Shown here: positions 1-41,362 of the stretch, piece by piece | Position numbering within the stretch: position 1 is the first letter of the stretch | Layout: the number at the start of each line of letters is the position of its first letter | DNA from: an uncultured Bacilli bacterium | GTDB taxonomy: Bacteria > Bacillota_I > Bacilli_A > RF39 > UBA660 | Reading direction: 5' to 3' | DNA length: 41,362 nt | NCBI GenBank assembly: GCA_944358435.1 | Contig: CALVRD010000003.1 | Span: 1 to 41,362, forward strand | Position numbers and translations under genes: made by a program | The notes under the pieces: model-generated | Database searches by the model: none | Seen by the model: only the letters and a program-made list of their open reading frames with translations | What the model was told of the DNA's origin: nothing

Positions 1-104
1 TGTCTTAATTACATTTTACTAGACTTATTGCTTTTTTACTATATTGAAAAGTCTCACATCAATTGTAACATTACAATTTTTATTTATAGATTTTAAGAAT
101 TTCG

Positions 105-133
105 TTGACTATTGTGTTGAAAGATGATATAAT
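105..133 (+). promoter_or_regulatory. sigma-A promoter of the capsule operon
   Basis: TTGACT (105-110), 17-nt spacer, TATAAT (128-133) with an extended TG; SD GAGGGGG precedes the ATG at 166. Confidence 0.7.
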
Positions 134-165
134 TATGTCGATTACTCGTGTAGAGGGGGATATGT

Positions 166-831
166 ATGGAAGAAATAAATCTAACAGAAGTGTACAGTTA
201 TTTTAAAGCAAGAATAATTTATATTTTAATAGCAGTGGTTGTAGTATTAATAGTTGGTAATATTTATACTTTATTAATTAAGACCCCAATGTATCAAAGC
301 AATACTACCATTGTTTTAGTAAGTGAAGAGAAAGATAATTTTAGCCAAAGTGATTTACAATTAAATCAAAAGTTAGTTGCTACTTATAGTCATATTATTA
401 AAAGTAGAAAAGTAGTTTCTAAAGTAATTGATAATTTAAATCTAAAAACTAGTGTTGCAGCATTATCTAACAATATTTCAGCAACTGCAGTAACTGATAC
501 AGAAATAATAAAGATTTCAGTAAATAGTTCAAATGCGAAAGAAGCTGCTTTAATTACTGATGAGGTTGCTAGAGTTTTCTCAGATGAAATTATAAGTATT
601 TATCATCTAGATAATGTTTCAGTATTAGATAAAGCTGAAATACCTAAAACGCCATATAATGTTAATTTCCTTAAGGATAATGTTATTTATTTACTAGTTG
701 GAATTATATTGTCATTTGGAGGAGTCTTTATTATGTACTATTTTGATACAACAATTAAATCTAGTGAAGTAATTGAAGACAAATTTGGGTTAACAGTACT
801 TGGTATTGTTCCTAGAGAAGGTAAGGAGTAG
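166..831 (+). CDS. Polysaccharide co-polymerase / chain-length regulator (CpsC/CapA/YveK type)
   Basis: Two terminal TM helices, P.YQS.TTI.V and LDKAEIPKTP motifs, C-terminal GLTVLG.VP; first gene before a BY-kinase. Confidence 0.9.
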   Translation: MEEINLTEVYSYFKARIIYILIAVVVVLIVGNIYTLLIKTPMYQSNTTIVLVSEEKDNFSQSDLQLNQKLVATYSHIIKSRKVVSKVIDNLNLKTSVAALSNNISATAVTDTEIIKISVNSSNAKEAALITDEVARVFSDEIISIYHLDNVSVLDKAEIPKTPYNVNFLKDNVIYLLVGIILSFGGVFIMYYFDTTIKSSEVIEDKFGLTVLGIVPREGKE

Positions 832-1550
832 TGAGTTATATGTCAACAGATTTAGTTATTAATGTTAATCCAAAGTCGAGATTTAGTGAATCTATTAAAA
901 CTATTCGTACAAATTTAGCTTTTTCTGCAATTAAAAAAGAAATGAAAGTTATTTTAAATACTTCGGCTCAAGTTGGAGATGGTAAAAGTTTTATTTCAGC
1001 TAATTTGGCTGTTGCTTATGCTCAAGAAGGAAAAAAAGTACTAGTAATAGATTGTGATTTAAGAAGAGGAAGACAACATGAGATATTTGAGGTAATGAAT
1101 ATAACTAGTGGTGGATATTCAAACTTAATCTTAAATTATAAAGAAGATATTGATTTAAAGAAATATATTATTCAGACAAGTAATAAAAATATTTATTTAT
1201 TACCAACAGGACCTATTCCTCCTAATCCAGTTGAATTATTGGGTTCAGAAAATAATGAAAAATTACTTGAGATTTTAAGAAATATATATGATGTAATTAT
1301 TCTAGATTGTCCGCCAGTTATAGGATTAAGTGATACATTAATTATGACGAGATATAGTGATGCTAATATAGTTGTTGTATCTAGTAAAAAAACAAAAATT
1401 GAAAGTTTAGATCGTGCTAAAAAAGCTTTTGAACAAGCTAATGCCAAAATTACAGGTGTTGTAATCAATAATGCTTCTGTCAAAGATAATAGTTACTATA
1501 GTTATTATTCAAATGATTACTATGGTGATAATAATAAGAAAAGGAAATGA
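831..1550 (+). CDS. Bacterial tyrosine kinase (CpsD/CapB type)
   Basis: Walker A GDGKS, A' IDCDLRR, Walker B ILDCPP, C-terminal Tyr cluster YYSYYSNDYY. Confidence 0.95.
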   Translation: MSYMSTDLVINVNPKSRFSESIKTIRTNLAFSAIKKEMKVILNTSAQVGDGKSFISANLAVAYAQEGKKVLVIDCDLRRGRQHEIFEVMNITSGGYSNLILNYKEDIDLKKYIIQTSNKNIYLLPTGPIPPNPVELLGSENNEKLLEILRNIYDVIILDCPPVIGLSDTLIMTRYSDANIVVVSSKKTKIESLDRAKKAFEQANAKITGVVINNASVKDNSYYSYYSNDYYGDNNKKRK

Positions 1551-2275
1551 AAGATTTACATTCCCATTTGCTTTTTGGTATTGATGATGGTAGTAGTAGT
1601 TTAGATGAGAGTGTTACTTTAATAAAAAAAGCGAGTGAAGAAGGAATAACAGATATTATGATTACCCCACATTATATGGAAGGTAGTCAGTATAATTGTA
1701 ACAATAAGAAAAAAAAGGAATTGTTTGACAGACTAGTTGATGAAGTGAAAAAAAACAAAATAAAGGTTAATTTATATTTAGGAAATGAAGTTTATATTTC
1801 ACAAAATATAGTAGAGTTATTAAATAAAAGAGAAATAGTGACTCTACACAATTCTAAATATTTATTACTTGAGTTTCCATCAGGAAACATGTTATACAAT
1901 ACAAAAGAAATAATATATGAATTAGTAGTTATGGGATGTGTTCCAATAATTGCTCATCCAGAGAGATATAGAATATTTCAAAGACACCCAGAGCATATGG
2001 AAGAATATCTAAGAATGGGTGTTTTATTGCAAGGAAATTATAAAAGTTTATTTGGAGTATATGGAAAAGATGCGAAAAAGACTTTAAAATATTTCTTACA
2101 AAAAGGATGGATTACTTTCTTAGGAAGTGATTGTCATCATGATGATAAATTCAATGTTAAAAAACTTAAAAAGAAATTGAAATCAATTTTAAAAAGTGAT
2201 AGTATGGTAGAGGATTTACTAAACAATAACTTTGATAAAGTAATAAAAGATGAAAATTCTGGCATCAAAAGATAA
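1547..2275 (+). CDS. PHP-family tyrosine phosphatase (CpsB/CapC type)
   Basis: DLHSHLL..IDDG, TPH, AHPERY, GSDCH motifs. Confidence 0.95.
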   Translation: MKDLHSHLLFGIDDGSSSLDESVTLIKKASEEGITDIMITPHYMEGSQYNCNNKKKKELFDRLVDEVKKNKIKVNLYLGNEVYISQNIVELLNKREIVTLHNSKYLLLEFPSGNMLYNTKEIIYELVVMGCVPIIAHPERYRIFQRHPEHMEEYLRMGVLLQGNYKSLFGVYGKDAKKTLKYFLQKGWITFLGSDCHHDDKFNVKKLKKKLKSILKSDSMVEDLLNNNFDKVIKDENSGIKR

Positions 2276-2321
2276 GTTTATAAGATAATAAATAATTAAA
2301 AAGGGTGAGGGGTGTATTATT

Positions 2322-2996
2322 ATGAATGGAGTATTAGATGTGGAAGAGATAAATACAAAGGAAAAAGTAGCAATTAAAGAATTAGGATATCTATTTATTA
2401 AAAGAACATTTGATATTATATGTGCAATTATTGGGTGTATATTCTTAATTCCTATCACAATTATTGTAAAAGTTGTTTCAATTTGTAGTGGAGATTTTCA
2501 TTCGATATTTTATACACAGAAAAGAATTGGTAAAGATGGAAAAATTATGCATTTATATAAATTTAGATCGATGATTCCAAATGCTGATGAAGTATTAAAA
2601 GACATGCTAAAAGAGGATAAATGGAAAAAAGAATGGGATAAAAATCAGAAATTTGAACATGATCCTAGAATAACTAAAATTGGTAATTTCTTACGAAAAA
2701 CTTCATTAGATGAAGTTCCACAATTTATTAATGTATTATGCGGCGATATGTCTATGATTGGTCCTAGGCCATTAATAGAAGGTGAACTTGATGCTCATAA
2801 TGGAGATCATGAATTATATGAAAGTGTAAGACCTGGAATAACAGGTTGGTGGGCATGTAATGGTAGAAGTGCTACTACATATGAAAAGAGATTGGAATTA
2901 GAATATTATTATATTAAGAATAAAAGTTTGTGGTTAGATATTAAGTGTGTATTTAAAACGATTAGTGCTGTTTTATTTAAAACAGGGGCAAAGTAA
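2322..2996 (+). CDS. Priming sugar-phosphate transferase (bacterial sugar transferase family)
   Basis: KR.FD, KFRSM, DPRITK.G.FLRKTSLDE.PQ, GDMS.IGPRP, PGITG motifs. Confidence 0.93.
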   Translation: MNGVLDVEEINTKEKVAIKELGYLFIKRTFDIICAIIGCIFLIPITIIVKVVSICSGDFHSIFYTQKRIGKDGKIMHLYKFRSMIPNADEVLKDMLKEDKWKKEWDKNQKFEHDPRITKIGNFLRKTSLDEVPQFINVLCGDMSMIGPRPLIEGELDAHNGDHELYESVRPGITGWWACNGRSATTYEKRLELEYYYIKNKSLWLDIKCVFKTISAVLFKTGAK

Positions 2997-3050
2997 ATAT
3001 AAATATATACTATGTTTATGCATGGTATATTTTTGTTAATGAGGTGTTTT

Positions 3051-5294
3051 ATGAATAACAAAAATAATGAACCATTACGTGTAGCTCAAGTTATTGGTAA
3101 ATGGCTTGGTGGAGGAGTAGAATCAGTAATAATGAATTATTATTGTCACAATGATCATAATAAAATACCATTTTATTTTATTTGTGATGAAGATTCTACA
3201 TGTATTCCAAGAGAAGAAATAGAAAAATTAGGTGGAAAAGTAATTGTAGTTCCCCCTTATCAAAAATTGAATAAATATCTGAAAGAATTAAAAAGAATAT
3301 TTAAAGAAAACAAATATCAAATAGTACATTCAAATATTAATGCATTAAGTGTATTTCCATTATATGCTGCCAAAAAGGCAGGAGTACCTGTAAGAATTGC
3401 TCATAGTCATTCTACAAGCAATAAGAAAGAATGGAAAAAAACGTTATTAAAAAACGTTTTACGGCCATTTAGTAAAGTATATGCAACAGATTACTTTGCA
3501 TGTAGTGAATTGGCTGGAAGATGGTTGTTTGGAAATAAGACATTTGAACAGGGAAAAGTAACTATTATAAATAATGCTATTGATTTGGATAAATTTAAAT
3601 ATGATGAAAAAATAAGAAAAGAAAAAAGGAAAGAACTAGGTATTAATGATGATACATTAGTAATTGGACATATTGGTAGATTTGTTGCACAAAAAAATCA
3701 TACATTCTTAATTGATATTTTTACTGAAATATTTAAGGAAAATTCTAATAGTGTACTATTATTAGCGGGAGAAGGGCCATTAAAAGATGAAATTCAAAAT
3801 AAAGTAAAAGAATTGGGTTTAGAAGAAAACGTTAAATTCTTAGGTCAAAGAAAAGATGCGAACGAACTATATCAAGCTTTTGATGTGTTTTTACTTCCAA
3901 GTTTATATGAAGGATTACCTGTTGTGGGAGTAGAGGCACAAGCTGCTGGCCTATTATGTGTCTTATCTGATGATATGACAAAAGAAACAAAGATAATTGA
4001 TTCTACAATATTTATGTCTTTAAAAGAAAAAACTTGCGCTTGGACAAATACTTTACTTGAACGATTTAACGACTTCGAAAGAAAAAACACAGAAATAGAA
4101 ATTTCTGATAATGGATTTAATATAGAGAGAGAGTCAAATAAATTGGAATATAAATATCTAGAAATGAGTAGTATCGAAAATCAGATAAGGAAAAGAATAC
4201 TTTATTTTGTAGATAATTTAAACTTTGGCGGTATACAATCATTTATTATGAATCTGATAGATGGATTTAATAAAAATGAATTTGATATTGAAATATTAAC
4301 ATTAAATTATGGGGAAGAATCAGTCATAGAAAAACAATTAAAACAGCATGGAGTAAATGTTTATAGATCAAATGAAAAGTTAAATAATATTTTAAGTTTT
4401 ATAAAATATGGTCAATTTTTGAAGAAATTTTTTGTAACACACAAATATGACGTTGTACACGTTCATGGTTCTAGTAAAAATTATATGGTATTAAAATATG
4501 CGAAAAAAAATAATGTTGCTACGAGAATAATTCACTCTCATAGTACAAGTTTTCAAACCAATAGTAAATCTAGAAAGATCATTGGTAATATTATGAAAAT
4601 GTTGATGAAAAAATATGCAAATAAATTTCTTGCTTGTTCCTATGAAGCTGGTTTATGGCTTTTTGGAAAAAAGATTGTTAATGGTAATTCCTTTTACGTG
4701 ATTAAGAACTGTATTAAAAATGATAAATATATATATAATAGTAAAATTAGAAATGTTACAAGAGAAGAACTTAATATAAAAAAAGATGCGGTAATAATAG
4801 GACACGTTGGTCGTATGATTGAAATAAAAAATCATAGTTATCTATTAAAAGTTTTTAAAGAGTATCAAAAATTAAATAGAAATTCAAAGTTACTATTAAT
4901 TGGTACTGGTCCATTAGAGGATCAACTAAAACAAGAGGCAAAAGATTTGAAAATTGATAGCGATGTTTTGTTCTTAGGATTTCAGAGTGAAACTAATAAA
5001 TACTTACAAGCCCTAGATATATTTGTATTGCCTAGTTTATTTGAAGGGTTACCAATGGTATTAGTTGAAGCACAAACAAATGGACTAAAATGTTTTGTTT
5101 CAGATAAAGTATCAAGAGAAGCAAAATTAAGCGATAATCTAGAATTTATAAATATAAATGAAGTACCAGAAAAATTTGCTGAAAAGATATTTAAAACTAA
5201 TTATGAACGAAATAATAATGTAAATTTAATTAAAAAAAGAGGATTTTTCTTGGAAGATGTTGTAAATGTGTTAGCTGATATATATTTAAAATAG
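3051..5294 (+). CDS. Fused double GT4 (EpsF-like) glycosyltransferase
   Basis: Two complete GT-B modules, each with GG, RI.HSHST, GH.GR...KNH and LPSL.EGLP...VEAQ; start moved to ATG 3051 behind SD GAGGTG. Confidence 0.9.
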   Translation: MNNKNNEPLRVAQVIGKWLGGGVESVIMNYYCHNDHNKIPFYFICDEDSTCIPREEIEKLGGKVIVVPPYQKLNKYLKELKRIFKENKYQIVHSNINALSVFPLYAAKKAGVPVRIAHSHSTSNKKEWKKTLLKNVLRPFSKVYATDYFACSELAGRWLFGNKTFEQGKVTIINNAIDLDKFKYDEKIRKEKRKELGINDDTLVIGHIGRFVAQKNHTFLIDIFTEIFKENSNSVLLLAGEGPLKDEIQNKVKELGLEENVKFLGQRKDANELYQAFDVFLLPSLYEGLPVVGVEAQAAGLLCVLSDDMTKETKIIDSTIFMSLKEKTCAWTNTLLERFNDFERKNTEIEISDNGFNIERESNKLEYKYLEMSSIENQIRKRILYFVDNLNFGGIQSFIMNLIDGFNKNEFDIEILTLNYGEESVIEKQLKQHGVNVYRSNEKLNNILSFIKYGQFLKKFFVTHKYDVVHVHGSSKNYMVLKYAKKNNVATRIIHSHSTSFQTNSKSRKIIGNIMKMLMKKYANKFLACSYEAGLWLFGKKIVNGNSFYVIKNCIKNDKYIYNSKIRNVTREELNIKKDAVIIGHVGRMIEIKNHSYLLKVFKEYQKLNRNSKLLLIGTGPLEDQLKQEAKDLKIDSDVLFLGFQSETNKYLQALDIFVLPSLFEGLPMVLVEAQTNGLKCFVSDKVSREAKLSDNLEFININEVPEKFAEKIFKTNYERNNNVNLIKKRGFFLEDVVNVLADIYLK

Positions 5295-5305
5295 TATCTA
5301 GGAGG

Positions 5306-6421
5306 ATGAAAATGAATTTTAATAAAAAAAGGATTGTCCAATTCATTATAATATTTCTTTTATTATTATACAAATATTTGTGTATGTGGTTTAAAAATTT
5401 GAATAATTATTTTTCATTGATAGTGATATTTGTAATGATACTTTCAATATTTTTCTTATTAAAAGAGGACTATTCGAAAGGTGTCATAAAAAAAATTATA
5501 ATAATTATAATCTTTTATCTTATTACTGCATACGTAGTTGGAACTATAGATATAATAGTATCTTTGTTATTTGCACTATTATTTTATAAGGAAAAAGATG
5601 GAGAAAAGAATTTTCTTAAAATGTTTATTACCATTTCAGCAGTTCTATTCTGCAGTACTATATTTTTATATTGTATTGGCATTTTGAATAATGTTTCATC
5701 AAGAAGATTAGTTAACGGAGAGATGATGGGTAGATATAGTTTAGGTTTTTCTCACGTAAATGCGGTGTTTATGTATTTCTTACCAATAATACTTGGATAT
5801 CTGTATTTAAATAATGAGCATATTAATACTAAACTTTTTTTAGCTATCGTTGATATTATCTCGCTTATATTATATAAATACTCATTATGTAGAACTGGCA
5901 TAATATTAGTAATTTTAATAAATATATTTATTATTTTTAGAAAAATTTTATTTACTAGCAAGGTATTTAAATTTATAATTAAGCATAGTTATTTTATTTT
6001 TGGTATTTTATCAATTGTTATTGCGTATCAGGTTGGGAATGATTTTAATAGTTCAATTAATAAGCTGCTTAGTTATAGACCGTATTATGTGTTATTAAAT
6101 TTAGAAAGATTTGGAATTCATTTTTTAGGATATGGTGTTAATAATGTCTTAGCGTTCAATATTATGATGGATAATGGTTATATGACAATCTTGTTAGCTT
6201 ATGGCTTAATATCATATATATTTTATTATTATTTTCATCTCAAAGCTTTTAATGATTTTAGTAAAAATTATTTTTATTTAATAGTACTTTCGATTTTTAG
6301 TTTTTACATGATATTTGAAAATGATGTTCTATATAGTACAAACTTTATTTTAACAATAGAATTTATTATGTTTTTGAGAGATAGTTCAAAGAAAGGAGTG
6401 AAATATATTGATGAAGACTGA
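5306..6421 (+). CDS. wzy: Putative Wzy polysaccharide polymerase
   Basis: About 10 hydrophobic segments, R.SLGF.H.N, RTG and DNGY motifs, central position in the capsule locus. Confidence 0.75.
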   Translation: MKMNFNKKRIVQFIIIFLLLLYKYLCMWFKNLNNYFSLIVIFVMILSIFFLLKEDYSKGVIKKIIIIIIFYLITAYVVGTIDIIVSLLFALLFYKEKDGEKNFLKMFITISAVLFCSTIFLYCIGILNNVSSRRLVNGEMMGRYSLGFSHVNAVFMYFLPIILGYLYLNNEHINTKLFLAIVDIISLILYKYSLCRTGIILVILINIFIIFRKILFTSKVFKFIIKHSYFIFGILSIVIAYQVGNDFNSSINKLLSYRPYYVLLNLERFGIHFLGYGVNNVLAFNIMMDNGYMTILLAYGLISYIFYYYFHLKAFNDFSKNYFYLIVLSIFSFYMIFENDVLYSTNFILTIEFIMFLRDSSKKGVKYIDED

Positions 6422-7385
6422 TAAGGTGTCTATAATTGTTCCATTTTACAATGCTGAAATGTTTATTGAGCGATGTATAATATCAATAATAGAACAAAGC
6501 TATAAAAATTTTGAATTATTATTAATTGATGATGGTTCAACTGATAAGAGCTATACTATCTGCGAAAAAATAAAAAAAGGACATTCTAATATAAAATTAT
6601 TTAAGAAAAAAAATGGAGGACCATCAAGTGCTAGAAATTATGGCATAGATAAAGCAACTGGTAAATATATCATGTTTGTTGATGCTGATGATTGCATTAG
6701 CAAAGATTGCTTAAAAAAGATGATAGAGACCGTCGATGACACCAGTTTAATTAAAGTAAATTACAATATTATAAAAGAACATAAGAACATTATTAACAAT
6801 AAAGAAATCTCTGGATTATCTAATATAGAAGTTATTGACAACATTTTATCATGTCATACGCAAGGCTTTATAGCGGGAACTCTTTTTTCAAAAAAAACAA
6901 TAGGTGATTTAAGGTTTGATGAAAGTACATTTTTTCTTGAAGATACTTTATTTTTGATACAATATTTAAAAAGAATTAAGACTGTAAAAATTGTTGATGA
7001 AGTATATTTTTATTTCATAAATAAAAATAGTATTACTGCTTCTAACGAAAAAATATTAACTAACATTATTTCAATAGATTATTCATTAAAACAAATTGAA
7101 AATGAACTTAAAACTATTGATATTAAAAATGTAAATGATAAGATAAATATGAAAAAGATTAAATTGATAGAAGCAGAATTAGCAAAAGTAAAATCAAGCT
7201 ATGAACTGTCCATTATTTTGAATAAAAAAGATTTTCAAGATATTTTGGCAAAAATCAACAGTCCAGAACGGTTTTCACAATTTTATAGAATTTACTTTTA
7301 TTTGTTAAGAAAAAAATGTAAAACATTTTTAATAATTTATGTTAAAATTAGAAAAGTCTTGAAAACTATAAAAAGTAACTTATAG
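6411..7385 (+). CDS. GT2 glycosyltransferase
   Basis: VSIIVP.YN, IDDGSTD, ARN.G, FVDADD. Confidence 0.92.
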   Translation: MKTDKVSIIVPFYNAEMFIERCIISIIEQSYKNFELLLIDDGSTDKSYTICEKIKKGHSNIKLFKKKNGGPSSARNYGIDKATGKYIMFVDADDCISKDCLKKMIETVDDTSLIKVNYNIIKEHKNIINNKEISGLSNIEVIDNILSCHTQGFIAGTLFSKKTIGDLRFDESTFFLEDTLFLIQYLKRIKTVKIVDEVYFYFINKNSITASNEKILTNIISIDYSLKQIENELKTIDIKNVNDKINMKKIKLIEAELAKVKSSYELSIILNKKDFQDILAKINSPERFSQFYRIYFYLLRKKCKTFLIIYVKIRKVLKTIKSNL

Positions 7386-7400
7386 GAGAGTGTGATATAT

Positions 7401-8393
7401 ATGAAGTTATCAATTATAATTCCATTATATAATTGTGAAAAATTTGTTAAAGAATGTTTAGATTCTATTTTTAATGAAGCTACAAATAAAGATAATTTTG
7501 AAGTTATATTAATAAATGACGGATCTACTGACAGAACTAAAGATATAATCTCTAATTATTCAATAAAGAGTAGTAACATTAAAATAATAAATCAAGAAAA
7601 TCATGGAGTTTCCTATTCTAGAAATTGTGGAATAAAAAAAGCCACTGGGAAGTATTTAATGTTTGTAGATGGTGATGATGTTCTTGAAAAATTTTGGTAT
7701 AAAAACATAAAAAAATATCTCGAAAACTCTAAGTATGATATTATATATTTTTCAAAAAATGGAGAATATATTAAAAAAGAAAAAATGCTTAGTTATATTA
7801 TTGGCTATAATGATAAAAATATATGTCTAGCAGGACCATATTCGAAGATATTTAAAAGAGAAATGATTTTAAAAAATGACATCAAATTTTATGAAGAATT
7901 GATTAATGGTGAAGATATGCTTTTCAATATTAGGGCATTTTTAGCTAGTAAAAGTATAAAAATTGATTCTGGAAGCTTTTATAAATATAGGATTTATAGC
8001 GGTTCTGCGACTAAAAAATTTGATTCAAATATTTTCTATTCAGATATTAAGTTTTATGAATACTTAAACGTCATTTTGACAACACAAATGGTAGAAGAGA
8101 AAACGATTAAAAATATAAGAGACTATTGTCTTGCAAATGCAGTTATGAATATTAGTGGAAGAGTATGTTATATTAGTTCATACAAGCTGGCAAAAAAATA
8201 TTTTAATAAGTTAAATAATAATCCATATCTTGAAATCAAAAAAAATGGTTACAAATTAGTAAATAATAAAAAAATTAGACTTATTTTATTATTATATAAA
8301 AAAAATATGTTTTTCTTTATATATAAAATATTATCATTTAATATATTAATTTTAAAGCATAAGCAAAAGAACACATTTTTTGAAATTTTATAA
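7401..8393 (+). CDS. GT2 glycosyltransferase
   Basis: LSIIIP.YN, NDGSTD, SRN.G, FVDGDD, GED..F. Confidence 0.92.
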   Translation: MKLSIIIPLYNCEKFVKECLDSIFNEATNKDNFEVILINDGSTDRTKDIISNYSIKSSNIKIINQENHGVSYSRNCGIKKATGKYLMFVDGDDVLEKFWYKNIKKYLENSKYDIIYFSKNGEYIKKEKMLSYIIGYNDKNICLAGPYSKIFKREMILKNDIKFYEELINGEDMLFNIRAFLASKSIKIDSGSFYKYRIYSGSATKKFDSNIFYSDIKFYEYLNVILTTQMVEEKTIKNIRDYCLANAVMNISGRVCYISSYKLAKKYFNKLNNNPYLEIKKNGYKLVNNKKIRLILLLYKKNMFFFIYKILSFNILILKHKQKNTFFEIL

Positions 8394-8412
8394 TAAATCA
8401 AAGGAGAAAAAT

Positions 8413-9552
8413 ATGAAAAAAATAGGAATTATAACTTTTCACAATTCTTACAATTGTGGATCGATGTTAGAGTCTTACGCCATGCAAGAAATTATAAAAA
8501 AATATGCTAATGTACCGGTTGAAATTATAGATTTTTCTAATGCAGGTCAAAAAAGGTTATATAACAGTTGGTTTAAAAATAATTTAAATAAAAATATTAT
8601 TAAAAATGTTTTACTAATTACTGCACATAAAAAAATTGTAAATAATAATAGTAAATACGAAATGTTTAAAAAGAAAAATTTTAATTTATCAAAAGAATAC
8701 ACAAGATTAGAAGATTTAGAAGATAAGGAATATATAATGGTAATTTCTGGAAGCGATCAAATTTGGAATATAACAATAGATGATAGCGATGATGCATATT
8801 TTTTACCATGGGTTAAAAATGCTAAGAAAGTTGCATATGCACCAAGTTTTGGAGCAAAAAGAATTCAAGATTACACTGCTGAAAGCGAAAAATATAAAAA
8901 TTATTTGAATTCATATGATGCGTTATCAATAAGAGAAAACAATGGTCGAAAATGGATTAAAGAATTGATAGGAAAAGATGTGCCAGTTTTAATTGATCCT
9001 ACTTTGCTATTGTCTAGTGAAGAATATGACAAGCTAGTATCCACTGATTTGACTGTAAATGGTAAATATATATTCTTTTATTGTCCAGATTTTAATCTTA
9101 ACATTTGTAAATATGTAAAGAATATATCAAAAAAATATCACTTGAAAGTTATTACATGGAGTACAAAATCATATTATATAAATTTTATCAAAAGATTTGG
9201 ATTTGAATTAGCAGAATATGAGAATCCAAGCGCATACTTATATTATATAAAAAATGCAGAACTAGTTATAACCACTTCATTTCATGGGACTATATTTTCT
9301 ACAATCTATAGAAAAAATTTTATTACAGTCAAAAATGGTGGTATGTATGGTAAAGATGACAGAGTGATAACATTATTATCACAACTTGATATGTTAGATA
9401 GACTTATTCCATATAAGTTTGATGAAGATTTTAATTATTTAGCCAATATAAATTATGACAACTATGAAAGAAATTTAAAAAGGCTAAAAGAAGAAGCAAA
9501 AGATTTTTTAATGAAAAATATAGGTGAATTAAAAGATGAAAGATGTGAATAA
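8413..9552 (+). CDS. Polysaccharide pyruvyl transferase family protein
   Basis: KIGIITFH..N.G, GSDQIWN, YAPSFG, SIRE, DPTLLL, TSFHGT.FS; SD AAGGAG before ATG 8413. Confidence 0.9.
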   Translation: MKKIGIITFHNSYNCGSMLESYAMQEIIKKYANVPVEIIDFSNAGQKRLYNSWFKNNLNKNIIKNVLLITAHKKIVNNNSKYEMFKKKNFNLSKEYTRLEDLEDKEYIMVISGSDQIWNITIDDSDDAYFLPWVKNAKKVAYAPSFGAKRIQDYTAESEKYKNYLNSYDALSIRENNGRKWIKELIGKDVPVLIDPTLLLSSEEYDKLVSTDLTVNGKYIFFYCPDFNLNICKYVKNISKKYHLKVITWSTKSYYINFIKRFGFELAEYENPSAYLYYIKNAELVITTSFHGTIFSTIYRKNFITVKNGGMYGKDDRVITLLSQLDMLDRLIPYKFDEDFNYLANINYDNYERNLKRLKEEAKDFLMKNIGELKDERCE

Positions 9553-10936
9553 AAATTTTATATATAATATTATTTATCAGCTCTTTATTTTTATTATACC
9601 GCTTATTTCAACACCTTATATATCTAGAGTATTGGGGGTAAATAATGTAGGTATATATTCTTATACATACTCAATTGTTTATTATTTTATGTTAGCATCT
9701 TTGCTAGGAATTAATAATTATGGAGCTAGATGTATTTCCAAAGATAGTAATAACAAAAATAAAATGTCCAAGAATTTTTTATCAATATATTTTCTTCAAT
9801 TGATGATGACATTGATAATGACAATAATATATTTTGGAATTGTTGTTTTTACAAATTATAATCACAAAGATATAATGATAATTCAATCTCTATTTTTATT
9901 ATCTACAGCAATAGATATTAATTGGCTTTTTTTTGGTATAGAAAAGTTCAAAATTACAATAAGTAGAAATATAATTATAAAGGTAATATCTTTGATTTTA
10001 ATATTTCTGTTCGTAAAAAATAATAATGATTTATGGAAGTATACTTTAATAATGAGTGGAAGTACTATTATAAGTCAAGCATATCTTTGGCTGTATATTA
10101 AAAAGTATATAGTATTTTGTAAAATAAGCATTAATGATATTATAAAAAATTTTAAACCTTGTTTAATTTTATTTGTTCCTGTTATAGCATATTCGATATA
10201 TAGGGTGATGGATAAAACTATGATTGGATTGCTTTCCAATACTATAGAACTAGGAAATTATGAAAGTGCAGAAAAAATAATTAATATACCAATTAGTTTT
10301 ATAACGGCTTTAGGTACAGTTATGATGCCACATATGTCGAAAACTTCACCTGAGGAATTTGATAAAAAAATAATCAGTACTTTTGAACTGTGTCTCTTTT
10401 TTATTTTGCCAATGGCATGTGGATTAGAAATAATAAGCAATGATTTTAGCACAATCTTTTTTGGTAAAGAATTTACTAAAGCTGGAGTTATAATAGAGCT
10501 TTTAGCACCTACCATAGTCTTTTCAGCAATTGCAAATGTAATAAGAACAAGTTATTTGATTCCCAAAGAGTTAGATAAATTATATGTAAAATCAACAATA
10601 TATGGTGCTATAGTCAATGTTATATTAAATTGTATTTTTATTAAAAGATATGGTGCATTAGGTGCATGTATTGGAACAATAGCGGCAGAATTTATAGTTA
10701 TGCTATATCAAATAATAAAAACTAGAACAAAAATTGATTATAAATATATTTTAGGAATTTTCTCAAAGTATTTAATTAAGGCATTGATTATGTCCATGGT
10801 TGTAATTATTATTGGAACGTTAATTGATAATATATGCTTAAAACTAATTGTTCAAATAATAGTGTCTATATTAATATATTCACTTTTATCTTATAGATAT
10901 ATATTATATGATTTTCTTAATATAAGAAACAATTAA
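9536..10936 (+). CDS. wzx: Wzx flippase
   Basis: PLI.TPY.SRVLG...G.Y start, DK.MIG, 12 or more TM segments. Confidence 0.92.
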   Translation: MKDVNKNFIYNIIYQLFIFIIPLISTPYISRVLGVNNVGIYSYTYSIVYYFMLASLLGINNYGARCISKDSNNKNKMSKNFLSIYFLQLMMTLIMTIIYFGIVVFTNYNHKDIMIIQSLFLLSTAIDINWLFFGIEKFKITISRNIIIKVISLILIFLFVKNNNDLWKYTLIMSGSTIISQAYLWLYIKKYIVFCKISINDIIKNFKPCLILFVPVIAYSIYRVMDKTMIGLLSNTIELGNYESAEKIINIPISFITALGTVMMPHMSKTSPEEFDKKIISTFELCLFFILPMACGLEIISNDFSTIFFGKEFTKAGVIIELLAPTIVFSAIANVIRTSYLIPKELDKLYVKSTIYGAIVNVILNCIFIKRYGALGACIGTIAAEFIVMLYQIIKTRTKIDYKYILGIFSKYLIKALIMSMVVIIIGTLIDNICLKLIVQIIVSILIYSLLSYRYILYDFLNIRNN

Positions 10937-10949
10937 AGGTGGTGAAAAA

Positions 10950-12005
10950 GTGAAAAGCTCAAGAATACATTTTATTGATGTTGCAAAAGCAATAGCTATA
11001 TTCTATATAGCACTAGGTCACGCTTTAGTTCATTCTCAGAATTCTACAATTATATTGCAATTTGTTTGTAGTTTCCATGTGGTTTTATTTTTTGTTTTAT
11101 CTGGATATACCTTTAGAATTAATAATGAAGAAACTTTTTTTAATTTTTTCAAAAATAAATTTATTAGAATAATGATTCCATATTTTTGCTGGGCAATACT
11201 TTTTTTAATACCTTATATGATATTTGGAAAGAGTGTTGGACAATCATTGGGAACAAATCAATCATTCGATTTATTAAACCAGATATTTAACATATTATAT
11301 GGAAATGGAAATGATGCTGCTCTAAAACAGAATAGTTCCCTATGGTTTTTACCTGCATTATTTACAATTGAAATATTTTATTATTTAGTTATTAAATATA
11401 CAAAAGGAAATATTAAAAAAGAATCATGGACAATAATAATATTATTTTGTTTAGGATTTATATCTAGTAAGTATTTAAAAATAATTTTACCAATAGGAAT
11501 AAATACTATGCTAAATGTTGGAATATTTTTTATAATTGGTTATTTATTAAAAGAGCGTGATTTGTTAAAAAAAATAAATGTCTTTGAAACAATAGTGTTG
11601 CTTTTAATAGGATTAGTTGCTTGTTATGAAAACAAAATACATTTATCATACATAGACTTTTATTATGGCAATTACATCTTTATGTTATTATCTGGTCTAT
11701 GTTTATCATTATTTACACTTAAGATTGCTGAACGTATTGGTAAAAATAAAGTATTAGAATATATAGGAAAAAATACTATGGGAATATTGATATTTCATAA
11801 AATTGTTATAATTATTTTTCAAACTAAATTAGGTGTGATTTCTAACTTACTATATAAGAGTAGTTGTAGTATAGAATTATTTATAGCTATAATATCTATA
11901 ATTATAAGTTTTTTTGTCTCACTTATTGGTACAGAAATCATCAGAAAAATTTGCCCTTTTTTAATAGGAGAAAAGCCTAAAAAAATAACAAATAAAATAA
12001 TTTAA
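10950..12005 (+). CDS. Acyltransferase family 3 (polysaccharide O-acetylase)
   Basis: R..FID.AK, GH, FH..LFF.LSGY, R.MIPY, LWFL..LF. Confidence 0.9.
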   Translation: MKSSRIHFIDVAKAIAIFYIALGHALVHSQNSTIILQFVCSFHVVLFFVLSGYTFRINNEETFFNFFKNKFIRIMIPYFCWAILFLIPYMIFGKSVGQSLGTNQSFDLLNQIFNILYGNGNDAALKQNSSLWFLPALFTIEIFYYLVIKYTKGNIKKESWTIIILFCLGFISSKYLKIILPIGINTMLNVGIFFIIGYLLKERDLLKKINVFETIVLLLIGLVACYENKIHLSYIDFYYGNYIFMLLSGLCLSLFTLKIAERIGKNKVLEYIGKNTMGILIFHKIVIIIFQTKLGVISNLLYKSSCSIELFIAIISIIISFFVSLIGTEIIRKICPFLIGEKPKKITNKII

Positions 12006-12043
12006 ATAAGTGAATTTTAATTATAAAAACTATTATATGAGGA

Positions 12044-13462
12044 GTGAAACTTATGAAAAAGAAAATTATTTGCAATATTATTAGTATTTCTTCAATAATT
12101 GCAATTATTGTACTATCTTGTTTACTATTTTCCATTAATATAATTTCATATAAATATTTATTGATTATATATAGTACTATATTTTTAATAAATATTATAG
12201 GGATTATTTTTACTAATATAAATATCAAAGGTTTAAGAACGCTTGGAATTATTATATTGATTATAATTATAATAGGAAGTTCTATTGGTAGTTATTATCT
12301 CATTACTACTAATAAATTTTTAGATAATTCTTTTAATAATAATGAAATTGTTTATACTAATACTTTTTATGTAGTTACAAATAATGATAATAATTATGAT
12401 AAGAGTAATATTAAAAATGAGATATCTTATTATAAAGATACTACTGATATCGATGATGCTTTAAACTATTTAAAGAAGAATTATAAAATTAAAGATAAAT
12501 TATATGAAGATATTGGAAATATGTTTTATGATCTAAAAGATAATAATATTAAGTTTATGTTAGTAGAAAAATCTTCTTATGATATAGTTTTTAATTTAGA
12601 TAGTAGTTTAAATAAAGATGATTTTAAAGTAATTGATCAGTTTGATATTAAAAAGAAGAAAGAGAATAAACCTTCTTCTATTAAAGATAGTTTTAATATT
12701 TATATTGGTGGTAATGATTTTACTAATAGTTTAATGGATTTTAATATGATTGTTTCTGTTAATATGAAGAAACATCAAATACTTTTAACAAGTATTCCTA
12801 GAGATTATTATGTAGAAGTAGCTGGGAAAGATGGCAGAAGAGATACTTTAAGTTATATGGGACCATATGGTATTGAAACTAGTGTTTCATCTTTAGAAAA
12901 TTTATTTGGTATTGAAATAGATTATTATGTAAAAGTTAATACTGAAAGTTTAGTTGAGCTAGTTGATAAGATTGGTGGTATAACATATTGTTCTGATATT
13001 GCATTTACAACTACCCATGCTCTTGTTTTAAATACATATAATGATTATGGTAAAAAATTATATGTAAAAAAAGGTTGCCAAGAGTTAAATGGTATTGAGA
13101 CTTTAACTGTAGCAAGGGAGAGAATGGCTTTTCCTGGAAGAGATAGAGTTAGACAAGAAAACTGTCGTAAAATTATTATTGCTATATTTGAAAAACTAAA
13201 AAGTACTAATACAATTTTAATATATAATCAAATGCTTGATTCATTAAGTAATATGTATGTTACTACTATTCCTAGAGAGATTATTAGTAATTTTGCTAAA
13301 GAGACATTAAATGGAGCTAAATGGCAAATTTTAGAACAATCAGTAAATGGTTCAGATGATATAGATTATGTTCATTTAACTAATTTAAAAGATTGGGTAA
13401 TGTATCCTGATATGAATACTGTAGTTAATGCCAAGGGCAAGATAGAAGAAGTTTTAAAATAA
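12044..13462 (+). CDS. LCP (LytR-CpsA-Psr) polysaccharide-to-wall ligase
   Basis: N-terminal TMs, LTSIPRD.YV, LVD.IGGI, ARER, GRD.VRQEN. Confidence 0.9.
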   Translation: MKLMKKKIICNIISISSIIAIIVLSCLLFSINIISYKYLLIIYSTIFLINIIGIIFTNINIKGLRTLGIIILIIIIIGSSIGSYYLITTNKFLDNSFNNNEIVYTNTFYVVTNNDNNYDKSNIKNEISYYKDTTDIDDALNYLKKNYKIKDKLYEDIGNMFYDLKDNNIKFMLVEKSSYDIVFNLDSSLNKDDFKVIDQFDIKKKKENKPSSIKDSFNIYIGGNDFTNSLMDFNMIVSVNMKKHQILLTSIPRDYYVEVAGKDGRRDTLSYMGPYGIETSVSSLENLFGIEIDYYVKVNTESLVELVDKIGGITYCSDIAFTTTHALVLNTYNDYGKKLYVKKGCQELNGIETLTVARERMAFPGRDRVRQENCRKIIIAIFEKLKSTNTILIYNQMLDSLSNMYVTTIPREIISNFAKETLNGAKWQILEQSVNGSDDIDYVHLTNLKDWVMYPDMNTVVNAKGKIEEVLK

Positions 13463-13468
13463 TTTCTT
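13352..13468 (+). repeat. Copy 1 of a 117-bp direct repeat (3' end of the LCP gene)
   Basis: Ungapped match to 14829-14945 with 9 mismatches counted by eye. Confidence 0.9.
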
Positions 13469-13521
13469 CTTTTTTTGTTGTATATCAAAGAAAAGTAATT
13501 ATAATAGTAACTGGTGGTTTT

Positions 13522-14757
13522 ATGTTGGAAATAATTGGTAATATATTTAATAATATTTATATTATGCTATTTATAGCTATATTATATTTTTTACTTTCTA
13601 AGTTAAATGTAGATAAGAGAAATATTGATAGGAAAATATCTATTTTGAATACTTTTTTGTTTATTTTAATGTTTACAGATGTAAATATGATAATAATATA
13701 TTTTTTGTATTTGGCAAGTACTTTTATGTATTTAGAAATTATAACTTTAGAGAAATTTGAAAAAGAATTAATAAAAGAACCTAAATTTTTACTATTAGAT
13801 TATTTATATAAGATGATTATAAATTATGGGGCTTTGTACATGTTTTTTAGTTATCTATTTTATAAATGTTTTAAATTACCTTTTATATTAAAATTATTAA
13901 TATCTTTTTATTTAGCGTTTAAAGGAATTATTGCTTCACTAAATAATGATTTTGAGACATATAGTTTTAATGAAATATATGAGAAAGTTAATTCAGTAAT
14001 GAAATTTAATATGTTTAATATTAATTATAAATTGGAAATGTTTTCTAATATGCTATTATATAAAGAAGATAAAAGTTATTTTATAAGAGAAAATAGCTAC
14101 AATTTACTGAGTTTAGAATTTTTATATTATAGATTAAAAAGATGTTATGATAATTATAAATATAATAGTAAATTGTCTAAATTTCGTAAAATTATATTAT
14201 TATTTAGAGATGTTTGTATACATACTTTTAGGTTTATTTATATAAATGTTAAGAAGTTATTTAAATATTTTTATTTTAAAATTAGAAATAAATTTTCTTT
14301 TAAGAAAAAATATATAAAATTAACAAGAGGGTATTCTACTATAGAAATGCAATTAATTAGAACTTTGGCAGTTAAAGATGGTTATAATAAATATCCAATT
14401 AAAAGGAAAATATTTGAATTAATTTATTCTTATATTTTCTTCAATTGCTTAAATGAATATTATAGATATATTGGGTATATGTCATATTTTGATGATAATT
14501 CTAAATTTAAATATTATTTAATTTATTTATATATATATTTTGCTCCTGTAAAGATTAATGGCAAGATGTATAATAATATTTTTGAATTATATAATAAAGA
14601 GTCATTATATGATATTTCATATGAAGAATTTTTTGTATGGACATTAGGTTTGTCTTTCAAACCTATAGATTATGATATTATTGGTTATAAAACTGTTGAA
14701 TGGGCAGGATTAGATAAAAAAGAACTTTTATTAATAGTAGATAAATTCCAAAATTAA
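13522..14757 (+). CDS. Membrane protein with a divergent GT51 (peptidoglycan transglycosylase)-like domain
   Basis: N-terminal TMs, then KEDKSYF (motif 1 ED), GYSTIEMQLIR (motif 2 GxSTxxxQ), RKIFE (motif 3 RKxxE), K.YLIYLY (motif 4-like). Confidence 0.6.
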   Translation: MLEIIGNIFNNIYIMLFIAILYFLLSKLNVDKRNIDRKISILNTFLFILMFTDVNMIIIYFLYLASTFMYLEIITLEKFEKELIKEPKFLLLDYLYKMIINYGALYMFFSYLFYKCFKLPFILKLLISFYLAFKGIIASLNNDFETYSFNEIYEKVNSVMKFNMFNINYKLEMFSNMLLYKEDKSYFIRENSYNLLSLEFLYYRLKRCYDNYKYNSKLSKFRKIILLFRDVCIHTFRFIYINVKKLFKYFYFKIRNKFSFKKKYIKLTRGYSTIEMQLIRTLAVKDGYNKYPIKRKIFELIYSYIFFNCLNEYYRYIGYMSYFDDNSKFKYYLIYLYIYFAPVKINGKMYNNIFELYNKESLYDISYEEFFVWTLGLSFKPIDYDIIGYKTVEWAGLDKKELLLIVDKFQN

Positions 14758-14828
14758 TTTTAATATAGTTATTTTAATGATGATATTGATATTTTAATAT
14801 ATATTCTTATTGAGACAAAATGGACGAA

Positions 14829-14945
14829 TCAGATGGTATAGATTATGTTTGTTTAACTAATTTAAAAGATTGGGTAATGTATCTTGATATGGATACTTTA
14901 GTTAATGCCAAAGGTAAGATAGAAAAAGTTTTAAAATAATTTCTT
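14829..14945 (+). repeat. Copy 2 of the direct repeat: orphan fragment of the LCP 3' end
   Basis: Encodes SDGIDYVCLTNLKDWVMYLDMDTLVNAKGKIEKVLK* versus SDDIDYVHLTNLKDWVMYPDMNTVVNAKGKIEEVLK*. Confidence 0.9.
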
Positions 14946-15047
14946 TTTTGGTTTTTTATATAATTCATATGATTAGTTATAGTTATTGTTAATATTTAGT
15001 ATTAAAATGTAACTTTTGATGGTATAAAAAATATAGATTAAGAATAA

Positions 15048-15532
15048 AATGAATATTATCTAGCAAGAGAATTACAAAAAGAGCTAGAGTATAAAGATTG
15101 GAGAAATTTTGAAAAAGTAAAAAATAAAACAATTATAGCAGCAAAAAAATAGTATCAAATCAGAAGAAAATTGGATTGTTAAAGTCAACACTCTAATTAA
15201 AATTATAAACTATCAAGATACATATGTTATTTAATTGTACAAAATGATGATCCAAGCAAAGAAGTTTTTGTATTAGGTTAAACATATTTTGCTATTCAAA
15301 CAAGAAATAACCGAAAAAGAATATGAATTGCTTACTGAAGATGAGAAGAGATTTTATTAAGGAAGTTTAACTAAAAAAGAAAATTTTTTGTTTAATCAAA
15401 CTTCAAAGAAAGCTAGAGTTAAAAATTTTGATAAATTTCATAATGCTGGATATAAGGATTCGTATAATAGAGAAACAGCTAATTTATTTTGCATTACACA
15501 AACTGAATCAAAGTTAAAAAGAGATAATATTT
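15048..15532 (+). pseudogene. dinD: Degraded DNA-damage-inducible protein D
   Basis: Fragments LARELQKELEYKDWRNFEKV, YKLSRYICYLIVQNDDPSKE..LG*TYFAIQTR, FDKFHNAGYK, TQTESKLKRDNI; in-frame stops (e.g. 15279-15281), frameshifts and deletions. Confidence 0.85.
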
Positions 15533-15914
15533 AAATTAAAGTAAATATAGATCTACTTTCTTTGTAAGACTAGTAAGTAGTATGATGGTATTTATGAGAA
15601 TGCTTATTGGTAATTTTATTTTTAATTCTATTTTGTTTTTTTGATGGCAAACTAGTTAGCGATGATTGAAACGGTATTAAAAAAGATTAATCTTAGAAGT
15701 TTGTATTTTTGATTAAAATATTAATTGAAATTTAATTTTTTGTTTAGGGAAAATGGTATTTGTACTGGTTTTCTTTTTTTATTTTGCAAATACTTGTTTT
15801 TGCATATAACAAATTTTTTTGATATTTTTAATTTGTTGTTATTTTTTTGGATTAATATACTATACTAAAAATAGAGTAGAGTATAGTTAATAAAAAGAAA
15901 AGAAAGGAGTAGAA

Positions 15915-16013
15915 ATGGCTGTAATTATATTAGGTAGTATATTATTAATAATTATTGTATTTTTGTTTTGTTCGTTGAGATTAGCAAGCTTATGTGATAG
16001 AAATGATGATTAA
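15915..16013 (+). CDS. Small 32-aa single-TM protein (absent from the ORF track)
   Basis: Strong SD AGAAAGGAG; MAVIILGSILLIIIVFLFCSLRLASLCDRNDD*; followed by a terminator. Confidence 0.65.
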   Translation: MAVIILGSILLIIIVFLFCSLRLASLCDRNDD

Positions 16014-16055
16014 TTTTAAAAATTAGAAAATATTAGTAAATTTTAATTAATAATT

Positions 16056-16081
16056 AGGAACGACTTAGGTCGTTTCTTTTT
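16056..16081 (+). terminator. Intrinsic terminator
   Basis: AGGAACGAC-ttag-GTCGTTTCT followed by a T tract. Confidence 0.7.
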
Positions 16082-16156
16082 GGAAATTTTTTGCTGATAT
16101 ATATTTTTTTATGTAGGTAAAAATATTAATGTAGATTGTTTAAGTGAGGTGATTTT

Positions 16157-17137
16157 TTGAAAATTAAAAGCAAACTACATTTGTTTTTTTTATCTCTTCT
16201 TCTTATTATTCCCATTAATTGTTTTGCTTATTCTAATTATGTAATTCCGGGAGGAGAAACAATTGGGATTGAGGTTAATTCTAAAGGCGTTTTAGTAGTT
16301 GGATTTTATAAAGTAAATGATAATTATATTGGACGTGATGCTGGTTTTGAAGTAGGAGATATAATTATTAAGATTAATGATTCTTTAGTTACTGATATTA
16401 ATTCTATGGTCTCTATTGTTTCTAATTCGTCTTCTCCAGCTAAGTTTACTGTTTCTAGGGATAATAAGTTAGTTGATATTAATTTATCTTTAGATAGGGA
16501 TTCTAATGGTGTTTTAAAGACTGGTTTATATGTTAAGGATAAAATTAATGGTATTGGAACTTTAACATATATAGATCCTAAAAGTAAAGTTTTTGGAGCT
16601 TTAGGACATGAAATAATTGAAAATACTACTATTTCTAAATTTGAAATTAAAGGTGGTATTATCTATAATGCTAATGTAAGTAGTATTGTAAAGAGTAGAA
16701 ATGGTAAAGCTGGAGAGAAAAATGCAACATATGATAAAACTAATATTAAAGGGACAATAGATTCTAATGAAGTTCCTGGTATATTTGGAATTTATTCTGA
16801 TAGTTTAAATGGTCTTTCAACTATTGAAGTGGCAAAAGTGGATGAAATAAAAACAGGAGAAGCTATTATTAGAACTGTTATTTCGGGATCTAAAGTAGAA
16901 GACTTTACAATTAATATTTTACATATAGATACTAATAGTAAGACTAAAAATATATTATTTGAGGTAACTGATAAAGAATTAATTAATAAAACAGGAGGAA
17001 TAGTTCAAGGAATGAGTGGATCTCCAATAATTCAAAATAATAAAATTATTGGAGCAGTCAACTATGTTATAGTAAATGATACTACTAAAGGATATGGAAT
17101 ATTTATAACTACTATGTTAGAAGAAGGGGATAAGTAA
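16157..17137 (+). CDS. spoIVB: SpoIVB serine peptidase (S55, PDZ domain)
   Basis: PGG.TIG, GIGTLTY, GALGH, GGIVQGMSGSPIIQN.K.IGAV. Confidence 0.93.
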   Translation: MKIKSKLHLFFLSLLLIIPINCFAYSNYVIPGGETIGIEVNSKGVLVVGFYKVNDNYIGRDAGFEVGDIIIKINDSLVTDINSMVSIVSNSSSPAKFTVSRDNKLVDINLSLDRDSNGVLKTGLYVKDKINGIGTLTYIDPKSKVFGALGHEIIENTTISKFEIKGGIIYNANVSSIVKSRNGKAGEKNATYDKTNIKGTIDSNEVPGIFGIYSDSLNGLSTIEVAKVDEIKTGEAIIRTVISGSKVEDFTINILHIDTNSKTKNILFEVTDKELINKTGGIVQGMSGSPIIQNNKIIGAVNYVIVNDTTKGYGIFITTMLEEGDK

Positions 17138-17162
17138 AGAGGAGATTTTTCCTCTTTTTTTG
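17136..17162 (+). terminator. Intrinsic terminator
   Basis: AAAGAGGA...TCCTCTTT plus T run. Confidence 0.7.
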
Positions 17163-17215
17163 TTCAAATTAATTAATTATTGTGTTATACTTTTTAAGGT
17201 AGAGGTGGTATTTAT

Positions 17216-17530
17216 ATGTATATAGATTTAGTAGTATTAATTATTTTGATTTTAGTAGTAGTAATGTTTTTTAAAAGATTTTCATCATTTGTATTCTTTA
17301 TGGCTATAGTAGATATATTCTTAAGAATAATGACTTTTATTAAGTATAATATTGAATTAAAAGATATAACTTATATAATTGATAAATATTTACCTGAAAG
17401 TATTTTTGATATTATACATAAGTATACTAATGGTATAGTTAGTACAATATTAGATTGGTGTTTTGTAGTTATTATGATAATATTCTTATCATATATAATT
17501 AAAATATTTTTAAAAAAGAAAAAAATATAG
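17216..17530 (+). CDS. Hypothetical membrane protein (104 aa)
   Basis: SD GAGGTGG, 2-3 hydrophobic segments, basic tail. Confidence 0.75.
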   Translation: MYIDLVVLIILILVVVMFFKRFSSFVFFMAIVDIFLRIMTFIKYNIELKDITYIIDKYLPESIFDIIHKYTNGIVSTILDWCFVVIMIIFLSYIIKIFLKKKKI

Positions 17531-17540
17531 TTATTACTTT

Positions 17541-17565
17541 AAAACGACATATAAGTCGTTTTTTT
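17541..17565 (+). terminator. Hairpin / intrinsic terminator
   Basis: AAAACGAC-atataa-GTCGTTTT plus T run. Confidence 0.6.
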
Positions 17566-17592
17566 ATATGTATAGTGATTATGGTGATATAT

Positions 17593-18363
17593 ATGAAGAT
17601 ATATTTAGATTTAGTAATTTTACTTAATTTTTTCTTTGATTTTATATTACTATATGGAACTAGTAAAATATTAAAACATGTAATACGACTGAGAAGATTA
17701 TTATTAGGCAGTTTAGTAGCAGCTACTTCGGTATTTTTATTATTTATAGAGTTAAATTCTTTTACTTTATTTATATTAAAATTTGTTATAAGTATTTTTA
17801 TTATTTTGGTTACTTTTGGGAAGAAGAATTTTATTAAAAATATTAGTTATTTTTATTTAATTAGTATTATATTAGGTGGGAGTTTATATTTACTTAATAT
17901 TAGTTTTAATTATAAGAATAAGGGAATATTATTTATTAATAATGGTCTTTCTATTAATTTACTTTTAATGATTATAGTTAGTCCAATTATTATATTTTTA
18001 TATGTAAAAGAAAATATTTTATATAAGAATACTTATGGTAATATTTATGAAGTTATTATAAATATAAAGGGGAAAAAGTATAAGTTAAAGGGGATGATCG
18101 ATACTGGTAATCAATTAGTAGATCCTTATAAGAAGAGATGTGTTATTTTAGTTAATAATAATATTGATATTAATAGTAATGATTTTTTATTTGTTCCATA
18201 TAAGGCACTTAATACAACGGGATTAATTAAGTGTTTTAAACCTACTAGTGTTTTTGCTGGTGGAGTAGAATTTAAGGATTGTTTAATTGGGGTTAGTAGG
18301 GATAAGTTTAGTCTTAATGATATTGATTGTATATTACCAAATAAATTTAAGGAGAGTTTATGA
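17593..18363 (+). CDS. spoIIGA: Pro-sigma-E processing aspartic peptidase
   Basis: IYLD...LLNF..D, five TMs, catalytic DTGN.L.DP, overlaps sigE. Confidence 0.92.
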   Translation: MKIYLDLVILLNFFFDFILLYGTSKILKHVIRLRRLLLGSLVAATSVFLLFIELNSFTLFILKFVISIFIILVTFGKKNFIKNISYFYLISIILGGSLYLLNISFNYKNKGILFINNGLSINLLLMIIVSPIIIFLYVKENILYKNTYGNIYEVIINIKGKKYKLKGMIDTGNQLVDPYKKRCVILVNNNIDINSNDFLFVPYKALNTTGLIKCFKPTSVFAGGVEFKDCLIGVSRDKFSLNDIDCILPNKFKESL

Positions 18364-19052
18364 AGAGAATATTTGAATTTATTAAGAAGTTATTTATAAG
18401 AGTAACTAGTATTTTTTATGTTGGAGCTACTGATATGCTCCCTGAGCCTTTATCTAAGGAAATGGAAGATTATTATGTACAACTTAAGGATGATGGCGAT
18501 TTAAAGGCTAAAGATATACTTATTGAACATAATTTGAGATTAGTTGTTTTTTTAGCTAAGAAGTATGAGAATACAGGGGTTGATTTGGAGGATTTAGTTA
18601 GTATTGGGACTATTGGTTTAATTAAGGGTATTAATACTTTTAGTCGTGATAAAAATATTAAGCTTGCAACATATGCTTCAAGATGTATTGATAATGAAAT
18701 ATTAATGTATTTAAGAAAGAATAAAAAGATTAAAACAGAAGTTAGTATTGATGCATCTTTATCTTTGGATGGAGAAGGAAATGAGTTACATCTTGAAGAT
18801 GTTTTAGGAACTGATCCGGATATTGTGACAAGAGGAATTGAAGAAGAGACGGAACGTAATTTAATGATAAATGAAGTTATGAGGCTTAAACCTAGAGATA
18901 GAGATATTATGATATTAAGGTATGGACTTATGGGACATGATGAACTTACGCAAAAGGAAGTTGCGGAAAAGTTAGGAATATCGCAGTCTTATATTTCAAG
19001 AATTGAAAAGAAGGTGATTAAAAGATTAAAAATGCTTGTTAATTGCAGCTAG
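18360..19052 (+). CDS. sigE: Sporulation sigma factor pro-sigma-E
   Basis: YVG.TD.LP.PL, LIEHNLRLVV..AKK.ENTG, KLATYASRCI.NEILMYLR, GISQSYISR.EK; directly after spoIIGA. Confidence 0.93.
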   Translation: MKRIFEFIKKLFIRVTSIFYVGATDMLPEPLSKEMEDYYVQLKDDGDLKAKDILIEHNLRLVVFLAKKYENTGVDLEDLVSIGTIGLIKGINTFSRDKNIKLATYASRCIDNEILMYLRKNKKIKTEVSIDASLSLDGEGNELHLEDVLGTDPDIVTRGIEEETERNLMINEVMRLKPRDRDIMILRYGLMGHDELTQKEVAEKLGISQSYISRIEKKVIKRLKMLVNCS

Positions 19053-19084
19053 ATTTTATATAATTTCTTTAGGATGTGAGAATT

Positions 19085-19675
19085 ATGGCTAAGTTATATT
19101 TTAGATATGGAGCTATGAATAGTGGTAAAACAGCACTTTTACTGCAAGCAGCTCATAATTATGAAGAAAGGGGAATGGAAGTTTTAATTTTAAAACCTAA
19201 AGTTGATTCTAAAGGTGATGATCATTTGATTTCTAGAATTGGTTTAGAGAGAAAAGTTGATCATTTGGTATCGCCAGGAGAAGATATTTATGATTATATT
19301 GTGGATTATACTAGAGATATTAAATGTGTATTTGTTGATGAGGCTCAATTTTTAGAAAGAGAACAAGTTGATCAATTGATGATGGCAGTAGTTGGTTTAA
19401 ATATACCAGTTATTTGTTATGGATTAAGAAGTGACTTTAAGACAAATGGCTTTCCAGGATCAACTCGTCTATTGGAAATTGCTCATACAATTGAAGAAAT
19501 GAAGACAATTTGCAGTTGTGGACGTAAGGCTATGTTTAATGGTAGAAAGATTAATGGAGAATTTACTTTTGAAGGGGAGCAAGTGGCAATAGATGGAGAA
19601 AATAAGGTAGAATATGAATCGTTATGTCCGAGTTGTTACTACGTTAAAGTAAAAAAAATTGATAATAGGAGATAG
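19085..19675 (+). CDS. tdk: Thymidine kinase
   Basis: YGAMNSGKT, SRIG, VDEAQF, YGLRSDF, zinc CxC...CxxC. Confidence 0.96.
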   Translation: MAKLYFRYGAMNSGKTALLLQAAHNYEERGMEVLILKPKVDSKGDDHLISRIGLERKVDHLVSPGEDIYDYIVDYTRDIKCVFVDEAQFLEREQVDQLMMAVVGLNIPVICYGLRSDFKTNGFPGSTRLLEIAHTIEEMKTICSCGRKAMFNGRKINGEFTFEGEQVAIDGENKVEYESLCPSCYYVKVKKIDNRR

Positions 19676-19769
19676 TACTTCCATTTTTTCCTTTGATAAT
19701 TTCTTTGGCTATATTTACATTATATAAGAGTTGTAATATAATATTTACTGGTTTATGAGGAGTTTATTT

Positions 19770-20717
19770 ATGGAAAAATCTTATACAATTTTAACAAGTG
19801 ATTTAGTAGCTTTGGGTCACATACTTGACTATTTTGAAGAATTTGATAAGGAGTTTAGAGAAGCCTATTCTAAAGGATTTTTCTTTGGATTAAGACCATT
19901 TTATAAAAGAAATAAAGAAGTAGTTAATATAATTAATAATTATTCAGATATTAAAACTTTTTTAAACAAGACTAATTATGATTTTGATAACGAAGGAAAG
20001 CTTTGCCTAAGAGAGGGAATGAAGTTTTTTTATCAATATTTTTTAAGTCATAGAGATAGCATGGATCAAATGCTTGGAGTATTAGAAAAAATAAATGAAT
20101 TAGGATTTTCTTATATAGACTTTAATAGTGATGCAGATTTTACAAAGGAAGAATTTAATATATCTTCATTTTTTGGGCAAAATATTGAAATATCTTTTTT
20201 TGATAATATTGAAGTAATTCCAAGCTGCAGTAATGGTATTCATTATAGAACTAAGTCATCTAATTATAGAATGGATTTAAATGTTGGTTTTTCTGATGTT
20301 TTGGCTATTGGTAGTCAAATTACTCTTAATAGTTTATTGTTTGATCCAGAAAGATTGCCTGATAATCTAACTAAAGAAAGTACTTTTGGCAAGTTAGTGG
20401 AGTTAAAGAAAGAGCAAACTGATGTGACTTCTTATATTAGAGATTCAGTATGTCTAGGGGATAGTATTCAGGATTTAGATAAGCAGATACTTGCAACAAT
20501 TAGAACAGTTAATGGCTTAGAAAACTCTGAAAATAAACAGCAATTACTTGAGACTTTATTAAATATTAAAGCAAATGCTATTAAATTACAGTCTTTAAGT
20601 GCTGAATATGATAGATTTATTATGGGTAAAGATCCTTTAATAACTCCTGAAGTATTAGAAACTGAGAAGAAAGTTTATGCTAAAAGAAGAAAACGGATTG
20701 ATATTGATTGTTGTTAA
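19770..20717 (+). CDS. Hypothetical protein with C-terminal coiled coil
   Basis: Long ORF; SD GAGGAG before ATG 19770; no family recognised. Confidence 0.75.
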   Translation: MEKSYTILTSDLVALGHILDYFEEFDKEFREAYSKGFFFGLRPFYKRNKEVVNIINNYSDIKTFLNKTNYDFDNEGKLCLREGMKFFYQYFLSHRDSMDQMLGVLEKINELGFSYIDFNSDADFTKEEFNISSFFGQNIEISFFDNIEVIPSCSNGIHYRTKSSNYRMDLNVGFSDVLAIGSQITLNSLLFDPERLPDNLTKESTFGKLVELKKEQTDVTSYIRDSVCLGDSIQDLDKQILATIRTVNGLENSENKQQLLETLLNIKANAIKLQSLSAEYDRFIMGKDPLITPEVLETEKKVYAKRRKRIDIDCC

Positions 20718-20726
20718 TAGGATGAT

Positions 20727-20754
20727 AGAGTAGCATAATAATATGTTACTTTTT
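20727..20754 (+). terminator. Intrinsic terminator
   Basis: AGAGTAGCATA-ataa-TATGTTACTTT plus Ts. Confidence 0.65.
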
Positions 20755-20799
20755 ATTTACATTTTTAAAATGTTATATTAGTTATATTTGATAATTTTC

Positions 20800-20828
20800 T
20801 TTACTTTAAGCTTATTTTATGGTATAAT
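20800..20828 (+). promoter_or_regulatory. sigma-A promoter of the three-paralog operon
   Basis: TTTACT, 17-nt spacer, TATAAT with extended TG. Confidence 0.6.
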
Positions 20829-20855
20829 TTTGTCAATATTTTGGGGGTATTAATA

Positions 20856-22745
20856 ATGGTTGATGATATTTATATAAGTTTTTTAAAGGATTATTATGCT
20901 AAACATGGTACAATTAATGATATTTCTTATAATACGGTCGTTGAATATAGGGGTAGAAAGTTAAAAATTGGCTCTTTTTTGCGACGTATTAAATATTATC
21001 ATTGTGATTTTTTAGTGGGAAATGGAAATCAGGATGCTTTTTCTGACTTGTCTATTAAACGATATGAAGAATTAGATGAGTTAGGATTTATCTGGAATAG
21101 AAGTATATCTGATGATGATATAAATATCAGATTTTTACGTAGTTATTATGCTGTTCATGGTACAATTAATGATATTCCAACTACTGCTATAGTAGAGTTT
21201 GAAGGTAAAACTTTAAAAATTGGCTTTTTTCTTAGAAATATTAAACATGATTACAAAAATTATTTACAAGGTATTAGTATATATGGTTCTTTTAGTGAGA
21301 GATCTATTTATAGATATGTTGCATTGGATGAGATGAATTTTAATTGGGAAGACAAGCGTGAAGGGACAAAAGGAATAGAAGAAATTAGTGATGATATTTG
21401 TATGGAATGTTTAAAGAACTTCTATGATTTTTATGGTTCAATTGAAGAAATTGTTAGTGAAACTGCTGTTAAGTATAGAGGTAAAACATTAAATATTAAG
21501 AAATTCATTGATAGTGTTGTTAAAAAACATAATGCTTATGTTAATTGGGGAACTGTTACTAATGAAAGTCTTGGATATTTTACTTTTTTAACAAAAGCTG
21601 GTTTTGTTTGGCCAAATTTACTAGTTAGTGGTACTGTTATGGAAATTGCTAATGAAACAGGAGTAACAAATACTGAAGCTTATGAATGTTTAAGACGATT
21701 TGATGGAAATGTTGTCAAGACTAAAAAGATTTGCCAAACAAATAAAAAGTTGCGTGAGGAAAGTGATTTATATTTATTAGGTAATTATAGTATAGAGAGA
21801 CTTTTAAGGGAATTTGGTATTACTAAGGAAGCTCTTATTTCTAGTATTAATGGACTAAGATTAGATAAAACTGATAAAGATGTTTTATATGATCCGAAAT
21901 TTACTTTAAAAGATTTTTGTAAAATTAATGGATATAATTATGCAGTCATTGTTCATGCAGTAAAATTAAGAATTTATGGTTTATGTACTGATGATTTTGA
22001 ATCTCTAATTAATAGATGTCAAATTATTTTTAAAAATTATGGTATAATTAAGCCGGCTAATTGGATTTTTTATAAATATGGAAAAGAGAAATTCTTACGT
22101 AGGGTTCTAACAAAAATTGGAGCTGATCCAAACTATGTTTTACGTGATATGACTTGTCATGTATTTAATATGGAAACAGCTTTAAAAAGAGAAAGCTTTA
22201 GACTTAATTGTGATGATGCTTTTTCTTATTTAGAAGGTATTTATAGTGACTTAGTTAAATTTTATGAAACTGAAAATAGGAGTACAACTGATAAAGATGA
22301 ATTAGAGGAAAAAGTCTCTCTTTATACAGCTTTTTTAGCAGAAGAATATCAATTAACTGATAAAGAATTTGAAAATATTACTAAAGCTTTTAGTTGTTAT
22401 ACTTCTATGACTTATAATTTTCATTTATTTGATGTAGCTTTTGAACAATCTGTTTCGATTAAAATTGCTAAGATTATTAAATATCATTTTGATGATGATG
22501 ATTTAGAAGAAGCATATTTAATTCCATTAAGCTTTGATGATGGAAAATTAATTGGTGAAGATAATGAATTATATCAAAGACGGGTTATTATTAAGAATTT
22601 AACTGTTTGTTGGAATGATCTTAATGAAGATGAGAGACAGGAAAAAACACTTAACTATGGTTTGACTGAGAAAGAACTTAACTTTATTATGAATACGCGT
22701 AGTAAAATTGATATGGCGAAACAAAAAGTAAAAAGAAGACTTTAA
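20856..22745 (+). CDS. HA-like repeat protein A (3 repeats, HTH-like motifs, shared C-terminal domain)
   Basis: Repeat consensus D.Y..L..YY..HG.INDI......F.G..L.IG.F....Y..L..LGF.W resembles the helicase-associated domain; no helicase motifs. Confidence 0.75.
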   Translation: MVDDIYISFLKDYYAKHGTINDISYNTVVEYRGRKLKIGSFLRRIKYYHCDFLVGNGNQDAFSDLSIKRYEELDELGFIWNRSISDDDINIRFLRSYYAVHGTINDIPTTAIVEFEGKTLKIGFFLRNIKHDYKNYLQGISIYGSFSERSIYRYVALDEMNFNWEDKREGTKGIEEISDDICMECLKNFYDFYGSIEEIVSETAVKYRGKTLNIKKFIDSVVKKHNAYVNWGTVTNESLGYFTFLTKAGFVWPNLLVSGTVMEIANETGVTNTEAYECLRRFDGNVVKTKKICQTNKKLREESDLYLLGNYSIERLLREFGITKEALISSINGLRLDKTDKDVLYDPKFTLKDFCKINGYNYAVIVHAVKLRIYGLCTDDFESLINRCQIIFKNYGIIKPANWIFYKYGKEKFLRRVLTKIGADPNYVLRDMTCHVFNMETALKRESFRLNCDDAFSYLEGIYSDLVKFYETENRSTTDKDELEEKVSLYTAFLAEEYQLTDKEFENITKAFSCYTSMTYNFHLFDVAFEQSVSIKIAKIIKYHFDDDDLEEAYLIPLSFDDGKLIGEDNELYQRRVIIKNLTVCWNDLNEDERQEKTLNYGLTEKELNFIMNTRSKIDMAKQKVKRRL

Positions 22746-22754
22746 AAGGATTGG

Positions 22755-24407
22755 ATGATTATTATGGATGAAGAAATTTACATAAGATATTTACAAAATT
22801 ATTATGATGAGCATGGAACAATTAATGATATTGATTATAATACAGTTGTTGAATTTGAGGGTAATGCTTTAAATATTGGCTTATTTTTAGTGAAAAGTTG
22901 TCTTTTTCATCAATCATATGATGATGCTATTATAATATTTAGTGCTGTATCTTCCAAGTCATTAGCTATATATAATTCTTTAAGTAAATTTGATTTTGAT
23001 TGGGAACAACATGAAATGGCCATTTTAGAAGAAGATTGCATTCCTTATATTGAATATTTAAAAAGATACTATGAGAAACAAGGCTCTATTAATGATATTT
23101 CAGTTGAAAAAGTTTTTAAGCTTAATGGGGTTATTTTAAGTATTGGTAGATTTCTTTCAAGAATGAAAATTAGTTATAGAACATATAAGTCTGAAAATGA
23201 AGAAAAAAACATAAGTCCACTTATTCTTAAAATATGTCAGGACTTAGAAAAGTTAGAATTTGATAATTGGGATGGAATAATTACATTAAAAGATTTGGCT
23301 TTACAAAATGGGGTTAATATTACAACTTTATTTAAGATTAAAGAAAAGTGTAATGATAATGTAGAGAAAGCTTTAAAAATTGCTCTTTTAAGAAAAAAAT
23401 ATAATGATTTTCAGGATATTTCTAAACATGATGGTGGTAGTTTAAAAGAAACACTAGAATTATTTGACTTAGATATTGATACATTTATTAAATATTTAGA
23501 TAGAGATGTTTTAAAGACCAATAGTCATACTGGATTGATAGTTTTTGATAATGATATGACATTTAGTGATTTTTGCTTAAAAAATGGTTATAATGAACAG
23601 ATAATTATAAAAGCAATTAGATTAAAAAAGAAAAAGTTGTGTGATGAGTCATTTGAATCATTAATTAATAGATGTATTGTAGGATATAGTTCTAATGGAA
23701 GAAATAATCCAGCTAGTTGGATTTTTCAAAAGTATGGAAATGAGAAATTAGTAGGACAGATGTTAGCTTTGATGACATTTGATCCAAAAGCTTTTTGGTA
23801 TAATATGACTAAATATGAATTAACGATAGAAGAAGCTATTTGTTATGAAAGCTTTAAATGTAATAAAGGTACTAGGTTTGCATATTTAGATGCAATCTAT
23901 TATGAGATGGTTGATTTTTATCAAGGTCTTATTAGTAAAAATTTAAGTGAAGAAGAAATTAAAAATTTATTATTATCTAAAAGAAATAATTTAATTTCTG
24001 AGTATCAATTGACTAAAGAAGAAGAAAAAATAATTAGTAATTCTTTTGATCAATATTCTACAGCAATTTATCAATATCATTTATTTGATGTAGCATTTGA
24101 AAATGATGAAGAAAAAAGGATTAGTAAGATAATTAATTATAATTTTTCTGATGCTGATATTGAAGAAGCTTTCTTTTACCCTTTGAATTTTGGCAAGTGT
24201 AATTTAATTGGTAGAAATAGTAATTTATACCAACGTCGAATTGTTATGAGGAAATTAATAGCTTCTTTAAATGATTTATCAGATGCGGAATACGAAAGTA
24301 TGGTTCCTCTTTTAAAATTATCGGATGAAGAGGTTAGTTATGTAACTACAACTAGAAATAAAATTAATAGAGTTCAGGAAAAGGTATATCAATATAGAAG
24401 ACAATAA
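22755..24407 (+). CDS. HA-like repeat protein B (2 repeats)
   Basis: Same repeat and C-terminal motifs as its neighbours. Confidence 0.75.
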   Translation: MIIMDEEIYIRYLQNYYDEHGTINDIDYNTVVEFEGNALNIGLFLVKSCLFHQSYDDAIIIFSAVSSKSLAIYNSLSKFDFDWEQHEMAILEEDCIPYIEYLKRYYEKQGSINDISVEKVFKLNGVILSIGRFLSRMKISYRTYKSENEEKNISPLILKICQDLEKLEFDNWDGIITLKDLALQNGVNITTLFKIKEKCNDNVEKALKIALLRKKYNDFQDISKHDGGSLKETLELFDLDIDTFIKYLDRDVLKTNSHTGLIVFDNDMTFSDFCLKNGYNEQIIIKAIRLKKKKLCDESFESLINRCIVGYSSNGRNNPASWIFQKYGNEKLVGQMLALMTFDPKAFWYNMTKYELTIEEAICYESFKCNKGTRFAYLDAIYYEMVDFYQGLISKNLSEEEIKNLLLSKRNNLISEYQLTKEEEKIISNSFDQYSTAIYQYHLFDVAFENDEEKRISKIINYNFSDADIEEAFFYPLNFGKCNLIGRNSNLYQRRIVMRKLIASLNDLSDAEYESMVPLLKLSDEEVSYVTTTRNKINRVQEKVYQYRRQ

Positions 24408-24421
24408 TTATTAGGTGTTAT

Positions 24422-26614
24422 ATGGAAAATGATATTTATTTAGATTATTTTAGAAAACATTATAGTTTGTATGGTACGGTTAATAATATTGGGGATAATG
24501 ATGAAGTAGTTTTTTTAGGTAAAACTTTAAAAATTGGTTGGTTTAAAAGAATGATTCGAAATAAGCATAATTATTATAAAAGAGGTATTGATGCAAGAGG
24601 CTCTTGTACTACTTTAGCAATTAACAGATATAATGTTTTAGATGAATTAGGCTTTGAGTGGGAACCACAGAAGAAATTAACGGAAAATATATTAGGAAAT
24701 GATTTATATATTAAATATTTGCAAGATTATTATAGAGAACATGGTACTATTAATGATATTAATTTAACTTCAAGTGTTGAATATGGTGGAAAGACTTTAA
24801 AAATAGGATCTTTTATTAAAAATATTAGAAATTTGCATCGCTATTATGAACAAGGTCTTGATATTGAACAAAGTTTTAGTGAAATTTCTCTTACAAGATA
24901 TTCTGCCTTAGAAGAAATGAATTTTTCTTGGAATTTATTTTCGAAGAGTTTAAGTGATTTAGATGAAGATATTTATATTGCTTGTATAAAAGATTATTAT
25001 GAGAAGAATGGATCGCTTGCTGGACTAGATAGTGAGAGGATAATAAAGTTTAGAGGAGAAAAAGTAAATATTTCTTTATTTTTAAAAGGAATTAGACAAG
25101 TACATAGAAATTATTTAAATGGATTATGTAAATATGATGAGAAGACAATTAAACTTTATTTAGATAGAAAAGTAATTCTTGATAGAATGGGATTTAATTT
25201 TGATGAAAATAAAGATAAGGATAATTTTTCTTTTTTGGAAGAAGATTTATTTCTTGAGTATTTAAAAGAATATTATAGTAGAAATAATACAATTAATGAT
25301 ATTCCAACAACTGCTGTAGTTGTGTTTAGAGGGGAAACATTAAAAATAGGCGATTTTCTTAAAACTATGCGTTATAATCATAAATTTTATATCGATGGTA
25401 AAAGTAGGGCTGGAGCTGTTACTAGGGTTGCACTTAGAAGGTATGATGAACTTGAAAAATTAGGCTTTAACTGGATAAGTGAGAAGAAAGAAACTATTAC
25501 AAGTATTGCTAGAGATAATGGCTTTCCTGTATCTACAGTTCGCTCTTTAGTAAATAAATTTGATGGGGATATTGATAAGGCTATCAAAATTTTATTATTA
25601 AAAAAGCAAAGAGAAGAAAAAGTAAGAAAAAAGAAGAAAGATAAATATAGTTTAAATAATATTTTAGATTCTTTTGATGTAAATATGGAAACTTTTACTA
25701 GATATTTAGAAAGACCAGTAGTCAGAAAAGGTAAAACTAAAAATAAACCTATTATGGTTGATAAGAATATGAGTTTATGGGATTTCTGCGTAAGTAATGG
25801 TTATAATTATGATGTTGTGTCTCGAATAGTTAAGTTAAAGATGAAAGATTTATGTGATGAAGATTTAGAATCTTTAATTAATAGAAGTATTATTGAATAT
25901 CAAAATGTTGGACAAGGGAGAGTAGCAACATGGGTTTATAGTAAGTATGGGAATGAAATTTTAGTTAAGCATATGCTTATTTCGATGAATTTAGATTCTT
26001 CAGCGGTATTGAAAGATATGTCACAATATGTAATTAGTTTAGATGAAGCTATTGAAAGAGAAACTTTTAGGAAAAAAAATGGGCAAGAGTTTAGTTATTT
26101 ATGGGATATTTATCATGAGTTTGTTGAATTTTATAGAATGGTTGATACTAGCATTCAATATGATGAAGAAACAGCAAGTGCTTCTTTAGTTGAAAAAGCT
26201 CATAATCTGGTAGATGAATATCATTTAACTAATGAAGAATTTAATGGTATTATTGGGGCATTTAAGCATTATACAGATGCAATATATCAATATCATTTAT
26301 ATGAAGTTGGATTTGAAAAAGATGATAAAAAAAGATTAGAAAAAATAGTTAGTTATAAATTTGATAGTAAGGATATTGAGGAAGCTTTTTTCGTACCTCT
26401 TAGATTTGATCAGAAAGTTTTAATTGGTCGTGATAGTGAATTATATAAACGACGTCAATTAGTTAGAGATTTAACAATTTCTTGGAATGATTTAAGTGAT
26501 GAAGAAAAGACTTTGCAAATTAGTAATTTTGGACTTACTTCTTTAGAATTAGAATATATAAGTAGCACTAGTCAAATGATTGATACGGCAAAGAACAAAG
26601 TATTAGTAATTTAA
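24422..26614 (+). CDS. HA-like repeat protein C (4 repeats)
   Basis: Four repeats ending LGFEW, MNFSW, MGFNF, LGFNW; shared C-terminal domain. Confidence 0.75.
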   Translation: MENDIYLDYFRKHYSLYGTVNNIGDNDEVVFLGKTLKIGWFKRMIRNKHNYYKRGIDARGSCTTLAINRYNVLDELGFEWEPQKKLTENILGNDLYIKYLQDYYREHGTINDINLTSSVEYGGKTLKIGSFIKNIRNLHRYYEQGLDIEQSFSEISLTRYSALEEMNFSWNLFSKSLSDLDEDIYIACIKDYYEKNGSLAGLDSERIIKFRGEKVNISLFLKGIRQVHRNYLNGLCKYDEKTIKLYLDRKVILDRMGFNFDENKDKDNFSFLEEDLFLEYLKEYYSRNNTINDIPTTAVVVFRGETLKIGDFLKTMRYNHKFYIDGKSRAGAVTRVALRRYDELEKLGFNWISEKKETITSIARDNGFPVSTVRSLVNKFDGDIDKAIKILLLKKQREEKVRKKKKDKYSLNNILDSFDVNMETFTRYLERPVVRKGKTKNKPIMVDKNMSLWDFCVSNGYNYDVVSRIVKLKMKDLCDEDLESLINRSIIEYQNVGQGRVATWVYSKYGNEILVKHMLISMNLDSSAVLKDMSQYVISLDEAIERETFRKKNGQEFSYLWDIYHEFVEFYRMVDTSIQYDEETASASLVEKAHNLVDEYHLTNEEFNGIIGAFKHYTDAIYQYHLYEVGFEKDDKKRLEKIVSYKFDSKDIEEAFFVPLRFDQKVLIGRDSELYKRRQLVRDLTISWNDLSDEEKTLQISNFGLTSLELEYISSTSQMIDTAKNKVLVI

Positions 26615-26750
26615 ATTATTAGCCATCCTAACATTGCAAAACAAATGTTTGTCAATATAGAAAATTCTATATTTTAATTTTAAAAACTTAACGTTTCGGT
26701 TGTAAACTAGTGATTATAACTATTTATTAAGTATTACTTTCCTATTGTAT

Positions 26751-26796
26751 GAAAAAATCATAGTGTTTTTGTGATATGTAACGCTATGATTTTTTT
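26751..26796. terminator. Bidirectional terminator between convergent genes
   Basis: AAAAAATCATAGTGTT...AACGCTATGATTTTTT inverted repeat. Confidence 0.7.
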
Positions 26797-27375
26797 CTAT
26801 TGGGTATTTTTTATGTACTCTTCGTTAATTATTTCATAATTATAATTAGTTAATATATTTAATTTATCTTTTGGTATTAATACTTCATAAGTTATATTTT
26901 CTTGGTAGTCTTTATTTATAATTTGATAATCTTTTAGAAGATAATTAAGATTTTTTTGGTCACTATACATTATATTTATTTTGATTTTATATCCCTTTAT
27001 AACATTAATTAGATTAGTTTTTTTTATGACTTCTTTTACTGATTTGCTATAGGCTCTAACTAAACCACCTGTACCTAATTTTATACCACCAAAATATCTA
27101 ATGGTAATAGCTAAAATATTAATTAAATTTTCTTTTATTAAGATGTTTAACATTGGCAGACCAGCAGTTCCACTAGGTTCTCCATCATCACTTGACTTTT
27201 GATAATCTTCAGTAAGATAGGCATAACAATAATGATTAGCTGTTGGATAAGAGACTTTAATTTTATTTATTATTTCTTGAATATTAGAATTTGAATTTAT
27301 GGGTAATATAATAGTAATGAAACGTGAATTTTTTATAATAATTTCATTTTCTTTTACCTCGGTTATGGTTTTCAT
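26797..27375 (-). CDS. yigZ: YigZ/IMPACT family protein
   Basis: IKNSRF, ANH.CYAY, SDDGEPSGTAG.PM, RYFGGIKLG.GGLVRAY. Confidence 0.95.
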   Translation of the reverse strand: MKTITEVKENEIIIKNSRFITIILPINSNSNIQEIINKIKVSYPTANHYCYAYLTEDYQKSSDDGEPSGTAGLPMLNILIKENLINILAITIRYFGGIKLGTGGLVRAYSKSVKEVIKKTNLINVIKGYKIKINIMYSDQKNLNYLLKDYQIINKDYQENITYEVLIPKDKLNILTNYNYEIINEEYIKNTQ

Positions 27376-27457
27376 TTAATCACCTGAAATTATTATACAT
27401 TATCTTCTAGATTATTTCTAGGTGGTGTGTTATAATTCACATTAGGAGGATTAAATT

Positions 27458-28633
27458 ATGTTTTTTAATAAGAAGAAAGATCAAAATATAGATGTTTCAA
27501 GTTTAAATGAAATACTAGAAATTGGTAAGAGATTGATGCATATAATTTATGTTGTAACAATAGTAGTTTTAGTATTACTTGCGACTTATGTTTTGAGAGA
27601 ATGGAAATTATTTCATTATTTAGGTGAATTATTAGTAGTTATTTCACCAATATTTATCGGAATAATAGTAGCATGGTTATTTGATCCAGTGGTAACTTGG
27701 TTACAAGAAAAAAAAGTTCCAAGGATTGTTGGCTGCATTGGAATTTATCTATTATTAATTTCATTTATTTTTATAATTTTATATTCATTTATTCCATTAC
27801 TTGGAGATCAAATTGGTGATTTTGTTGGAACTATTCCGGATATTTTTAGTAATTTAAAGGATTTTGCTGATGGAATGTTTGATTTCTTTGGACAAAGTGG
27901 AGCGGATGTTAAATTTATTGAAGAAAAACTATATTTATGGTTAGAAAATTTTGCAACCGAATTAACTACTGGTTTACCTAATATGTTATTGAATATTATT
28001 AAATCAATGTTAAATGGGGGACTAAGCGTTGTATTAGGATTAATGATTGGTTTTTATATGTTATTTGATTTTAATAAAATTAACGATGTTTTAGTTAATA
28101 ATATGCCTATTTCATGGAGAAAAAATTATGCTGAGTTAGGTTCTAGAATTAATTCTTCATTACGTAACTATGTTCAAGGAATTTTACTTATTATGTTCCT
28201 AGTATTTATTACTCAAACTATTGGGCTTACATTAGCTGGAATTAAGGCTCCATTAATCTTTGCACTATTCTGTGCTTTAACTGATGTTATTCCTTATTTT
28301 GGACCATATATTGGGGCAGTACCTGCAATTATAGTTGGTTTTACAATTTCACCTATAACAGGAATTTTATGTATTGTTTCAATAGTAGTAGTTCAAACAC
28401 TAGAAAACAATTTCTATCAACCATTAATTATGGGCCATACTATGAAGTTACATCCAGTAACAATTATGGTAAGTCTATTGATTTTCCAACATTTTTTTGG
28501 TATTATAGGAATGGTTATAGCGACACCGGCTGTTGCTTGTATAAAGGTAATTTGCTCATTTGTTAATGAGAAACTACATCTTATTGATATGATTGTAGGT
28601 GCTAGTGAAGAAGTTGAAATTCAATCAAATTAA
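27458..28633 (+). CDS. AI-2E (PerM) family transporter
   Basis: IPY.GP.IG..P, Q.LENN...P..MG..M.LHP, FG..G...A.P. Confidence 0.92.
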   Translation: MFFNKKKDQNIDVSSLNEILEIGKRLMHIIYVVTIVVLVLLATYVLREWKLFHYLGELLVVISPIFIGIIVAWLFDPVVTWLQEKKVPRIVGCIGIYLLLISFIFIILYSFIPLLGDQIGDFVGTIPDIFSNLKDFADGMFDFFGQSGADVKFIEEKLYLWLENFATELTTGLPNMLLNIIKSMLNGGLSVVLGLMIGFYMLFDFNKINDVLVNNMPISWRKNYAELGSRINSSLRNYVQGILLIMFLVFITQTIGLTLAGIKAPLIFALFCALTDVIPYFGPYIGAVPAIIVGFTISPITGILCIVSIVVVQTLENNFYQPLIMGHTMKLHPVTIMVSLLIFQHFFGIIGMVIATPAVACIKVICSFVNEKLHLIDMIVGASEEVEIQSN

Positions 28634-28635
28634 AA

Positions 28636-28827
28636 CTATGAATAAAGATGAGTACTAAAATTAATTATTTTAAGAGAGTTAGTGATTGGTGGAAACTAAT
28701 AATAGTTATTTTAGGAAGCTACTTTAGGAGTTTTATCGGGAAGACCGTTATTTAAATTAAGACCAGATAGGATGGTACCGGACATTTGTCCTCCTATCAT
28801 GGTCTTTATTTGTATATATAAGGAGGA
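28636..28827 (+). ncRNA. T-box riboswitch with Ala (GCU) specifier
   Basis: Stem I with AGTA, AGAGAG bulge, GGTGGAA loop, GAA-GCT-A specifier (GCT 28718-28720); CCGTTA; antiterminator AGGA-TGGTACC-GGAC-attt-GTCC-TCCT; alaS downstream. Confidence 0.9.
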
Positions 28828-28833
28828 AAAAGA

Positions 28834-29385
28834 ATGAAATTATTTGTTATTGGGGGAGTAGCTAAAAGTGGTAAAAACACTTTTGGTAAATATTTAAGTG
28901 AAGAGTTAAAAAGTTATGGTTATAAGCCTTGTGTAATGCATATTACTCAGACGCTTTATACATATGCCAGAAATTATTTTTCTTGGGATGAGAATTCTTC
29001 AGAAAAGCCAAGAGAATTTTTACAAAAAATGGGTATTGAAACAATTAGAGAAAAGTTACATAAAACTTATTTTCTTATCGATAGAACATGTGAAGATATT
29101 GAAATACTTAGTAATTTCTTTGATGCTTTTATTATTACTGATGCTAGATTAATTATGGAATTTGAAGAGTTTAGGAAAAGATTTGATGATGTTGTAGTAA
29201 TTAAATTGACTCGTAGCAATTACGATAATGGTTTAAGTGAAGAAGAAAGAAATCATATTACAGAAACTGAGTTATTAGATTATAAAAAGTTTGATTATGA
29301 AATTGAAAATAATAGTTTGGAATCTTTACATCAACAAGCTAAAAAAATTATAGAATTAGAAGAGAGTGGTAAAAGTAATGAATAA
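28834..29385 (+). CDS. P-loop kinase, deoxynucleoside monophosphate kinase-like
   Basis: GVAKSGKNT, R..LQ..G.E..R, IITDAR...E, H.TE. Confidence 0.7.
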   Translation: MKLFVIGGVAKSGKNTFGKYLSEELKSYGYKPCVMHITQTLYTYARNYFSWDENSSEKPREFLQKMGIETIREKLHKTYFLIDRTCEDIEILSNFFDAFIITDARLIMEFEEFRKRFDDVVVIKLTRSNYDNGLSEEERNHITETELLDYKKFDYEIENNSLESLHQQAKKIIELEESGKSNE

Positions 29386-29935
29386 ATTAATTGCAGTTGT
29401 AGGAATGGCTGGTAGTGGTAAAAGTGTTGCGACAGAATACTTAGAAAATAATGGCTGGACTAAATTATATTTTGGTGGAGTAATTTATGATCGTATGAGA
29501 GAAGAGGGGATAGAGATTACTCCAGCTAGTCAAAAAGAATACCGGGAGAAAATTAGAGAAAAGTATGGTATGGCTGCAGTAGCAATTTTATTGAAAGATA
29601 AAATAAGAGAAGCTTATGGTAAAGGGAATACAGTACTTGATGGATTATATTCTTGGGATGAGTATTTGGTTTTAAAAGATGAATTTCCTGAATTAAAATT
29701 AATTGGAGTTATCTGTGATAAAAAGATTAGATATGATCGTATTAGTAAAAGGAAAGATAGACCATTTAATGCTGAAGAAATTCATATTCGCGATATTTCT
29801 GAAATTGAAAATTTAGCAAAAGGTGGACCTATTGTGTTTGCTGATTATTATATTTTTAATAATGGTAGTATTGAGGATTATACAAGACAGTTATTAGATA
29901 TATTAGATTGTATTGAACAAGAGGGAGAGAAGTAA
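29378..29935 (+). CDS. P-loop nucleotide kinase (dephospho-CoA kinase / UPF0200-like)
   Basis: VGMAGSGKS, DG.YS..E, RY.R...R..R, RD..E, ADY...N.G; ATG 29378 overlaps the upstream stop. Confidence 0.7.
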   Translation: MNKLIAVVGMAGSGKSVATEYLENNGWTKLYFGGVIYDRMREEGIEITPASQKEYREKIREKYGMAAVAILLKDKIREAYGKGNTVLDGLYSWDEYLVLKDEFPELKLIGVICDKKIRYDRISKRKDRPFNAEEIHIRDISEIENLAKGGPIVFADYYIFNNGSIEDYTRQLLDILDCIEQEGEK

Positions 29936-29936
29936 A

Positions 29937-32627
29937 ATGAAATATATGAGTCATGACGATATTAGAAATACATGGTTTAAGTTTTTTAGGGAAAAGGGGC
30001 ATAAATTATTTGAAAGTGCACCATTAGTACCAATAAATGATGATAGTCTTTTATGGGTAAATGCTGGTGTTACTCCATTAAAAAAATATTTTGATGGTTC
30101 TGAAGTTCCTGATTCTAGAAGACTTATGAGTATTCAAAAATGTATTCGTACTAATGATATTGAAAATGTTGGAGATGCTACTCACCATACATTTTTTGAA
30201 ATGATGGGAAATTTCTCAGTAGGAGATTATTTTAAGAATGAGGCAATTGCTTATTCATTTGAATTATTAACTAGTTCAGAATATTTTGGAGTTGATCCGA
30301 ATCGTTTATTTGTAACAGTTTATACACATGATGAGGCTGCAAAAAGAAGATGGATTGAAGTTGGTCTTGATCCTAGTCATATAATACCATTAGAGGGAAA
30401 CTTTTGGGAAATTGGTGAAGGCCCTTGTGGACCTGATTCAGAGATATTTTATGATCGTGGAGCTAAGTATGATCCAGAGGGAGATGCTTTTGATAAGTTT
30501 AAAAATGATGAAAATCAATATCGTTATGTAGAAATTTGGAATAACGTATTTAGCCAATTTAATTCTAAAGAGGGTGTTGCAAGAGAAGAATATAAAGAAT
30601 TACCAAGTAAGAATATTGATACTGGTGCAGGACTTGAAAGATGGTGTGCTATATTCCAAGGAGTTGATAGTAACTTTGAGACGGATTTATTTAAGCCAAT
30701 TTTAGAACATATTAGTTTACTTACTGGAGCTAAGTATAGTGGCCAAAGGGAATATCGAATTATAGCTGATCATATTAGAACAATTACTTTTGCTTTAGCA
30801 GATGGAGCTTGTTTTGAAAATGTTGGACGAGGATATGTACTTAGAAGATTACTTAGAAGAAGTGTTCGTTGTGGTAGACAGTTAGGGTTAGATGGACCAT
30901 TTATGTATAAGATTGTTTCTGATGTAGTTGATGTAATGAGAGAAGCTTATCCATATTTAGTTGCAAAAAGACCAATTATTGAAACTTTGGTATTAGAAGA
31001 AGAAAAATTATTTTTAAAGACTTTAGAAGCAGGGGAGAGAAGATTAAGAGAATTAGTTAAAGATTCTCCTGATGGAAGCATTAGTGGAGAAGAAGCTTTT
31101 ACGTTATATGATACATATGGTTTTCCATTTGAATTAACTCTTGAATATTTAAATGAATTAGGATATACAGTTTCACGTGATGAATTTGATAAATATATGG
31201 AAATACAAAGAGAGCTTGCTAAAAAGAATGCTAAAAATAAATCTTCAATGGCTAGTCAAAAGAAAGTACTTTTAGATTTTAAGGATAAAAGTCAATTCGC
31301 TTATGGAATATATAGATTAAAATCCAATGTTATAGCAATTTTTTCTAAAGATGAAATAGTTGATTCTATAGATCATGATTGCTATATAGCACTTGAGAGA
31401 ACTTGCTTTTATGCTGAGTCTGGTGGACAAGTTAGTGATACTGGTATGATAGTTGGTAAAAACTTTAAAGCAAGAGTTTTAGATGTATTTAAAGGACCAA
31501 ATGGCCAACATATTCATAAAGTTAAATTATTAGATGGAGTTATTTCTTTAAATGATGAGTGCGAAGCCATTGTTGATAAAGATCGCCGTAATAAAATTGA
31601 AGTTAATCACTCATGTGTTCATATTTTACAATATTCTCTTCAACAAGTTGTATCTTCTTCTATTAAACAAGCTGGTAGTTATGTTGATGATGAAAAATTA
31701 AGATTTGATTTTACTTATACTGGTAAAATGACTGATGATAAATTATTAGAAGTTGAACAGTTTGTTAAAGATATGATTAGTGAGAATTTAATAGTAGCAA
31801 CTGAAGTAATGCCTATTGATAAAGCTAAACAATTGGGAGCAATGGCCTTATTTAATGAAAAATATGGGGACATGGTTCGAGTTGTAAAAATAGGTAAATC
31901 AATGGAATTATGTGGCGGTACTCATACTACTAATACTAAAGAAATTAAAAATTTTGCTATTTACTCATGTGAGTCTAAAGGAAGTAATGTTTACCGTATA
32001 GAAGCTGTTACTGGCAATAAAGTAGAAGATGTTATGTTTGAAGTTATTAAGCCTTATAATGATGAAATGGTTAAATTATTAGTGAAAGCAAAAAATATTC
32101 TTGATGAAGCTAAAAACAATGGTATTATGTTAAATTTTGATGTAGAAATTGATAATAGTAAGCCAAGTTCTTATAAAGATATCGTTTTCAATAAAAATGA
32201 ATTATGCTATGTTCAACAAGAAGTTAAGGATTTAGAGAAAAAATATGTTGATTTAAGAGAACAAAAAGCTTTACAAAACTTAGATATTTATAAAGAAAAC
32301 ATTAAAGATTATAATGGTACTTTAGGGATTATTATGAAAGTTAATAATAAAGATGTTAATTTACTAAAAGCTGTTGCGGATAATTTAATTCAAGTTATGA
32401 AAGAAGGATTAGTTTTCTTTGCAAATGTAAAAAATGATGGAGCAGTTAATTTTATTGCAAGAAGTAATTGTCATGTTAACGCTGGTTTACTTGTTAAAAA
32501 TGCTGCTGTAATGTCAGAAGGTAATGGTGGTGGTAGCCCAACTTTTGCTCAAGGTGGAGGAAAGACTACTAGTATTTTAAATGAAATATTTGATTATGTA
32601 GAGAAAGCCTTAAAAGATGAAGCATAA
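29937..32627 (+). CDS. alaS: Alanine--tRNA ligase
   Basis: QKCIR..DI.NVG...H.TFFEM.GNFS, GPCGP.SEI, IDTG.GLER, LYDTYGFP, FYAESGGQ, ELCGGTH, GGG....AQGGG. Confidence 0.98.
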   Translation: MKYMSHDDIRNTWFKFFREKGHKLFESAPLVPINDDSLLWVNAGVTPLKKYFDGSEVPDSRRLMSIQKCIRTNDIENVGDATHHTFFEMMGNFSVGDYFKNEAIAYSFELLTSSEYFGVDPNRLFVTVYTHDEAAKRRWIEVGLDPSHIIPLEGNFWEIGEGPCGPDSEIFYDRGAKYDPEGDAFDKFKNDENQYRYVEIWNNVFSQFNSKEGVAREEYKELPSKNIDTGAGLERWCAIFQGVDSNFETDLFKPILEHISLLTGAKYSGQREYRIIADHIRTITFALADGACFENVGRGYVLRRLLRRSVRCGRQLGLDGPFMYKIVSDVVDVMREAYPYLVAKRPIIETLVLEEEKLFLKTLEAGERRLRELVKDSPDGSISGEEAFTLYDTYGFPFELTLEYLNELGYTVSRDEFDKYMEIQRELAKKNAKNKSSMASQKKVLLDFKDKSQFAYGIYRLKSNVIAIFSKDEIVDSIDHDCYIALERTCFYAESGGQVSDTGMIVGKNFKARVLDVFKGPNGQHIHKVKLLDGVISLNDECEAIVDKDRRNKIEVNHSCVHILQYSLQQVVSSSIKQAGSYVDDEKLRFDFTYTGKMTDDKLLEVEQFVKDMISENLIVATEVMPIDKAKQLGAMALFNEKYGDMVRVVKIGKSMELCGGTHTTNTKEIKNFAIYSCESKGSNVYRIEAVTGNKVEDVMFEVIKPYNDEMVKLLVKAKNILDEAKNNGIMLNFDVEIDNSKPSSYKDIVFNKNELCYVQQEVKDLEKKYVDLREQKALQNLDIYKENIKDYNGTLGIIMKVNNKDVNLLKAVADNLIQVMKEGLVFFANVKNDGAVNFIARSNCHVNAGLLVKNAAVMSEGNGGGSPTFAQGGGKTTSILNEIFDYVEKALKDEA

Positions 32628-33552
32628 TTATTTAATTGAAGGTGAAGATTTTTTAACTATACAGTTAGAAATTGATAAGATAATTAAAAATAATGATTTT
32701 TCTGATGCAACTATAAGTTATTATGATATGCAAGAAGTAGCACTTGAAAATGCACTTGAAGATTTAGATACATATGGTTTTTTTACTAGTAAAAAAGTTA
32801 TTGTAATTACTAATTTTGAAAATATTGATTTAAATAATTTTAAAGATTTAGAAAGATTAGTTAGATATGTGAAGAGTGAATGTTCTGATAATATTTTAAT
32901 TGTTGTTACTAAAAAGTTTGTAGTTAAAGATAATAAGTTTTTAAAAGAATTAAAGAAGAATTTAGAATCTATTTCTGTTTCATTAGAACCTATTAGTTAT
33001 ATTAAAAATGAACTAAAAGATTATAAAGCAGATACTGGTGTTATTAATATGATTAATACATATTGTCTTGGAGACATTACTAGGATACATAATGAATGTA
33101 GTAAATTAAAAGATTATAAATTAGAAGATAAATTTATTGGTAAAAATGATGTAGAAGAACTTGCTATTAAAAAGTTAGGAGATGCAACGGAGTTAACATT
33201 TTCTTTTGTTAGGGCTTTAGCAGAAAAGAATAAAAAAGAAGTATTAAAATTATATGAAGAGATTTTAAATTATCATGTTGAACCACTTAGTTTAATAGGA
33301 CTTTTAGCTAGTCAATTTCGAATTATGTATCAAGTTAAGGTACTTGATCGAAGAAGAACTTCTAATGCAGAAATTGCAAAGATATTAGAAACAAAAGAAT
33401 ATAGAATTATAAAGACTAGAGAATTAACTAGATATTATACAGAAAATGAAATACTTAATTTAATAATTAAGTTAAGTGATATTGATTTAAAGATAAAGAC
33501 GACTAATAGTGATTCTAATATGTTATTGCAATTATTTATATTAAATATGTAA
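32617..33552 (+). CDS. holA: DNA polymerase III delta subunit
   Basis: YL..GE start, FF...K, E..KL..Y, D..IK C-terminus; size fits HolA. Confidence 0.85.
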   Translation: MKHNYLIEGEDFLTIQLEIDKIIKNNDFSDATISYYDMQEVALENALEDLDTYGFFTSKKVIVITNFENIDLNNFKDLERLVRYVKSECSDNILIVVTKKFVVKDNKFLKELKKNLESISVSLEPISYIKNELKDYKADTGVINMINTYCLGDITRIHNECSKLKDYKLEDKFIGKNDVEELAIKKLGDATELTFSFVRALAEKNKKEVLKLYEEILNYHVEPLSLIGLLASQFRIMYQVKVLDRRRTSNAEIAKILETKEYRIIKTRELTRYYTENEILNLIIKLSDIDLKIKTTNSDSNMLLQLFILNM

Positions 33553-33565
33553 AAAAAACATACAG

Positions 33566-34789
33566 TTATTTGCTAGCTGTATGTTTTATTTTTTCAAGTC
33601 GTTCATAAACTTCTTTTAGTTGTTTTTCATAACCTATATCTTTAGGTGTATAATATTTTTTATTTTTAATTTTGTCAGGTAAATATTGTTGAACAACATA
33701 GGCTCCTTTATAGTCATGAGGATATTTATAATCTTCGGAATCTGGTTTTATATGTTTAGGAATTGTTCCAACATTACCTTGTTCAATATCTTCTAAAGCT
33801 TTATCTAAGGCGACATGAGCAGTATTACTTTTGGGAGATAAAGCCATTTCTGCAACTATTGTTCCTAAGGGAATTCTGGCTTCAGGTAGACCAACTCTTT
33901 CAGCGGCATTTATAGCAGCTTCTACTCGAGGTCCAATAGTGGGATTGGCTAGACCAATATCTTCATAAGCAATTACTGACATGCGACGATAGATAGATTC
34001 TAAGTCTCCTTCAGCAATTAATCTAGCTAAATAATGAAGAGCAGCATCAACGTCACTTCCACGAATAGATTTTTGAAAACCACTTAATACGTCGTAATGA
34101 CCATCACCATCTTTATCTGAGAAGAATACAGGTTTATTATTAATTTTTCTAATTTTTTCTTCATTAATGATTTTATCATCTGTTGAATAAAAAGCTATTT
34201 CTAGTAAATTATAGGCATATCTTAAGTCATTTCCAGAAAGTTTGGCAATTAGTTCAATACTTTTATCATCTATTACTATTCCCTCTAAATCAGGATGTTT
34301 TATAGCTCTATTTAGTCCTTCAATAATATCTGATGTTTCTAAAGGATGTAATTCAAATAATTGACATCTACTGCGAATGGCTGGATTAATAGAGTGGTAT
34401 GGATTAGAAGTAGTCATTCCAATTAAAGTAATTAGGCCACTTTCAAGTTGAGGCAATAAGACATCTTGTTTATCTTTGTGAAGACGGTGAATTTCATCAA
34501 TAATTACGACCATTCCATCATACATTTTAGCTTCTTCTATAACGATATCTAAATCTTTTTTAGTATTTATAGTAGCATTTAAAAAACGATGTCTTAATCC
34601 TAAGTCATTGGCAATAGCATTAGCGATACTTGTCTTACCAATACCAGGTTTACCATATAAAATCATTGAAAATAATTTCTTATTTTTAACAAGATTAGTT
34701 AAAATTTTTCCTTCTCCAATAAGATGGTTTTGGCCAATAACTTCATCTAATGAGTTTGGTGCAAGTTTTATTGCTAAAGGTTTATTCAT
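33566..34789 (-). CDS. rarA: Replication-associated recombination protein A (MgsA/RarA)
   Basis: PLA...P..L.E.IGQ.HL, G.PG.GKT, DEIHR..K..QD, AIRSR, KSIRGSD..AA, EDIGLA.P. Confidence 0.95.
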   Translation of the reverse strand: MNKPLAIKLAPNSLDEVIGQNHLIGEGKILTNLVKNKKLFSMILYGKPGIGKTSIANAIANDLGLRHRFLNATINTKKDLDIVIEEAKMYDGMVVIIDEIHRLHKDKQDVLLPQLESGLITLIGMTTSNPYHSINPAIRSRCQLFELHPLETSDIIEGLNRAIKHPDLEGIVIDDKSIELIAKLSGNDLRYAYNLLEIAFYSTDDKIINEEKIRKINNKPVFFSDKDGDGHYDVLSGFQKSIRGSDVDAALHYLARLIAEGDLESIYRRMSVIAYEDIGLANPTIGPRVEAAINAAERVGLPEARIPLGTIVAEMALSPKSNTAHVALDKALEDIEQGNVGTIPKHIKPDSEDYKYPHDYKGAYVVQQYLPDKIKNKKYYTPKDIGYEKQLKEVYERLEKIKHTASK

Positions 34790-34950
34790 AAAATCACCAC
34801 ATTAGTTATTTTATCAAAGTTATTGTTAAAAAACTAGTAATGTTTCATATTTACTAGTATATTTATCAATAAAATTCTCTTTATATGTGAAAATACATAT
34901 GTTTTTTTCTTGTATTTTTGTACTATAATATATATAGGTATGGTGATTAT

Positions 34951-35850
34951 ATGAAAATAGATGTTGCGATCAATGATTTTATAAATTATTGTCTATTTGA
35001 AAAAGGTCTTTCTGATAAAACAAAAGAGTCTTATTTTAATGATTTGACTGTTTATAGAGAGTTTTTAAATGATCATGGTATATTTGATGTTAGTGATATT
35101 AGAGATGATGATATAAAGGAATTTTTAAAGTCAAGGTATCAGAGTGAAAAGACAACTACTATTGCTCATAATTTAACTGTTATTAAAAATTTCCATGCTT
35201 ATTTGTTACGTGTTGGGGTTGTTAAGAGGGATGTATCACAATTTGTTGAAAGACCAAAATTAAGGAAGTCTCTTCCTAAAACATTAAGTGTTGAGGATAT
35301 TGATGTGTTATTAGATATTGAGTTAAAGACGGTATTTGACTATCGTAATAAAGCTATGTTAGAATTAATGTATGGAACTGGATTACGAGTTAGTGAGATA
35401 GTTAATCTTACTTTTAATGATATTGATATGACTAATTGTATTATTAGAATTATGGGTAAGGGTAGTAAAGAAAGAGAAGTTCCTTTAGGAGAATATTCTA
35501 TTTATTATTTAAAACTTTATTTAGATAAGAGAGAGGCTATGCTTAAAGAAAAATCTTGCGATAAATTGTTTTTAAATAATCATGGACAAGGAATGACTAG
35601 ACAGGGATTCTTTAAGAATTTGAAAATATTGCTAAAGGAAAAAGGATTAAATACTAATGTATCTCCACATACGTTAAGACATTCTTTTGCAACCCATTTA
35701 TTAAATCGTGGTGCTGATTTGCGTAGTATTCAAGAAATGCTAGGACATTCTGATATTGCAACTACTAAGATATATACTCATGTTAGTAATGAAAAAGTAA
35801 TTGATGATTATAATAAATATCATCCTCGTAGTCATAAAGGAGATGTATGA
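34951..35850 (+). CDS. xerD: Xer-type tyrosine recombinase (XerD/RipX)
   Basis: TGLRVSE, GKGSKER.VP, PHTLRHSFATHLL..GADLR.IQEMLGH.DI.TT.IYTHV, YHPR; precedes deoB as in Bacillus ripX-drm. Confidence 0.85.
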   Translation: MKIDVAINDFINYCLFEKGLSDKTKESYFNDLTVYREFLNDHGIFDVSDIRDDDIKEFLKSRYQSEKTTTIAHNLTVIKNFHAYLLRVGVVKRDVSQFVERPKLRKSLPKTLSVEDIDVLLDIELKTVFDYRNKAMLELMYGTGLRVSEIVNLTFNDIDMTNCIIRIMGKGSKEREVPLGEYSIYYLKLYLDKREAMLKEKSCDKLFLNNHGQGMTRQGFFKNLKILLKEKGLNTNVSPHTLRHSFATHLLNRGADLRSIQEMLGHSDIATTKIYTHVSNEKVIDDYNKYHPRSHKGDV

Positions 35851-35853
35851 TAA

Positions 35854-37020
35854 ATGCAATTCAAACGAATTTTTTTATTAGTTTTAGATTCTTTAGGTGT
35901 TGGTGAGACAACAGATGCTATTAATTTTTCTGATAATGGTGCGAATACGTTAGGTCATATAAAAGAACAATATGATTTATTTATACCTAATTTAAAAAAG
36001 ATAGGTTTTTTAGATACATTAAATATGAGTGATAATAGTAATGTTGATGCTTATTATACAATTGCTAAACCTATTAATGCAGGTAAAGATTCTTTAAATG
36101 GTCATTATGAAATGATGGGTATTAAAAATAATATTCCTTTTAAAACATTTAATAGTGGTTTTACCTATGATATTTTAAATAGTATCGAAAATGTTACGGG
36201 AAGACGAGTTATTGGTAATAAATGCTGTAATGATGATTCTATTATTAATGAGCTTGGGGAAAGACAGATGAACTATGGATCACTTATTATCTATACTTCA
36301 GCGGATTCTGATTTACAAGTTGCAGCACATGAGGATTGTATTCCTATACCTACTTTATATCAATATTGTGAAAAAATTAGGGCTATTACTTTAAAAGACG
36401 ATTGGAGAGTAGGGAGGGTTATTGCTAGGCCATTTACTGGGGTGCCTGGTAAATTTAAGTTTATTAATAGTGCCAGACGTGATTATGCTGTAAAGCCTCC
36501 TAAAAAGAGTGTATTAGATAGTTTAATTGAAAATAGTTATAATGTTATTGGTATTGGGAAAATTAATGTTATTTTTGATGGACAGGGTATCAATAAGTGT
36601 ATTAAGGCAACAAATAATGCGGAAGTTGTTAATAAACTATTAGATATAATGGATAAGAACTTTACGGGACTATGTATTGCTAATTTATCGGATTTTGATG
36701 GATTATATGGTCATCAGAGAGATGTTGTTGGTTATGGTCGGGCAATTGAAGAATTAGATGTAGATATGCCAATGATATTAAATAAGTTAGAATTAGATGA
36801 TTTATTAATTATTACGGCAGACCATGGAAATGATCCAACATTTAAAGGAAATGACCATACGAGGGAGAATGTACCAGTTATTATTTATAGTCGTAATTTC
36901 AAAACACCAGGTAGAATGCAACCATTTGAGACGTTTGCTAATATAGGAGCAACAATTGCTGATAATTTTAATGTAGATGCTCCAGAAATAGGAATAAGTA
37001 TATTAGATGATTTAAAATAG
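35854..37020 (+). CDS. deoB: Phosphopentomutase
   Basis: LDS.G.G...DA, YTSADS..Q.AAHE, GRVIARPF, DFD..YGH.RD, TADHGNDP, HTRE.VP. Confidence 0.95.
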   Translation: MQFKRIFLLVLDSLGVGETTDAINFSDNGANTLGHIKEQYDLFIPNLKKIGFLDTLNMSDNSNVDAYYTIAKPINAGKDSLNGHYEMMGIKNNIPFKTFNSGFTYDILNSIENVTGRRVIGNKCCNDDSIINELGERQMNYGSLIIYTSADSDLQVAAHEDCIPIPTLYQYCEKIRAITLKDDWRVGRVIARPFTGVPGKFKFINSARRDYAVKPPKKSVLDSLIENSYNVIGIGKINVIFDGQGINKCIKATNNAEVVNKLLDIMDKNFTGLCIANLSDFDGLYGHQRDVVGYGRAIEELDVDMPMILNKLELDDLLIITADHGNDPTFKGNDHTRENVPVIIYSRNFKTPGRMQPFETFANIGATIADNFNVDAPEIGISILDDLK

Positions 37021-37079
37021 AAAAGTAGGGGAAGTCCCCTATTTTTGATATAGAAAAAGGGGAGCAAGCCTCCTCTTCT
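37021..37079. terminator. Two back-to-back hairpins terminating deoB and the DUF1540 gene
   Basis: AAAAGTAGGGG-aagt-CCCCTATTTT and AAGGGGAG..CTCCTCTT. Confidence 0.6.
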
Positions 37080-37318
37080 TAATTATTTTCGTTTTCAGAA
37101 TTAACTTCATATTCATTATCTGTAATATTACTTCCAGTTGATTCAAAACTTTGGCAAATTGTTTCTTCACAACAATCGCAATTATTATTATTACATGTGC
37201 AACTAATTTTAATTGAATCTAATTCACAGCATTTATTATCTTTATTATTATAAGTACATGTATTTACATCACATTTAATTTTATTATTGCTTTTGGATTT
37301 ATTATTTTTACTTTTCAT
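37079..37318 (-). CDS. DUF1540-like small Cys-rich protein
   Basis: I.C.V..C.YN....C....I.I ... T.C.SF; SD AAGGAGG. Confidence 0.8.
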   Translation of the reverse strand: MKSKNNKSKSNNKIKCDVNTCTYNNKDNKCCELDSIKISCTCNNNNCDCCEETICQSFESTGSNITDNEYEVNSENENN

Positions 37319-37649
37319 AAACTTTCCTCCTTAATAATAGTTTTGTACAACTTTTATAAAATATGCAAATGTTCTATTTTAAATTTAAGTGAAGGATAGG
37401 TCAACTTTTAAAAAATAAATTGCTTAAAATGCATTTTAGAATTTTGACTTAATTATAGTAGAGTACTTATCAGTTTGAGATATATTGTAATGTATGTATA
37501 GATATAAATAATTAAATGAATAATATTATACATAGTAATAGTTGATATAAATAATGATAAATTTTATATTAAACAACTACATATATATGATTAAATATAT
37601 GTATTATAATATTTATTGTAATTAAATAGATGTATAATATATAACATTA

Positions 37650-38474
37650 TCATAATATTACTAATGGTTTATTAATAGAAGTTAACATAATATCAATTAT
37701 GGGAAGTTGATAATTAAGCAATTCTATATCTCTATTATCACTTGAAAACACCTCATTATAAACAATTTGCTGATTATTAAAGTAATCACTTAAACTACAA
37801 TCAATATAATCTAAATAAACACTAGGTTTAACAAGATTTCTAGAATACCAATATCTTTTTTTTGATTTTAAAGTAATTAATTCTTTTGTAGCATATTTAC
37901 TTATATAATTTGTAACTTTTTCTTTTGATTTAATTTTTGATATTGTAGTAAATCCTAATTTATAATTAACAAGATTATAAATTTGAGTATTATTAATAAG
38001 CATAGGTTTACCAGTTTTAGCATTATATGCTTTTTGAAACTTCCATTTAGGAACATTACCAACAAGACCGTGAAAATGAAGATGTCCACTTATTTTATGG
38101 AATTCAGGAACAAGAATATAATACATATTTGAATTTTGATGTTTTTGATTATCAATCCATTTTTTTAACAAATTAATAGCTTTATCATGAGTATAATCTT
38201 TAATATTAAAAGTTAAAGTAATAAAATAATCAAATTTATCTTTATTATTATAGGCTAAATCTATTATATTAGATTTAACTTTTTTTAAGTACTTCCTACT
38301 ACTCTCTTCTAATTCATCAGCAGAGTATGTTCCGTTATGTTGATTAAAATTTGTAAAACCCTTAAAACTAGTAAAACTTGTGCGTTTACATTTAACAAAA
38401 TTATCAGAATATGTAATAATTTTTGTATTATATAAAGCGACGTTTAAATGTTCATTATTAACAAAATATATAAT
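37650..38474 (-). CDS. Rolling-circle replication initiator (HUH endonuclease)
   Basis: Motif I FITLTF, motif II PE.H..G.LHFHGL, motif III YISKYATK; start uncertain (TTG 38489 or ATT 38474). Confidence 0.88.
   Translation of the reverse strand: MIYFVNNEHLNVALYNTKIITYSDNFVKCKRTSFTSFKGFTNFNQHNGTYSADELEESSRKYLKKVKSNIIDLAYNNKDKFDYFITLTFNIKDYTHDKAINLLKKWIDNQKHQNSNMYYILVPEFHKISGHLHFHGLVGNVPKWKFQKAYNAKTGKPMLINNTQIYNLVNYKLGFTTISKIKSKEKVTNYISKYATKELITLKSKKRYWYSRNLVKPSVYLDYIDCSLSDYFNNQQIVYNEVFSSDNRDIELLNYQLPIIDIMLTSINKPLVIL
37680..37707 (-). other. dif-type Xer recombination site (prophage attachment site)
   Basis: Minus strand ACTTCCCATAA-TTGATA-TTATGTTAACT, 11-6-11 layout closely matching Bacillus dif ACTTCCTAGAA-TATATA-TTATGTAAACT. 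Confidence 0.85.
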
Positions 38475-38498
38475 AAAAAACACCTCCAAAAATTCGGT

Positions 38499-38533
38499 TA
38501 AGTTGCCCTTTAGTCAAGTAAGGGGGCAACTTA
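38499..38533 (-). other. Putative double-strand origin hairpin
   Basis: TAAGTTGCCC / GGGCAACTTA stem; minus-strand loop contains TACTTGACTA. Confidence 0.6.
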
Positions 38534-38572
38534 TGAGATGTCATAGTAACACCCCCACACTGATTTTTCATA

Positions 38573-38616
38573 AAATTCGCCTTTCTTGTCGCTCTATAGT
38601 GCGACAAGGCGAATTT
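38573..38616 (-). terminator. GC-rich hairpin after the pI gene (terminator or ssDNA signal)
   Basis: AAATTCGCC-TTGTCGC-loop-GCGACAA-gaaa-GGCGAATTT. Confidence 0.55.
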
Positions 38617-39208
38617 ATAAAGTATTAATTATTTCATAAGTATCATAATGAGAACTTAACTCTTTAGTACGTTTATATATCTTAATTGCTTGCTCATCTA
38701 TAGACCAATCACAAGTAGCAGTATCAAGATAAGGAACACCGAAAGAAGTAAGCATAAATGGTGTAAGTGGTATCTTTTTAGTTGTATAAGATACATTAGC
38801 TACTCCTCTCAACCAATTAGGTACTTGTAAATATTCTTGAGTTATAAGATAAACATAACGTTTATGTTTACGAGATTGTTGCAACCAAGAATAAAAAGGT
38901 TTATCAATTTTACTGTCTTTAGTAAATTTTTTTGAAAGCTCATCAACTATAAAAATAGCACCAATTTCATGATTATCATAAATTTCTTCTAATTTAGAAA
39001 AATACCTCACTTTATGTTTGTCACTCCAATAACTCTTGATATTTGTATATATAATTCTATTTTTAAAATTTTGCTCAACATTGTAGATAGCATAGTAAGA
39101 TTTACCAGAGCCTTGATAACCATTTATCAGAGCAATAAGAAAATCATCTTTACTATTTTTTATACCTCTCTTAAAAAATGAAATATAATCAATTGAAATC
39201 TTAAGCAT
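38615..39208 (-). CDS. Zot/pI-like morphogenesis ATPase lacking a TM helix
   Basis: Walker A GYQGSGKS, IYTNI, Walker B IVDE, Q.RK.......TQ, YDT; SD AGAAAGGAG. Confidence 0.9.
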   Translation of the reverse strand: MLKISIDYISFFKRGIKNSKDDFLIALINGYQGSGKSYYAIYNVEQNFKNRIIYTNIKSYWSDKHKVRYFSKLEEIYDNHEIGAIFIVDELSKKFTKDSKIDKPFYSWLQQSRKHKRYVYLITQEYLQVPNWLRGVANVSYTTKKIPLTPFMLTSFGVPYLDTATCDWSIDEQAIKIYKRTKELSSHYDTYEIINTL

Positions 39209-39240
39209 AATATAATATCTCCTTTCTTACGCTTCGCTAT

Positions 39241-39359
39241 ATAGGGGGATACTTTTTATTTTTTTCTTTAAGAAACATATACTAACAAAGTGTATGGTCT
39301 CCACAGACTCATAAGCTCATAGTATAAAAAAACATTGAAAAAAATTAAAGTCCCCCTAT
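39241..39359 (-). other. Long imperfect rod-like hairpin (candidate single-strand origin or packaging signal)
   Basis: Nested pairs ATAGGGGGA/TCCCCCTAT, ATTTTTTTC/GAAAAAAAT, TATACTA/TAGTATA, TATG/CATA, GTCT/AGAC. Confidence 0.65.
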
Positions 39360-39398
39360 TACCCCCAACAAATTTTTAGTAAAGGCAAAGCCTTTGAA

Positions 39399-39707
39399 CT
39401 ACCAGATTTTGACTTTCTTAATAAGATAGATAACCTTTGTGATTAAATGCACCGAATAAATAACAGTATAATAACCTATCAAGATAGCAAAATATAATAG
39501 AATTAACGACCTAGTATTAGGAGGCAGCAAATGACTAAACCAACCTAAAGTAGGACCTAATAATTGCTCACATGCTGAATTAAATACATTTAATATATTA
39601 GATAAATCAGGAAATAAACTAGATACCAGTAAATTAATAGGAGTCATTAAAGTATCTATAACACTCTTTATAACTTTAAATAAAACATTAAATATAGCCT
39701 TTGCCAT
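39399..39707 (-). CDS. pVI-like minor virion membrane protein
   Basis: About 100 aa, amphipathic then TM segment, basic tail, positioned between pIII-like and pI genes. Confidence 0.65.
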   Translation of the reverse strand: MAKAIFNVLFKVIKSVIDTLMTPINLLVSSLFPDLSNILNVFNSACEQLLGPTLGWFSHLLPPNTRSLILLYFAILIGYYTVIYSVHLITKVIYLIKKVKIW

Positions 39708-40834
39708 TAATACAATCCCTCACTTTCTCCCCTATTTACTCTACTATGGCCAGCGTGTTGAGGAGTATATAATAATTGCATTGTATCATCTAAGCTAGTT
39801 ATTGACTCATAAATAGAAATACACATCATGCCTATGTTATAAGCCATAAAGATACAAAATAACATATCTACAAGGCTATAAAGAGTATTTCCTAGATACT
39901 TCTTAATATCAATACAAGAAAATACTAAATCATAACCATATAAATTGCCTAAATTAACAGACTGACATGATGAACTAAAACCATTAACATAAGATTGCAT
40001 AAGAGTTAAAGGCATAGTTATTAAATCAGACACTGGACTATTAGAATCATCAACCTTTATACTATCAAGAAAACCACTTACATCTGGACTACTATCATCA
40101 GTCAATGTAGAATCAATATTATCTAATTTATCATTAGTAATTTGCTGATTATTATTAATAGAATCTAATAAAGCAGAATTTAAATCGGTAATTAATTCAA
40201 CATCAATAGTTAAATTTATAATTTGTGAAACTATATGATCATAGCAAACAGAAATCATAGATCCAGGACGACTATCACAAGAAGCAATATAAGAATTAGC
40301 AGATATACCAGATACACCAATAGCAAATTCAGAAACATCAATTTCAGTATCAAAAGTAACAACACCATTTAAATTAAAAAGACCACCATTAATAGTTTGA
40401 TTACTAACAGAAAAATTTACACTTTGATTAGAAATAGTAGAATTAAAACCAGCTAAATAACCTTTATATTGCGAAATTGGATTACCAATACCAGGAAAAA
40501 AAGTTAAACCATCTACACTATATTGAAAACTAATATTAAATTTCAATGCTTTAGCTTTACCTTTAATAGGAGAACTAACTGTAAATTCAAGAGCTTTATT
40601 ATGAAACTGTTGATAATTATTTACAGAATAAAGACCAAGAGGATATAAAGGTAAATTACCAGGACCAAAAGGAGAATTTAAAACAGATGATGAGCCACTT
40701 TCAAGAGTATAATCATTATAAGCAAAACCATTATGTATATAATTAACTGGCTGAGCATTGGCATTTTTAGGTAAAAAAATTAAAAATAAAAGTGGTATAA
40801 ATAAATAAAATTTAAATTTTAAAATTTTAACCAC
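39707..40834 (-). CDS. pIII-like adsorption protein
   Basis: Signal peptide ending ANA, beta-rich body, D/N-rich linker, Cys pair and C-terminal TM; inovirus gene order. Confidence 0.7.
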   Translation of the reverse strand: MVKILKFKFYLFIPLLFLIFLPKNANAQPVNYIHNGFAYNDYTLESGSSSVLNSPFGPGNLPLYPLGLYSVNNYQQFHNKALEFTVSSPIKGKAKALKFNISFQYSVDGLTFFPGIGNPISQYKGYLAGFNSTISNQSVNFSVSNQTINGGLFNLNGVVTFDTEIDVSEFAIGVSGISANSYIASCDSRPGSMISVCYDHIVSQIINLTIDVELITDLNSALLDSINNNQQITNDKLDNIDSTLTDDSSPDVSGFLDSIKVDDSNSPVSDLITMPLTLMQSYVNGFSSSCQSVNLGNLYGYDLVFSCIDIKKYLGNTLYSLVDMLFCIFMAYNIGMMCISIYESITSLDDTMQLLYTPQHAGHSRVNRGESEGLY

Positions 40835-41145
40835 CTCCCAAAAACTCTAGAAATTATTCTATAAGGAAAATAAAAACAAAAAATTAAAATAATAATAAAA
40901 ATAATTAAAATTTTATCGAAATCATACCTATAGTAAACTGAATCAGTATAAGTATTAATATTATCGCACTGTGTATTATAAGAATAACTAGAATTACTTC
41001 TCTTTACATAATAATTATTTTTAAAATAAATATCATAAACTACATTATTTGAATTATTAGTAGTTTCAAATACACGAATATAGTCATTATTTACGACATA
41101 ACAAGGCTTATTAAGATACTGACTAGGCAAATATATCTTACTCAT
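40819..41145 (-). CDS. Phage membrane protein (108 aa, C-terminal TM)
   Basis: SD GGGGTGA before ATG 41145; ILIIFIIILIFCFYF TM with basic tail. Confidence 0.7.
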   Translation of the reverse strand: MSKIYLPSQYLNKPCYVVNNDYIRVFETTNNSNNVVYDIYFKNNYYVKRSNSSYSYNTQCDNINTYTDSVYYRYDFDKILIIFIIILIFCFYFPYRIISRVFGRWLKF

Positions 41146-41242
41146 AGATATCACCCCACAAATCAGTATCTAAAAGCGAAATAAGATATAAATATTTCTT
41201 TTTTAAATCGTAATATTTTAACTTCCAAAATAAATTAAACAT
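41138..41242 (-). CDS. Small phage ORF (34 aa)
   Basis: SD GGGGGT; MFNLFWKLKYYDLKKKYLYLISLLDTDLWGDIYE*; stop overlaps the next start. Confidence 0.5.
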   Translation of the reverse strand: MFNLFWKLKYYDLKKKYLYLISLLDTDLWGDIYE

Positions 41243-41244
41243 TA

Positions 41245-41358
41245 TTAATTACCCCCAAACAATAAATGATGAATTAAATTCATAATTAAAACAAAAGGAA
41301 TTAAAAAAGGTAAAAAATTAATAAATTGAACAAGAAATTGTTCAACAACTTCAAACAT
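41245..41358 (-). CDS. Small hydrophobic phage ORF (37 aa, pVII/pIX-like)
   Basis: MFEVVEQFLVQFINFLPFLIPFVLIMNLIHHLLFGGN*; SD lies outside the window. Confidence 0.55.
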   Translation of the reverse strand: MFEVVEQFLVQFINFLPFLIPFVLIMNLIHHLLFGGN

Positions 41359-41362
41359 AAAT

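Follow-up and report, generated by a model that had tools for sequence, protein, structure and literature searches.

Three adjacent genes of an uncultured chicken-gut bacterium, termed A, B, and C, encode paralogous proteins in which helicase-associated (HA) domains occur without a helicase and are joined to a conserved module of ~375 aa, whose structure is predicted with confidence and for which no relative could be detected (Table 1). The window, i.e., the whole stretch of DNA that was analyzed, comprises 41,362 nt of contig CALVRD010000003.1 (GCA_944358435.1). The occurrence of HA arrays, their replacement by NUMOD1, HTH_23 or HTH_28-type arrays in relatives, the presence of a basic region with HTH-like units and the absence of any catalytic family point to a function of A, B, and C as non-enzymatic, multivalent DNA-binding proteins. 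For this reading, in which DNA binding is deduced from the module types, we consider the balance to be about even.

Gene organization of the locus

The first-pass annotation described three tightly packed, paralogous genes, and this description holds: the genes are co-oriented, the ORF coordinates leave intergenic gaps of only 9 and 14 nt and the proteins share 36-37% identity end to end, which is far above chance (BLAST: A vs. C, 36% over 643 columns, E 1e-130; B vs. C, 37% over 554 columns, E 1e-114). Faulty assembly does not account for the locus, as contigs of 11,272 and 13,680 nt from two other studies span positions 19700-27400 in full collinearity, with 52 and 92 differing letters, respectively. 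Gene A probably starts at the ATG at position 20856, which is preceded by a GGGGG ribosome-binding site at 20843-20847; read from this codon, its N-terminus MVDDIY matches MENDIY of protein C. For gene B, the ATG at 22764 may be the start instead.

Table 1. Coordinates of genes, protein regions, and candidate regulatory elements in the window.
Feature	Position	Strand	Details
Sigma-70-like promoter match	20800..20828	+	TTTACT-17 nt-TATAAT, TG extension (TGgTATAAT); 10/12 consensus positions; candidate
Gene A	20856..22745	+	629 aa from ATG 20856; ORF opens at TTG 20841 (634 aa)
Three HA repeats of A	20856..21620	+	~20856-21110, 21111-21362, 21384-21620; repeat HMM
C-terminal module of A	21633..22742	+	Family profile match 1.1e-143; three three-helix units and helical core
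Gene B	22755..24407	+	550 aa; alternative start ATG 22764
Two HA repeats of B	22761..23279	+	~22761-23018, 23025-23279; repeat HMM and alignment to repeats of C
C-terminal module of B	23283..24404	+	Family profile match 9.4e-148
Gene C	24422..26614	+	730 aa; AGGTG ribosome-binding site 24413-24417
Four HA repeats of C	24422..25489	+	~24422-24676, 24692-24934, 24959-25219, 25235-25489; repeat HMM, AF2, 2kta match
C-terminal module of C	25469..26611	+	AF2 pLDDT 88.4, pTM 0.84
Hairpin between A-run and U-run	26747..26800	.	-17.6 kcal/mol, z -6.67; 0/200 shuffles as stable

The sigma-70-like match upstream of gene A is listed as a candidate promoter only, because such matches are no more common in this region than in shuffled sequences (67 vs. 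61.2 +/- 9.5); another one sits just upstream of gene B, so that the single promoter assumed by the first-pass annotation is only putative. No operator-like repeat was detected in the promoter region, where one 9-nt imperfect inverted pair is the sole repeat. At the other end of the locus, the hairpin downstream of gene C is likely a two-way terminator that separates this gene from the convergent yigZ. This hairpin was overlooked by a consensus scan.

HA repeats and the C-terminal module

The N-terminal repeats reported by the first-pass annotation were recovered with an HMM derived from all nine of them, which places three repeats in A, two in B, and four in C at ~85 aa each, and the internal repeats are also visible as secondary BLAST alignments. 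Their proposed identity as HA domains (PF03457) is likewise upheld, via transitive homology through clearly matching relatives. PF03457 was matched at E<=1e-3 by 33 of 41 full-length family members (best 1.5e-17), and the scores reached 142.3 bits over five stretches in one relative (P0053) and 75.8 bits in the G109 homolog. The proteins of the window itself stay below the gathering score of 28.4 bits, with 24.7 bits for C (E 3e-5) and 16.1 bits for A (E 0.014), and protein B showed no Pfam match to this model. In a comparison of the predicted repeat with 48,161 PDB chains, the top rank was taken by 2kta (Z 5.0; next Z 4.0), an NMR structure of an HA domain and the sole HA structure solved; the superposition is weak in absolute terms (rmsd 5.7 A over 73 of 74 residues). 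A Foldseek search of the PDB with the N-terminal repeat model returned nothing at E<=1e-3.

In the AF2 model of the array of protein C, four units are predicted, each consisting of a helix, a beta-hairpin, and two further helices. This model combines a high pLDDT (89.1) with a low pTM (0.44), which fits HA modules that fold independently, like beads on a string. The arrays are not basic (pI of 6.0 in A, 4.6 in B, and 7.6 in C), and the full-length proteins range from acidic to neutral (pI 5.1-6.4); the acidity of the arrays in A and B is not expected of a simple DNA binder. Among 33 four-repeat proteins, the similarity of repeats at equal ordinal positions across proteins (0.38-0.44) barely exceeds that of other pairs (0.36-0.39) or of repeats within one protein (0.385). 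Consequently, neither concerted evolution nor a TALE-like hypervariable code is indicated.

As the first-pass annotation had stated, a helicase is missing: Pfam and NCBIfam detected no helicase family in A, B, or C, the DExD/H motif is absent from these proteins, and a Pfam scan of 35 relatives yielded no helicase domain. A single [AG]x4GK[ST] string, present in one of 46 close family members and located in HA repeat 3 of A, is taken to be a chance match. Catalytic families were not matched in A, B, or C in either Pfam or NCBIfam.

The shared C-terminal region, for which a length of ~300 aa had been given, is present in all three proteins but extends over about 370-380 aa. Within this region, the AF2 model of protein C shows three small three-helix (HTH/UBA-like) units that precede an all-alpha core of ~230 aa. 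The part bearing the HTH-like units has a basic pI (8.3-9.5) and the core is acidic. The family proved to be undescribed, as the earlier annotation had proposed: it has no name beyond “hypothetical protein” in any source and the C-terminal module has no family model, with no family found in Pfam, NCBIfam, PADLOC, or PHROG and only weak single-member matches in PHROGs. Foldseek searches of the PDB and BFVD with the C-terminal model gave no match at E<=1e-3. A wide structural search with the whole model reached a best Z of 6.3, confined to a 47-residue UBA-like piece, and barely probed the core (module residues ~150-381); for the first three-helix unit, no HTH gave a better match than the UBA and EF-Ts N-terminal domains (Z 6.3), which are protein binders. 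Alignment profiles searched against PDB sequences produced a best E of 0.018 (a GTPase helix) for one alignment and nothing at E<=1 for a second one. In the ESM Atlas, the best score (0.84) belonged to a “hypothetical protein,” accompanied by weak phage HTH leads, and the core alone had no usable match.

All HTH matches of the window proteins are sub-threshold (HTH_10 at 0.079, TIGR04111 at 3.5e-4), and the three-helix units matched HTH_29 in four and HTH_35 in three of 15 cases at E<=1. Glu, Lys, and Arg make up most of the polar residues that are conserved in the core, and a set of His, Asp, Ser, or Cys was not found among its conserved residues. The core of ~230 aa is without a recognizable relative or catalytic signature in sequence searches and in fold searches of the whole module, although it may yet prove to have a known fold. 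Among the relatives scanned with Pfam (35 of the 150 listed), P0098, P0109, P0125, and P0160 keep the full C-terminal module and carry NUMOD1, HTH_23 or HTH_28-type arrays in place of HA.

Distribution, chromosomal context, and alternative interpretations

With 199 representatives among 1.84 billion, the family is rare. It was found solely within the GTDB family of the window, in a minority of its genomes, and its hosts are small-genome, low-GC gut Bacilli. In a quick tree, A, B, and C fall in three different clades (SH-aLRT 90, 81, and 91); a tree grouping them together was not rejected by the AU test (p 0.357). Close relatives are always located at one chromosomal site adjoining the convergent yigZ, and their upstream neighbor, where this flank is covered, is tdk, a GNAT gene, or sigE. 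In nine of nine close relatives, a single gene occupies this site. Three parts are therefore not obligatory, and the three-part “system” proposed by the first-pass annotation is not borne out.

Its surroundings bear on two of the possible functions. The genes A, B, and C are situated 1.8 kb downstream of spoIIGA-sigE and, in two other genomes (G009 and G015), the single family gene directly follows sigE, as might be expected of a RacA-like chromosome factor that is tied to sporulation or the cell cycle and expressed with the spoIIGA-sigE cluster. We regard such a role as very improbable, as 11 of 14 congeners keep spoIVB-spoIIGA-sigE with an empty site and nothing before yigZ (10 with tdk, one without), the family gene of L019 follows orf104-tdk at a locus where spoIIGA and sigE are absent, distant members are found near pflB/pflA or nusG, and the candidate promoter is sigma-A-like. 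The defense sensor envisaged earlier, i.e., a protein that senses phages or mobile elements, would agree with the patchy presence among close relatives, their fast divergence (30-45% identity where sigE shows 83-93%), the multi-copy arrays with repeat numbers of one to seven per protein, and the fairly relaxed polymorphism (18 non-synonymous and 16 synonymous changes among the 34 variants listed). The chances of this explanation are nevertheless slim: PADLOC-DB 2.0 matched none of six proteins (A, B, C, orf320, and the G009 and G015 orthologs), an effector domain is absent, and no relatives of the C-terminal module were detected in phage, plasmid, and IMG/VR collections. Moreover, the chromosomal site is fixed, the flanking genes are housekeeping genes in 9/9 close and 3/3 distant loci, and none of these 12 loci contains flanking defense or mobile genes. 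As an accessory gene, the family gene occupies a fixed position on the chromosome, outside defense islands and mobile elements, and its absence from most relatives argues against a core chromosome function.

Two further interpretations concern the proteins themselves and are both unlikely, if less so than the preceding ones. The core could be an unrecognized catalytic domain, such as a nuclease, recombinase, or modifying enzyme, that is delivered to DNA by the HA or HTH arrays. This combination of array and effector is known from NUMOD1 homing endonucleases and from PLD nuclease-HA fusions (PMC12191111), it is the conserved core that defines the family, and several Glu, Tyr, and Arg residues of the core are near-invariant among 131 sequences (e.g., E606, 97%; Y645, 96%; E709, 91%). 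However, the fold is all-alpha and lacks a His/Asp/Ser motif, neither families nor structures of nucleases, recombinases, or transferases were matched, and no immunity or methylase partner is encoded in the neighborhood. Alternatively, the proteins could be scaffolds whose acidic HA arrays and UBA-like units bind proteins and not nucleic acid. The acidity of the core and, in A and B, of the HA array, the UBA and EF-Ts N-terminal domains as best-aligned structures of the first three-helix unit, and UBA-like Pfam matches in the distant relative P0098 are in line with this idea, to which we give a similarly low likelihood, as HA, NUMOD1, and HTH_23-type units all belong to DNA-associated module families and the units swapped into the N-termini of relatives are classical DNA-binding HTHs. 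Counted against the DNA-binding reading were the non-basic arrays, the sub-cut-off PF03457 scores, the weak 2kta match, the UBA/EF-Ts likeness, and the absence from most relatives.

Comparison with known HA proteins and possible role

HA domains are widespread and poorly understood, and have almost always been described as appendages of helicases, transposition proteins, or nucleases. The HA domain is referred to as a DNA-binding module in PMC12191111 (citing Mills 2013), and HA arrays are reported for TtrA, a telomere protein of Streptomyces, and for TniQ target selectors in 10.1101/2024.11.13.623437. SF2 helicases with C-terminal HA arrays and TtrA share the tandem HA module with A, B, and C, along with a presumed DNA-contacting role. 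A, B, and C, however, carry the array at the N-terminus and lack a helicase or any other motor. TniQ-HA proteins of Tn7-like elements and PLD nuclease-HA fusions resemble A, B, and C in that the array is joined to a non-helicase partner. Here, the partner is neither TniQ nor a nuclease and no transposition or restriction genes are located nearby. The combination of three three-helix units with a novel core of ~230 aa is absent from the HA proteins of the literature consulted. Multi-HTH arrays of the NUMOD1, I-TevI, and I-HmuI kind are carried by distant members of the C-terminal family in place of HA; unlike homing endonucleases, the proteins of the window contain no GIY-YIG, HNH, or LAGLIDADG domain, and their HTH matches remain below the cut-offs.

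If A, B, and C are non-enzymatic DNA-binding proteins, DNA contacts would be made by the variable N-terminal array together with the HTH-like units, while the conserved C-terminal core would provide a shared function, e.g., self-assembly or the recruitment of a partner, and the three copies would recognize different sites. We infer both this division of labor and the differing specificities of the paralogs. A more far-reaching version, which we put forward only tentatively and consider rather less probable, holds that the C-terminal module is a new hub domain carrying interchangeable DNA-reading arrays (HA or NUMOD1/HTH, 1 to 7+ units), so that adjacent, old paralogs would make up a small system specific to the family, in which each would read its own chromosomal sites and all would share an output through the hub by assembly, bridging, or recruitment.

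The interest of the family is moderate, as it is small and taxonomically narrow with no sign yet of an unusual mechanism. The exchange of HA for HTH arrays on the same module makes it a clean test case for what HA arrays recognize and for what the new domain does. Its carriers are gut bacteria whose genomes are reduced and encode few regulators. If the hub reading is true, these organisms would possess a lineage-restricted chromatin or regulatory system centered on a new fold.

Three paralogous genes with helicase-associated repeats

The window stems from a genome of 1.24 Mb (96% complete, about 25% G+C), whose host is a member of the Bacilli with sporulation genes. At least half of its sampled words are present in 13 sequencing runs besides the possible source run, the majority carrying the label chicken gut metagenome; matching rows number 20, from 11 studies, and the whole of 19700-27400 is collinear in two independent assemblies of other studies.

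The first-pass annotation had claimed three paralogous genes with helicase-associated (HA) repeats, separated by 9 and 14 bp, and this description was borne out. The coordinates give gaps of 9 and 14 nt, proteins A and C share 36% identity over 643 columns (E 1e-130), and B and C share 37% over 554 columns (E 1e-114). An HMM built from the nine repeats of these proteins assigned three to A, two to B and four to C, and it detected two to seven repeats (mode four) in each of 46/46 close family proteins. A Shine-Dalgarno-like sequence is present ahead of each open reading frame (ORF), and A probably starts at the ATG at 20856, which is preceded by GGGGG. A promoter-like site lies upstream of A (see table); because such matches are equally common in shuffled sequence (67 in the region vs 61.2 +/- 9.5), a single promoter for A-B-C is still a guess. 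Between C and the convergent yigZ, a hairpin of -17.6 kcal/mol (z -6.67) is flanked by A- and U-runs.

Features of the window
Feature	Position	Strand	Basis or remark
Capsule/exopolysaccharide locus	166-13462	+	ordinary
Hydrophobic 411-aa ORF	13522-14757		no Pfam family
Region of 1.4 kb	14758-16156		no ORF >=70 aa, tRNA or Rfam match
Promoter-like site of the 320-aa ORF	19714-19742		strong, 11/12 positions
320-aa ORF	19755-20717	+	between tdk and gene A
Promoter-like TTTACT-17-TGgTATAAT	20800-20828		upstream of A; consensus match
ORF A	20841-22745	+	ORF calling
ORF B	22755-24407	+	ORF calling
ORF C	24422-26614	+	ORF calling
XerC/D-type tyrosine recombinase gene	34918-35850	+	1.8 kb from the phage-like module
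Filamentous-phage-like module	37650-41154	-	
Replication protein in this module	37650-38489		PF23343 REP_ORF2-G2P
Assembly ATPase in this module	38615-39208		Zot family
Three ORFs in this module	39399-41154		no Pfam family

The assignment of the repeats to HA proved correct. In the window, Pfam PF03457 scores slightly below its cut-off of 28.4 bits for C (24.7) and A (16.1) and does not match B; among full-length family members, 33 of 41 match it at E<=1e-3 (best 1.5e-17), with relatives scoring as high as 142 and 76 bits. In the AlphaFold2 model of residues 1-350 of C (pLDDT 89.1, pTM only 0.44), the array consists of four separately folded units, each made of a helix, a beta-hairpin and two further helices. 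The best match of the predicted repeat among 48,161 PDB representatives was 2kta (Z 5.0, runner-up 4.0; rmsd 5.7 A over 73/74 residues), the NMR structure of a Bacteroides vulgatus HA domain; a Foldseek search with the array model returned no match. No concerted evolution was seen among the repeats. In the parts of the literature consulted, HA is described as a DNA-binding module (PMC12191111) and reported on helicases, on PLD nucleases (PMC12191111), and also on TniQ and in TtrA, a telomere protein of Streptomyces (10.1101/2024.11.13.623437).

A novel C-terminal module

A shared C-terminal region had also been proposed; the sharing stands, while its size of about 300 aa was an underestimate, as 370-380 residues are alignable across 15 locus-derived sequences. 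The AlphaFold2 model (pLDDT 88.4, pTM 0.84) is all-alpha: after three small three-helix units come about twelve helices and a single short hairpin. When 1.84 billion representatives were searched exhaustively with the profile, 199 proteins matched at E<=1e-3, 142 of them at E<=1e-10 and 66 at E<=1e-30, with the module at or near the C-terminus wherever there is additional sequence. Structure searches were run with the whole module, the core included rather than separate: neither Foldseek against the PDB nor BFVD gave a significant match, and the best hit of VIA wide against the PDB (Z 6.3, not significant) was UBA-like and confined to the first 48 residues. PDB sequence profile searches, PHROGs, PADLOC and ESM Atlas likewise yielded no significant match, and Pfam gave only weak HTH_29 (4/15) and HTH_35 (3/15) matches. 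Set apart by these whole-module searches, the module is novel, and the helicase-free HA-array family that carries it is previously undescribed; no source names a member beyond “hypothetical protein.”

A Pfam scan of 35 of the 150 listed relatives found HA arrays in the closer ones. Four more distant relatives (P0098, P0109, P0125, P0160) match the whole C-terminal module, yet NUMOD1/HTH_23/HTH_28/HTH_36-type arrays replace HA. Enzyme domains, including those of helicases and nucleases, were absent from all 35. Two of the weakest matches (P0168, P0186) have only the small HTH-like units in common with the family and may not be true members.

Distribution, neighbourhood and history

Protein C matched two of 20 congeners and none of 20 other relatives. 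The C-terminal profile matched two of 80 genomes from other genera of the GTDB family (one marginal, E 1.6e-4), 4/49 genomes of this family in a class-wide sample, 0/350 from 29 other families, and 0/399 other genomes phylum-wide.

Upstream of A lie spoIVB, spoIIGA, sigE, tdk and an orphan 320-aa ORF; downstream of C follow yigZ, an AI-2E transporter, kinases, alaS and holA. The idea of a three-part system found no support, since nine of ten relatives' loci have one family gene, directly ahead of convergent yigZ; the tenth (L023) is a distant member sited elsewhere. Directly upstream of the family gene is tdk (L011, L019), tdk followed by a GNAT gene (L012-L014), sigE (L008, L015) or a contig end (L016, L017). 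Around yigZ in 14 congeners, 11 have no ORF >=90 aa before it (tdk abuts it in ten, sigE in one), G003 has an unrelated 212-aa ORF, and two are rearranged. Other distant members adjoin pflB/pflA (G109, G455) or lie near nusG, SpoU and CutA (G277).

The junction upstream of yigZ, normally after tdk, is a variable spot in the window, L012-L014, L037 and L039, and G003 and G002 carry extra ORFs of 327 and 239 aa between sigE and tdk. The 320-aa ORF belongs to no Pfam or PADLOC family, has only four homologs among 5.8 billion clusters and is missing at the other loci with the HA gene. Elsewhere, the phage-like module is possibly an integrated inovirus; a gene for a XerC/D-type tyrosine recombinase is 1.8 kb away, and the GC skew changes sign at the module. 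The ORF-free 1.4 kb is flanked by spoIVB and the 411-aa ORF. The capsule locus encodes Wzz, a tyrosine-kinase-like ATPase, CpsB phosphatase and a priming sugar transferase, along with GT4 and GT2 glycosyltransferases, a pyruvyl transferase, a flippase, an acyltransferase and an LCP protein.

The family gene evolves fast, as its product is 30-42% identical to those of the window (reaching 47% over the C-terminal module), compared with 83-93% for sigE and 55-68% for yigZ. Within the three genes lie 34 of the 40 variant places listed (76 more exist besides), 18 non-synonymous and 16 synonymous (13 vs 9 in B); this partial sample suggests relaxed but real constraint. Four match groups with identical longest-contig values (15191, 19853, 32068, 26900) suggest that two or three copies also lie together on further contigs. 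A quick IQ-TREE was built from 64 C-terminal modules; in it, copies from these putative multi-copy contigs pair across contigs (clades at 98-100 SH-aLRT), and A, B and C fall into three different clades (90, 81 and 91). Judged from these sequences, paralogy in the family is likely old, and that of A, B and C may be; a single A-B-C clade was not rejected, however (AU test, p 0.357), and A and B form long branches.

Possible functions

Across 131 sequences, Glu, Lys, Arg and Tyr make up most of the module's conserved polar residues, among them E606 (97%), Y645 (96%) and E709 (91%) of the core, and a His, Asp, Ser or Cys set is absent. That the arrays direct a novel enzyme to its target is improbable. 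The small-unit region is basic (pI 8.3-9.5), the core acidic (about 5), and the arrays have pI values of 6.0 (A), 4.6 (B) and 7.6 (C). The acidic arrays of A and B and the acidic core would suit protein-binding scaffolds, a reading that is nevertheless as doubtful as the enzyme. Still less probable is a sporulation-linked factor, as the spo genes of the window would invite: the link to this cluster is not conserved, since the more distant relative L019 (metagenome contig, 4599-8736) reads orf104-tdk-family gene (866 aa)-yigZ, and spoIIGA and sigE are absent between orf104 and tdk. A role as defence sensor, raised by the first-pass annotation, was not supported and ranks just as low, with no PADLOC match and no integrase, transposase or defence gene adjoining the examined loci, close or distant.

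DNA binding is favoured because all recognisable parts are small nucleic-acid-associated modules, because relatives can exchange the arrays yet retain the C-terminal module, and because no enzyme or defence signature was seen. The proteins would accordingly be read, with about an even chance, as non-enzymatic multivalent DNA binders, in which the conserved C-terminal module would provide a common function.

Follow-up and report, generated by a model that had tools for sequence, protein, structure and literature searches.

The filamentous prophage whose rep gene abuts dif in this DNA encodes no integrase. Very probably it entered the chromosome of its host at dif by means of an attP that mimics dif and overlaps the end of rep, with the XerC-like protein and XerD of the host performing the exchange. 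The window, by which we mean the whole stretch of DNA analyzed, is 41,362 bp long and constitutes the entire contig C3 of a 1.24-Mb genome (79 contigs, 96% complete, about 27% GC); the prophage begins at dif within it and continues onto a second contig, C15. The sequence-only reading had proposed a monoderm Xer-exploiting element (IMEX) here, and everything in that proposal which can be read from sequence has held, namely the dif, its partner, the lack of a recombinase and the empty sites in relatives. From these we infer Xer dependence, and the sequence evidence gives the IMEX reading good support. By its gene content, the reconstructed element is a predicted filamentous phage (inovirus).

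The dif site, its empty counterparts and its partner

The rep-proximal junction of the prophage is a 28-mer at 37680..37707 on the minus strand, ACTTCCCATAATTGATATTATGTTAACT, the letters of which read on that strand as ACTTCCCATAA TTGATA TTATGTTAACT, with the XerC-side arm at 37697-37707, the central region at 37691-37696 and the XerD-side arm at 37680-37690. That a 28-bp dif stands at the boundary of host and phage is what had been read from the letters at the outset, and it is confirmed, with the refinement that the span then given, 37650-37707, comprises dif together with downstream codons of the ORF. The site is identical at 23 of 28 positions to the experimentally confirmed dif of B. subtilis, and its right arm at 10 of 11 to the XerD arm of E. 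coli, both as printed in PMC3025954. In the host genome it is the sole copy at up to 5 mismatches, and the next-best matches, the partner att site among them, have 6. Another weak dif-like site with 6 mismatches lies on contig C12, 1.6 kb from a serine recombinase. The cumulative GC skew of the window climbs to a peak near 37000 and then drops, which puts dif at the skew turning point, and the skew of C15 runs toward dif with the opposite polarity. Its uniqueness, its place at the terminus and its single-copy conservation in 17 of 20 congeners mark the 28-mer as a genuine dif.

In each of those 17 genomes of the genus, dif (at no more than 2 mismatches) occurs exactly once and at the same syntenic spot, while a control search with the reversed dif pattern returned 0 matches in all 41 genomes searched. 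On single contigs of phage-free congeners the order is mnmA-HTH261-dif-DUF1540-deoB. In the window, the host genes left of dif are holA, mgsA, xerD, a phosphopentomutase gene and a DUF1540 gene, and the adjoining flank (35854..37318), which consists of the deoB-like phosphopentomutase gene (35854-37020, plus strand) and the DUF1540 gene (37079-37318, minus strand), is syntenic with the phage-free relatives. When 20 relatives' loci were compared over 1.5 kb to either side, the DUF1540 gene was present on one side in 15, and the HTH261 gene of C15 was matched in 14, on the syntenic side in 13 (the exception being L005). Both flanks share one contig in 10 of the 20 loci, 9 of which have no Rep match, and in the nucleotide alignments of L014, L008 and L013 the C15 flank is followed by dif and then by the window flank. 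Read in this light, C3 and C15 are the two sides of one locus, and the expectation that phage-free relatives keep dif is borne out at that same locus. Any Rep match at all was obtained in only 2 of the 20 congeners, a pseudogene adjoining dif in G011 and a gene of 33% identity in G018, and hence the insertion is probably recent. Decayed rep pseudogenes adjoin dif both in G011 and in a member of the wider family, G100; in the latter, about 11 kb of decayed copies in both orientations occupy the space between HTH261 and DUF1540.

The sequence-only reading had also called for a second dif-like site at the far end of the prophage, and one was found on C15 at 23979-24006, reading ACTTCCCATAA TTGATA TTGATACACCT. 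This pseudo-dif agrees with dif at 17 of 17 positions over the XerC arm and central region and at 5 of 11 over its degenerate XerD arm, so that 19 contiguous nt of the 28 are identical, or 24 with the flank. The 24-nt stretch (37689..37712, minus strand, equal to C15 23974-23997; 24/24 by blastn) starts with 5 nt of flank, spans the XerC arm and the central region, and ends 2 nt into the XerD arm; on this alignment the presumed crossover must fall inside it. Once the contigs are joined, the partner site and dif are in direct orientation, and between them the prophage has no further dif-like site on either strand at up to 8 mismatches. The join itself is at the end of the window (41221..41362), which aligns with the end of C15 in reverse complement (25132-24991) at only about 90% identity across 142 low-complexity bases; the gene order that it implies, from the coat gene to ORF111, runs uninterrupted on the single contigs of L037 and L093. 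In sum, a partner att site exists, the reconstructed element has no integrase and phage-free relatives have dif, in each case the reverse of what the sequence-only reading had named as counting against it.

An assembly artefact could imitate such a picture, if a free episome and an empty dif coexisted and the assembler crossed from one to the other within the 24-nt stretch, producing chimeric contig ends where no integration had occurred. The shared repeat is short and both junction-bearing contigs end within the phage, but 24 nt is less than the k-mers that link C3 and C15 (matches at k=55). Four chicken-gut metagenome runs, all from one study, contain the window stretch and may number the sample of origin among them, and none of their Logan records bridges the junction with at least 31 nt per side (the joints listed, with sides of 21-29 nt, were disregarded); the Logan contigs of these runs are short, fragmented unitigs, in which stretches without cover are uninformative. 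Against the artefact, Logan unitig X1 record 3 (37683-38270, 0 differences) has host-type XerD-arm bases contiguous with rep, and X2 record 10 (37120-37723) runs from the host flank through 11 nt of rep-specific sequence. The depth of the X1 phage unitigs, at 4-8, is not above the 11.1 of the host flank, although depth is a poor measure. Moreover, an equal architecture is present in 9 other genomic loci and in 15 Rep proteins from long contigs, and the rep pseudogenes of G011 and G100 likewise adjoin dif. We regard the artefact as extremely improbable.

Prophage genes and host recombinases

From site to site the prophage is about 4.67 kb and has 11 ORFs, including those for an RHH regulator, coat proteins, a Zot-like ATPase and Rep. 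The rep gene (37650..38489, minus strand) encodes a predicted HUH rolling-circle initiator with the motifs HLHFHG and YISKYATK (PF23343 at 45 bits, cut-off 27.8; phrog_3419); its HUH and Tyr motifs are those found invariant in a 36-sequence alignment. The C-terminal end of the ORF is ...NYQLPIIDIMLTSINKPLVIL (also given as ...QLPIIDIMLTSINKPLVIL) followed by the stop, and dif is read within it in frame as ...QLPIIDIMLT..., just as first described. Upstream of rep on the same strand lie a 197-aa Zot-like P-loop ATPase of the pI-like morphogenesis type (38615..39208; PF05707 at 40.4 bits, cut-off 20.3; phrog_197) and then three ORFs: ORF102 (39399..39707), a small hydrophobic protein at the pVI position with no family match and a homologue in L093; ORF375 (39707..40834), which occupies the position of a pIII-like adsorption protein, has no family match and, as judged by eye, has a signal-peptide-like N-terminus and a C-terminal hydrophobic anchor; and ORF111 (40819..41154), which is kept in related prophages, with 38-61% identity in L037 and L093. 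On C15 the prophage continues with a 37-aa hydrophobic ORF, a coat-like ORF of 55-62 aa, ORF72, ORF63, an RHH ORF and the partner att site. The coat-like ORF (C15 24772-24960) has by eye the layout of a single transmembrane segment with a basic C-terminus and matches no family model, and relatives have a coat-like ORF at the equivalent position. The candidate regulator is a divergently transcribed 48-aa ribbon-helix-helix ORF with weak matches to RHH_4 and Arc. None of the 11 ORFs matched a recombinase or transposase in Pfam, PHROGs or NCBIfam, and the earlier remark that no integrase was in view is thereby extended to the whole reconstructed element. A search for a XafT-like Xer activation factor gave nothing for ORF63, ORF72 or ORF37 in Pfam at E<=1 beyond noise; in a protein atlas ORF72 had no usable match, and ORF63 had sub-threshold leads (0.77-0.78) to phage ssDNA-binding families. 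An activation factor of unrelated sequence could still be encoded.

By its gene content, the host is a monoderm member of the Bacilli. Its genome has penicillin-binding proteins; the window itself encodes a wall-polysaccharide cluster with an LCP (LytR-CpsA-Psr) protein, as well as a SpoIVB peptidase; and matches to Omp85 and secretin were not found, as distinct from being absent, in the genome at 96% completeness. Genetic code 4 (TGA as W) was considered because of the 25% GC and dropped, since with table 11 the ORFs of both host and phage read through intact. An Rfam scan of the window gave no match. The genome has just two proteins with a PF00589 (tyrosine recombinase) match. One is the host XerD (34918..35850, plus strand; TIGR02225 at 332.8 bits, cut-off 329.6), encoded 1.8 kb from dif, and the other is a XerC-like protein whose best model, TIGR02224, scores 320.7 bits, which is below the equivalog cut-off of 335.15 and above the PRK00283 subfamily cut-off. 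A homologue of FtsK/SpoIIIE was also found in the host genome.

These parts suggest the following course of events. The deduced attP copies the XerC-side arm and the 6-bp central region of dif perfectly, is degenerate in the XerD-side arm that comes next, and overlaps the last codons of rep. The double-stranded replicative form would recombine with chromosomal dif through the XerC-like protein and XerD, in an exchange that would be conservative and would take place where the central region meets the arms. Because the arm brought by the phage equals that of the host, the rep-side junction should come out as a perfect dif and the far junction as attP, and the integrated product indeed has dif intact next to rep and an attP-like pseudo-dif at its other end. 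Integration leaves only one fully functional dif, so dimer resolution should be kept, and the degenerate arm would limit loss of the prophage driven by FtsK/Xer. In sequence, one junction equals attB and the other attP, which makes the reaction formally reversible. In B. subtilis, CodV/RipX are described as not directly activated by SftA or SpoIIIE (PMC5357621), and for that reason a phage activator may be unnecessary here.

Whether the prophage still moves is a separate matter, and a fixed relic that has lost its mobility would also occupy dif. Relics do occur in congeners (G011), and neither a circular attP junction nor virion DNA of the window phage was seen in IMG/VR, among the Logan joints listed or in a scan of JGI metagenomes. 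IMG/VR had no match to the window Rep or to the exact attP 28-mer, and the one contig retrieved from it with the Rep alignment, L093, is a prophage adjoining an HTH261 homologue, not a free genome; the JGI scan gave 11 loci and no demonstrable circle, the sole terminal repeat being on a 1.6-kb fragment; and among the Logan rows listed there was no circular joint. On the other hand, all 11 prophage ORFs are open and the family-invariant motifs of Rep are present, and the scarcity of Rep matches in the genus points, as noted, to a recent insertion. Furthermore, the host-side unitigs of X1 and X3 stop exactly at 37712, the last base held in common with the empty-site sequence, which is the expectation if an empty site coexists, with no alternative branch among the rows listed. 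We think it unlikely that the prophage is a relic, and prefer to see it as a recent insertion by an element that may still be mobile.

Related prophages and the exchange of the Rep tail

The window phage is apparently one of a widespread and undescribed family, the members of which borrow XerC/XerD from their hosts. In a collection of 5.8 billion proteins its Rep has 140 homologues at E<=1e-3, none of them named, and for many of these the longest contig is 4.1-5.8 kb, a length compatible with complete small genomes. The hosts of related phages are recorded as Bacilli, Tenericutes, Clostridia or Candidatus Ventrenecus. From a scan of one genome per species, which yielded 44 rep loci, the 19 closest were examined, and 12 of these have a dif-like site (at least 19 of 22 arm matches) at or within about 200 nt of the rep stop, 4 in the forward and 8 in the reverse orientation. 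An upstream partner is present in 9 of the 12, and in every one of the 9 exactly the first arm and the central region are shared and the distal arm is degenerate; the shared stretch has 17-18 nt in 8 of them and 12 nt in L054. Seven of the partners are 4.9-5.3 kb away and the other 2 are 2.6-3.0 kb away. The 3 loci with no partner are L043, where rep is truncated, L055, which is cut by the contig start, and L080, which is the G011 relic. The conserved arm is always the one adjacent to rep: forward phages keep the XerC arm, reverse phages the XerD arm.

It is on these loci that the identity of the enzyme can be argued. The likeness to dif might be mere target mimicry, with integration carried out by an enzyme other than XerCD, either the phage HUH Rep or a serine recombinase acting in trans. 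HUH proteins can integrate ssDNA elements, which lends the first version some substance, and for the second the genome holds 8 serine-recombinase matches (PF00239), which make a trans-acting enzyme possible; all 8, however, are on contigs other than C3 or C15. Against both versions, the shared stretch at 9 loci, in both orientations, consists of one Xer arm and the 6-bp central region and goes no further, a pattern characteristic of a tyrosine recombinase that makes its exchange at the edges of the dif central region. Of the 7 loci with no dif-like site, among them L047, L048, L058 and L059, two point the same way: in L052 (the same as L037) and L057 (the same as L038), the phage carries its own tyrosine recombinase just downstream of rep. 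These distant, integrase-bearing cousins fit an exchange of modules between self-encoded and borrowed integration. An enzyme other than XerCD is thus very improbable, and the host XerC-like protein and XerD are the candidates we retain.

The sequence-only reading had gone further, and proposed that integration gives Rep a host-encoded tail that might switch its activity or stability between prophage and episome. The tail exists, but its length was misjudged: what is unambiguously host-encoded is not the 9 residues SINKPLVIL but 12 residues, MLTSINKPLVIL, since the XerD arm of the host is itself translated. The episomal C-terminus that the same reading had wished to see reconstructed, along with attP, is given by C15 as DTPKKEY followed by a stop, so that integration exchanges a 7-residue phage tail for 12 host-encoded residues, the last 12 codons and stop of the prophage-form rep occupying 37650..37688 on the minus strand. 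The same is seen on a larger scale in the forward class of Reps (…LPIID…), which has 49 members. In 19 the motif is followed by a tail from the host XerD arm (IM(LT)...) that extends 4-42 residues past LPIID and is often hydrophobic, and 15 of the 19 are on contigs longer than 7 kb; in the other 30 a short phage tail of 1-8 residues, often basic, follows, and 29 of the 30 are on contigs of at most 6.4 kb. Two proteins, P0084 and P0087, whose motif is 43-45 residues from the end, are left out of the 30, and the Fisher test (15/4 versus 1/31, p=1.7e-8) was computed with both still counted. Moreover, near-identical pairs of Reps diverge solely after the att site (P0048/P0056 at 97.4% and P0044/P0040 at 96.6%), and such pairs are to be expected of a single phage sampled in both forms, integrated and as a free genome.

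Does the exchange matter to the phage? A selected switch, by which the host-encoded tail would lower or alter the activity or stability of Rep in the prophage, accords with the fact that the forward-class tail truly changes on integration, from DTPKKEY to MLTSINKPLVIL in the window phage, and with the tendency of phage-form tails to be short and often basic where prophage-form tails are longer and often hydrophobic. Yet the tails of host origin arise by reading on into AT-rich intergenic DNA and are not conserved, and both types of tail vary in length and sequence. In other Rep classes the att site is in another frame (…TSHN…) or reversed (…EVNIIS…), and across a Rep tree built without the att-encoded residues (FastTree, local supports only), these three classes require at least 5 changes among at least 3 configurations of frame and orientation, with the reverse class nested in a forward clade. 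Among the 8 reverse-orientation prophages, the rep stop falls inside or directly before the phage-borne arm in 6; in L056 it is 13 nt upstream of the arm, and L046 (G100) has a rep pseudogene. From these stop positions it follows that integration would alter no intact Rep in the reverse class. With the frame and orientation of the site so variable even between close relatives, and Rep so often unaltered by integration, the switch is not supported, and we rate it as improbable. Most likely the exchange of tails is neutral, and we argue that it would be a side effect of fitting attP tightly up to rep in a genome of 4.7 kb.

Implications and comparison with known systems

The finding opens the Firmicute Xer system to study. 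Since Xer control differs in Firmicutes, attP variants from monoderm hosts in which either arm is degenerate would make the recruitment and restraint of Xer without FtsK activation directly testable. It also has practical consequences, in that these phages, 4.4-5.3 kb long, seem to be frequent in gut metagenomes (Rep has 140 homologues, many of them on contigs of genome length), that they sit at the terminus in gut Bacilli with small genomes, and that prophage callers relying on integrases or tRNA att sites would miss them. A much broader proposition can be framed, which we consider doubtful as a whole: that these are the first recognized family of monoderm Xer-exploiting filamentous phages and are abundant in gut Bacilli of animals and humans; that attP needs only one recognizable Xer arm and the central region; that Firmicute XerCD can be nucleated from either side, independently of FtsK and reversibly without a phage activator; and that the tail of the forward class tunes replication between prophage and episome.

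Monoderm hosts are known to have filamentous phages, B5 of Propionibacterium and CAK1 of Clostridium, which resemble the window phage in their kind of host and in having no secretin gene. Inoviruses as a group are pervasive across phyla (Roux et al. 2019, PMC6813254), and the main text of that survey mentions neither XerC nor a dif site, though its supplements may list such att sites. The IMEXs named in PMC5357621 are all from Proteobacteria (Vibrio, Neisseria and Enterobacter), and our literature search brought up no inovirus that exploits Xer in a Gram-positive or Bacilli host. Outside Vibrio, ssDNA phages have been linked to dif/XerCD in the Microviridae proviruses of Bacteroidetes and the gokushoviruses of enterobacteria (PMC3091885, PMC7062461), but these are icosahedral and their hosts are diderm. 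CTXphi and VGJphi are, like the window phage, integrase-less filamentous phages at dif, where they exploit XerCD (PMC5357621); the attP of CTXphi, however, is a folded ssDNA structure of about 150 nt (PMC5357621), a hairpin of two inverted dif-like sites, and the window prophage has no further dif-like site, inverted or otherwise, at up to 8 mismatches.

The closest parallels lie in the architecture of attP. TLCphi, a satellite phage of Vibrio cholerae, is likewise integrase-less and located at dif, which uses the host XerCD reversibly (PMC5357621), as we infer for the window phage, and the XerC side and central region of its attP are homologous to dif while the XerD side is highly divergent (PMC5357621). 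Its host, by contrast, is proteobacterial, and it needs its own Xer activation factor, XafT (PMC6744903, PMC9226527), of which no homologue was detected in the window phage; the attP of the latter, moreover, overlaps rep, and its sister lineages retain the XerD arm instead. The difGGI site of the gonococcal genetic island (GGI) is divided in the same way: it is homologous to dif in the XerC arm and central region and diverges in the XerD arm, a divergence that has been proposed to prevent FtsK-driven excision (PMC5357621), but the GGI is a 57-kb T4SS island of Neisseria and not a phage. XacF1 of Xanthomonas citri is an inovirus that integrates at the host dif via XerC/D, and integration alters the phage coding region in which its attP lies (PMC5666396). 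There, in a Gram-negative host, attP is in ORF12, a putative regulator that integration splits (PMC5666396), whereas in the window phage the site falls within the final codons of rep and the tail alone is exchanged. IMEX phages, an attP within a phage gene (as in XacF1) and Gram-positive inoviruses were thus each already known separately, and what should surprise the specialist is an attP that can keep either arm.

Decayed inovirus copies at dif in a family member

In the family member G100, decayed inovirus copies fill about 11 kb between the host genes HTH261 and DUF1540 (locus L036, G100:C1:98000-115881, about 2900-13900 of the locus), with rep pseudogenes interrupted by in-frame stops and two oppositely oriented Zot-like fragments. 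The dif of this genome, at 8137-8164, lies mid-way in the decayed stretch, which looks like a graveyard of serial insertions at the terminus.

Integration modules and unit sizes in related phages

Two cousin phages (L037, G050:C24, 6134-7861; L038, G148:C3, 3811-5558), with Rep identity of 41-45%, are without a dif-like site, and each carries its own tyrosine recombinase directly 3′ of rep. It seems that the integration module has been exchanged at the same genomic position. Some dif-flanked related units, possibly satellites or products of deletion, are only 2.6-3.0 kb, with the partner site 3.0 kb from dif in L049 and 2.6 kb in L053. A distant rep is present in two identical copies in L039 (G156:C13, 6490-6984 and 9280-9774) at a spacing of 2.8 kb, which suggests that a smaller related element is repeated in tandem there.

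Other features of the contig and genome

At 3012-13462 and 16157-17137 the window also carries a wall-polysaccharide cluster of low GC (17-25%), encoding GT4 and GT2 transferases, a pyruvyl transferase, a flippase, an acyltransferase and an LCP ligase, and after it a SpoIVB-like peptidase; the genome is 1.24 Mb. The first 55 nt (window 1-55) recur at the ends of contigs C39, C41 and C55 and are an assembly-breaking repeat. Contig C12 has a weak dif-like 28-mer (25893-25920, minus strand; 6 mismatches) whose XerD-type arm is good. A gene for a large serine recombinase (27485-27937) is 1.6 kb away, and the 28-mer could be a chance match or the border of another element.

The dif site and its linkage to xerD

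Position 7 of dif (window 37686) is C in the source genome and the congener G001 and T in 15 other congeners, and C is found in both junctions of the prophage. The gene order at the terminus is xerD-deoB-DUF1540-dif, with about 1.8 kb between xerD (window 34918-35850) and dif (37680-37707), and this linkage is also seen in relatives, in L040 (congener G011) and in L036. Close gene-site linkage is known from the single-recombinase XerS/difSL system (PMC1914069); here the system has two recombinases.
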